Source of the DNA: Podarcis gaigeae
Taxonomy: Eukaryota
NCBI GenBank assembly: GCA_964106915.2
Contig: OZ066916.1
Length of the DNA: 64,000 bases
Strand: one strand, 5' to 3'
Of this stretch, positions 1 to 64,000 are shown in pieces. Below the pieces are notes generated by a model, which had not been told where the DNA came from, did no database searches, and saw only the letters and a list, made by a program, of their open reading frames with translations. Position numbers and translations under genes: made by a program. Within the stretch, counting starts at the first letter, position 1. Every line of letters starts with the position of its first letter.

Positions 1-32
1 TACTAGATAGAGAGTAAACTCTTATCGGTATG

Positions 33-251
33 CAGTGGTACCGCGGGTTACATACACTTCAGATTCTGCTAACCCAGAAATAGTACCTCGGGTTAAGAAC
101 TTTGCTTCAGGATGAGAACAGAAATCGTGCTCTAGTGGCGCGGCAGCAGCAGCAGGCCCCATTAGCTGAAGTGGTGCTTCAGGTTAAGAACAGTTTCAGG
201 TTAAGAACGGACCTTTGGAACGAATTAAGTACTTAACCCGAGGTACCACTG
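33..251. mobile_element. Tc1/mariner-pogo (Tigger-like) MITE, family A, full length
   Basis: TIRs CAGTGGTACCGCGGGTTA / TAACCCGAGGTACCACTG; TA on the right flank (left flank is TG); same internal sequence as 2732-2957 and 20461-20691. Confidence 0.9.
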
Positions 252-1779
252 TATGTGTAGTTTCTTGGGAATCCTTTGTACCCAGTGCATACTTACACAG
301 TGTGTCCCGCATGGGAGAGATTGGGTGAACTGTGGCAGCTCGCTTCTGCAAGAGCCATTTGGCTGGTGGGAGCCTTATGCACAGCAGAGTGCTGCAGCCG
401 AATCAAGTGAATATATTGTGCTTGCAAAAGTCCAGAGCAGTATAGCCCACGCTGTTCACCCTATTGTCTGAAGTATGGTCTGTGACAGATGTTTATATGC
501 TGCTTTCTGGGTATGGTGACTGTCTGCACAGTTGGAGAATAGGACTGTTGCAGTAGTGTGGGCAGAGTGGGACAATATGTTTTGACTTTCTGCTGAAATC
601 AAAAGGAATGTTTAATTTGCACCATCTCGTCTGCTTACAGGTTGTAGGCATGAAGTCTGGGGTATGTTGAATTCAAATTTAGGCCACGTCTCTGCTGCCT
701 ATCACATGCTTTATCCAACTCATTAAGGACCCTAGCCTATGTAAATTTAGACTAGGATTGCACAGTAGTATCCCAAACAGTGCATTTTGCAAAACTAGGT
801 AAACGCTATGTTTCTTTGCTTCCTTAGACTATAGTCAACTTTTCTTCAGCTCCTTTCATGCAAAAGCCATAATGTATTGAATTGCTGGAGTGTGTGGGTT
901 TTTCCCCCTAAGTGGGTGTTCAGCAAATAGCAACAGTCAAAAAATAGTCTTAGACCACAATTACTTATTGCAAATCACAAGTTGCTAGAAATACAGCTCA
1001 CTAATTGGCTTCTTAAAGAGATGAAAAGGGGAAAGAGCAGGCACTTAAAATAAAGCTTCATGTGTCCTTGGTTACGTCTTTGTATATATATATAAAAAAA
1101 TACCTCCTGTTCTTAACCCAAGATAAAATACCTGTTGACATTAATGAATGTGAAAGCCTGGGGTAGGGACTGGAACAGAGGACAGGAGATTGTTTCCTCC
1201 CAAACCCAGAAATAGAAGAAATGGAAATGTTGGGAGAAATGCTTTCTCTTTTGGAACGATGAGAAAAATAGTTTTTAAAGCAATATTTTAAAATAATATT
1301 TATAACCCATTCTTGCTTCTATAAATCTTCTGGATTAAAGATTCTAGGTAGCGATGTTAGTGATGATAGCATTGCTACAGCATTTGATTGGATTACTAAA
1401 CACACTGGAGAAGTACTTTAAAGTGCTGCCAGTGTAGATTCATTTAAATCAAGGCAATTAAAATAATTGATCTAAATAGCCAAGGAAAAGGCTGATTTGA
1501 ATCATTGATTTGGATTAAGTTTCCAGCTTTCTAACTCATATATTTTATAAATAGGTATGTATACTAATTGGTTGCTATAGCAATTGTAACCTATACTTGA
1601 GACTGAATAAAACTTTTATTATATCCACAGGGATCCATCATCATAATGCAGAATCTCTAGTCATGTGGTACCTATGCCTTTTGTGCAACAGAATTAACAT
1701 TTGTTTAGAGGAACAATTCTGAAATTAAGGATATCTGTTTGGCCATATGTATATGTGTGATAAATATATTAAATAATTT

Positions 1780-2015
1780 AGGTAAAGGTAAAGGGACCCC
1801 TGACCATTAGGTCCAGTCGTGGCCGACTCTGGGGTTGCGGCGCTCATCTCGCTATACTGGCCGAGGGAGCCTGCGTACAGCTTCTGGGTCATGTGGCCAG
1901 CATGACTAAGCCGCTTCTGGCGAACCAGAGCAGCGCACGGAAACACCATTTACCTTCCCGCCGGAGCGGTACCTATTTATCTACTTGTACTTTTATGTGC
2001 TTTCCAACTGCAAGG
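1780..2015 (-). mobile_element. Sauria SINE (Podarcis/lacertid type), 5'-truncated
   Basis: (AAAGGT)n tail at the left end; body nearly identical to 47208-47551; tRNA-derived head missing. Confidence 0.9.
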
Positions 2016-2731
2016 ACTAATACCACCTTCAGACACTCAATTTGCATAGAATTAAATATGTGGGGGACAGATCTGGTATATTAGCTTTGGCCCCTGACTG
2101 ATGCATAACCAACAATTGGAGGGGCTTATTCTGAAACATCCTATATACATCCGTTGTGCACGCTCAGGATGTCTGAAAAGAGCTGAAGTGTCCAAAATGT
2201 GTCAAGGCTTGTCATTACTGAACAGTAAATTGCTTTTTATTCACTTTGTTGCAAAATACTAAACATCTTCAGGTGCTATTTGGGAATCTGCCATTTCTCC
2301 CCAAAATCAACAAGGCCTAGGTACTCCATCCTCTTATTTCTGTTGCTTTCACCTTCTCTATCAAGTGAAACAAACTGATGAATTTTTGAAAAGACACGAA
2401 CATAATCAAGGAACAAACTAGCACATGGGAGACCTGAGAAGCTGCAATTCATACAAGCCTTTATTTTCTGAAGTCTATAAAGCTCAAGGTTTAAAATTCA
2501 GAGTCTGTCTGAGGATTGTTTCCTGTTGTGTTCCTCCATAGAGGTTTCTATCTGCAGACTGGAAGACAATTTTTGCTCGCCGCCCCTCCTGCTGTAGCCT
2601 CTCCCCCCACCCCGCCCGGCATCCCTGCAATCTGCTCCAGAAGATTTAGTGGGGATGGGGGCTTGGAACAGTGTAGGAGGGAGAGGGGATTAGCAAAAAG
2701 CACGTTCCTTCCCCACCTGCTGATAGAAGTA

Positions 2732-2957
2732 CAGTGGTACCTCTGGTTACATACGCTTCAGGTTACAGACTCCGCTAACCCAGAAATAGTACCTCGGGTT
2801 AAGAACTTTGCTTCAGGATGATAACAGAAATTGTGCTCTGGCGGCACGGCAACAGCAGGAGGCCCCATTAGCTAAAGTGGTGCTTCAGGTTAAGAACAGT
2901 TTCAGGTTAAGTACGGACCTCCGGAATGAATTAAGTACATAACCAGAGGTACCACTG
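2732..2957. mobile_element. Tigger-like MITE family A, full length
   Basis: TA|CAGTGGTACCTCTGGTTA ... TAACCAGAGGTACCACTG|TA; perfect TIRs and TA target duplication. Confidence 0.92.
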
Positions 2958-5492
2958 TACCAGACAATTTTCCATCAGCACTAGGACACCATCGGATACA
3001 AGATTCTGATATTTAAGATAGTGTTTCTCTAATGAGAATTATGCAGCTATTTTCAAGGATTTACCCTTTATTGGAACAGAGCAGGATATAAATCAATCAA
3101 ATAGATAGAGTCTTGGAATAGCTAAGTTTGCATACAGTAACTATGACACTTTGTGTTTCTCATGATGATATACTATTGAAGGGTTTGGTATTATTATAAA
3201 GCTTAACCAAACATTCAGATATATTACCACTTCTTTACATTATGGGAATGTTTATTTTATAAGCATTTTCTCTAAAATATGAATTACTTCTGTTTTATGC
3301 ATGGCAATCTTATAAACTCAGATAATAAAACCTTCATTTTTTGTGACAATTTATAATGACAATGTTTTAGTTTTTCAACTTTTCTTTTTGTTACTTGTTT
3401 TTCCATCTGGCAAAAACTATCTTAGAGTGCAACAGCTTGCATCTATGTATCTATTAGTAATGATTGCTTCAATAAAACTAAGGCATTTATATGTTTACAT
3501 TTCATAAATACAGCGAACAGTACAATTTTATGTGCTAAATTATACATAATGCATTTCATTTCATGCTGACAAAATTGCAAAGCAGTATTAAGTTTGCATA
3601 TATTTCGTTTTCTCCAGAAAATGTCCATTGCTGTTCCCTCACCACAAAAACAAGAAAGTTATCCCAGTTTCCAAGACTGTGAAATTTCTTTAAAATAAAT
3701 AAATAATACAGCTCTGGTCTTTAGGCATATAGTGTTCCATATGGAAACTTTGGAGGTTTTTATGGTGAAGAAGGCTATGAAAGTCCTGTCTTTGCAAAAT
3801 GGATTACTGCATGCCCTTGATGTTCAATTAATTTTATGAAATAGCTGTTTAATTATTTTATTGGTGCATTCAGAGCTACACATGACAAGCGATAATTACA
3901 GTGCTTCTCATCCGAGAAGATTGATTCCTCGGGTCAAGCCATTTTCTTTCTCTTGTTTTGACAAACTTGTACACATTGCAGTTTGTGTAATAGATTTTGA
4001 AAAACAAAACAACTCATTCATGCTGCCGAAGGGCTGTAAGAGTCAGAACAGAATCAGAATGCTCTGCACAACACTTGACAGAGCTGTGACTTGGCTATAT
4101 ACCAAGTTGGAATTCACCTCCATGTTTTTTTAGGCTGAGATGCATATAATGTGTTTGGGAAATGATCTGTAACCTTTGGCCAGCAATGTCACAAGACATG
4201 GAAAGTATTTTTTAAAAGAAGCAGTGGTTTTTAATTCAAATGAAAGCAGGACTTGTCTTGTACCTTTTCAAGCTGAAGACCCACCTCCTGCAATAGCCAT
4301 GAAATTGACCCTTTGGATCTGCTCAGAACTGCCAAATGAAAATAAGGTTTTCCTTCAAGCGTTGGTTGCTAAGGGCAACTGGAACTGACTCCAAAAGATA
4401 AATACTCTACCTACTTAGAGCATAATGCTTACTTTGTGAGCTAAATAAAGAGCTAAATTACAGAGAAGGAAGTTGCTTAAATGTGAAATATCAAGGGAGC
4501 AAAAACCTAAAATCATTAAGGGCACAGAACTCAGAAAGGGCTTGTAATGCAGTGATTGTGGTGCAGTGATTGTAACTGGCTGAAATTGTTTTAGCCATGC
4601 TATTCAAGGTCCATCCCTCATTATAATGGGTAGGATTAGAGAACTGTCAGGTCCCTATTGGCACTAAATTTGATTGCAATTGCAAATTGTCACTGGGTGT
4701 ATTTCTATAAAGCACCCTAATTGTTCCTAAAATAATTTTAAAGTATTACAAGATGACCCAGATCTATATGGTGGCCCTTGAATTAGTTCTCCTAACTGAA
4801 GGCAGGGCAGAGTCAGATGTCCACACCATAAGGATCAGCACAGTCACACAGAACAGGAATTCATAGTTCAGTTTATGGAATATATATTTTACATCTAAGA
4901 TCTCCTGCTTTAGCAAGGGAATTGTTTTCCAGTGTTCACTGCAGATAAGAAAGAAAAGCAGGATTAATTATTTCTGTCGGGAAATGTAGTAGGAGGGAAA
5001 CAACACATGTTTTGTGCTTACTATGTGATGAATTAAAGAGGCAGTTGGTTGCAAATACATGTTTGAAGCATTCCAGGCAGTCACAGCTGTTTCATGTTCC
5101 TTATTCCTAATTTTATATAGTCTGTGTCCGAGACTTTTGTGAGTGGTTTCCTGGTTATGTACCTGGATGGAGAAGCACTCTTGTGCTGCCTTTCGGATAG
5201 TAGCTACATTCAGACATAAGGCCAAACAATGGATTGACACTATGTTGAAACTTAGAGCAGCTTACAAGCCAGAGTATCAACCCATGGTTGGAAGCTGGTT
5301 TGCAAACCCAAAGTTTTGCTCCTGCTTGTTATTCTGAATTGATAAACTAATCTTTGAGTGATTACTTCAACTAGGGTGAAGTGTAGGTGGATTCAGGCAT
5401 GACCCAAGACTGAGATTCAGCTCGAGAAGGATTTATTGGAACATCAGGAACAAGAAGAACAAGAAAGACAAACAGGGGCACTTGGCCTAGTA

Positions 5493-6597
5493 CAGTCATA
5501 CCTCGGGTTAAAGTTGCTTCAGGTTGAGCGTTTTCAGGTTAGAATCATAGAATCATAGAATCATAGAGTTGGAAGAGACCACAAGGGCCATCGAGTCCAA
5601 CCCCCTGCCAAGCAGGAAACACCATCAGAGCACTCCTGACATATGGTTGTCAAGCCTCTGCTTAAAGACCTCCAAAGAAGGAGACTCCACCACACTCCTT
5701 GGCAGCAAATTCCACTGTCGAACAGCTCTTACTGTCAGGAGGTTCTTCCTAATGTTTAGGTGGAATCTTCTTTCTTGTAGTTTGGAACCATTGCTCCGTG
5801 TCCGCTTCTCTGGAGCAGCAGAAAACAACCTTTCTCCCTCCTCTATATGACAACCTTTTATATATTTGAACATGGCTATCATATCACCCCTTAACCTCCT
5901 CTTCTCCAGGCTAAACATGCCCAGCTCCCTTAGCCGTTCCTCATAAGGCATCATTTCCAGGCCTTTGACCATTTTCTTTGCCCTCCTCTGGACACGTTCC
6001 AGTTTGTCAGTGTCCTTATTGAACTGTGGTGCCCAGACCTGGACACAGTACTCCAGGTAAGGTCTGACCAGAGCAGAATACAGTGGCACTATTACTTCCC
6101 TTGATCTAGATGCTATACTCCTATTGATGCAGCCCAGAATTGCATTGGTTTTTTTAGCTGCCGCATCACACTGTTGGCTCATGTCAAGTTTGTGGTCAAC
6201 CAAGACTCCTAGATCCTTTTCACATGTACTGCTCTCAAGCCAGGTGTCACCCATCTTGTATTTGTGCCTCTCATTTTTTTTGCCCAAGTGCAATACTTTA
6301 CATTTCTCCCTGTTAAAATTCATCTTCTTTGTTTTGGCCCAGTTCTCTAATCTGTCAAGGTTGTTTTGAAGTGTGATCCTGTCCTCTGGGGTGTTAGCTC
6401 CACGGCGACCTGGAAGTAACGGAACGCATTACTTTCGGGTTTTGCCGCTTATGCATGCGCAGACGCTCAAAATGACGTCACATACATGCGCAGAAGCGGC
6501 GAATTGCAACCCTTGCACACGCAGACGCGGGTTGCGTTCTCTTCAGGATGTGAACGGGGCTCCAGAACAGACCCGTTCACATCCAGAGGTACCACTG
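5493..6597. mobile_element. Tigger-like MITE family B, split by a CR1 insertion (pieces ~5493-5541 and ~6397-6597)
   Basis: TA|CAGTCATACCTCGG ... GAGGTACCACTG|TA; the two pieces joined are colinear with the uninterrupted copy at 18829-19082. Confidence 0.88.
5541..6398 (-). mobile_element. CR1 LINE, 5'-truncated young copy; ORF2 C-terminal frame open from 6398 to 5625
   Basis: ANTPEDRITLQNNLDRLENWAKTKKMNFNREKCKVLHLG...LVRPYLEYCVQVWAP...LEKRRLRGDMI...WNLLP is typical CR1 ORF2 C-terminus; short 3' UTR ending in (ATTCTATG)n octamer repeats. Confidence 0.96.
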
Positions 6598-7359
6598 TAT
6601 ATATACCTTAAGCCAGCCCAGGCAAAATACACATACTGCCCGTGATAGGTCGCCTTAATACTGCAGTTAGTGAATCACAACACTGGCCCTATCTCAGCAG
6701 GGATTGGCTGCCTGCCAGCTACTAACAATGTCATTGGAGGGTTTTAGAATCCTCTCTGTCTTTTGTTATGCAGATGAAGCTCTTGACCTCCAGGAGGCCT
6801 GAAGGCCTAGGCCTGCATTGCATGCATAGAGTCTGGCTTTGGCCTACAGTGCTTGCATACATAACATGGGGGTTCAGCAAATAGCAAACAAAAGCAGAAT
6901 AAACCATGGTAAGTAACATGGTTTCTCTTCTGTGTCCAGAAATTCAAGCCATGGTATGAGATTTTTTAGTAAAAGCATGTAAGGTGGGGCACAACCACTG
7001 AACTACTCAGTGGGACAGCAGTTGGGTAGAACATCATGGCTGTGAGGGCATGGGAGCACCTGGTTGCTTGTGGCAGGCATAGATACACATGTACTTGTGC
7101 CTGCCACTACCAACCCAGTGTTTGCTCTGCCCTCAATGCCACACTGCTCCATTGTTTGTCGCTTGAGAAAATGAAATAGCAAGAGGATGTTAGATCCACA
7201 GGAAGAGGGGAAACGGTACCCGTTACTCAAAGTTGTGTTTGGGTCCCTGGGTAAAGAATAATTGTAAAGCAAACCAACCACTGTAAATAGAGTTGTTTTC
7301 CTCAGGAATGGCAAATCAACATGGCAACCCACTGGTTGAAGCAGAGGAGACAGGTGTAG

Positions 7360-7760
7360 GCCTGGAAATGATCTGGGTCCAGACTATTTCAGGGAATGTC
7401 TTATTCCAAATGAGCACCCTGCACAGTTCTTTGAGATTTCCTAGTGACACCCTGCTAGGGATGTCATCGTTTGTGGTTGGAAGGTTAGGGTCTGCTAGGA
7501 GCAGGGCCTCCTCTGAGGTTGCTCGGATAATGTAAACTTCCCTTCCACAGAAGGTGTGTTTGACCTCGTTATTTCTTTACTTTCAGAAGCGGGCAAAATC
7601 TTGCGCCAGGCCTTGAATCCACGGTAGTCCTGCTAATTACTGTTCGGTTGTTATGTTTTTTATGTGTTTTTAAGTTATTATGCTTTTTGCATTGGATCAT
7701 GCTTTTATATTGTAAACCATTTTATAAATGAATATGGAAAAATGGCATACAAACCTTGCA
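7360..7760 (+). mobile_element. Old L2-type LINE 3' fragment
   Basis: Degenerate match to the L2 3' end seen at 44611-44930 (e.g. gcagggcctcctctgaggttgctc, then a T-rich UTR); boundaries approximate. Confidence 0.5.
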
Positions 7761-7778
7761 GGTAAATAGATCAGATCA

Positions 7779-7819
7779 ACCTCCAGAATGACTTAAGTAT
7801 GGAACCAGAGGTACCACTG
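7779..7819. mobile_element. Isolated right end of Tigger-like MITE family A
   Basis: acctccagaatgacttaagtatggaaccagaggtaccactg|ta matches the right terminus of the full copies. Confidence 0.75.
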
Positions 7820-9463
7820 TACTTTAATGGTCGCTATGAGGTACGCATAGAAATGGGTATGGTTCAATCAGTAGTTGGATCTAAAGATGGCACGTCAATT
7901 ATTAAATCCGTTGACTATTTAGGTATTTTATTTTTGTTTAGTGATGGTTTTAAAAGAAATCTCCATGACCGCTTCTGAAGATGAGACAACTAAGCTGGGA
8001 TACAGAAAGACTTGAGCCAAAATCAATTGGAGCTTTCCACTAACCGTATAATAGGCTTAGTTCCAGATCTACAGCTGAGAAGATGTAACCCTCAGTTGAA
8101 ATAGAAAGGCAGAATGTAAGCCCCACTCTGCACTGTAAAATCAGGGAACCTGCTGCAGTAACATTTACAGTAATTGGCTTATTACAACTACTCTTGCGGG
8201 GTTTGGTTTTTCTTTAAGATTTATTAAGCTTTTGGATTTCACAGTAATAAGGTGCTTACCTGTGAGGATGTCATTTGAGCTAATTCTGCAAACTACATTG
8301 ATGGACTTGTGGGTTACTTGCCATAAATATTCGCTCTCCCCGTCCCCATTTAATAGGGAGGTCCATTTTTGTAAATCTTGGTGAGTAAGCTGGTATAATA
8401 GTTGTACATATTTTCTCTCTGTTCAGTGCTGGGCATGTTTGCAGTATGAGGCTTGTTCCTGTTATATAAAATAACGTTGTTGAAACAGCGTTCCAGATCA
8501 TTTACTGATGGTTTGTAATAGAGGAAGAGAACGGGTGTAATCATATAAGCATCTAGAAACACAAACATAAAAATATCAAAATGCAGCAGCTATCATGTCT
8601 GTCATTGCCATTAACAAGGTGACAATTTTTTCAGGGAGCCATCTGCTATTTGTCAATAAGCCAATGAAATAACAAGTGACAGTCAGAGGATAACAAGGAG
8701 GCTAGCATTTGCTACTGTGCAGACTCCCATCTATAGAGTAATATGGAACCACAGTGTTAGAATAAAGTTGAAATACACAAAAGGGCATGCAGACAGTTTT
8801 GATGGGTATGGGTGGAAGGGGCTCATACTGATCCCTGTTAATTGGGAAAGATTTCTATAAAAAAAAATAAAACCTATTGCTGGACATGTTTTGGGTTCTA
8901 AAGGAATCTCCCATCTGTGGGCTGTATCCAACACTTCTGTTGTTCAAGTGGGACAGACTTCTGCTTGTGCAGTAGGACTTTCTCTCCTTGTCAGCCACCC
9001 TGCACACAATCAAAATCCATCCTAGAGGGTTGAGGGACAATTTGGAGCACATTATAGGGAGCATGGGAAGGGCTGCCAGAGGGAGGAGAGGAAGGGCAAT
9101 TGTGTTGCACATTTATAACTCTGCTCATGCAGCACTGAATACAACTCTGTGTTCCTTCAAAGCCCTCTGAGCAGGCTGGGCAGGTTTTAAAGGGAGAGAT
9201 GGTTGAGAATAAGTTGTTCAAAGGAAGACAGACCTGCCATGATAAGAGTCTAGCGTGAGCCCTATAACTGGACTTGCTTCCTGGCTGCCTCACAACTTCC
9301 TGTCCTTTTCAGTTAGCTGTGTCTTGACACTGGGCCCTAAGTAGATGCTTACAGAAATTAATTAGCTGCAAGGATGCATATCAAATGCCTGTTCCAAAGG
9401 GCGACTGAGAATCAGTTAATTTACTGTTGATTTGAAATATATGTTTTCAATTTTTTTCCATAG

Positions 9464-9603
9464 GTCCAGCCCTCTTCAGTCCTACTAGGAACATCCACAT
9501 ATGTGGTCTGAAGTAAACGGCCTAAGCATCATGATCTATGCTGGTAATATCACATCAACTCTGGAAATCCACTGAAACCTGGAGCCAGAGGACAAAGGTC
9601 CAG
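9464..9603 (+). other. Candidate spliced exon A (140 nt, probably non-coding/5' UTR, contains uORFs)
   Basis: Acceptor ttttcaatttttttccatag| and donor CAG|gtgagta; stop codons in all three frames; no resemblance to the repeats in this window. Confidence 0.6.
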
Positions 9604-9777
9604 GTGAGTACTGTTTTTAGTATATTGTGCTGTTTCACAAAGTGGTCAACATGACTTTTAACCCAAAGAAATATAGAACTTTGCAAAACGACACAATATA
9701 CTAAAAAGTTCTGAAAGTAAACAACCCTCCCCTTACTCCCAATCCAACATTTCTTGAATTCTCCTGACTCTGCATAG

Positions 9778-9833
9778 GCTTGACTGCATGCTCCAGTGGA
9801 CTTCCATAGTTGTTGTGAAATCACCAGTATGGC
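9778..9833 (+). other. Candidate spliced exon B (56 nt), complementary to exon A; ends in agtATGGC (possible start codon)
   Basis: Acceptor ttctcctgactctgcatag| and donor GGC|gtaagta; TGCATG motifs at 9785-9790 and 9867-9872. Confidence 0.45.
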
Positions 9834-10103
9834 GTAAGTAACATTTCTGAGATGCAATTACTATGGTGCATGCACTCATCATAAACGGCAAGTTAAAATG
9901 CAGTCCCTAGTTGCAACATCTGTGGCTTATAAATCTAAGAATACCAATTCCACACCCAAAACAATTCTGCAGATACAGTCACATATTAGCCTGGTTTGGA
10001 AAATTGTATCTTGACTTAATAAGCTGATATATGAATGCATCATTTTGTGTGTGTAGACTGCCCTGCCACAACTCTTGGCAGTACAAGCAATCAAACCAAG
10101 AAA

Positions 10104-10131
10104 TTTGTATTGTATTGTATTGTATTGTATT
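10104..10131. repeat. (ATTGT)n microsatellite
   Basis: ttgtattgtattgtattgtattgtatt. Confidence 0.9.
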
Positions 10132-11521
10132 AATTCCACTTAGCTTTTTTTAGAGAGAAAAAGTCTACGCCATTTATAATTATCCATTGTTTCCTATTTC
10201 ATCCAAACAAATTAGGATATTAAGCCAGTTTTATTTAATACACTGGCTTCTTCCAAAACAGGCAACCATAGTTTCCCAGTTTGGACAAATTAGGAAACTA
10301 TTGTTAGAGGCTTCCTGGTTTGACTGCACACACTGCAGAAGGGACTGTATGTGTTGGCAAAAGTCTTGTTCATATTTTTGCTTATTAAGCTAATAAGATT
10401 GTTTGAACATAGTCACTAATGACTATGTTACAAGTTCTTCCTTGTCCATGAAATGTGATTTAGACTATTCTTGTTCTGATCTAAATAGACCATATATCAA
10501 AGACAACACAGGCTTTCTATTTAAATGCATACAGTATTTTTAAAAATAAACCAGAGAATAACTTTGTCTGTTCAGTGTTGCCAAACAACACACTTTTCTA
10601 CACTTTCTAGAGGAAGAGTAGAGACCACAATTTATTCTAATCTTAGGTCTGAAGACAATAAGTCTTTGTAATTAATCAAATAGATAGTTTTAACACATAC
10701 TATTAGGTGTCTGGTTTGCTTTCACTCTTCCTCTTTTCATGAGCAAATTTCACTTAAAACAAAAACGGAAACCTGTATGGACCATTCAAGAAGCTATAAA
10801 CTTGTTAAAGTGGCTAGATTTCTTGCAAGTTACGACATATTGGTTGCCTTAAGATACTTATCCATAGAGTTGAAATTAGTACGTCTTCATTAATGTGTAG
10901 TTTTGACTTACACATAGAGAGATTGGGAAATATACTATTCACTACCTTATCTATGGTATGTTTGTGTAAACACACACACACGGCTGAACCCAATGGTCTA
11001 AACTGGGTATAAACTGCCTAAATACTTGCATGCCTGAAGGTGCAAGGGGGGGATGGAGAGATGGAGATGGGTCTACGTTTCTTTCAGAGCTGCGAAATCT
11101 TCTGCCTCTTCTGTTACTTACCCTCTTTGATCTAGCTGTCAGCACCCTGCGCACAAACCAGTAATCAGCAGAGGTGCCAAAGACTGGCTAAAGATCTGGA
11201 TGGTTGCCTCCAGCAACTGCAGACTTCTGGGGGAGCAGTGATTCTCCCTTCTGCACACCTAGCAGTACATAGAAATGCTCATATTCCAGCTCCATCGTGA
11301 AACACAGCTAGTATATATTGGAGATACATCATATTTGTATTGTAAACTGGACTGTGATCTTCGGATGAGGGGCAGTATTGAAATTTTATTAATGATGATG
11401 AAGGTGATGACTTGTCAGAGCACATTCACTGGCATAAGAAGCAAACATGAGACCAAAAGCAAATGTGTGTCTGCGAGGTTACACTCAGAAGTGTGTGTTA
11501 CAGTCTCCCATGAAAATGTTT

Positions 11522-11615
11522 CCCATTAGCTAAAGTGGTGCTTCAGGTTAAGAACAGTTTCAGGTTAAGTACGGACCTCCAGAACGAATTAAGTACTTAA
11601 CCCGAGGTACCACTG
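11522..11615. mobile_element. Right half of Tigger-like MITE family A (left half missing)
   Basis: cccattagctaaagtggtgcttcaggttaagaac...cccgaggtaccactg|ta, nearly identical to 2864-2957. Confidence 0.88.
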
Positions 11616-14600
11616 TATATCATACTGTGTACCACTGTTTCTCCAGAAAAAGGTACGGTATACAGTTTTTAACAAATTGTATCTAATCTGCAGAAATTCC
11701 TTATATGTTTCACTACTCCCAAAAGGTTAAGAGTATTTTAACTACTGATCTCCAAAGTTGAAAAAAATAAATATATGTTTATGTAACCTCTAGGCAATCA
11801 GGTCTTTGTTTTGTTTTTGTTTTTTAGAAGATCTACCATTGTGTTTTATTTGCCTTTTTATCATATAGTGTTTTTTTTATCACGCTCATTGAGCATTCTG
11901 TTTATATAGCATAAGATTATTTGCAACACAAATTGGCATTCATTATAACTCCAGATTATTCTTTTTTTAAAGAGGCATTTTAATTTGTATAGAACAGTTT
12001 GCATTATTAGCAGTACAATTAATGATGACAAATGCACTCAGAGCTAATGGAAAAAAAAATTATTGTGAAATTTCAGATTTTCCTTTGCACCAAATAGGAA
12101 TAGTATCATCGCAAGTCCTAAAAATGTATCTTGTCATGCTTAGTCAGGATATAAAAAGGTTCCAGGGCACTTTTTCATTGCAGTAGAACAACTGCTATGA
12201 GACTAAACCCGGTGGTGTTTGCAGCATACTTAATATATGAAACAATAAGAGAACAGTTAGGGTTGTTTCCCCCCTCTTCTTAACCCCCAAAACATTTGTG
12301 CACAATCTTAGTAAACATAACTCACAATTGCTTTGTCAATTGATACTACCCTCATGAAGTGTTAAAATGAGCAGGTAGAACTTCCATCGTCTTCTACGAA
12401 ATGCTGGCAGAATTGGAGCACAAAGTTTAATCACAGCTTGAAATTGAGCCCTTTGTTAAAGTTACTAACACTGCATTGAACCTATCCAAGGACAGTGGCA
12501 TTAAGAAACTTTCTATTCACTCAGTAGATTTAGGTCAAAGCCTTCAATAGTGGTTCCATGTATTTAGGAGTGAAAGTGAGATTTTCTGTGTTTGAGGAAC
12601 TAAATTACATTTCTGTTATGAGGAAGCCAGAGTTGAGAGTTATTTGTAGATGAATTTCCTGTAGCTTTAATATAAATTGGGTAGGGAAGTTTGCCTGTCT
12701 TATCATTTGTTTCTAAGAAAGTTGCTGGTCTGTACATCTGCCCTCTCAAAAACAAAAGGCATAATAAAATCACAGAATATTCCAAACACCTGAGCAGCTT
12801 TCACATTATGCGGGTACTGTACATAGGTAGAACACAGAGTGGGGCTGCATTGTTGGCCCCACCTCTGACATGCACAGTCATGCTAGATCAACCCCACAAT
12901 GTCTGGATGTCTGAATAACTGCTAATACATAAGGACTACTATTCAGACATCCATGTTCAGTCTATAGATGTGGGAGGGAAGGCAACACTTTAAGGCTGCA
13001 AACTCACTGGTATCTCTGGGTCGACATTGCATATTCTTCAGACAAATACAGACGATGCAGCCCTTGACCGTAAGCTTGCAATCTAAAAAGACACAACGCA
13101 AAAGGAAAACAGGTTGGGAGGGAGGAGAAAACAAGCACAACAGATACAAGTTCTTCTGGTGTCTAATTGGGGTGCGGGAAACTCAAGGAGAGGAGAAGCC
13201 AGCCATTGCTTGTCTCCTAAGAGGTGCCCCTGCTTCTTTTCACTTCGCCTCTGCTACAGCCTGACGTAATGGATTCTGCCAGTGAAATTGGGAGGGAGCA
13301 GCCTAGCTTCTCAGAGGAACTTACCATTTGCCCCCTCTAAGGTCTGATCCAGGACCCCATTTCTGCAATTTCCATAGGGGGGGAGGACGCTACCGTTGAA
13401 GGAAATGGAAGCTACCGGTATTTTCCTAAGTAAATTGCACAGGGAGCAGGGGGGAGTTAAAGCTCCCCCTCCCATACCAGTGTAGAGTTTGGGCACACTA
13501 TACTGAAAAAACCCAACAACCAGGGCTGTGGGATGCTTGCCCTCAAGGGCTAACTACGAAGTCAGATGACCTGAAAAGTGAGATGCTAACTAACTAACTA
13601 AAACTCTGTAAGAGGAAAAGCACGCTGCTGGAAAAAGTCGATCGACTTTATTCCATTTGTTAACATATTACTAGCATTATGTCAGAGACAGACTGTGTAT
13701 GTTAAATGACAGACAAATTACATCTTGTCAGGTAATTTAATAAGACTTGAATGCTTACTAAAGTAGGTTCTGCTTCTGCACATAAGGCAGGTTTCATATT
13801 ATACAGCAGAATTTCACGCAGATGGAAGAAACAAGGTTGCAGATTTTGGGAAATCCTTGGCAAGGGTTCTTATCCCCCCCCCAATCATCTGTCAGTTTAG
13901 AAAACGTATATGTCACATTTACTGCGTGTGTTGCATCATTCAAAAATATCATAAACAGTCATAAATATGATATTAAAACCACTGAAATCTTAATATTCTT
14001 AAAAATAGGCTCCTAATTGAAGCATCCCATTTAATATTCATACTTAGATTAAGAGGTATGGACGAACATTTCCTCTGCAACATGGTGCTTTTGCAAAACC
14101 AACAACAATCGCTGCACAGTAGTATCCACTTCGAACTGCGAGTCATAATACAGCCAAAATTATCTATTTAATATACAGAAGTCTATTAAGAACTGATTCA
14201 TAGTGATGTTCCTCTTGGAGATTAGTGGGAAACATGCACTCTTGCTCCAATCTCCTGCAATTATAGTCAGAGAAAAATTATATTCAAATATTAAAGAGAC
14301 TACCAGTCATCCATAGAATTGCCATAATTAAGAAAGAACAGTCCTTGAATAGTCATTAAGTAGTCTTAGTGATTCAGATTAAGCTTAGTAAAGTGAAAGG
14401 AAGCTCTTTCCACTGTACAGTAGCCCTTTCAGTGTCTCTTCATCATAATGAAAATGTGAATAGTTCTGTCCCACTAGAATTACTCTAGCATCTATTCTTA
14501 GGTCATTACTTTTTAAGAATATGAAACATACACACGTGCTGAATACTCTCAATTTTACACTCAGGCTATGAAATTTTAATTTCTAACTTTCTTAAAAATT

Positions 14601-15038
14601 GAGAAAGTTACATTTCCACTGCATCTCGCGATTATGGGGCATTTTTTGTGTTTAATGTCTAAAAGACTACTGTATTTACAAATACTGAAAAAGGAAATAC
14701 TATAATTTTAATAAAAGACTCAGACATTTTTGCCCAGCTATGTGCTTTCCCAGAAAGTCTTTTCAAACATCAGCATCAGATCACTTTTTAATGTTGCGCT
14801 TCAGGCTTTCTGGTAGAATTATTGTCGTGAGTCATATTTAACCTTTGTACAATTTCGGGTTGCATGCAGAGGTTAGAGATGAAATACTTCTTCATCCTGA
14901 AGTACGCCAATGATTCTTTACAGTCATTGGAGACTGACATGCAGTTAAGAGCTTAGACAGGGAGCTACATCAGAAATGAAATCTTTGTTTTGTCTGCTTC
15001 CTATTATCACCTGGCGATTTGCTAATCAGCTGACCAGT

Positions 15039-15077
15039 TAAGGAAGAGCTTTTCTATGTAAGGAAGAGCTTTTCTAT
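15039..15077. repeat. Short tandem duplication (20-nt period)
   Basis: taaggaagagcttttctat occurs twice, separated by one base. Confidence 0.85.
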
Positions 15078-16539
15078 TGGTAAAGAGAAACCATGTTCAG
15101 ACACAAACATGAGGAATGTATAGCAGCCATGATATCAGAGTGGCTATATGTTTTCTGTTTTGAGTGGCGCTGTGACGAGGTTTTTATGAATCCTTGTGTG
15201 CAGCATCTGCAGATAATAAAGAAGCACTTATTTTTGCAATTTCTTTGTGCTACTTCTGATATTGAAATGCCCCTCCCCGAATGCTATGGCAGTAAGTCAT
15301 GTGATAGAAACTCATGTGTCAGAGTTGGCATATCCTGAATAGGGATGTCTAAGAATTTATCCAGAAAGAGAAGTGCTAATTCCTGGTGTTTATTTGTCCC
15401 ATGTCCAGAACAAAAAGCCATCTTGCCCATAACTATTGATATTTACTGTTGCTATTGTTTTCAGTCTCCAAATGATACATAACTGCTAATGTTCGCTCCC
15501 ATCACCACCACATTTCCATTTCATTTCCTTTCCATTGAAATGAATGGTTTGGGGAAATATAATATATTACATAATTAATTATGTAACATTCCGTCCCAAC
15601 AGATAGCGAGATGGAAAGCGTATTTTTTTTATCAGAAACCAAACTGTAGCAGAATGGAGACAGCGCTGCATGCAAAATGAAAACAGTTCAGAACAGAAAT
15701 CAGTTATTTTTTACATTTCTAATCCTGAATTATTTAGCAAAAGAGGCTAGGTCTGAACTGAATGTTCAAGAGTGCCCCTTTGAAAGAAGTCAGTTCAAAA
15801 TGCATAGGGATCAATAAAAATATGTGTATCCTGTGCGTCTAGAGATCTCCTTCCTTAATTTTTATTTCAGTTGGTCCCTCCTCACCTATTTTTCTTGTTC
15901 ATGCTTCTATTTGGTCATAATTCCTCAGCTGGATATGATAGATGGCCACATCATGGTGAATGTGCTGAGAATCCCAGAGAATATTTGGCATACCGGTTTT
16001 ATTTTTTTATTTATAAAAATACTTATAGGTCATTCATATAAAATATCAGGGCAGTATCCAACCAAATGTGCAAGTATAATCAAACATAACATACTGTAAA
16101 AACAATAGAATACAATATTTGGCTTGGCTGTGCAAATAAGGAGTCCTGCACCAAAAAGCTTTTAAAAATAAATAAATGAATAAATGAACACCTGTCATCA
16201 TGCTGTGGCAACCAGGGAATTCCTATTTCGAATGATTTAATTTCTGCCCTGGACTATGCAGAGGAAGCAACAGCGGTAACAAATTGACTTCTGAGGAATC
16301 CACTGCACAATGGGCCATCCCAGTGGAGAGTCCTTAGAAGTCTCTTCCTATAGGATTAAGAGGGACATGGATGCATATGCCTACATTCCAATGAACCACC
16401 TGACACGTTTCACGTATCCAAAGGGGACCTTGGGCTTCTCTGTATTGGATAGCACCTGTGTTGAAACTGAGTTTCAATAGTATTTTGTAATATTGCATGA
16501 GGGCCTGCAGTTTAAAGTGGGGGAATGGGCAGTAGTACA

Positions 16540-16888
16540 TGTTGTGACGTGGGGTTTGTGATTTCAGCTCTCTTGACATAATATGCTGGAGACAGTTCTC
16601 TAGTAACACTTCTTTATTAACGCAACAAGACTGAAACTTGAGGAGGGGAGAGCTACATTTATAGGGACAGGGAACAAGCTAGAAAGGATACATTTTGGAG
16701 GGAACAATATCAGGCAATCACAGTCCTGCCTTTTGGAGGCAACCAATAAGACAGAGGATCCAAATACAGCAGCTTAAATGAACCAATAGTAGCTGTACCC
16801 TCTGGAACCAAAAGGCAGTTACTTTACCCTCATGCAAATACAGACAATAATAATACAGATATAAAATCCTTTGACTCAATACACAACA
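16540..16888 (-). mobile_element. Solo LTR, 349 bp
   Basis: TGTTGTG...CACAACA termini; exact 5-bp TSD GTACA (16535-16539 and 16889-16893); on the minus strand TATAAAT (16657-16663) lies upstream of AATAAA (16613-16618); CCAAT at 16743 and 16783. Confidence 0.85.
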
Positions 16889-16978
16889 GTACACATTGTC
16901 AAGCATTGTGACTCTTGGCCAAAGCTCCTCAACTAGAAGTTGTAGGTGATCATTCTTAGGTGAGGTCATTCTCATTGG

Positions 16979-17155
16979 CAATGCTTTTTTCCCCTCAAAA
17001 TTTTTTTTAGGGTTACTCTCATTTTGACTCAAGAAAATCAACATTTTATAGTTCAAATTGGGGAAAATAAATAAATAAATGGACAAAAGTACAAAGATTC
17101 ACAAAATGTTTAGGGGTTTGCGTACCCCTGTGTCTCCCCAGAAAAAAAAGCACTG
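16979..17155. mobile_element. Non-autonomous DNA transposon (hAT-like)
   Basis: Termini caatgcttttttc / aaaaaaaagcactg; TSD poorly preserved. Confidence 0.55.
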
Positions 17156-18828
17156 ATTATGGGAGATCAATACGTTGTCTCTAGGATGTGGTAAAAGGGG
17201 CTCCCCTAACTAGCAGAGACTGCTCAAGCCGCCAGTATCACCACAAGGCCAGTATCTAAAGATAAGGTAATCTTTAAAATAAATAAAAAATCCAAACAAA
17301 TTATTTAAAGCTGCTATGGTTATTATTTTTTGCCCCTGGTTTGTAGAATAGAATTTTCATTTTTCTTTCTTACTGGTTCCATGTTCTCAAATGGGAAAAC
17401 TGGTTTGGGTGCCGGAGAAATGTAACCTCCTTTCACTGTACAGTGTAAAAGTAAAATGAAATGAAATCTGTATTTGGCTTCGAGGCCTGGATTAAATAGT
17501 GTATTAGTCACTCGCTATTGGATTTGTGTCTGCTACACATAATCAAATCTATTGCTAATTGAACAAAAAGGGATTACATTGACTGGCTATAAAAAGGCTT
17601 AAGTATAAAGATTCCAAATGGATAAACCGGCAGCCCTGGCTCGGTGTGTTATGTTGACTGAGGTGAAAGGAAAAAGGTGCCCAAGACCAGTACTCCTACT
17701 GAAGAAAATAAACAGCAGAAAAAAGCCATATGCAGATACATTGCCCTATGGATAACTCTTCAGCAGATTCAAAATTATAGTTGTGAATCTGATAATTTGT
17801 ATTGCATACTTACAATAAAAATAAAAGTTGCAAGGCAGAAAGGGAGGCCAAAGATTCTATTAGCTGTGGGGCAGCAGATCATGAGCTCTTGTGGGTGGAG
17901 ACCGATCAACACTGAAGTTAGAATATACGAATCTGTTCTGACATTCATTCATACTTTCACCTGGTATTTTCTGTTGGGTTGCAAGAGGTTCATTTTCCAC
18001 AAGTCTGTCTTCTGTTTTCCTGTCCGCTGATGCAACTTAGTGGGGTGACACCTCTGGAAATATGGCTGGAAAGTTAACCAAATTTGGCTGCATTCCGCTT
18101 CTGTTTTAGAAAAACCATAGTTTAGCATATTGGCCCTAAACTATGGTTTATTCTTAACAGTGGTTAATTGGAGCAAGCCAGATCATGAGATTTGAATTAT
18201 TGATTGTTTGAATTAAGAACAGTCTAGGTTCAATCTTCAGTTAATCGAAAATGACAGCAAAAGCTTTCAATCTCCTCCTTGTGGCTAGGAGAATCCAGGG
18301 CTCACCGTGGTGCATTTCACATAGGAGGCCACGCTCTACAGCTGATTGTTGCTGCCCTAATTCACTCAGTCATCCTCCCCCCTTCTTGCTTGTTGTCTTG
18401 TGAGCTGTCGCCAGCTTTTTGAATATCTCAAATAATTGACTAACAACCCGATCCTAAATCCATTAATTCTGAAATAAGATTCATGGCTTTCAATGGGAGT
18501 TGCTTGCTGACAGATACACTTGGCTCTGCAACTTAAAAACTGGCCTTTATTTGAGCTGCCGCCTCTGTTGTTTATTAGGTTTGTGTGTTGCCTACAGCAA
18601 AGACTCTAGGTGAATTACAACATACAAAATCATGGATAACAAAGTTTAAAATACATAATTACATCTCATAAAACAACATCAAACAAGCAACTCCTCTATT
18701 ATACAGAACTATAAATAAAAGAAAATCCTGCATACCAAAAGCAACAAAAGTAACAATCATCCCACAGTTGCTAGGAGAATAGTGTTGGCTGTAAACCCTC
18801 TGAGCTACTCTTAAAACTAATAAAAGTA

Positions 18829-19082
18829 CAGTCATACGTTGGGTTAGATGTGCTTCGGATTGAGTGTTTTCAAGTTACGCTCCGCGGTGACCCGGAAGTA
18901 ATGGAGCACTTTACGTCCGGGTTTCACCACATGCGCAGACGCTCAAAATGACATCACGCGCATGTGCGGAAGCAGCAAAACGCAATCCATGCACACGCAG
19001 ACGCGCTGTCACATCTTACGTTTTACTCAGGATACGAACGAGGCTGTGGAACAGATCCTGTTCGCATCCAGAGGTACCACTG
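18829..19082. mobile_element. Tigger-like MITE family B, uninterrupted copy
   Basis: TA|CAGTCATACGTTGGGTTA ... GAGGTACCACTG|TA; homologous to 5493-6597. Confidence 0.88.
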
Positions 19083-19176
19083 TACTAAAAAGAGTACTAA
19101 AAATTAATAAAAAGCTGCAAATATAAGTCTCTGGGATTAATTAAAAACATATGGTCAAATGGGTGATTCCTAGCAC

Positions 19177-19338
19177 TATGGGAGCCAACACCTAGGGGCC
19201 GAAGTCCCTTCATCCCCCCACTAATAAAATATTTGAGGGAGCTGCTCCCCAAGTTGAAGAGCATTCCCACGTCACCAGTTATGCAGGGCAGGGCTTACCT
19301 GCCCCCCTCCCAATATTTTATTTAAGTTGGCACCCCTG
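19177..19338. mobile_element. hAT-type MITE
   Basis: Degenerate TIRs tatgggagccaac / gttggcacccctg; 8-bp TSD cctagcac / cctggcac (7 of 8 match). Confidence 0.65.
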
Positions 19339-20460
19339 CCTGGCACTACCGAATAATTGCTCTTCAACTCTAACCTACAAGTTGAATTGCAACTGAATTT
19401 CCAAACTCCTGGGATCATTGCATTTTAAAAATGTATGCATCTTGCTGCTTTCCAGTACACTAGCAGGCATGATATTGCCAGTGTGGATGGGATTCAGAAT
19501 ATTTGGCTGGTTGTTTTTTGTGTTTTTTAAAAAAATACTTAATTAGCACTAGAGTGCTTATTCATAAAAATGTTTCAAAATGTTTGCCTTTGATTACAAA
19601 TGTAAATCTGTATAAAAGAGTATGAAAATATTTTCTGGAATTTGATTTGACCAACATTTTGCAGTTTTACTTTCTAATTTAATGAAAACGTTGAAACCCA
19701 TTTAAAGCTATCACAGAACTGCAAGGGATATCCCTAAAATCCAGAGAAAACTGTGCTATTTTTATGATCTGGGAAGCTGCTACTTTCTGAATATACCCCA
19801 AGATTGCTCCTCGGTGATAATAGCTGTGTGCTCTCACTGCTAGGGGTGCTGAGATCCTTCTTTGATACTTACATTCTGTTTGCATCTTTTAATGACTCTC
19901 ATGAGTTTTCACTGTCAAAGGTGATCAGATTCCAGGTATTACAATGACAGACTTAAGCACCTGTAGGGAAAATGTGTCAAAATAAAAGTTATTTTTGCTG
20001 GTATTTTTTAAAAGGTCAGAGACTGAATAATTTTTTTCTGTGTTTTAGCATTAAATTCCTATCATAACCATTAGCACCTATTTCAGTTTCAGTATTAAAA
20101 AAATGCCACTCTTCTTTTTTGCCTTATACATTTCACAAAGACTCAGGGCAACTTTGAATAACAGAACAGCAGTTTCTTGCTCTGAAAGAATTCCAAACAT
20201 GCTCAGCAAGTTAAACTTTTAATTTGATTTAGGGTTTATTATAGTGAACTGCTGGATGTCCCTAAATAACATCCAGTGACATCATCATATGTTTTCATGT
20301 GCAAAGTAAATATTTTACGTGAAAGCCAAATCTTAATCTTGCTCAGAGAATTAGAACACCATACAAATTGCCTTTTCTTTAGAAGAGCTCTAGAGATGCT
20401 TGAGGATTTTGGGGTGCATTGGTGAGGGAGATCTGCAGTCAAGAGTGAATTCACTTTATA

Positions 20461-20691
20461 CAGTGGTACCTCGGGTGACAAACACCTCGAGTTACAAACA
20501 CTTCGGGTTACAGACTCTGCTAATCCGGAAGTAGTACCTTGGGTTAAGAACTTTACCTCAGGATGAGAACAGAAATCGCGCAGCAGCAGCGGGAGGCCCC
20601 ATTAGCTAAAGTGGTACCTCAGGTTAAGAACGGTTTCAGGTTAAGAATGGACCTCCAGAACGAATTAAGTTCGTAACCAGAGGTGCCGCTG
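20461..20691. mobile_element. Tigger-like MITE family A, full-length variant
   Basis: TA|CAGTGGTACCTCGGG ... CCAGAGGTGCCGCTG|TA; internal homology to 2732-2957. Confidence 0.9.
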
Positions 20692-23033
20692 TACACAGCT
20701 CCTGATTGGATGTGATCTAGTCTGGTCTCTGCATTCTACTTGAATTCTGCGATATGGCCCAAGGGCTTCCCTTCCTCACTTTCCCCAGGTTTTAGCCACT
20801 TGGAACAGGTAGAAATGGGGCCACAACAACCTCTGAGAGGACGGGACATGATGGAATGGCATATATGTCCTTACATTTTGTATGGGGGGAGGGAGACTGC
20901 TACCATGGGTATAAGGAGCAGCCATCTTTATTTCTGTCTGAAGAGATGGCATGGCATCATATCTTGAGCTCAACTTTTGATGCCCCATTTGTAACATGTA
21001 CAGCAGCTACATGCTTTCTAGCCATTCCAAATGTCTAGACCTACTTGAAAAGGACAAAAGAGAAGGGCAGGAGGTGGTACCCACTGGAACACCTCAGAAA
21101 ATCCTTTAAAAGTTGTAGATTAAAAATATCAGAATGGAATGAGAAATCAGACAAATGCAAAATTACAGTGGACCAAATTTGCCCATCCCTACAAGCCATC
21201 ACCATATTCTCCTTGGACTGTATAGAGACTGGGCTGTTAATCAGTTCTCTCAATATTAAGCTAGGTTTTCTGAGTGAAGTTCTGCAATTTAAAATAAAAT
21301 AATAAGGAACATTGCCTAAGTAAAATAGCAACTTCTTTATTCACTCCTCTGATTAAATTAGGAGATTAATTAGTCCATGGATAATTAGTCTACCTGTGGC
21401 TTCTAGCCATGGTAACTATTTTGAGAGGCTACATGTTTGAATTATTAATTCCACCAGTGTTTCTCCTCTCCTCCTAGCTCTCAAGTGAAAAAAACAAAAA
21501 CCTTAAGCATCTCCTAAGAAGATGATGATGAAGCAATTGAGATTTCCATTAGACTTCTATAGTGTAGCTTTCAGTTTAGGAATTTAGGCTTCCCACAGGG
21601 TTTACCTGGGGACCTGTAGGTTCCCAGGTGACATCCTGCTACTCCTTCAGAACCCAGAGTGTACTCATAAGTAGTTTAATAATTACATATCAGAACCCCA
21701 GAGCTACACTAAGAGCTTTGATATCAGTACTAGAATTGCAACTGTAAAGGTATATGCAAGCCATTTATAACTTAACCAAGCAAGTTGTTGTTTAGGTATA
21801 ATTCATAAAATAGGATTGTTTATAGCATCTAGTTGAAATCTCACACAGGATACAGTTGAGTGCTCCAATTTATTCTCTTGGTATTTGTGCTTCAGATATG
21901 ATCCTGTCGTATATTTTATTCATTGGAGCCAGAGAGCAACATACCTAGGTTACAAAACCAAACCTCCCTTATGAAACTATTGAAACCAGAGGCTAGCTGC
22001 AACTGTACTTTTCAGCTTTGGGGGCAGAGGGGGAGGGCAGAACGGCAGCTTCACAGCAACCCCTGCCAGCTCCTAAGGCGAACCAAGGTTGTTGAGCTTT
22101 TTCTAGGGGAGCCACCTGGAGAAAGGGTTTAAAAATAGTCTGTGCACGTTATTTGCCTGCTGAAACTCATGTTCAATATTGGTTCTAAGCAAATCTGTAT
22201 CATAGAAACTTCTATTTAAATCAAACAGACATATCAGTCTAGGTATAGGAGCATGACAAGCACATGGGCCATAATTCAGAAAAAGCTAGTCATAGTTAAG
22301 CCATATTGAAATCAAAGTTTTCAATTATTTGCTAAATTTCTTTGGACTTCATGTTACAAAGCACTTTCTATACCTCAAGTACTGTTTGCTGGTGACAAAC
22401 AGTGGGATGAAACATTCATGCTTTCCTTCATTAGCTCCCTGAAGTCGTTATGGTTGGTCGTTATGGGTAACAGGATGCTTCTCCAGCAGGGGTCTTCTTA
22501 TGTTCTTCATTGTGAAGGACTAAACATTTTTATTTTAATGGAATTTGGAATCTGACCTCTTACCAAGGGTCCCTGGTGTCTGAATGAGGGTATCAGTTAG
22601 CTGTTAGTAAGTATTTGCTTCTTCTAGCTACGACCTACCAGGTGAGAAGGGTTCACTTGTTTTGCACAAGAAACTGTTGGTCCACACAGTAGTGAGATAG
22701 TGTTATTCAAATGATAGATTTGATTCAGAAATGACAGATTAGAATTGCACAAAGATCATTCTCACACTTTCTCAGCAACAGCAGTCCCACAACACTAGAA
22801 GCAACAGTAGGGTAAGTGGTATGAATGGCACATCGGTCATCTTGTGAATGAACCATCAGGACCTCTTCCAAAGAAAGGATGATTTTGTCTCACTCAGACT
22901 CTGCAGTTCATATTATTCTTTCCTCTTGCAGTCTGAGCTGAACAAGGTACTTACATTTGCCAGACACTGGTATCTGTGCCCTGTGTTCCATGGAAGCCCC
23001 CAAATGCCTTTTCCATCCCTTGACGTTTTATAT

Positions 23034-23169
23034 CAGGCATAGGCAAACTCGACCCTCCAGATGTTTTAGGACTACAATTCCCATCATCTTTGACCACTGG
23101 TCCTGTTAGCTAGGGATGATGGGAATTGTAGGCCAAAAACATCTGGCGGGCCAAGTTTGCCTATGCCTG
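23034..23169. mobile_element. Palindromic hAT-type MITE, 136 bp
   Basis: TIR CAGGCATAGGCAAACT; exact 8-bp TSD TTTTATAT; core ctacaattcccatcat...atgatgggaattgtag. Confidence 0.92.
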
Positions 23170-24129
23170 TTTTATATCATCAGGCTAGATTCACCTGAAC
23201 TTCAGAAAGAGACAGTTCTGCATAATTTCCTTATAGCTTTAGACCCCCAATGTACCAATCATTCAAGCATATAAAAAGTATTTCTCCTTAATTTCGGTCA
23301 CAACATCAGCTTCTCTTGTTCTCACATTTAGACCCATGATATACCAGCACTAACAACAAAAGTTGCTCAAACATTTCAAGAGAACTTTCCCCTTTTTTGC
23401 TTACAGAATGTCAGGGTTTATTTTCTTGTTTAATTCACCTATGACCCTTGAAACGTTTGTCAGATACATTTGACCCTAGTATATATTTTCAAGTGAATAA
23501 TGCTTCCTATTAATCTAAGAAAGCAATACTATGGAGATAAGAAATTCCTATAATTTGGCTAACATGTCCTGAAAAAGGACCATACAGAATATTGTCCTTT
23601 TTACTGTCCATTCTTTCCCCCATCCCAAATTCACTTTTTTTTCTGGTTCCCATAGATGATTGTCAACAAAGCATATCAAAGGATGTCACATGTTGTTTAT
23701 CTTCTCCTGTCACTTGAGAAAACTAATTGACAAAATGGGTCCTCTTGAGAAAATAGCTAATGAAAGAAATCTGCAAATCTGATTACATATCCACAGATTT
23801 AATTTACTCTCAACCTTTTGGCTAGTTATTTTGTAGGAAATAAATCTTTATATTGTCTGGTCTCATCTTTGAAAGCAGATGCAGGTGGCATTCCAGGTAT
23901 ATATTACCCAAATTCAGAAAATTGGTTTATTTGTTAAAATGAAATTTTTACAAAGGTGGAGTCATATTTTATGATCCTAGCAAAAAACAGTATAATCTCA
24001 ATAAGATGTATTTGAGGACAGTGACATGTAATTATGCAATGGTTTTACATTCAAGTGGTCTATGAATCTTAGTTAAAAACTGCTGGGGACACCTGTAATC
24101 TAAAACTAGTTTGTTTCCAGCTCAGTCTA

Positions 24130-24530
24130 ATGTGCTGATATTAGCATTTAAAGCCTAAAAGGTTTTGTAGCCAGGTATGTGAAGGACTTCCTCCACACGC
24201 ATGATCCTGGACATCTGTTAAGCTTGGAAAGTCCAACACATATGTCCCCCCATACTGGCAGGCATGAGAGACAGGGTCTTCTCAGTAGTGGTCTCAAATT
24301 CATGTAACTCCCAACACAATTACACATTATCTCAGCACTGCAGGTATTCAGATGCACTTAAAAAACTTAATTGTTACAAGCTTCTGTTTCTCCAAACATT
24401 GTTTCTGTGTTGCTATTTTTTCAATTTTTTGAGCTGCATTGCAATTTCATATCTCCAATGCATATCTTAATCTGTTTTACTGTGTACATCACCTTGTGAG
24501 GGCAATGCCTTCTCGAATATAAACAATAAC
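24130..24530 (+). mobile_element. Old L2-type LINE 3' fragment
   Basis: tttaaagcc...ccaggtatgtgaaggac...gacagggtcttctcagtagtgg resembles the L2 ORF2 end (RAFSVVAP motif); boundaries approximate. Confidence 0.55.
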
Positions 24531-25069
24531 ATATGTTCTACAGTGACAAATTTGTGGGATCTATTTTTAGGATTTTTGTTTCTTATGTTGGTTGATAACA
24601 CTTCTAGAGCTTCTGCTTCCTGTGGGAAATAGTTTTCTCCCCCTCAAGGTGAAGCACTCTTAGAATTGACAGTGGGAATGAACGGTAACAGTTTAAAATA
24701 GGAGTGGAACGATATTTCATCACCAGTGCCTCACTGCTTCACAGTTTACAGGGATTCTGCTGACAATATAGAAATAAGCATTCGGAACCTGCAATACATC
24801 TCTTAACATTGATAACAAGAGATGGTTCTGGTAGGCAAGCCTGTGATTCCATTCTCAAAGGTTTTAGTGTCATCTTGCAAATAAGCATAAACATTTGCCT
24901 GCACCTTAATTCTTTAACCAGGAGTAGTTTGTTTATTTTTCATTTATTAAATTTATATACTGCCATTCATTCAAACATCACAGGGTGGTTTGCAACGTAA
25001 AAACACAGGATAAAAAACACAAGATACATAACATAACAGCAAAAAAAATATCCCAGTAACCTCCCAACC

Positions 25070-25176
25070 CCTGCTTTCCAGAAGTCATTGAATTCCAAAT
25101 CCCATCAGCAATGACCAATAGTAAGGGATAGGAAATGTAGTCCTACAATATCGGGAGATCCACATAGCTACCCCTG
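25070..25176. mobile_element. Degenerate palindromic hAT-type MITE
   Basis: tcccatcagc...gggataggaaatgtagtcc...acccctg, related to 42173-42308. Confidence 0.5.
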
Positions 25177-26688
25177 TTTTAAGACACTGATAGCTAAGAC
25201 AACAGAATTAGGAGCCACTAGAGAGTAGCTTGTATATTTCTGTTTGTCTACTGTACAGGCAAATTCCTTCCTAGCTCCGAATACAGCAACCATTAGCAAC
25301 CATAGCAAGGCCAGGAAACCTAACAAATCAAAACATGACTAAACAGAATAAAACCTAGGGAATAAAGCAAGGTTAAAGCAGCAGCCTGAAAAACAAAATA
25401 GGTTTAAAATGCATGATGATAAAGGATTGACCTAGAATGTAATAAAAAATGAAGGAGGGAGGAAGGGTTTGCTGCAGCCAGTATCCAGTCAGCCAGGTTG
25501 TGGGGTGGGGGAGTTCTGATGGGCCTGTTTGAACTTAACCTTTTGGTGGGGAGTCCTGCTTTGTGACCCTGCCAGCAGGGGAAATTTTCAGAAAGCCAGG
25601 GACAGTGGCTGCAACCACTGCCCACCCCCTAGGAACACGGCGAGCGGCTATTCCTGCTATATCTAATGAGTGGAGATACAGAATTCCTGTGTTACCAGTA
25701 ATGTGTATATCCACTCTTAGGGCCAGACAAGACCTCATGCTATTCACTTTGCATTGTATTTTTTTAAAAAAATAAATAACAGGCATGCCCTTCATGAACC
25801 AGATTAGGACAATGGCAGAGGAAAGGCTTAAAGTCTCCCCCTAATGGTCATGATCTCCCTTTAGCTGCCCTAAATTTACTATTTATTAATACAAGGGCTA
25901 ACAACATGGATACCATAAACAGTTTAGCTCTTAGACACCTTCCTTCTGGGCCGTGGCTTTCATGGGGTGTGTGTGTTGCAGATTGCAATATTTTTTCCTT
26001 TTTTTAGTATTGGAAAATCACTGCCCCTTCTGACTCTTCACACAGCCCCCTCCCCCTCCTCCATTATCATAAAAATATAATGGGCATAGAATGTTAGAGT
26101 TTGTCATACAAAGGTGCTTCAATTCCCTCACCCATATTGCTACTTTCTTTCATCTTTTCACTGATAATTGCTTTCCAGGCTCTCTCCGTGAAGAGTTTGA
26201 ATATTCAGTGTTACAAGGAAATGGTGTGAGAAATGAATTGACATTGTACTGGTAGTAAGCACCAGCCAATGAAAACTACCATATTACAAAGATCCTATTG
26301 CAGACATCTCTTCTGGAATTACTAAATTATGATTGCAAGAGATATGCTTTTGAAAGTTTTAATTGTGACTGTACTACATAAAGTTAAGCAAGGGAGTGCA
26401 AGGTCCACTATGGTATGGTATGAATTAATGTTATTGTTGAATGCTAGCCAGTCTATAATAAAAAACTTGCTGTTTTTATATACTGTACATTAAAATGTGT
26501 AAGTCAAACCAACAATCCCTGGATCCCAAGGAAACAGTAGTCCTAACAAAAAAATAGATTTTTGAAAAATTTATTTACGGAAGAAGAAACACCAGGATTT
26601 GCTGAGTTTCTGCCTCTGTGTCTTGGTAAATTCCTTTGCTGCTTTTTGTGGATTTGCAATCTACACAAACTGCAGAATAGGAATTACT

Positions 26689-26960
26689 TTCTTTTTTTAT
26701 ATAACATTTTATTAATTTTCCAAAAATGACAACAAAAGAAATAAAAATTACGACAACAATATTTAAAGAAAAAGAAAACATCATAAACAAATTTTTAAAC
26801 CACGATTTTTGCTTGACTTTCCTCCACTCCCCCTCTTGGTTCCATTGTTTAAAACTTGTTCATGCACGTCCTTAAAGCCTTATATTCTTAATAATCCCAT
26901 TTTTAAACCTTCTTCATCTAATTACAAGTGACTTTTAAAAGTTACACTAATGTAAAAATC
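26689..26960 (-). mobile_element. L1-type LINE 3' UTR/poly(A) remnant
   Basis: T-run followed by tttttatt (poly(A) signal on the minus strand), then an A-rich tract and a gactttcctccactcccc motif; same layout as 51190-51641. Confidence 0.45.
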
Positions 26961-27399
26961 TATACATGAAGCTTAAAAGACATGCCTTAAACACTTGCCC
27001 CTTTAAAAAAAATTCAAAGTCCTCTTTCTTTCTTGGGTTTCAAGTTAACTGATTTGTCCTGCATAGTTCAATAGTTTATTTTGCCAATCTTCTTTATCTT
27101 CTTTGGCGGAGGCTTCTTTCTTCTGCAGGAGCTGGCTGGTATGGGCCTGGCACCCACTCTTAAGTACAGGAACAGAGTCTTTCTTTCAAGTCCTGTATGT
27201 CTCAATATCAAAGAATGGGAATTACTTTCAAGCAAGCCCCTACTGGGCCACTTAACTTACACGGAGAGCCAAGGAAAGGCTCCAGTCTGCTGCCTCACAT
27301 GACAACCTGCATGCCTAATTTTCCAAGGGCGTCAGCTGATAGGTCTTGCACTCCCTGCAGACCTACTTGCAAAGAGGAGGGCTAAAACTTTCTGCTTCA

Positions 27400-27980
27400 A
27401 TTTAGTTATTAAAAAAATAATAATAATGTGCTGCTGTATCATAAAAAAATCAATGTGGTTTACAGCAACAATATATACAATAAAAATCATAAAACCAGAG
27501 ATCATTCTTACAGAAATAGGTTTTCCTAATTACCCGCAGACATCTGGCAGCATTAAAAAGTTTTCAACAGGCATTTAAATATTAAATCAGAGAATGCCTG
27601 CTAAGTATCTATTGGCTGAGCAATTCACAGGACTTGGTTGATGACACTAAAGGCTCAGTTTCTTGTTTCTGTCAAATGAGCCTCACCAGCTCAGGGGTGC
27701 TATTGCAGATTGCCTCAGCTATCGCCCTGGGTTATGAGAGTTCAGGCAGTCACTAAAGTAGTGCGGACCTAAACCGCTGAGGATTTTGTAATTTAATGCA
27801 AACATCTTGAACCTGCTAGGTAGTGAATGGACAACCAGTGCAGATGTTTTAACAAAGGTGTCACATGTCGGCAACTATGTGCCCCCCCCAGTACACCCTT
27901 TGGAGGTTCTGAGCCGGGCCCAATGGCACCCCACGTAAAGCATATTGTGGTAATCCAGCCAGGTTACCACCTCATGGACT
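27400..27980 (-). mobile_element. Old L2-type LINE fragment
   Basis: attgtggtaatccagcc (RLDYHN-like on the minus strand), caaccagtgcag (LHWL motif) and a degenerate 3' end; boundaries approximate. Confidence 0.55.
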
Positions 27981-30900
27981 ACAATGGTCAGGCTGTAGCC
28001 CTTCCTTAGGTGAATTTAGTTGTGAAGTAAAAGGGCAACTTGCTATCCACTCACTCATGTTGGATAGATCTGCTTTCCAGGAAAGGACTACAATGTGCTG
28101 TGTGAAAATGGCTTGCAAGCTTTATATATACCCCCCTGCTGTGGTAGATTTGCTGAGAAAGAGAGGGGCGATGTTCTTTGAAATGGGTTTGATCGTTACC
28201 TACCATTTTTCCAGCTCCCCCCCCCGAAAAGCCTTTCCTGGGGGGCTCTGTTAAATGGGGGAGGGCCTGGGGAATACTTAAAAGATTCCCTCCCCACCCA
28301 CAGCCCCTGTGCCACTGTCTCCCCTATTTAGCAGGTTACTCCAGTTCTCAGGAGAGGCTTCAGAATGGAGATTTCCAAGAGGAGGAAGAAACCAGGTGAG
28401 TTAGCTTCCACCATCCACATTTCCCACACACCTTTGTGGCTCCAATACAACTTCTGTTAAGACATCACAAGGAATATTTTGGGGAAAGTGAGTACCCACT
28501 GTAATAAAGCATTTACCTTCTCTTCAGAGAGCCCAGAGGTGGAGCCCTAAAGAGAGACATTGCTAAATGTGTTGACAAGAATTGGTTCTGAGACTCCCTA
28601 TAAAATGTTTTCCTTCTATCTCTTCTATGTTTGGCATTACAATCATTGTGTGGTTTAATTTTTCTTCCCTGTTCTGTTTTTGAAGAGGTTACTTTTATTA
28701 TCCATTTGCTTTAAATGGTGCACACTGTATTAATTTATTGCAAAAGTTGATGGAAAGATTGATTTCTATAATAAAAATGTACTGTTGTTTAATAGTATTA
28801 GTACAGAGAAAATTAAAAAGGAAACAAGATAGTGTCGTCCTCCCCCCCCCCCTCTCCACTTGGACTGCCCCTTCTGGCATGCATTGCAGGAAACCAAAAT
28901 GAAAGTGCAACTTTTTCAGTCATTTTTAATATTACTAAATCAGTTAATGGAACTGTGATTATTGCTTTGATACCAATATACCGTAAGTAGGAGTATAATT
29001 AATCTAAAACACTTGTAGGTATTTAAGTTCATAGCTTTCAGGCTGACTAGACTTGAAACAATCCAAGAATCTCAATTATATAATATAAGCCATCCGTTTC
29101 ACTTTTCAGTGGTCTACATTTCAACATGGATACTTGGCACATTTGTGTTCATCATGATGTTTTGCACAAGTAGACACACACACAAACAGATCTTATATAT
29201 TTGGATGTGATTTTGAAGTGCACTTCACCTTTTGGTTACCCTTCCTCTGAGTAATCCTGTTTACCCCAGTATATTTTGTGTCCGAATGAAAGGAAGAAAA
29301 CAAAATACTTGTGAGATACAGTACATTTGGTTTGTCTGCTTTCCCAAATACAGAAATGGAACTGTTTGTTTTAAATTCTGCTCATGCATACTGCTAGGTA
29401 CATAGGCCAGTATCTGATGGATGCATGTAGCAAGGAGGCAACTTACAAATCAAGTAACAATTTAATTTCCCAATTCATTGTGAAGGCATTCTTTTCCATT
29501 TGTGTTTAACTTTCCACAGAGCATCCATTCAAGCTCTGGCTCTGGGGGACTACCAGTTGTTTCTTAGCAACTGGTGGTCACTGGGGCCTTGCTATCCTGG
29601 CTATATTTAATCAGAATTCTTATAAAGCATTTCCTAATTATTTAGAGGCAAAACACAAAACAAAACAAATTGATGGTGAAATAAGTTTTAATTTAGTGCA
29701 GACGAGGAAAGGACTTGGTTGTTATGTATAGTGTCATTTGATAATGGCACTAGGTAGAATTGGGCTGTATCGTTTCTGGTTAGAGTTGTGTGTTTCCTGT
29801 TGCTTCTTGTTTAAGAGAGACAATAAAATTCATATTCCTCTTCTTAACTGCTACAGCTTCTAAGCCTTCCATGAGAGGTATGTAATAATAAAGGTGCTTT
29901 TTTAAAAAGGCCAGCCAGATTATCAGATGGACAAAACATTCATCAGCACTTTGGCACTGAAATTTAAGATACACACAACTGGCAAATGTTTATTTTTAAA
30001 TGCAGAATATGTGTTGATGGAAGCTGGGGCCAGTTCCAGGCTTCTGAGCACCTCTAGCAAGGTCCCTCTTCTCCCCCACCCCCACCCCCAGTAGGCTTAG
30101 TTGAGCTGATCTGTGTCTGCAGGTGTGCAACAGGACAGAAGAGTTCAACAGGTGAAGTTTTCAAACCCTTTATCATTATGGTAAGGAATTGGTGTCCTGA
30201 TGAATTTCTATCATGCTCTTGTTACGGACAAGCATTTCTATCTTCACCAGACCTACTCTGTAAGTCAGAATGGGAAGGCTTCCCAATGCTACTCTCTTTA
30301 TTAAGAAAAAAAGATTAGTAAAAACTAGAGAAACTTTTTTAGTAAAAACTTTTTTAAAAAGCAAGCCAATTCCCAAGTTTCAATTAAAGCTGGAATCATA
30401 AATATGCTTGCATGGATGTAAATCTTACTGAAACCAGTGTTGCTGACTTAGTATATATACCTAGAATTGGAACATTTATGTGAAATCTTATATTCATATA
30501 GTATATATACATATACTAAGGCTGTGGACAAATTACCATTTACCAGTGTGGTTCCACTGCTAGTGTTTAATGGTGTTAGCAACAATCCATATCTATCCTG
30601 TAGATCCTGGAGAAATATTTCTGTTTGATGTGTTTCCCCTCAAAGAAGCTTCCATCCAATTTCAAAATGTAAGCCACGGTTAAGCTGAGGTGTGTACATC
30701 TGAGACACCCATTGTGCATGTGTGGATAGCAACTACATAGCATAGGAGTTTGGCGCACTGCAGACACAGGGAAACATATCCAGAAATGTTCCTCTGGTGA
30801 AGATATCTCTGCCCCCTCTCTGGTGTGTATAGCAACATAAAAATGTGATGAGAAAAGGAGTGGGTGACCTCACTGCATTTTAAGCCACTAATACATATTT

Positions 30901-31779
30901 AGGCTAAGTCTTCAAAATGGAGTCAGGTGCCTCCACTTGGGAGCTATAAGATATGAATCAGCCCTCAGAAATTTTGTTCAGTCACATAAAAAACTGAAGT
31001 GGAATAAGGTGGTTACATATCTTTCCTGCTTCTTTTTTGCACCAATTTGACTATTTTCTGAAAGTATGGTCGGGGGGAGAAAAACTGCAAAAGAAACTGT
31101 AAGTTTATTAACAAGATATAGTTCTGACAGCGATTAAATCAATGGACAGTGCATCTTTTAAGTAAGCATCCCACTGAATTCAGTGAAGCTAAATTCTTTT
31201 CAAATGGAAAAACACAGGTCAGCTTAACCTGCTGTGTTATCACGGGTAACCTGATATCACATAGCCAAGGGAAAGTGATTTAAATGTCTAGATATGGAAG
31301 ACAAGTCTGCCACAATCCTGTAATGGAAAAAGGTCAACACAGATCCTTGGTATACATATAAATCTGTTCATAAACTCTGATCACCATTCACATATTGAGC
31401 TACATAGCAAGGCTCATATCCCACAGGACATTGTTCAAATTAATAGGCCTGAAACAGAAGCAGTGAAAATTTAGTAAAGGGCAAAGGATATCAAGACCCA
31501 GAACAATAAATCTTCATGGATTTAGGAACATGGTGCCATTTGAGACTCAAAAGCCACAAGCAACACAGTTTTCCTCCCTAAATCACTCTATAAACTCTGG
31601 CAATCTTCTGAGCTCCCTTTTGAAACAATACTTCTTTTCCTAGTTCCCAGTGCATGCAAATGTTTTGCCATTACAAAACAAGTGCTATTAAATATAATGG
31701 ATAAATAATAAGCAATGCTTCCATATGGTCTAGGGAATCGCCCACTAACAGTGCCTCAGTCTTATTTGGATTGAGTTTC

Positions 31780-32344
31780 TCTCAGGAGCCAGTGTCGGGA
31801 GTAGGTCATCAATAAAAAACAAACAAACCACTGGTGTCAGTGAAGTTAACTCTTCATTCAAAGAAACCAAAACAGTGCAGCTTGGTGATCACAGCACCTC
31901 TTCCCAGTAGAGCTTGCCCCAGTGAAGCAGTTGTGAGGACTGAAGGTCCCTGCCTTCCCACCACTCTTTAAGGCTCCTCCTTTGGTTCCATCTTGCCTCT
32001 TTGCTCCACCCTCTTCTTTTCTATCCAAGTTCTGTGAAACCAGGGAGGAGGGGAGCTGGTTGCAGCAGGAGGGAGAGACTCCCTGGATTCCTCAGCACCC
32101 TGCCTCTTCTCTCTCTCGTGGCCCCGCTCCTATTTTGCCTCTGATTCTGGAATGTCCCAGCTTCTTCCTGCTCATTCAACCCTGTTGCCTCTTCAGCTCC
32201 TGACACCTCATCCTCCCAGCCTTCTCCCTCTTCTCCCTTTTACCACTTGTCACACCACCAATCCCTTGGCTCTGAGCCTTCTTAACCTGGGAGTTCCTTT
32301 GGGGGTTCCCCAGCTGGTGCCTCCCATCCAGCCAGTCCATGACA
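31780..32344 (-). mobile_element. Probable solo LTR inserted into an L2 element
   Basis: Ends t(c)tca...tgaca; purine-rich U3-like minus strand; L2-like sequence appears to continue across it (ggattgagt... / ...cttcaattt); TSD not clean. Confidence 0.5.
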
Positions 32345-33045
32345 TCTTCAATTTTCCTTGGCTCTTACTCAGTTTACTACTGAAGAAAGACAACAGTCCA
32401 GCACGTCCAGCACTGTCTCGCCTGTAGATGTACGGGAAAGTAGTGTTGTGTGTCATCAACATATTGCTGACAACTTACTCCAAATTTCCAGACATCCCCA
32501 CTCAGTAGTTTCATGTAGATGTTAAACAGCATAGGGGACAAAATCAAACTCTGAGGAAACCTACATTGAAAGCTCCACAGGACTGAAGAATACTCCCCAT
32601 GCAACACCCCCTGCAAACATCCATTCAGGTAGGACCGGAAGCACCTCAAAGCGGTGCCACCTACCCCTAAACTGCTGAGGTTGAGAATTAATGGGGACAC
32701 ATTTCCCCTGTCCCTCTCCCAACACAGATCATCATACAAGGCAACCAAAGCAGTTTCAGTGCCAAATCTGGGCCTAAACCCCTAGTGACTGCCTGGATCT
32801 GGTCTGCGACCACCTGCTCAAGAACTTTGCCCAAGAAGGGGAGATTGGCAAGTGGCTGGTAGTTATAGTTAGATTTTCTTGAGGAGTGGTTTTACCACTG
32901 CCTCCTTCAAGCAGGCAGGGACCGCCCCCTCTTGCAAGGAGGAATTAATCACCTCCCTGGCCCAGCCAGCTGTCCCCTTCCTACTAGTTTTTTCAGCTAA
33001 GGGAACAGGGGTCCAGAGTGCAAGTGGTCGCCCTGACCGATTCAA
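32345..33045 (-). mobile_element. L2-clade LINE reverse transcriptase remnant (pseudogenised)
   Basis: ATTCTLDP...INSSLQEG.VPACLKEAVVKPLL; ALYDDL...GVGGTALRCFRSYL...PQSLILSPMLFNIYM...QYVDDTQ (RT YADD box); the LLDLSAAFD segment is deleted. Confidence 0.88.
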
Positions 33046-34414
33046 GCACCTTGTCTACATCCTTAAGGCTTACCTTCATGTAGATATTCAACAATATGGG
33101 GGATAAAATGGAACTGAAGGCTCCATGAAGCTACATAATTTAGTGCAAGATGTATGCCTAGAATGAGATATTAAAGTTTGCAATATTATTTTGTATAGGT
33201 AGGCATATGAACAACATGGTTATGAAACAGTACTGAATGTACTGGTACAGAAAAAGGCTGTTTGTAGTCCTGTGGGAAGTTGTGTGAGCATCAAACAACA
33301 GTTTCTTCCAGAGCTTTCTTTTCCTGGAGACAAAAGGTATCTGGAAACATTTGAGGATAGGGTGCTGCTCAATTATTAATGAGACACTTCAAAAATTCTG
33401 CAGTTGGAGTGGTAAAAGTCTCCATATAATGTAGGATTAAGGTAGGAGGATTTTAACACCAAAAGAGTAGGCAGTACACAATTTGATAATTCCTAACCTC
33501 AGCACGATAGTCTCCATGGCAAGCTAAAGCAGTAAAACAGCCAAACACACCAAACTCTTAATTACTTTGAAATCACATTTAAGGCTCCCAGGAAGATCAA
33601 ATAAGATAACATTCTGAAATCTTTGATTGTATGGATTATAGTTTAGTTGACTTACCCTTAATTAGTTTTGCCTTTGTATTTTTCACCGTGATGGTTTTGC
33701 AAACGTCTGGGGCCAATTTTCATGTGATGTTGGAGCTTAGAGTTACGGCCACTGTGTCGTCAGCTATTGAAGGATAACCTTAAGAAAAAAACATTCCTTC
33801 TTCAAATGAGTGAGGCCCAAAACATGAAAACAACATCTGCTACTGAAAACAAAGGGAACTGGCAAATCCCACTGACCCCTGTGCTGACTGTATTATATAT
33901 GTTGCAGTCAGATGCTTCCTGGGCTCTGCAGCTTAGTCAGTTGGGTGCTGTGGTCTTGGTAACAACTGAAGAGCAAAACTGGCGTTCTTACACAATACTG
34001 GCTTGATCCCTGCTTTATCACACCCTTTATCAGTGTTTCCTGCCTATCCTAGATTCAGCAAAACTCTACCACATAAGGGAAGTCATGAACCTCTGGAGGG
34101 GTGAGAGGGCAAATGTATTCAGTATTTTATGGGCTTTTCTGGTTTATATCATCTGGGGAGGTTGGTACAAGAGCTAGCACAATTTTTCACAATGGATGGA
34201 GGCAGAGCTTCCACCTGCCAGGCAGGGAGTCGGGTTTCAGATGTGATATGTTTGGGCACCAATTGAATCTAGGGTCTGGTGCAAGGTTGGATCTGGCTAG
34301 TATCTTCATGATTATAGATGAGCAATAGCAGAACATGCAAAGATGTCTTATGCTGAGTTGGACCATTGACTCATCTGGTTTGGCTCATTTGGTATGCTAT
34401 CTAAACTGATGGAA

Positions 34415-34632
34415 AAAACAAAAAAAATTCCTTCCAGTAGTACCTTAAAGACCAACTAAGTTAGTTCTTGGTATGAGCTTTCGTGTGCATGCACACTTCA
34501 GGTATCTGAAGAAGTGTGCATGCACACGAAAGCTCATACCAAGAACTAACTTAGTTGGTCTTTAAGGTGCTACTGGAAGGAATTTTTTTTGTTTTGACTA
34601 TGGCAGACCAACACGGCTACCTATCTGTAACT
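34415..34632 (+). mobile_element. Penelope-like element remnant (inverted pLTR end), young
   Basis: 85-bp inverted arms (34415-34499 / 34511-34595, 1 mismatch) plus tail gaccaacacggctacc; exact 13-bp TSD TAAACTGATGGAA (34402-34414 and 34633-34645). Confidence 0.88.
34501..34540 (+). ncRNA. Minimal type I hammerhead ribozyme motif (Penelope-associated)
   Basis: GGUAU-CUGAAGA-A-GUGUG(CAUG)CACAC-GAAA-GC-UC^AUACC: helix I of 5 bp, complete core, helix II, minimal palindromic helix III (AGCU). Confidence 0.75.
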
Positions 34633-36136
34633 TAAACTGATGGAACGTAGGCTCCAGCCAAGCTCTTCCCTAACTTTGCTTGTTGGGATCCTTTTAAGTG
34701 GAGGTGCCAAGAATTGAACCTAGCTCCTTCTACATGCAATATGTGTGCTCTGCCACCAAACTATGGCCTCTCTTTGAGCGTGAAGACGAGTGTATGGCAA
34801 AGGCAGTGTTGAAGCAAGGTCTAAAGCAGAGACAACAAGTAGTTAGGCAAACAGATTAGATCGAAAATGGGAGACTTAAGACAACATGGGAAAACATTCA
34901 CATAAGGTTTATGACAAAGAATTATGTGCAAGGATAGATTAAAGGACTCTTGCATGAAGCATAGTTTAGAAGTTGAATTACTTAAACTTAATTTGATTTG
35001 ATTTAGAGAACTGTAGCAGAAAAATGTATTTCTGAACAAAGTCGCCTTATGCTTTCTGAGGCCTTATTTTATGTCCCATTGATATAAATTCACGAGCAGA
35101 ATCTGACTCTCATTTGTCTACCCTCTGAACTAAATGCGCAGCAGGGGGTGGGACAGGACATTCATACATTGTGTATATGTGTGTGTTGTACTTTTTACAC
35201 TTAATATCACACAAAATGGTATTTCTAGTGACATATTAGTTGTGCCTCATTATGCTCATCGTGAATGTTTTGAGAAAGTGCCAGGTAATGTTGCATAAAA
35301 TGAAAGTAATCTGGGAAAACATTGCTCCGTTTTACAGAATATTGTATGTCAACATGATGATAACTTTAGTTTTTATGCTAAATTGTCATGGCATTGTTTT
35401 TAATCTTTTCAAACTTATTATTGATACCAAATGCTATTCTACGAATGTAGAAATAGCAGTTCTTACTATGGTAAACTAGGGGGAACAGAAGAGGGAGGCT
35501 GAAATTCTATGCACATTTACCTGGGAACAAGAGATAGGTTGCATTTTAAATGGAGTTAATTGATGGGCAGAGCATTTGTAAGTGGGGAGGGAGAAGTGAA
35601 GTGGTGAGTGATCCACTGCTTCCACAGCTCTGCTTACTTGGGGCAGTTAGGGCAAGCAGTCCATGCCTGCCCACCCCCCAAAAAAAACCAAAACAGGTCT
35701 AGCAAATATTTGCTTTTTGAAACCTTTCAAGGGAAAAATTAACTAGGCCAGCTTTATCCTGATGGGCCCAACCTGGGGCCGCCCAGAAGATAAAGATGCA
35801 AGGTTGCCTGTGCGTCACCTGCATAATATACCACCTTTCAGGAAACACAGACAATGATAGATTTATGCCCACAGATTTCTCCCTGGCAGAGGCACATGTT
35901 CACCCTGACCAAACATCCTCCAACCAGTGGTCCTGCAGGTTAGGATTTTACTGCGAGTTGCTATGCTGTCCTCCTACTTGGCTGAGGTAAAAAATTGCAG
36001 TACATATTGAAAGGTGGGCAACCATTTTCATCAGAAGGGCAACCTTCAGATGGCCAGTGCCAGTGGTGGGTGGTGCCAGAGGCAAAAATGGGTGGAACCA
36101 TACATGTAAAACATGCTTTTGTACAGTAGGCCACCT

Positions 36137-36139
<3 letters not shown>

Positions 36140-36179
<40 letters not shown>
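36140..36179. repeat. (AC)n microsatellite
   Basis: About 20 perfect AC units. Confidence 0.97.
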
Positions 36180-36181
<2 letters not shown>

Positions 36182-39100
36182 CTGTTCTCCATCCCAAAAA
36201 AAAAGCAGGAGGCATTGGCGGAGTCCAAGGACAAATCCAGTTGAGGCAAAACACTCAGGTTCTGTGGGGGGCGGTATAGCCTAGGGAGAGTTCAAGGCCC
36301 ACACAGAGAGGCCTAGAAGGCTCCATTTAGCTCCCAGGCCTGAGTTCCTCCATCTCTGCGCTATATATAGTTGAAGGTCTTTCCATTCAGTTGGAGAATT
36401 CAAGGTTTTAACTGCACAAAAGATGAATAGTTTAATCTAGTTCAGGTAGAGACACTCAGTGAACCGACAGGTTCACTGGCCAGAACGGAATATGAGGGGG
36501 CAGCTTGAGAGGAAATAATTACACCAGGTCCAGGGCTTGTATATTTCCACCTACTTAGGTGTTGTGAGAATGGGAGGTCTTTGGACCTTGCAGATGGCTG
36601 TTGTGATTACTGTAATTGTATTGAAGAGACCTTCTGGAGGGGGCCTCCTCTGCCTGGTGACAGGAAGACCCACAATACCATATGGCCCTTGGGATACCAT
36701 CCCAAAAACCATGGGATTGAATTCTAAATGGCATTTTTTGTGTTTATTATCCCTCCTCAAACCAGATGAAGAATTCCTAGTTGCCAAAACAGTAAAAAAA
36801 GATGGATGTTGATTGTTGGACATGGTTGTTTATTTTCAGCTGGATTCAGTCTGCACCAAACCCACTGTCTTCAGATTAAGTCCTAATTAAGGGTAGAAGT
36901 GCTTAAAAATGAATCATTAACTCCCACTGTTTCAGGTAGTCCTTCAAAGATCTCATCAAAAGCATTTATATGTCAAAGGAAGACACTGTGCTGCTATCTG
37001 TGCTATTTTTTTTAACCTAATGAGAAACTCAGAGCACACTTTAATTAAAAAAATCTATCAAGCAATGCATTGGAAAGAAAGCTAATGAAAGAAGAACAAT
37101 TGTAACTACATCCTCCTTTCTGGTTATTCATACATTTCCGAGTTTCTAGATCTAAAGTATTTAAAAAATACAGTGCATTAAGTTCTGAGTAGTCTTGCAT
37201 TCTTCAGAAGTCTCAGTTCCCACCCACATGCAGTTACCCACCCACCCCGTCTAGTCCCCATTCTTATCTCCCTCATCCATCATTCACTAGAGATTGAATA
37301 GGGCTATGGATCATTTTAATTCTAGCATTCCATAGCTTCCAGATTTATGTCGCTCAATTAAAAGACAAAATTCAGGCTGCAGTACTAAACATGTTTTAAT
37401 GGAAAGTAAGTTAAACTGATCTTGGTGGGTCCTGTTTCTAAGTAAACATTTTTAGGATGCAATTGTATGCCTACCTTGAATTCTCTTAACTTTCTCTACA
37501 GAACTTCTGTATCAAGCAAGCTTTGCATCTATTTCAATCTTTCAGCCAAGTATGTGTCCAAATAAAGGAAAGCTCCATCTGTTTGTCATTTTTGTTGATG
37601 TGCTTGATCTCTGTGAATTGATGGAGCAAAATGTTCTTATAAATAGGGCACAGGTGTTGATCTCAGGATACAGCATGCTTAATCTAGATCCATGTCAATC
37701 TTCTTTTTGAGAGCATTTATAAAAACAGGTGCACATTATCTGAGAGTAAAATGGCACACAGCCATGATTGTGGTTCCAAGGGTATTTTTTCCCCATCTGC
37801 CCTCCTTTGCATGTTTGGCCATTTCTTGTACTGTATTGAATATTGAATGCTCTTTTTCAGAATTTAAATATATTCCTTGCACTTTGTGATAATCTGCTAA
37901 ATTTGCATCCAGTATAGGCTGATCTTGAAGTCTTTCATTTATTGCTGTGCCACAATATACAGAAATTTAGAAGACAGAAGATAGAAAAATCAACGTTTTT
38001 TATCGTAACCACTGAGAAATCACTTTAAAAGTTTATATCTTGTAAGATAGCATCCATAGCCCAAACTCCACCTCTCTCGGTTTTTACTTATGAACTGTGT
38101 CAATTGAAAAGACCAGATGAGCTAAATCAAACATACCATGTGTCAAGTTACAGTGGCCAGAATTTGGCTTAAGGATGCTAATGCACACTGTGAAAGCATC
38201 ACAAAGAATAAAAGAGTCATTCAGGGTTCTCTTTCTATGGAACATTCAAACCACGGCGTTTTAGTGCTTATGGATGCAAAGATATGCTTGAAAGCATGTT
38301 GGCAACCCCGCTAAATATAGATTTCCAGCAGACAGAGAGTGGGGATTTTTTAACCATTACCATTGAAAAATCACTTTAAAAGGTTGCACTTTTAAATCAC
38401 TTGCAAAGCCCTTCCCATGGCTTGGAAAGGTGAATAGCTTTTGAATTTATACTGAATATAACAGCTCGTAGATTTTCTTTGTGTCTCTGTATATCATTAC
38501 ACCTCAGACCATCAATACAACATTTGTAATGACCAGAATATAAATACAGATTTGATACTATTGGGCGTTCATTGTTCTGTATCTGCAGCTGGATTCAGTA
38601 TGCACCTATTCCATTATCTTCAGAGAAAATGAAATCAGGAAAGGACCTGGACCTCTGCATGGTCAGGGTTCTAGAGTGTGTGAAAGTCTATATGCAGATA
38701 TGTGGTGCAGACATTCACACTCAATACATAGGCATCAGAGAAGAAGCTGAGAAGGTGTGTGGTACTTGGAGCAGAGCCAGAGATGCGCACAAGGCATAAA
38801 GAGAGCTCATACGAAGGATACTGATGAAATATGGAAGGATATAGAACTCAGAGTAAATTTCTTAAAACAATGAACATTGTTGAACAAAACACGAAAACCG
38901 GGGAGAGTGGATGCAAATTGGGAAAATCTACAAGGTGCAGAATTCAAGTTAAGTATGGGTTGTTGGGGTTTTTTCTGCTCACAGTGTAGACCTCTCCAAC
39001 ATATAAGATAATAGTAAAGGTAAAATAAGAAACTACCTGCAAGGAATCACGTATGTAAGGCAGCTCTTATTTCTGTTTTAAAGAGCAATATATTTTCCAA

Positions 39101-40095
39101 ACGCTCTTGTCTCCCTATCTCTCTGCAAGAGATATAATATCTCTTCATTCTTCTGCTTAGTCCTAGCAATTGATCAATTTTAATTATTTTAATTGTTCTA
39201 AATTGAACGATTTAATTATTTTATCACATCATGTTCTTTTCTTCAGAACTTACATATTTTACATCCACAGCTTGTGCCTCTCCTGTGAAGGATCCTGATA
39301 GGGCTGAACAGACTGATTTTCAAGCCAAGGAGAAGGAGGGCTCACATTTCCATTAACATCCCGTCACACATCTTGAGAATCCAGAAACTTGTTATTCTGT
39401 GACTTTTGATACTGATTAGTGACAGTAGGATGCCGCCTAGCTCCGGTATTTTTCATAGCACCATCCCTTTCTTTGCACCCATTCAGGTATGTCATTCTAG
39501 ACATTCAGAAGCAAAATACATACCTGAGGGTGTGGGGAACCTTTGGCCAGGGGCGGGCTGTGCAGTTTCATCACTTGAAGCACAATGAGCTTCAGATTTC
39601 CAGTGAGATCTCATGACATGCCGCTGAAATCTTGTGAAATCTTCCTGGAAATCTTTGCTGATACCAGCACTGATTCTCCATCAGTGGTGGAGCAGGCAGG
39701 GCATCTGAGACAGCTGCTTCACCAGTCCTCAAGGTCTGCCTTGGGCAGGTCTGCCTTTGCTCCCCACCCCCCATGTTACCTAACTACATCTCCCACCATC
39801 ACTGGTCATAGAGCATGCTTGTAGAGACTGATAGTTCCCCGCACCTCATCTGTGCAAACTTTCATTGTTACTTACAAGTGATCTTCCAATTAACTACCTT
39901 AATCTCCTTTTTTTCTTGCTTTAACACACTTTGCTTGGTTGTCTAAGAATTTTGAACTATGTTGGGGCAAATAAAGAAGTGGTTTTTTAATGATAAAAAG
40001 TAAGGTATATTCAAGAAACAAAATCAATTCAATCATGTCAAGGAAAAAACAAAGTAGCATTCCATGGACAAACAGTAAAGAGTTATAAAGAATCT

Positions 40096-40445
40096 ATGTG
40101 GGTGGCACTGTGGGTTAAACCACAGAGCCTAGGATCAGAAGGTTGGCGGTTCAAATCCCCGTGATGGGGTGAGCTCCCGTTGCTTGGTCCCTGCTCCTGC
40201 CAACCTAGCAGTTTGAAAGCACATCAAAGTGCAAGTAGATAAATAGGTACCGCTCCGGCGGGAAGGTAAACGGCGTTTCCGTGCGCTGCTCTGGTTCGCC
40301 AGAAGCAGCTTAGTCATGCTGGCCACATGACCTGTCTGCGGACAAATGCCGGCTCCCTCGGCCCATAAAGCGAGATGAACGCCACAACCCCAGAGTCGGT
40401 CACGACTGGACCTAATGGTCAGGGGTCCTTTACCTTTACCTTTAC
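40096..40445 (+). mobile_element. Sauria SINE, near full length
   Basis: Head gtggcactgtgggttaaacc with B box ggttcaaatcc; (ACCTTT)n tail; small internal deletions relative to 47208-47551. Confidence 0.92.
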
Positions 40446-42138
40446 GAATTTCCTACCTCTTTCCATATGAAGAGAACAAACACAAGCCTGGGAAGAGGCT
40501 GTCAGCAGAAAGTGAGTGCAAAAAAAAAAAGCCACACCAGGTATACCTGCGCATTTATGGTTGGCTAAACCTATTTTTGTATCAGTGGAATAAATCATCT
40601 GGATTTTATAAGTTACGTAGCACCAGCCTTTTATATGGCATAACCCAAGCAAAAGCTTCCCTATCTCAAAGTGCTAACAATTTTAATGTGGAAAGAAGGT
40701 ATAACCTCTAGTGAGTTTTGTAAAAAACAAAAAAACAGGCGGAAAAACCCATAAACCTGTCACTTTAAAGAAAGTTTTACTAACAATGGGCATCTATCAA
40801 AGGCTTAATTGCAGTGACTGACTTGTAAAAGGGAACTGCACTTTAAAAGTCCTATTAGCACAGTTAGTCATTATGCAAACGAAGGAAGGTTCGTATTTTA
40901 GTTCAAAAGAAAGCCAAAGGAAGGTGAACACTGTTTTCAGTATAACCCCTTTCAGTATAAATTTTTACAGCAAATACGGTAATAAAATTAGTAACCATTA
41001 TTATAAAGCACAACCACATTTATATTTCCATATATCCTTTTTTTTGTAAAAACCTTACTTTACAAAGTTGTAAATTCTTCTTTAAGATTAAATATGGAAG
41101 CTGAAAGAAGGCATCATTACTGAACTTTGGTAGTGTGGAGTACATAATTTACCATTTTTAAATGACAGCAATGTTAGTACTTAGTATAAAGTACACTTGG
41201 CAAATCAGAAGATCTTTGTCCAATGAGGGCCAAGTCATGTGATAAAAGCCATTTTTGGCAAATGTTGCCCATTCTGAAACAGTTTAGCAAAGGCTCCAAA
41301 ACATTGCAAGTCAAACCTTATGTATTCACGCAGGTCTTCAGCATATATCAACTACTGTTGTGATTTCAACAGCGACTATTTTGGTTGTGTGAATTAACCC
41401 TGAGACAAAGGCATTATGCTAGGTGGAAAATGCGACAAACATGCATTATGTACTATCATAGTTGCCCTAATTGTAGTTTGAAGAACCTCCTACTTCAAAT
41501 TAACACCCCTTTTCCCCCATGGAGATTCCAAACCTTGTAGAGTAAAACTTGCTTGCCTGACATAAAAATAGAAACAAGTTAGTTATAATAGCATAGTAAT
41601 AATAAAAGACCGGCTTCATGTTGTGTTGGCCCTTGGGGAAGTGTGACTGAGTCAGCCTTAATCACAGCAAAACAGCATAAGGGATAAGATGTGACTCACA
41701 ATCTGCCAAGCAAGGCTCTACATGAAAATATGTTCTTGGGAGCGAAAAATCACCACGTAATATGAATATCAGACATCTAACACTTAAAAGGTTCTTGACT
41801 AGGAGCCTGTTTCTAACAGATTTTTAAATGATTTTGGATTAACATTGTGTGTTCTCTTTCTGTCAGATTAGGAGGCCTGATCTGAGCCTCTCTTTAAATT
41901 GCAGTCATGAAAGGGCACTTCTGTTGATTTTATACCAGATATATCAGTCTATTAAACAGATGTGTTGTATTCCAGCCAAGTGGATACAAGAGCTATGAAT
42001 TTCCTCTGTCAATTAGATGGCGGCATCTGTAGAAGAGCTGGTTTAGAATAAGAATTGGTCTGTGGCCAGTGAACTTCCGTGTCTAGTATTTAGGCAGTGG
42101 AGAAACAGCAGCTGACTACAATTTACCTGGGCATAGCC

Positions 42139-42165
42139 TTGGTTGGTTGGTTGGTTGGTTGGTTG
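42139..42165. repeat. (TTGG)n microsatellite
   Basis: ttggttggttggttggttggttggttg. Confidence 0.9.
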
Positions 42166-42172
42166 ATTAATG

Positions 42173-42308
42173 CAGTGTTTCCCAACCTTGTGCCTCCAGA
42201 TGTTTTTGGCCTACAACTCCCATCATCCCTGACCACTGGTCTTGCTAGCTAGGGATGATGGGAGTTGTAGGCCAAAAACATCTGGAGGCACAAGGTTGGG
42301 AAACACTG
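42173..42308. mobile_element. Palindromic hAT-type MITE, 136 bp, perfect 58-bp arms
   Basis: TIR begins CAGTGTTTCCCAACC; 20-nt spacer; exact 8-bp TSD GATTAATG. Confidence 0.95.
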
Positions 42309-43584
42309 GATTAATGTATGTTGATTGCCATAGACTTTAATTTGTAATATTTTATGGTGGTGGCGAGCACATAAAAACAAAACTTTCCTCCCACAATTCA
42401 AATGGGTAGGTGTTTTTGGGGGGGAAGCAACAGTCCCAAGAAGTAGTCTTGGCCACTTTTATAATTGGAAAGGTGGGATATAAATTCCCTTATAACAAAA
42501 TCAAATAAAGTCAAAGCACTGTTGATGCAGGTGAAATGCTATAGAAAGTTGCCAGCATAAATTGTTTTGCTTAAGTTATCCCTCTGTACTTTCCTGTTGG
42601 GTGCAAAATCACTCCCAGCTATTTTGATTCAGCAGGGCAATAAGGTTTCACAAAGTTGCTCTTCCTGTATACCAGCAACTTTGAAAATATTCCCAGTTTG
42701 TCTCACATCATGTTCCCAGAAATAGTCCTTTCTTTCCCTTTTAAAGACAGAGTTTCTTTTGAGTATGTTTTAATTGACATAACAAATTCATGAATGTTAT
42801 GGTAATTACTTTCTATAGCAGGTTGATTAAGGCTTAATAACATTTTCATAAAATAAATGCTTTGCAATTATGTAGGAACAAAATACCATCTGGGTTCCTC
42901 CTATCATCACCTCCTGTTTATTTTAAGTGTCTTCTCACTGAACATTTTTAAGGCTAGAGACAGTATTGCTCAGACTACACATCAAGCTTAGCTGATGGAC
43001 CAGTGGGTCAGTTACATTTCCTGCATCTTTCTCCTGAAAATGAGAACTGCAGCTAAAGTGTTCCGTGTTTGATACCATTGTAACTTGCATTCATATAATT
43101 ATGTGTAGATAGATAGAAAGCAAGAGATTGTGAGCATTTTGAGGACTATAAGGCATCCTTTAGTATACTGACGATGAAAAAAGTTAGGTTGCTAAATATT
43201 GTTAAAATGTGTTGTCCTCAAAGGGATGAGGTACTATAAACACTGTTGCTCTTAGGCAGTTGAAAGAAACAGTGTAGGAGTCACAATTACAGGTTCAAGA
43301 ACCGATTTTCTTCCTTCTCCCACACAAGCCCTGCCATATTCTTTCCTGATAGTGTTTCTCAGTATACCCTCTTATGTGTGTTGCTGACTCTGTCTACATA
43401 TAAAGAGGAAAAATCAACTTATTTATACTGTTAGCTTCTTTCCTATCTTTCTCTAAACGCTGAAACTGTTGGGATTGCTTGGGAAACTTCCCATTTTTAA
43501 AATGTTAATCTGTGCCTGCGTCTTCTGAATAGTTCACACAAAGGTAGTGGCAATCTTATCTATCCAACCCTAGTGATGTGTGGA

Positions 43585-43669
43585 GAGAATATTCTCTGGA
43601 TAGTATTCTTGAGAATGAGAATATTCTCGAGAATATTCTCTGCTAGAAAATTCTCCAGAGAATATTCTC
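43585..43669. repeat. Cluster of four GAGAATATTCTC palindromes
   Basis: Perfect copies start at 43585, 43617, 43629 and 43658, with degenerate copies between them. Confidence 0.9.
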
Positions 43670-44610
43670 CCCAAATGTAAATTCTAATGTAAGAACCAGT
43701 TTTACAACCCACATTTTAAAAATCTAGTAAATAATAAAGTCAAGCTGTGATATTGCCAGTGTAGGTAATGAATAATGATATTTTTTTTTATCCAGTAATG
43801 ACACTGGGCATTGTGTCATTCACCATTGGCAGTTCTGAAATGTGAGCTACAGAAAACATTTTTGTTTTTTGTTTTAAAAATGCTATTCATTTAATTCGAT
43901 GAACATTTGAATTCATATGTATTTCAACTATATGTAATAGCCTTTTTCTGTTTTGGTGTGACTTTATTTTTAGCAATTCTATACCCTTGGCCATATAGTG
44001 TGGGTTTTTTTTACAGAAAGTAGATTTAATGCTTTATAAACTTAAAGTACCTAGACCAATACAATTATGTGTAACAGCATGTGAGGTGGCCTTGATTTAA
44101 ACAGTTGACATTTCTATATTTTTATTTAGGGCCAGTAACTGGTTTTTGCAGATTAATGAGAATATTTGACTTTAGTGGGAAAGGGGTTCATTTGGCAAGT
44201 GAGGCATGCTTAGCTTTTTTTGGTTTATTACATGGGCAAAGCAGCCCATACCTCTGACCTGCCATGCTGGATGAGCTTGTTGTGCCCCTCCACCTAGCCT
44301 TGCCTGATCCACTTGCTTCTAATGCTCAAATGATGGGAGGATGGAAGCTACCACCAGTAGTGTCTCCACCAATGGTAGCTAGTGTAGACCCCCCAAACAG
44401 GGCAGGGAGGGACCAGCACAGGATCCAACTGGATCCTAACATCGCTCTTTGGCCATCATGTGAAGGTTGTGGGCCCAAACCAGGCCTCTTTGCTTTCCCA
44501 GCCGGGGAGCTGGCTTGGTGAAGACATTATCTCCCCTCTCATTTTCCTCCCTAGCATGTGCAAGTGGCAGAGCTCTCGGCATGGTGGCAACTATGCCATT
44601 CCTTTTAGCC

Positions 44611-44895
44611 GGACACTGAGATCCAGCGCCGAGGGCCTTCTGGCGGTTCCCTCATTGCGAGAAGTGAGGCTACAGGGAACCAGACAGAGCGCCTTCTCGG
44701 TAGTGGCGCCCGCCCTGTGGAACGCCCTCCCATCAGATGTCAAAGAGATAAAGAATTACCTGACATTCAGAAGACATCTTAAGGCAGCCGTGTTCAGGGA
44801 AGTTTTTAATATGTAATGCTGTACTGTTTTTAACACTGATTGGGAGCCACCCAGAGTGGCTGGGGAAACTCAGCCAGATGGGTGGGGTATAAATA

Positions 44896-44930
<35 letters not shown>
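44611..44930 (+). mobile_element. Young L2 LINE 3' end with (TTA)n tail
   Basis: RTLRSSAEGLLAVP...AFSVVAPALWNALPSDVK...FRRHLKAAVF is the L2 ORF2 C-terminus; 3' stem-loop, then ggggtataaataa and (TTA)n; TTAGCC at both junctions. Confidence 0.92.
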
Positions 44931-44933
<3 letters not shown>

Positions 44934-44999
44934 GCCCAGCCACTGCTGGCCAGGTCTTTAGCTTGCCCACCCTTAGTCCAATGACGGCAGTGTACATTA

Positions 45000-45125
45000 T
45001 TCCCCCCACCAACTTTGTCCTTCTAATGAGGTAGGTTAGGCTGAGAAAGGCAAGTTTTCCAAGGTAACCCAGCAAATCTCATGCCTGTGCAGATTGGAAT
45101 CCAGGTCTCCACAGTCTTAACTAAC
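45000..45125 (-). mobile_element. MIR/Ther1-related (Squam3-like) SINE fragment
   Basis: gaggtaggttaggctgaga...ccaaggtaacccagcaa...ggaatccaggtctcc core. Confidence 0.55.
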
Positions 45126-45134
45126 TACTTTAAA

Positions 45135-45322
45135 GGGGAAATGGCCGAAGCTCTGTAGTTGATCATCTGCTCTGCAAGCAGAAGGTCTTAGGTTCAACTC
45201 TTGGCGTCTACAGTTGTGGGCTTGGAGAGAACACTGTCTGGAGAGCTGCTGCCAGTGTAAACAATGCTGAGCTAGATGTACTACCAATAGTCTGACTCAG
45301 TATAAGGCAGCTTCCTATGTTT
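45135..45322 (+). mobile_element. tRNA-derived SINE (Squam2-like)
   Basis: tRNA-like head with B box ggttcaactc; tail gtctgactcagtataaggcagcttcctatg. Confidence 0.7.
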
Positions 45323-47207
45323 TTATATGCTGTAGCATACTGCCTCAAGTAGAATAGCATCACTTGCTCTTGCGATAGCATATCCAGGCACAAGAAGATA
45401 CAAGTTTTTACTTCACAGCTATTTTTACATGTCAGCTTACTGTGAATAAAGAACATGATTAAAGAAGGTCCAGTATGTCAGTTCCAAAACCTATAGTGCT
45501 GATATGCAAATACATTTAGATAATATTTGCATATTTCAGCATTCTTAATCAGGCAACCCTGGCACTGATCCAGTTCTGAGCAACTATTTTTTTTTTAATG
45601 TGCATAAGCTGAACTAAAATATTCTGGAAAGTGTGTTTTAATAAACACAGGTTAAAAAGCTATCATGTCTTATAACATCAATTGTCTCAAGAACTAAATT
45701 TAGTCTTTGATGTGGGCCCAACCAAATATAGTCTAATTTAAATGCAAAAACATCAGTTTCTGGGTAATAATATCTTTATACATAAAAGTATTGCTACAGA
45801 TATTAATATCCTAAATGAGTAAAAGAGTAGAGGAAGTCATGATTGCACTGATGAAAAGACTAGAACTGATGCCAAATATTTCTGCCAGTTAACATTTGAG
45901 TAGGTTTGGCATTCTTTTTCATCTTGCTGCAAAAATCTACGCATTTGCATGGCATCTTTAAAAGGTGCATTTTATATATTCAGAGAAGATTTGCAGTTTG
46001 TAACCAGAATAAAAGTCAAATCTATGCCTGCAAAAATGGTAGTACCGTATTTTATGTGCCCTTACGATCTGGGGACACTAAAATTTCTTTCTGCTTACAT
46101 GTGTATAAAAGTGGGATTCTGAAACTGATCAGTTGACCAGATATTGTCAGTTGAGCATCTGTTATTTATTGTCAGTTGAGCATCGTCAAATAGTGTCAGC
46201 TATTCCATGGTATTAAGATAGCCTACTTTTTTCTTTTTATTTTCCCCCACAATGGGATCAACTGATAGCAATGGCAGGCGTTTAAAAATGCAAAAATGCA
46301 AAAAAGCTTCCCCTCCATTAAAGTGAATGGGGAAGCTCTTGTGAGCCCATGGAGCTCTCAGTTAATCATTAGCTCATGATACCTATTTGCTGAAGGCAGT
46401 TTGTTGATGTACTTGAAAATCACAATAAAATACTTATGGTTTCCTTGTGTCTTCCATATAGTGTCACAGAGCACCTCTGACTGAATTGATACAGTATAAT
46501 TAGCTCTACAGCAGATTTTTGGGCACTTAACATTCTGTTTTTCATGAAGCAAAGCTTTAAGTAAAATAGGAAGTGTTATTTAAGGACTTGTTGAAACAGA
46601 AAAAAAATGAGATTGATTTCATGACATTTCTGCATGAATTACAGAAAGCAATTTTCTCTGTTTTGTGTCTGTTCTCAAGCATAATTGAGGACACTTTTGG
46701 TATTAACATAGCTGGAAGATTATGATATACCATTTACTTTTCCAAATCTATGTATGCGGTGACTATGTATCTAATAAATGTGTGTTGTTTTCCCATTCCC
46801 TGTTGTTTTGTTAGTTACAGTAAATATATCTCAAGTCTTTGTTTTTAGAGGATTAGGTCTCTTACAGCACAATCCAAGGTCTGTTTGCTCAGAAGTAAAG
46901 CGCCACTGTGTTCAGTGGTCTAAGACGAGTGCGCAAAGTATTGCTTTTGTTCAGAATGGATGGCATCATATGCTAAGTTGATGCCATTTCAAAATCTGTT
47001 TATATTTTTAATATGTGTTGACTATTAGTTTTATATTGGGTTGTGTTTTAGGATATTCTATACTAGCTTAATTATCTTATTACCTTATTCAAAGTGGTAC
47101 AAATCTCTGTCTATACATTGCAGGCTGCAGGAGAGGCTGCTGCCCATTGGGATTGGTAGAGCAGAAGTAAGGGAGGCTGACAGGAGTTGGCGCCAGAGAA
47201 AGTAATA

Positions 47208-47551
47208 AAGGCAAAGGGACCCCTGACCATTAGGTCCAGTCGTGACCGACTCTGGGGTTGCGGCACTCATCTCACTTTATTGGCCAAGGGAGCCAGCGTA
47301 CAGTTTCCGGGTCATGTGGCCAGCATGACTAAGCCGCTTCTGGCGAACCAGAGCAGCGCACGGAAACGCCATTTACCTTCCCGCCAGAGTGGTACCTATT
47401 TATCTACTTGCACTTTGATGTGCTTTCGAACTGCTAGGTTGGCAGGGACCAAGCAACAGGAGCTCACCCTATCGCAGGGATTTGAACCGCCGACCTTCTG
47501 ATCAGCAAGTCCTAGGCTCTGTGGTTTAACCCACAGCGCCACCCGCGTCCC
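47208..47551 (-). mobile_element. Sauria SINE, full length
   Basis: 5' end GGGACGCGGGTGGCGCTGTGGG on the minus strand; 13-bp TSD agagaaagtaata / agagatagtaata (1 mismatch). Confidence 0.95.
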
Positions 47552-49004
47552 TAGAGATAGTAATAGTTGAAAACAAATAATTCTGGTTTTGTCTCATTGC
47601 TGAATTCTAAAAAACATCACTGAGCCTCACATCCACACCCAACAGGTAAAACACATGGCTTCCCTCAAAGAAACCTAGGAGTTGTAGTTTACTCCTCACA
47701 GCAGAAACAAAGGCTCCTGGCATTTTATTGGGAAAGCAACATGCTTTAAATATACGGTGTGGATTTGACAAGGGCGACAGCGAGTGCCACCTCCTGGACT
47801 GGTTTTAAGTAAACAGGTGGGGGCTGGCTGAGGGCAGACTGAGTTTGGCCGGATAGTGCTCCATTTGACCCAATGGACCAGTATCCGCTGACTGATTGTA
47901 GTCTAGGTGATGTTAAGAAAGCTAAATCCCAATGAGTTAACCCAATATCTTACAATTCACTGCTCCATCATCTCACTTGTTTCTGTCAGTGAATGTCTGT
48001 GGAAAGAGGGAGTTAATACTATTCCAAATTGAAATACGTTATCTAGCTGTCACATGGGAAAAGAATAATAGTAATGTGGTTCATTTGCCATCTAGTTTTC
48101 AAATGATCGAAATTGCTACTAAAGTATGGTGTTCTGGTTCAAAAGATATACATGCAACCCGCTAAACATTGCTGATCTGCATCCTCCATTCATTTCAATT
48201 GCCTTTGCAAAGAATAATTGTGCGAGTCCTGCAGAAATGGATAGAAGATGCAGAACACTGCTGCAAATTGGATGGATTGTGCCTCTCACTTTCTGTACTG
48301 ATAGTATTGCAAACATTAATCTTCAAAAGAAGCCTTATGAGGGATGCATTACTTACACTTTACACACAAAGAAAACAGTCCTTTCTACCTCCCAGTAATA
48401 TGTTCATTTTATTTTGGACTTTCAGCACCTGTTGTTTATAATATTGACTACACAGCCTTGATGTTGTGGATTCACAGAGCTCATGTGATCATGCTGAATG
48501 CTGGTACTTTAGAGGGCAGCAAAGTGAAAAATGGTATCATTGGTATCTCAAGAGGGAAAAAATGGTTTTGTTTTTCTGTCTGTAAGTGTGTTTTAAAGAA
48601 TATGAGGAGTGTCGTCCAAATCATTAGCCAGAGAAATAGCAGGCTGTGTTACAGAAACAAAATGAAAAAACAAATTAACACATTTGCAATGCAACTGAAT
48701 CTGTTGCGAAACACAAATGTGTCTATGAAAATTGCTAATAGGGCTTGGAGGCAATCAGTTTAAGAACAATTTTATTTCTGTTATAAAAGATTATATCATC
48801 TAAATAATAACGGAACAATTTACACAGAAAGCACTACATACGGTAATGTATTTTATCTTCCTTGCAGGGGCTATTTTTACATGAATTGTGTTCATAGTGG
48901 CATACATACTGGAGGCAATGCCTGAAATCCTGGGAGATGTGTATTTTCTCCATGGATTTACTGGCAGAAGCTCATCATTTTCTAATGACCTTGTGTTTGG
49001 GTTA

Positions 49005-49800
49005 TTTACAAAGGGCTGCCCTTGAAAACAATCTGGAAGCTACACTTAAGTGCAGAATGCATCTGTCAGGTGATTAACTAGGACAACAAGAAGGGATCAC
49101 CTTCCCTATGAACTCTGCGATGGCTGTCCATATGCTGCTGGGGTAGATTTGGGAGTAGATTTGTCAGTGGTGGCTTAAGGTAAAAGGTAAAGGTACCCCT
49201 GCCCGTACGGGCCAGTCTTGACAGACTCTGGGGTTGGTGCGCCCATCTCACTCAAGAGGCCAGGGGCCAGTGCTGTCCGGAGACACTTCCGGGTCACGTG
49301 GCCAGCGTGACATCGCTGCTCTGGCCAGAGGCAGAGCCAGAGCCGCACACGGAAACGCCGTTTACCTTCCCGCTGGTAAGCGGTCCCTATTTATCTACTT
49401 GCACCTAGGGGTGCTTTCGAACTGCTAGGTTGGCAGGCGCTGGGACCGAACGACGGGAGCGCACCCCGCCGCAGGGATTCGAACCGCCGACCTTTCGATC
49501 GGCAAGCCCTAGGCGCTGAGGTTTTACCCACAGCGCCACCTGCGTCCCTCAGTGGTGGCTTACAAAACCCTAAATGACTTGGAGACCATTTATCTGCAGG
49601 AGCATCTCCTCTGGTAGCAGCCAATCTGATCCTTCAGATCAGATGGGCAGAGGAGGACTTTGTGATCCCCACAAGGATTTGGAGTGAGGGAACGTTCAAA
49701 AGGACCTTCTCTGTGGTAGAGCCCCAACTTTGGAATAATCTTTCGTTAGAGATATGTCTGTCTTCCACTTTGCTAGTTTTCAGGTGTGTGTGTCTCCCTA
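49005..49800 (+). mobile_element. Old L2 3' fragment hosting a Sauria SINE
   Basis: gggctgcccttgaaaacaatctggaagcta (GLPLKTIWKL)...cagaatgca; after the SINE, aggaccttctctgtggtagagccccaactttggaat (RTFSVVEPQLWN). Confidence 0.7.
49178..49548 (-). mobile_element. Sauria SINE, full length, distinct subfamily
   Basis: Exact 14-bp TSD TCAGTGGTGGCTTA (49164-49177 and 49549-49562); intact B box, CpG-rich; diagnostic differences from the other three copies. Confidence 0.95.
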
Positions 49801-50640
49801 AGCTAGGGGCTTTTGCAATTTGATAAATAAAAAAGTAAAGTTCTTATCAGGAACATATGTATTTCTGTTGTAATTTATCTACTACAGATTTATGAAATTA
49901 ATGACTTTGACTAAGTTAGGTCCATTAGTTTCAATGAGTCAACTCAAACTAAAGCTTCATTGTTTGTATATGTTTTTAGTGCTATTTGTTATATTTTGGT
50001 CATAAGTTTGTACATTTCTCTGGGGTCTTTCTGAGGTTGGGTGATTAATACATTAATAATAAATACCATAATAATTAACAATACTAATGTAGATCCCTTT
50101 CAGCTGTTCTCTAAAGACTGCTGTTTGGGAAAACTATGGAGAGAGCTCTTTTTCACAAACAGAACGCCTGTGCTCATAGAATTTGCAAATTGTGATTGTG
50201 GCCATTGAGTAATATATACATGGATCCGGTCTTGTATGGAGCATTTGAATCCCCAACACAGCAGAAATCGCAGACGTTTTCACATCAGGGTAGGGCAGGG
50301 TAGAATTTCACACCTTGCCTTAGTGTAATAAACCATGATTTGGACTATATCTCTTGTCTTGTCAATTAAGTAGCTTTCTAAAAATACATTCTTTGTAGCA
50401 TAGCTGTGTGGATAATGGAGATATATGTATGTATGACGAAAGAGTTTCTAAACATTACTAGTTCATATTAGTGTATGGAATATTGAACACTTGTAGAAGA
50501 CTTCCACAGTTCGATTAAAATAGCTTTATTAAAACATAACTTTTTAAATGGAGAAAATCATAGTTCTTTAAAAGGTTTTTTAAGTTATTTGTCATCCAGA
50601 ATAACAACCCCTGAACTGACAACAACACAGAGAAAGAGAA

Positions 50641-50641
50641 A

Positions 50642-50688
<47 letters not shown>

Positions 50689-50692
50689 ATTA
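50641..50692. repeat. (ATT)n microsatellite
   Basis: Direct trinucleotide run; it produces the spurious poly-Ile ORF 50589..51101. Confidence 0.95.
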
Positions 50693-51189
50693 TTTTCTAA
50701 AAAGGCTTTCAAGGGGTAATTTTGAAGTTGAAGTGAGCAATGAGTCAGCAGGGGATAACTTATACCTCTTTCACTCCACATCAGAAATGGCTATCTATAG
50801 TCTGTATGAGCTTCACAAGCATTCATTCATAAACCTGTTCCATTCCATTTCCACATTAAATTTCAGTTTAAAAAAATTTAAAATGTATGAAAAGCCATAT
50901 TTAAATGCACACCTAAATATGTATTTTGAACGAATTTTCTCACAAAAGACACATTCTGAAACAAATGTGTTTCAATACCAACATTTGTCAGGGAGATGCA
51001 GCTCAGGTCTATTTGCATCAGATTTTGTAGATAATGTATTCTGCAAGCATTTCTATACTACATTTCATTTTCATGTAAACAGTATCGGCATCACTGTCTA
51101 ATGATCTCTGTGTTACCCAAGATTCATTTATTCATAAAGACATTCATAAGGGGAATAACTGTACATAAACAGATTCTCTTATTTGTTGT

Positions 51190-51641
51190 TGTTTTATTTA
51201 ATATTTTTATTTAGTTTTCACATTCAAACAGACACATTCTCACCCACATTAGAAAAAAATCCAAAGCAAAAAACACACACACACAAAACAGAGATGCAAA
51301 CATTAACAATAATAATTACTATACCTATGTGACTTCCCTCTGCCAGTGAACGTCATTTCTTGATTCCTTTATATTCTTGTTTACATTGCAGCTTATATCT
51401 CACATCCCTAATATTGTTATTTTACCAGAACTTTATATTATGAATCAACTTTACAAACTTAATCTAAACATATCAGCATGTTATCTTTAGAACAGTGTTT
51501 ACTAATGTAATCATCAAACCATTTCCATTGTGCCCTTAATTTCTGGTTTGTTTGATAATTTCACGAAATCTATAAATTCAGATAATTTGTGTAGCCAATC
51601 CTCTTTTGTGGGTATGTAATCTCCTTTCCAATTCTTTGCAG
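51190..51641 (-). mobile_element. L1 LINE 3' end remnant
   Basis: Minus strand AKNWKGDYIPTKEDWLHKLSEFIDFVKL...QWKWFDDYI resembles squamate L1 ORF2 C-termini; followed by a T-rich UTR and an A-rich tail. Confidence 0.7.
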
Positions 51642-53456
51642 ATTCTCTTATTTGTGTAAATCAAACCATGTATTGAGCATCAAGCAATAACTATAAAGCT
51701 GTCCAACCTACAATCAGAGGCATTTCTAGACCATATATAAGAGTGAGCTCTTTAAAAAAAAAGTATTATACAAATACTTAGTTATTCTTGAGCAGCAGCC
51801 TGGATCTAGAAATTAAATTTTGCTCAACTCAACTAGGTTGTGATCAAACATGTCTAGATGCAACTTCTCCGGTGCCATCCTATGTTGTGATTATTGGTAA
51901 TCTGAGGTTTTTTGTAAATTAATAATAATAAGAGAGGAAAAAGAGAGGAGCATGACATGATTGTGCCCAGTATAAAAATCTCTTCAGATGAATGCTGTCT
52001 AAGAAAGTCGGGCATAAAGAGATCATTGATACGTGCCTGAGTAAGCTAAAGGTTACTGAAATGACAGTATGGTACTTGTTTTAGCTGTATCTCATAGGTC
52101 AAACATTCTTTTCCTGGGAAAAAAAAATCTAACATTTCTACTGGCTCTGCTCTGTTCAAGACAAATTCCTAAGTCCGAGCTTGTTAGCTCAAAAGTCCTG
52201 TATTTTTAATATTCAGAAAAGCTGCATGTTCCTGGCAATCGTAGATTCCTGTGTTTTTAAAATGAAAATATGTTTCACTTCAGCAATATGGGGACCAGTC
52301 ACAAGTTGTTTATCTTTATTGGAAAGTATTCAAAATATTTTCTGAAATAATACATCTTCCAATGGTATGTAGTCTCCATGTGATAGGAATACATTACACT
52401 GTCCTTAAAGAAACAACCACATATTAGGTGTAGAAACCACCCAAGAGGGAGCAGAGGTATGGCAGAGAATGACAAATCAGCATTTCAGAAAGATTTGAGA
52501 TTCAGCTGGAGCTTTTTGATGTATGCACTCTTCAGTGTTTGCTCACTCTTGGGTTATGAGGCTGGACGCTGAAAACAGTTGGCCAGGTTCCATTAATGTA
52601 CACGTGTCTCTGTGTCCCATTTAACTAAGGCAGGGGTGGGGAAAACAGGTTTCCCCATTTGGCCTTGTATTCTTCTGACTCCATCCTTTCCCAAGCCATG
52701 CCCTCTAGTCCCCAGGCTACATCCCTCAACAGCCCTGATCTCAGCGTTAGCCTGCTCATTCATCATGGTATAACCCTTGCGCTATTCTGCCACTTCAGAT
52801 TGCAGATGAGGAATCATATTTTTCATGCTTCCTTATGTAAAAACCCATCAGAGAGAAGAATGGTTCTTGGTTAGCTCTCTCTCAAATATGTTAATTTTCC
52901 TAGTGCCAGGGATATTTTTGTTAATTAGTACTTTGCATGAGGTGCTCTGCCTGCAATTTGAGGTGGTAAAACAATGCCAGAAGGATTCTACAGCGTTATT
53001 TGGTTAACATGTCTTTCAGTACTAAGTAGTTGAAAGGAATCCAAAACTGAAGTATCTGCGTTATCTCACCTGTTGAACTCCTCCTTACACCTAGATGGTG
53101 ACATTACAGGAAAACCTAGATACACAAGGGAATAGGAGAAATGATGCTCTGAATAGGACATCTGTAATGAGAAAATGAGAACGGGTTAGACAATTGTTTT
53201 GAAAACCACACCAGAGATTGGAAGCATTCAACCCAATTTTGTTTGAAATCTGCATTTCTGTAGATCTATCATAAGAGGAAGAATGGCTGCACCAATTTAT
53301 AGTATAATAATGAAAATTTCTTAAAATACAGTTCTTACTGCTGCTTAATGATCTTCAGATTGGATTGTTGGAGAGTCTGTGTTAAAGTGTTGGATTAGGA
53401 CTGGCAAGAGAGACAAATTGCCATTCAGTCATCAAGTCCACTTATTCCAGTAAAAA

Positions 53457-53457
<1 letters not shown>

Positions 53458-53512
<55 letters not shown>

Positions 53513-53610
53513 TTTGTACCCCACCCATCTGACCGGGTTGCTGCAGCCACTCTGGGTGGCTTCCAACATATATAAAAACATGATAAAACTTGAAACCTTA
53601 AAAAGTCCCA
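53458..53610 (-). mobile_element. L2 3' terminus with (TTA)n tail, inserted into a MIR-like SINE (~53370-53710)
   Basis: (AAT)n followed by accccacccatctg...gccactctgggtggcttcc, the reverse complement of 44840-44930; MIR core agggttgttgtggggata follows. Confidence 0.8.
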
Positions 53611-56339
53611 GTCTAACCCACTGGTAGGGTTGTTGTGGGGATACAATGCAGAGAAGGAAACCCATGTATGCCACCTGAGTTCCTTGAAGGAAACATAATA
53701 AATGTATAAACTATATAAATGCATCTAACCAAACCTGAGCATGTTAGAGTCCCATTGATTTTGAATTAAAAAATACTGAAATCAGTGGGACTTGGAACAG
53801 CTTTAACCTGAAGATGGAGGTTGCTCTAGAAATATATGTGAGAGCATTCTTCTTGAACCACAAGCCAAGTCAGTTATTATTATCTGGGCCTCCACTGTGG
53901 CATTCACAGCATCAGGTGAAGACCTTTTTGTTCATCTAGGGCATGTCACTGATTTTGTACAATTTTACTGAAGCTTCTATATCCAGACCTTTCATACTCT
54001 GGGAATATATTTGTCCCCAAGTCTTCTTATATATACATGGGTTGATACAACTCATGAAGATAAGAGCCCAATGAGACTAAAAAGCAGGGCAAGAACAGAA
54101 TTAACAAGGTATAAGGTGGAATTTCAACAGCTGGCAGAGAAAGCATTTATAAGGTGTAGTATAGGGATGGGACACCCGTGGCCCAACAATTCCCATTAGT
54201 CCTAGTCAACATGGCAAATGGTTGAGGCTGATGTAATCAAGCAACATCGTGTGTGTGTGTACAGAGATGCCTCATCCTTAGTGCACAGTTAGTGATTAAG
54301 AACATGATCCGGGCAATTGAAAAAACCCATTCAATCTCAGCCTTTTATTTCAATGGGCAGTGTTAAACTACTCTTTTTTCAGCTTCACCTCACCTGGTCT
54401 TACATCTATCACAAGATGACACACATTGTTAAAACAATATTCTCGTAGAAAAATTAATCACAGCTTGAGTGGTTTTGGGGAGGATTTATCAGTATCTTTT
54501 TCACCAGAATATTATCCTCGTCATTCCCTGGTTAATACTAAATAACACAGTCCTCGCTTGCATTGATTTATTGACTCATAATGTCTTAAAGTACTGCACA
54601 AGCCTTACAGACATATTTGCCCTGGAAGCATGTCAAATGACACCTCCAAGCACTTTTTAAAAAAATGGTACGCAGAGATGGAGGTTGTTTGCAGGGAAAT
54701 GGTGTTTGGTTTGGGATCGCCTGCCTGAAGCAATAGGTTTATATCCTAACACAGCTAGGAGCTAATGTAGATGTGCTTTATCAGATTAACCAACTCATAT
54801 CACAGTCTCTGATCACTACATGAAAATGTGAATTATAATGGCAAGCCTCATGTGGTTATTGGGTTACTTGCTGTGCAAACCTATACATGCTTACAGGGAA
54901 GTATGGTCCATTAAAAATAGCAGGAGTCTATGGTGTTTGTATCTCCAGGGTTGTATCACAAGTATTCTAAAATACTTGCTCTTATAAACAACAACTACTT
55001 AACTAATTCTCTTTTCTTAACTAAAACCCGTGCAAGTAGCTGTGCAAAAGAACTCAAACAAGGCAGCAGCAAATCATATAAACATCTAACTTCACACACA
55101 CACCCCAACTCCCTTTTTCGCTGCAGCCTTCTGATCATTTTGGGCCTTCTACTACAGTAATTACAAGTTAGTCATTAGTCATGCATATCCTTAGTGCCCT
55201 AAGGTCAGAATAATGATGAATGAACATGCTTTCCTCACAAACTCCAGTTGTCTGAGCGCAGTACTTTGATTCCCCAGCTGGAGGAAATCGTTGTCTGCCT
55301 GCCCCAGTAATAAAAAGAAAAATGCTGGTTTTTTAGAGCTGAGGTTTTTCCATAAAATGGTCTGATTAATGCTCTTGTCACTTTTGCTGCTGATAGAAGT
55401 AACTGGTGATTCAATTTCACAGTGATCCTGAAGCCAGTTTAATTATTATTAAGCAGGAAGCTTTTTGCTTATCTCAGCTGTATGGCATCGTTATACTAAC
55501 AGTGGAATCCTGTACCTGTTTACTTTTTCAATAAGGGATGCAGCTTCAGGCTGTGATCTATATACAATTCCCTGGAAGCAATCCCCACTGAATTCTATGG
55601 GACTTAAATATATGTATCAAATTGCACTGTAAGTCACATAATAGGTAGGCAGCTTTTGGGTGGTGGGGTTTCAGTGCACGCCTCTCTACTCAGAAGTAAG
55701 CCAAACATTGTTCAAAGGGACTTAATCCCAGGGAAATGGAATTGCAGGACATTTATTGTTACTATACTTGAATTAACTCACTTTATATAGCTTTTAAAAG
55801 TCCTTTTAAAAGATTATTCCAAAATCTTAACTTGTGGGACAAGTTAATAATAACCAGTGACAAATAATTGTTAGGGTCCAACCTAATTAAATGGAACCCA
55901 TTAGGCATTTATGATTGAGACACATTTTTTGTATATATAATTTACTATGATTCCCCTCCCCCTTTGGACCTGAACAGTAACAAGAAACCTAAGGGAGGAA
56001 ATAACTACACTTCATTTTAATACATTCAGGGAAGATCTTAAAGAACAGTGAGTAAAAGCTAGGTGTTGCCACCCATGGTTATAAATTAAACAGGACAGTG
56101 ACGTTTCCAGAAGATTACAAAAACAGATTCCTTTTCCCCTTGTTGTGACTGGGTGCATTAACTGTAATCTAACACAACTTGCAAGACATCCTAGCACAAC
56201 GTAATGAATGGAGATTAATATTGCTGAAGAGGATAGCCATATTCTTTTTGGCGGCTTCGAAAAGCAGTAGAGCATTTATTTTATTTTATTTTTTGCTCTA
56301 GCACTGTTGAAAGAGAAGCCACAACTTTCAAAGAAATAT

Positions 56340-56660
56340 GTTCATGTGTGATTTTTTTTTTTAAGCATTCATGAAAATTCATCAACATTCTTACAAATTT
56401 CTCCTGATATGTGCATTTTTGCAAATCAATTTCCCCTAATATGATGCATTCTTGTAAGTTATTTTCACTAATATATGCATCTATATTGCACTTTACCCTT
56501 GCATATGCCTTTTTGTACACATCTCTTGGCTGGAGAAATTCAGAGAAGTGAGAGTTTTGAAGGATGACTGTGTTTTGTTGACGTATTGTTTCAGAAGGTG
56601 CAAATTCAGTAAGTTTGTCTTTATATGAAAACTGAACTGGATTTCTCCCTCCTACCTGGT
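56340..56660. mobile_element. Squamate non-autonomous DNA-transposon-like repeat
   Basis: Internal ~37-nt degenerate repeats (tttctcctgatatgtgcattttt / tttcccctaatatgatgcatt / ttttcactaatatatgcat); family not determined. Confidence 0.5.
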
Positions 56661-57258
56661 GTGTGTGTGGGGGGGGTGTCACATAAATGAAATATTTGCA
56701 CAATGGCAGAGCATAGAAGCAGGAAAAGTGAGTTATATTGCTGATATTTCCACTTCAGAAAAGAAGGACAATCACAGCACTACTCTTTAGTCGTATCTCA
56801 TTACAATGATACCTTAGATGCCCATTATCTGTCAGAGCCCCATCATATATAGTATTATCATTGCAGTACCTGTGCTATTAGAGTGTGGGTGGGCTCCCTT
56901 CATAACATGTATACTACTGCAATGCACACAAAGCTATTACCAGAATTACCAGGAGAGACAAGAGGAAACTATGTGACAGCTCCTACCCAGGCCTCTATGG
57001 CCCCACGTAAGCCTGATATTGGTGTGGGAGCACTGGCCAGAGCTTCCCATTTGACCTTTGTGCACACAAAGACATTGTGAGAAGAGACCCAAAGGTGTAT
57101 CTTGCAGGATTTGAGATTTACTTAGTATTGGGTAATAATTCCTTAACATATATATATAATGCATGTTTATGTAAGTTCATAAAAGAAGCATGCTCATTCA
57201 ACATTAGCATATGTGTGACTAATGCACCTATAATATGTCTTTAATTATGTGTAATACA

Positions 57259-57345
57259 GCAGATGAAATCTACTCTAGTCCACAGATATTTAATGGCATA
57301 ATAAATTTGTTAGTCTTTAAGGTGTGAGAGGACTCTTTGTTATCC
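57259..57345 (+). mobile_element. Old Penelope pLTR-end remnant with a decayed hammerhead
   Basis: cagatgaaatctactctagtccacagata...aataaatttgttagtctttaaggtg, homologous to 34506-34570; catalytic core mutated. Confidence 0.6.
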
Positions 57346-58423
57346 TAATGCCTAATCTGTGCCTGTGAAATAACAGTTATGCTTCTGAAGTTCTGGGAGT
57401 CTCACAGTGCAGACTTTTGAGAAAGGAGTTCCTATCGTTCTGTGTTTTAGAACGCTAGGAACTCCTTTATGCCCTCATGTGCACATGAGAAACAAGAACC
57501 AAACAAAATTTAACAACTTGCATGTTCCAGGCAATTAAAACATTTCACGTAGTAATTGCTTCACATGAACACCTGCTCAAAAGTGCTTTTTAGAGACATG
57601 CATTGCAGATGCTGCTGGCTTTAATTGCAGCTATTAATGGAATTTTGAGTGGCTGGAGAAACTGTATTCAAAGACAAGTCTTCAAGTGCAACTTCATTAT
57701 GTATAATACTGCAGGCTATAAATGTTTATTAGAACTATATTTGGAATGATACCCTATAACTAGCCTGCATATGCTTATCTTAGCCTAGATAGGTAGCTTA
57801 CTATTTGCCCCTTCTTTAATATTGGATGCCAGGTGAAATATCTGTTTGACTGATGAAACTTGGTTGTTACTAACCACTTACAGTTTCTTGGTGCTGGTTT
57901 CACACATGCTCAGAAAATAAGAAAAACTACCCTGTATGTTTAAGTTTCAACTAAGCCATGTCTTATGGTTAATCAGGATTGAACAAAATACTAACTCCTG
58001 CCTTAGTCCTTCTTTGGCACAAGCCATGAAGCCTTGACTTGTTATGTCCAATCCAGGACTGTGGTTTTTCCTTTCTCTAACAGACCACCATTGCTAGCCA
58101 TTGTGAAGCCATGATTTGCTGTTGGCTTGTTGATCATAGTTGGGGGTTTATTTAGTGAGAAACAAACCACAGGCTCAGTTTGGCCTTCATGGCTTGCTGC
58201 TCCTGCTGGCACCAAGGGAGAAAAGATCAGGGGGAATGGTCAGGCAGCTTGTACTAATATGCACCTTCACCTTAAAAAGACATTAACCACGATTTATTGA
58301 TAGATGAAAACTGACACTGTACCACACCATAATGAGAAGCACCAGAAATATTGATGGCAGCATGAAAGAAAAAAACATTCATCTGGGTAAATAAGGGGAG
58401 GGGGAGGAATAAGGACTGCTTAC

Positions 58424-58677
58424 CTTCTGAGCAGGAAGCAGTGGTTGTGGGCCATGGCAGTGCTGGGGGCAGTCTGCCAGCTTCTGCATGACTGGGAGAG
58501 GGTGCCATTTCCTCCTCTAATGACTGCACAGGCTTCTGGGGCTTGCCTGCGGATCTGGCCAATTGCATGTGAGCTGGGGGGCCTGGCTTGGGAGCGGACG
58601 AGAGGGAAAACTTTTTCGTTTTTCCCTATTCCCAGATGTATCATTGCAAGGCTTACAATGAAATGATACTAGTGAGG
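58424..58677 (-). other. Candidate minus-strand exon
   Basis: Strong donor GAAG|gtaagc; GC-richer unique sequence; gccATGG start giving MAHNHCFLLR; upstream boundary uncertain. Confidence 0.25.
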
Positions 58678-58686
58678 CTACAGCAA

Positions 58687-58710
58687 GTGTGTGTGTGTGT
58701 GTGTGTGTGT

Positions 58711-58754
<44 letters not shown>
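58687..58754. repeat. Compound (GT)n(GA)n microsatellite
   Basis: Direct dinucleotide runs. Confidence 0.97.
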
Positions 58755-58757
<3 letters not shown>

Positions 58758-59332
58758 GGAAAATGGTACAGGATAAACACTGCAGCGCTGCTGCTCCAGC
58801 CCAAACCCTCCCTCACCCCAGTGACTGCTTTTAAATGAAAATAAATATATTAAGGCACCCAGTTGTGCGTCTCCTGCATAGTGTGTAGCTTTAAAACACA
58901 CACCCTTTTCCTATCACATTATTCCATGTTCTAGCCCCGATCCAGATATCCTTACAAACTCAGTTGGACACATTGATTTGGGCCAACAAATACATAAAGT
59001 GCTTTAACCCTACTTATGCAAGGTTGTCTTGAGCTGCAGTTTCTAATCTAATGAGAACGCCATTCTTTCGGTGCACCAAGGCCATGAGAAAGAGCTGCAC
59101 ATTAACATGCAAGTAGCCACCACAGTATCATTGTTAACTTCCCTGAGACATTGGGATAAAAATGATGAACACAAATGTTGGGCTTTGCAAAGTAAAACAA
59201 TTGCATCCTGTCTACTATGAAAGAGCTTTGGAATCTGTTAATTTCTTTCTGGGGTGAAGATGTCAATAGTGTCGTTTCATCCTAAACCTTTTAACAAACA
59301 CAGAACTGTTCTCAGAAAATGAGCAAACATAC

Positions 59333-59458
59333 CTTCTGAATATTGCCCGAGTGTGTGTGTGTGTGTATGTACACATTGCATGGTTTCACAGGCCAAGCTT
59401 TAGAATATCCTGCTGCTTCTGTGAAACACCTCCCTAATTTCACATCCAGCAGAGTATG
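59333..59458 (-). other. Candidate minus-strand exon (126 nt, probably non-coding)
   Basis: Acceptor gttcttttctcttcag| and donor AAG|gtatgt; contains a (CA)n tract. Confidence 0.3.
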
Positions 59459-62264
59459 CTGAAGAGAAAAGAACATATAAATCTTGTTTTGTAATTGGAC
59501 CTGTGTGAGGCCTGCCTTTGTGAGTGAGTGAGAAGCATTGGTAGCCCTGTTTGCTTCATGCAGGGAAAGAAGAGGAGAGAGAGGGAGAGCTAGTTTTCCT
59601 AAATTGCCTTGCAAATCACTTTTGTAAGGGGATGTAGATATTGGAGAAGAAAAGAACAAAAAGGGCAAAAAGTCGAAAACCATGGGAAACCAAGTGAGAT
59701 TCCTTTCTGCATTTGAATTTCATAACAGGGGACCTATTAAAATGGTCAGACCCCTGGAGGCTAATGGATTCTGATGTATTCTGGAGAACTCCAGAGAATT
59801 TTCCCGCTGGTGTGGCTGGTCGCTCTGTATAATGTGGAGATGACTTGGGCAGTTGACATTATTGTTCCCAACCACATTTCCCCTCTGAGCAGAGCCTAGG
59901 CAGCTCCTTGGTATACACCTGAGTTGGTGGCGAAGAAACAGGAGGGGTGATGGCTAGAACACAGAGGAAGACTCGTGCTGAGTCTGAACAGGTTGGAATT
60001 AATCTCCAGGTCTACAGTATCCTGTGGTGATGATAGTGGCAAAGAAAATTATTTCTCTGTATTGTTTCCCAAGTGGTTTGCGGCCTGTTGAAATCTGTGC
60101 CAGTGAGAGATATGATGGAAAACTCAGGGCTCACCCACACTTCCAGTCACATGTCCAAGAGGTTTTTCTTTTGCCTACCACTTTCTCTGGGAAAACCTCC
60201 AGGTTACTGCTAAATCAGAACAAATGTTTTCTCTGTGTTAATATCTCTCCCATTCAGCAGTAAACAGTGAATAGGAGAACCCCAGACCATGCGCTTGAAA
60301 TTTCAGAGAGGCTTGCCTGGTACCGGCTGAAGAACCTTTCATTTTAATAGGCTTAGAAAAATGCTTTAGTGCTTTTTAAAACTTGGCCACCATTGTTCTC
60401 TCTGTACCTGGTTTTGTTCTGCTTTTATTCTGATGCTGTTTTAACTTTTTTTCAAAATGTGTTCCTGTGACATTTTTATATGTTATAGTTGTCTGTACAA
60501 TGCCCTGAAAACTTATTATTAATGTGTGGTGTAAAAAATTAATCTGTACCTAGGAAAGTAAATAATACATGTTGACTAGGAATGAAGAACCACTTCTTTT
60601 TATTAGCATCTTGTAAAATGTGTAACGGCCCCACCAGAACAAAAGGTTTGCTTTTCTCTTTAGATACCTGTTGTTGTCCTTGCTGAGAGAGGTGGTTTTT
60701 AATAAGCGCTACCCGCACTGAACACCATCCCAATATGCATATTTCATTTAAAAATATGCATTGGCATGTTTTGTTTACATCAATTGGGTTTATAATTCTA
60801 ATGGAATTTGTAGGGTAGAAACAGCAAGCTGTTTTTCTTTTACTAATAAAACAGTGGGAAGCTTTTTGAAGCAAAGCCCCTTTTGTGGAAATGGATCGGA
60901 AGAATTGTTATGTGAACTGTGTGTAGCTTTATCTAGGTTACACTGATTGTCTTGTGTACCTAGGAAACCTGAACAATCTAATGTAATTTTGAGCTTATTT
61001 TAGAAGTAAGTGATATTAGAACAAACTCTACAGCTGTGCATGCATTGCATTTTAATTGCTGGAGCTCCTGTTAGAGACCAGTGGTGGCATATAGGGTAAT
61101 GCCAGCCACTTTAGGGATGATGCTCATCTGTAGACCAAACTGATTACTTGAAATGCATCTGCTGCAGTGCTTTTCATAGAAGGTGGGCCGCTTGAAAAGG
61201 AGCTGTTGGCAGGAAGAGCTGGCAAACCAGCCCCCTTGTGAAGGTTCGTCCAGGTTAATTAGACCAATTTTCAGCCCTTTCTGTCAACATTTCAGTTCCA
61301 GGATAAATGAGGGTCAGCCACGGGGCTTCAATAAAACAAGGCCTCGTCAAGGTTCCTCCCCCCCAAAAAAAAATTGATATTCAGTGGTAGAGTTCAGCTT
61401 GTGCCATGTGAAATGTTAAAAACTGTCTTTAAATGTTCTCACCACAAAGCACACATAAAGCAGTCTTATACTGAGTCAGACCATTAATCTGTCTAGCTCC
61501 AGGCATTTACTCTGCAGAAACCCAGAACAAATATAGGTCTTAGCCCCACTAGACTAGATGCTTGTAAGGAATGTGTTCTATCCAGCAACATGGGGCAGAA
61601 GATTTCACAGTGCTTTTATTTTGCTGTGGATTCCCCCCCCCCCCCATTTCATAAGTTTATTACTATCAATGAACGGATGGATGGAAGCCAACTGCAAATA
61701 AACATTACGCAGCTTCAAAGTTTGTAGCTTTGTTTACTCAGTCCAAGTAAAATAAACATGCTAAATTAGGTCACTTTCTAGGGAATCAGAACTTTTTCTC
61801 ATGCAAAAATCACCTTAATTTCTTATGCAATTCAGCACTTGCCAGAAAAAACACATCATTGATTCTATCACTGGGTTTTTGTAATGGGCCAATGGCCGTA
61901 ATAAAGATCAATCCAATCACTGGGCTTTGGTCCTGCCCCCCCCCCAAAGTAACTTCAGTCACAACCATAGAGTTGGGACTACATGGTAAGATTTTAAGAT
62001 AACCAAAATGGTAGTCCTTGCACTTACTGTTTAAAAATTAAAACTATCTCAACAACCATATAGGGCATTTTGCGTTCTTAATACTGTTCCCTTCCTTTTC
62101 TTTTGTTCCAAATCAAGAGTGAATATTGGAAGCTGTGCCCTTGTCTTTGAGTTATTTTTGCAAGCCATACCCTCAGCTTTCAGGGTGTTTTGTTTTGTTC
62201 TGTTTTACTTGGGGTGACTTACTGTTGCCATCTGAAACCTCATGGTCTACTTAATGTCTTAATA

Positions 62265-62505
62265 CAATCAAAGCTTAGATCCCGAACGCCTCTGTTTTGG
62301 AACATTTTGGCTCCGGAATGCCAAAAACCCGGAAGTAAATACTCTGGTTTTTGAACGTTTTTCGGAAGTTGAACATCTGACGTGGCTTCCGCTTGAGTGC
62401 AGGAAAATCCTGCAACCAATCAGAAGCCGCTCCTTGGTTGTTGATCATTTTGGAAGCCGAACGGGCTTCCGGAATGGATTACATTCAACAACCGAGGTTT
62501 GACTG
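62265..62505. mobile_element. Tigger-like MITE family C
   Basis: TA|caatcaaagcttag ... caaccgaggtttgactg|TA; internal ccggaagt repeats. Confidence 0.75.
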
Positions 62506-63535
62506 TATAGAGAATGGAAACCTATGACAGCCTGAAATCTTGTGGTCTAGCAGTTAGGTAAAGTTGGACACTCAGAAAATGGCCATAATATTACGAGCTC
62601 TCCTCTTCCATCACTCTCTGGTATTAAGTCTCACTGGAGCTGGAATGCTGCAGCACTGTGAATGCGAAGAACTGGGTTAAATGATACAGTATGTGCTACA
62701 GAAGATGCATTCATACATCTCCTGGTGTTGATTTTTCTTTTGCTAAAAGGAAGAGGGTAATTTGGATATTTATAGTTCCCTCCACAAATAACATCAACTT
62801 CAGCGGGGCAGTATGAATTTGGATCAGGGCCATGTCATGGGGTGGGGGTCAGACTTCTTCCCCAGTACTATGTCCCTGATCTCAATCGCCAACTATGCAG
62901 CTGCTTTTGAAAAAAAGAAGACGTAATGAAATGTATGCATGCAATTTCTGCATCCCGTTTAGTTTGGCTATGAGATAAACACAAGGTGAAAGTGGCCTTG
63001 AGCTGGAGTGTGTACACTCTGCCTGTGCTGAAACTTGAGCATTGAGACACTGAGGAGGAGTACCACTAAGGCACTTGTATGCCGCTCCATTTCCAGTCTT
63101 CCACTTGAGCCTGCCAGATCTGCGTGTGGAGCACTACACATATGGCAAGAGACAAGTGAGGTGACTCTTAAGTGGTGAATGATTTTGCAGCTGTGATTCC
63201 TGCTCCCTACTTTTGCCACAACCAGTTTCAAGGAAGCTGCTGTAGAGTTAGGAGAGAGGAGGAATAGGAAGGATGAAAACAAGGAGAATAGACCTAAACT
63301 ACCTGCTCTCTCACCTGTAAGCAAATAATATGGTTTTGATAGCAGCCCATTTTTTAAATTATAGGGTTACCTATATTTGGGGAGGGAGCTAGTAATGGAA
63401 AGCACTTGTTGTAGACAGATAAAGCATTGTGCCTTTCATTCTAAAGGATTGTCCTAGAGATTTCCAGCCAGAGTCTCTGGGACTTGTCATTTCCTATGGC
63501 ACTTACCGTAGTTCCATACGTTCAGCTGAATGGCA

Positions 63536-63680
63536 CAGGGAACAGGTGGGGAACAGGTGGCCTTTCACTTGTTGCTGAACTACAGCTCCCATCACCCCTG
63601 GACATTGGCCATGCTTGCCATGGCTGATGGGAGTTGCAATTCATCAACATCTGGAGAGCTTCAGGTGCCACACCCAGGCA
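63536..63680. mobile_element. Degenerate palindromic hAT-type MITE
   Basis: ctacagctcccatca...tgatgggagttgcaattc...aacatctgga, related to 42173-42308. Confidence 0.65.
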
Positions 63681-64000
63681 TTGGAAATTGACACTCAGGA
63701 GCATCTAGACATTAAGGATGAGTCCTGTAAGTCCCCTCCTATCTCCAGCAAATCCTTCCCACCACTATTCTATTTGCAAAGGTAAGTTTACTGAGGATGG
63801 CTAACATGGAAAGCTGAAGGTGAGCCCTACACTTGGTTTCCCTGAGATTTCATGGGTAAACCACAGAAAGACCTGAGATTTAAAAAAATAATTTTCTGAG
63901 GAAGCTCAGAAAAACCAAATCAATTTGCCAAGTGAGCCAGGGGGAACTCAACCACCCCTAATAGTATGGTTCCTGCCTGTAAAAAAAAATTAAATATAGA

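What the first reader, a model, noticed from the sequence alone, without database searches (positions are those of the whole stretch)
9464..9833. Two adjacent candidate exons are reverse complements: a splice-assembled ~52-bp hairpin that pairs two AUGs
SEEN: 9538-9587 matches the reverse complement of 9781-9830 at 39 of 50 positions with no gaps, and two more pairs (U9537-G9831, C9536-G9832) extend the stem. Each arm lies inside its own AG...GT-bounded segment (9464-9603 with donor CAG|gtgagt; 9778-9833 with donor |gtaagt), separated by a 174-nt intron. The stem ends 1 nt before the second donor, and splicing would shrink the loop from 193 to 19 nt. The upstream AUG at 9538-9540 (short uORF MLVISHQLWKSTETWSQRTKVQ|A*) pairs at the stem base with the AUG at 9829-9831, which has a strong Kozak context (A at -3, G at +4) and is followed by GC|gt. 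TGCATG occurs in exon B and 34 nt into the downstream intron. KNOWN: UGCAUG is the RBFOX site, and long 5'-UTR hairpins and uORFs repress translation. INFERENCE: a cassette-exon switch in a 5' UTR or lncRNA, where including exon B builds a structure that hides or supplies a start codon. I do not recognise the gene or a described element.
Basis: partly seen in the sequence, partly recalled or inferred. Interest (0 to 1): 0.75.

Follow-up and report, generated by a model that had tools for sequence, protein, structure and literature searches.

The report
Self-pairing cryptic exons in lizard KCNQ5
Deep in the first intron of a lizard's KCNQ5 potassium-channel gene, two small exon-like segments are complementary to each other and enclose a second hairpin; their splice signals and stems appear to be kept in a diverged relative, so they likely form a structure-controlled splicing switch that would turn the channel down, although no spliced RNA was seen.

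Summary
The inverted repeat is real (39/50) and was found once in the genome. Spliced between exons 1 and 2, exon A stops the frame after 22 nt and B alone frameshifts. One homologue, an antisense ORF from an unnamed Logan contig, implies 0 of 32 informative splice-region bases changed, 5 of 73 in stems, 25 of 131 elsewhere. It loses the upstream AUG and the exonic UGCAUG and shows no proven compensatory change. RNA gave no support: two low-depth contigs cross exon B unspliced, and exon A had no coverage in 4 of 4 runs. Best reading: a conserved, structure-gated poison-exon pair (0.4). Boldest: a leader for an N-terminally truncated Kv7.5, since B's AUG is in frame with exon 2 (0.2).

The parts
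9444..9463 (+). Pyrimidine tract and AG acceptor of candidate exon A
   Evidence: 7.7 bits, crude matrix; 14 of 14 informative bases identical in the homologue
9464..9603 (+). Candidate exon A, 140 nt; stops in all three frames; stop at 9486 in the KCNQ5 exon-1 frame
9538..9540 (+). Upstream AUG of a 23-codon ORF that would end at codon 2 of exon B; weak context; not kept as AUG in the homologue
9538..9587 (+). Outer stem, 5' arm (firm core 9538-9574)
   Evidence: 19 of 19 informative bases in 9541-9574 identical in the homologue
9601..9609 (+). Donor of exon A, near consensus
   Evidence: 8.6 bits, one of 3 such donors on the sense strand of the 160 kb scanned; GT fixed in the homologue
9614..9707 (+). 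Nested intronic hairpin, arms 9614-9643 and 9678-9707 (26/30), 34-nt loop; takes up 94 of the 174 nt between A and B
   Evidence: z -3.8 on +, -6.4 on -; found once; arms 3 of 35 informative bases changed, loop 3 of 15
9758..9777 (+). Weak pyrimidine tract and AG acceptor of candidate exon B
   Evidence: 3.4 bits; G9777 fixed and A9776 by parsimony in the homologue
9778..9833 (+). Candidate exon B, 56 nt; frameshifting if included alone
   Evidence: its splice pair ranks only 865 of 2498
9781..9830 (+). Outer stem, 3' arm (firm core 9794-9830)
   Evidence: 17 of 19 informative bases in 9794-9827 identical in the homologue
9829..9831 (+). AUG with A at -3 and G at +4, two bases plus one codon before donor B, in frame with KCNQ5 exon 2; paired at the stem base
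   Evidence: A and G fixed, U by parsimony in the homologue
9831..9839 (+). Donor of exon B, directly at the end of the outer helix
   Evidence: 8 of 8 informative bases in 9828-9841 identical in the homologue
9867..9872 (+). Downstream intronic TGCATG (RBFOX-type motif; name recalled)
   Evidence: first 5 bases fixed and identical in the homologue, the sixth lies outside it

Best explanation
This is likely a pair of conserved cryptic poison exons in KCNQ5 intron 1 whose use is likely gated by a nested RNA structure. Shown: position, strand, complementarity, stop codons and frames. Inferred from one homologue: selection on the four splice regions and both stems. Inferred mechanism: in the pre-mRNA the inner hairpin folds away 94 nt of the short A-B intron, and the outer helix pairs the 3' half of A with B up to B's weak donor. 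That would normally hide both exons and tie their use together. When they are included (perhaps helped by an RBFOX-type protein at the downstream UGCAUG), the exon-1 reading frame stops 22 nt into A, many junctions before the end, so the mRNA would be degraded by nonsense-mediated decay and Kv7.5 output lowered.
For: Host gene and place: exon 1 ends near C3:37,835,775 and exon 2 starts near 37,996,290; the last exon's protein is 100% identical to a Podarcis KCNQ5. A, or A+B, gives a stop 22 nt in; B alone shifts the frame. In the homologue three stops remain in that frame by parsimony. Exon A ranks 2 of 2498 sense pairs; the best antisense pair scores 16.1 against A's 16.3. Homologue P0239 (E 1.4e-9) spans 9419-9871 with 9 indel events; informative bases changed: splice regions 0 of 32, stems 5 of 73, rest 25 of 131 (Fisher p 0.013 for stems against rest). 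Control: a pseudo-exon on the minus strand loses both its splice sites in the homologue. The implied homologue folds into 35 outer and 29 inner pairs, against 34 and 27 here. Precedent: structure-controlled poison exons of BRD2/BRD3 (PMC10789245); 73% of conserved cryptic exons are poison (PMC11632617).
Against: No spliced form was seen. Contigs X1 9763-9982 and X3 9744-9935 run unspliced through both sites of B and account for all depth in bin 9420-10003 (835 vs 836; 444 vs 442). Exon A has no coverage in 4 of 4 runs (depths 2-4, raw runs read to 12% and 6%). B's splice pair is weak (rank 865). No compensatory change is shown: of three changed core pairs two break (9547/9821, 9560/9808) and one is undecidable (9555/9813). 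There is only one homologue, its bases are inferred from protein, and it was found through part of the same region. The minus strand folds better (-126 vs -109 kcal/mol). A plain poison role does not explain the in-frame strong-context AUG.
Confidence: 0.4

Rival explanations
1. A and B are the leader exons of a transcript from an unknown promoter in intron 1. B's AUG starts an N-terminally truncated Kv7.5 (two residues, then exon 2, in mid-S1). The AUG is buried at the base of the hairpin, and a ribosome translating the short ORF through arm A would melt the stem and allow re-initiation.
For: The AUG is in frame with exon 2. Only 11 of 247 GTRAG donors in intron 1 have an in-register strong-context AUG within 56 nt, and 5 of 247 have one at this offset. 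In the homologue the short ORF's frame and stop persist by parsimony: its stop changes to another stop, and a different AUG 7 nt upstream comes into frame through a 5-nt insertion (27 vs 23 codons). Six of six mismatches at 9540-9567 fall on third positions of this frame (0.4% for any one frame, post hoc). Lacertid gene models use another alternative first exon at the same joint (P0125, P0130, P0134; C3:37,965,154).
Against: None of 232 retrieved KCNQ5 proteins with the exon-2 start has Met-Ala before it (288 retrieved, only part of the large clusters was listed). A begins with an acceptor and no upstream first exon or CpG island was found. A -41 kcal/mol core duplex should block scanning. The third-position bases of arm A are invisible in the homologue, so coding constraint is untested.
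Confidence: 0.2
2. A conserved intronic RNA structure that acts without splicing: an ADAR substrate, a miRNA-like precursor (inner hairpin), or an antisense RNA fold. The splice-like signals are incidental or silent.
For: The only RNA seen is unspliced. Eight A-C mismatches on + become G-U on -. At least two mismatches (9549, 9561) and the inner-stem mismatch position stay mismatched in the homologue.
Against: The acceptor of A lies 75 nt from any arm yet is unchanged (14 of 14) beside exon sequence that changed at 9 of 45 informative bases. The 8:3 bias is not significant (p 0.23). No Rfam family reaches its threshold. The two contigs show no A-to-G change in arm B.
Confidence: 0.2
3. A decayed or exapted fold-back transposon (possibly a DNA-level enhancer), with splice-like motifs by chance.
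For: Fold-backs of this quality occur about once per 30 kb here, and most are MITE-like. The two stems can be read as one old palindrome with a 47-nt indel. The genome search is a lower bound.
Against: No second copy by BLAST or by degenerate patterns with 3 and 2 mismatches (only the two arms each). The arms and splice regions changed less than their surroundings. A transposon origin would not exclude the exon role.
Confidence: 0.15

Closest known systems
BRD2 exon 3b and BRD3 exon 5b: poison exons controlled by pairs of conserved complementary regions (PMC10789245; abstract and one results section read)
   Same: Cryptic or poison exon in a conserved intronic element with long-range base pairing predicted to set inclusion.
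   Different: There the paired regions lie in flanking introns and loop the exon out. Here both arms lie inside two neighbouring exons, with a second hairpin nested between them; the host is an ion channel; nothing is validated here.
[quoted passage not shown]
   Same: Unannotated exon-like conserved element, stop-introducing, with flanking intron retention common.
   Different: Those were defined by split reads, which are lacking here. KCNQ5 was not found in the one supplementary file held.
N-terminally truncated KCNQ1 isoform 2 and the KCNQ3 alternative first exon (recalled; no paper describing them retrieved); lacertid KCNQ5 models P0125, P0130, P0134
   Same: A few residues from an exon in intron 1 joined in frame to exon 2.
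   Different: B is preceded by another internal exon and its AUG is buried in a helix; no protein model uses it.
Site-selective ADAR substrates with an exon paired to a nearby complementary sequence (GRIA2-type; recalled)
   Same: Imperfect 35-50 bp helix with A-C mismatches ending at a donor.
   Different: No coding codon to recode and no editing seen.

Membership tests
Poison exon (AS-NMD) | Lies in an intron of a coding gene on the sense strand | tested here: met
Poison exon (AS-NMD) | Inclusion creates a stop more than 50 nt before the last junction | tested here: met
   stop 22 nt into A; B alone frameshifts; many exons follow
Poison exon (AS-NMD) | Conserved splice sites | tested here: met
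   0 of 32 informative bases changed, but in one homologue inferred from protein
Poison exon (AS-NMD) | Junction reads show inclusion | tested here: inconclusive
   none seen; 2 of 2 contigs unspliced at depth 2-4; no coverage of A in 4 of 4 runs
Poison exon (AS-NMD) | Inclusion rises when NMD is blocked | not testable with these tools
   needs cycloheximide or UPF1 knock-down data
Pair of conserved complementary regions controlling splicing | Both arms conserved above surroundings | tested here: met
   5 of 73 vs 25 of 131, p 0.013 nominal
Pair of conserved complementary regions controlling splicing | Compensatory substitutions | tested here: inconclusive
   three core pairs change: two break, one becomes G-C or A-C; third-position bases hidden
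Alternative leader giving a truncated KCNQ isoform | AUG in frame with exon 2 | tested here: met
Alternative leader giving a truncated KCNQ isoform | Own promoter or first exon, or an annotated product | tested here: inconclusive
   0 of 232 proteins with this N-terminus; no CpG island; no 5'-end data
Multicopy MITE / DNA transposon | Many dispersed copies | tested here: not met
   only the two arms found; very old copies could be missed
Known Rfam RNA (miRNA, SECIS, IRE) | Score above the gathering threshold | tested here: not met
   0 hits in the window; best local matches 16.5-18.7 bits against thresholds of 53-106
ADAR site-selective substrate | A-to-G differences in RNA against DNA of the same animal | tested here: inconclusive
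   0 differences in two low-depth contigs over arm B; arm A not covered

The most novel reading that the evidence does not exclude
Two exons that pair with each other form a translational latch in an alternative KCNQ5 leader. The helix buries an AUG that starts an N-terminally truncated, possibly dominant-negative Kv7.5 subunit. A short ORF running through the 5' arm, kept by start-codon turnover and a stop-to-stop change, unlatches it when translated. The same exons poison the full-length mRNA when spliced to exon 1.
Probability: 0.2. Interest if true: 0.75.

Novelty: new variant of a known kind. Interest (0 to 1): 0.52.

Why it matters
KCNQ5 (Kv7.5) carries part of the M-current and is dosage-sensitive in neurodevelopmental disease (recalled). 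An unannotated, conserved off-switch in its giant first intron would be a new control point. If it exists in mammals it would be a place for non-coding variants and an antisense-oligonucleotide target. Exon-to-exon pairing with a nested intronic hairpin differs from the described intron-to-intron loops around poison exons. How far it is conserved beyond one unnamed relative is unknown.

Tried and rejected
Pfam on 146 ORFs from 25-17098 (144 of the 212 of 45 aa or more below 24 kb, plus two shorter ones at the element): one sub-threshold hit, no coding exon. Rfam: nothing at threshold. Sequencing runs: no RNA holder listed on record. The read lay was swamped by repeats, and 77 joints, 312 differences and 6141 pieces were not shown; the raw runs X16 and X18 had zero depth at the element and are uninformative. 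Zero differences over 9744-9982 in organism A is weak evidence of constraint (p 0.035 at a rate from one other contig; runs were chosen by exact words). Metagenome scans: 0 hits; one 27-nt hit inside a GC-rich bacterial membrane-protein ORF (CcmC-like by recalled motif), treated as chance. No further homologues of P0239 at 83-266 aa or 30-82 aa. The 100-aa minus-strand ORF is not taken as a gene: the homologue changes frame across it. Recursive-splice site at acceptor A: the following bases are a poor donor; by eye only. Literature: no paper on this element among the listed results; KCNQ is absent from the main text of 10.64898/2026.10.24.761493 (passage search). One paper was not held. The supplements of PMC10573301 and of bioRxiv preprints could not be seen and may list a human counterpart. 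Earlier scan findings: none bear on this.

Full report
Observation. The described arms, splice-like signals, AUGs and TGCATG motifs are all present. The stretch folds far better than shuffles (z -6.4). A second inverted repeat, 9614-9643/9678-9707 (26 of 30), sits inside the 174-nt spacer, starting 10 nt after donor A. In the unspliced RNA both helices form together: a core outer helix (duplex -41 kcal/mol) closing a multiloop that holds donor A, the inner hairpin (-27) and the tract and acceptor of B. The stem therefore does not need splicing to form; splicing would only shorten its loop.

Is it a repeat? Imperfect fold-backs are common here: 30 at 35/50 or better in 464 kb, 15 at 39/50 or better, ten of these locally multicopy. 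This one has no second copy by BLAST, or by degenerate patterns of either stem with 3 or 2 mismatches, which returned only the two arms each. These searches are lower bounds, so a very old element is not excluded. Rfam has nothing at threshold.

Host gene. The window is G000:C3:37,882,001-37,946,000. With 200 kb fetched on each side, a KCNQ C-terminal domain lies at 38.07-38.08 Mb on + and GidA/MTO1 exons beyond it; exons upstream resemble RIMS1 (name recalled). The last exon's protein is 100% identical to Podarcis muralis KCNQ5. Exon 1 ends near 37,835,775 and exon 2 begins near 37,996,290, so the element is on the sense strand about 55.7 kb into a 160.5-kb intron 1.

Frames. Exon 1 ends in phase 2. 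Inserting A, or A+B, gives a stop 22 nt into A; B alone shifts the frame. A has stops in all three frames. B's AUG at 9829 is followed by two bases and the donor, the same phase as exon 1, so it is in frame with exon 2. Among 247 GTRAG donors scanned in intron 1, 55 have an in-register AUG within 56 nt, 11 in strong context and 5 at this offset. Of 288 KCNQ5 proteins retrieved, 232 show the exon-2 start; 49 of those have a non-canonical N-terminus and none is Met-Ala (at most 15 members per cluster were listed). Three lacertid models use a different alternative first exon, at 37,965,154. Sixteen proteins start at an internal methionine in exon 3, which implies non-coding upstream exons that I could not map.

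Splice strength. With a crude matrix from recalled frequencies, A's acceptor-donor pair ranks 2 of 2498 on the sense strand of intron 1 (16.3 bits; rank 1 lies in an antisense retroelement remnant; best antisense pair 16.1). B ranks 865. Exon-like segments as good as A cover 0.1-0.7% of the intron and B-like ones about 4% (thresholds set after seeing the data), so one arm in each is unlikely by accident.

A homologue. A search of 1.84 billion proteins with the 100-aa minus-strand ORF gave one hit, P0239 (E 1.4e-9), a singleton ORF from an unnamed 1882-nt Logan contig. It runs through all three of our minus frames and aligns over 9419-9871 with 9 indel events, so it is an accidental antisense translation of a homologous element, taken to be the orthologue. 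Counting only bases fixed by the residue, changes are 0 of 32 in the four splice regions, 0 of 16 in 9575-9600, 5 of 73 in the stems and 25 of 131 elsewhere (p 0.013 stems against rest; 0.0002 with splice regions and 9575-9600 added; nominal). The hit itself covered 9558-9760, which favours conservation there; acceptor A, arm B and donor B lie outside it. A minus-strand pseudo-exon loses both its sites, supporting the plus strand. Lost: the AUG at 9538 (A to G, still pairing as G-U) and the exonic TGCATG. Kept: the downstream TGCAT, and A and G of the 9829 AUG. Of three changed core pairs two break and one goes from U-U to G-C or A-C, so covariation is not shown. By parsimony the short ORF crossing the A|B joint persists: its stop changes to another stop, and an AUG 7 nt upstream enters the frame through a 5-nt insertion. 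The third positions of that frame, where six of six mismatches at 9540-9567 fall, are the ones the protein hides. The source is far more diverged than the DNA runs that hold 69-97% of 31-mers; its identity and distance are unknown.

RNA. Four of 23 listed runs were laid on 6500-24000. X1 and X3 (RNA by guess) each give one contig, 9763-9982 and 9744-9935, at depth 3.8 and 2.3, unspliced through both sites of B and without differences. They account for all depth in the bin, so no spliced contig is hidden among the rows not shown. Exon A has no coverage in any run; raw runs X16 and X18 have none at the element. This counts against frequent inclusion but is too shallow to exclude a rare, NMD-cleared or tissue-specific form.

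Mechanism. Best supported (0.4): a structure-gated poison pair. Inclusion would stop Kv7.5 at the start of S1 and trigger decay; the helices would keep the exons hidden and coupled, and the conserved downstream UGCAUG would promote inclusion (RBFOX position rule recalled). Rivals: leader of a truncated channel with an ORF-operated latch (0.2), a structure acting without splicing (0.2), an old transposon remnant (0.15). The first two share real exons (0.6 together) and can coexist.

Comparison and novelty. It would work like BRD2 exon 3b and BRD3 exon 5b (PMC10789245; abstract and section 17 read) and belong with conserved cryptic poison exons (PMC11632617; abstract, section 16, supplement search). 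Membership is unproven without junction reads. It differs in that both arms are exonic and enclose a nested hairpin. I found no description in the listed results; most subscription journals and several supplements were not searchable. Verdict: a real, apparently conserved, undescribed element in KCNQ5; new variant of a known kind; interest 0.52.

Noticed in passing
L025:9154-9173 (G000:C3:37,965,154): Coding end of the alternative first exon used by lacertid KCNQ5 models P0125, P0130 and P0134: seven residues joined to exon 2, an annotated N-terminally truncated form.
   Followed up: partly
proteins P0017, P0123, P0128, P0149, P0154, P0155, P0191 and others: Sixteen KCNQ5 models from squamates, crocodilians, birds and a mammal start at an internal methionine in exon 3, hinting at widespread non-coding or frame-breaking upstream exons.
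   Followed up: no
window 5625-6428 (-): 267-aa open remnant resembling a CR1 retroelement ORF2 end (name recalled); its antisense strand holds the top-scoring pseudo-exon 5910-6056.
   Followed up: no
window 23021-23182, 34420-34590, 42155-42320, 63530-63690: Locally multicopy palindromic MITE-like elements with near-perfect arms.
   Followed up: partly
L013:104-213, L013:340-572, L026:7317-7427, L033:2796-2963: Other strong fold-backs (42-50 of 50) with no second local copy; genome-wide copy number not checked.
   Followed up: no
L009:5244-8494: Broken LTR-retrotransposon (gypsy-like by recalled motifs) protease, RT and integrase pieces between the RIMS1-like exons and KCNQ5; observed only.
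   Followed up: no
L032:7725-8042 (-): Open frame resembling an Mpv17/PMP22-family protein (recalled) antisense inside a KCNQ5 intron; no Pfam hit at E 0.05; possibly a retrocopy.
   Followed up: partly
window 10264-10305: Tight 20-bp hairpin (85%) that attracts 113 reads with loose ends in single-cell run X16, i.e. a short element shared with another expressed locus.
   Followed up: no
window 8933-8978: 24-nt tandem duplication about 500 nt upstream of exon A.
   Followed up: no
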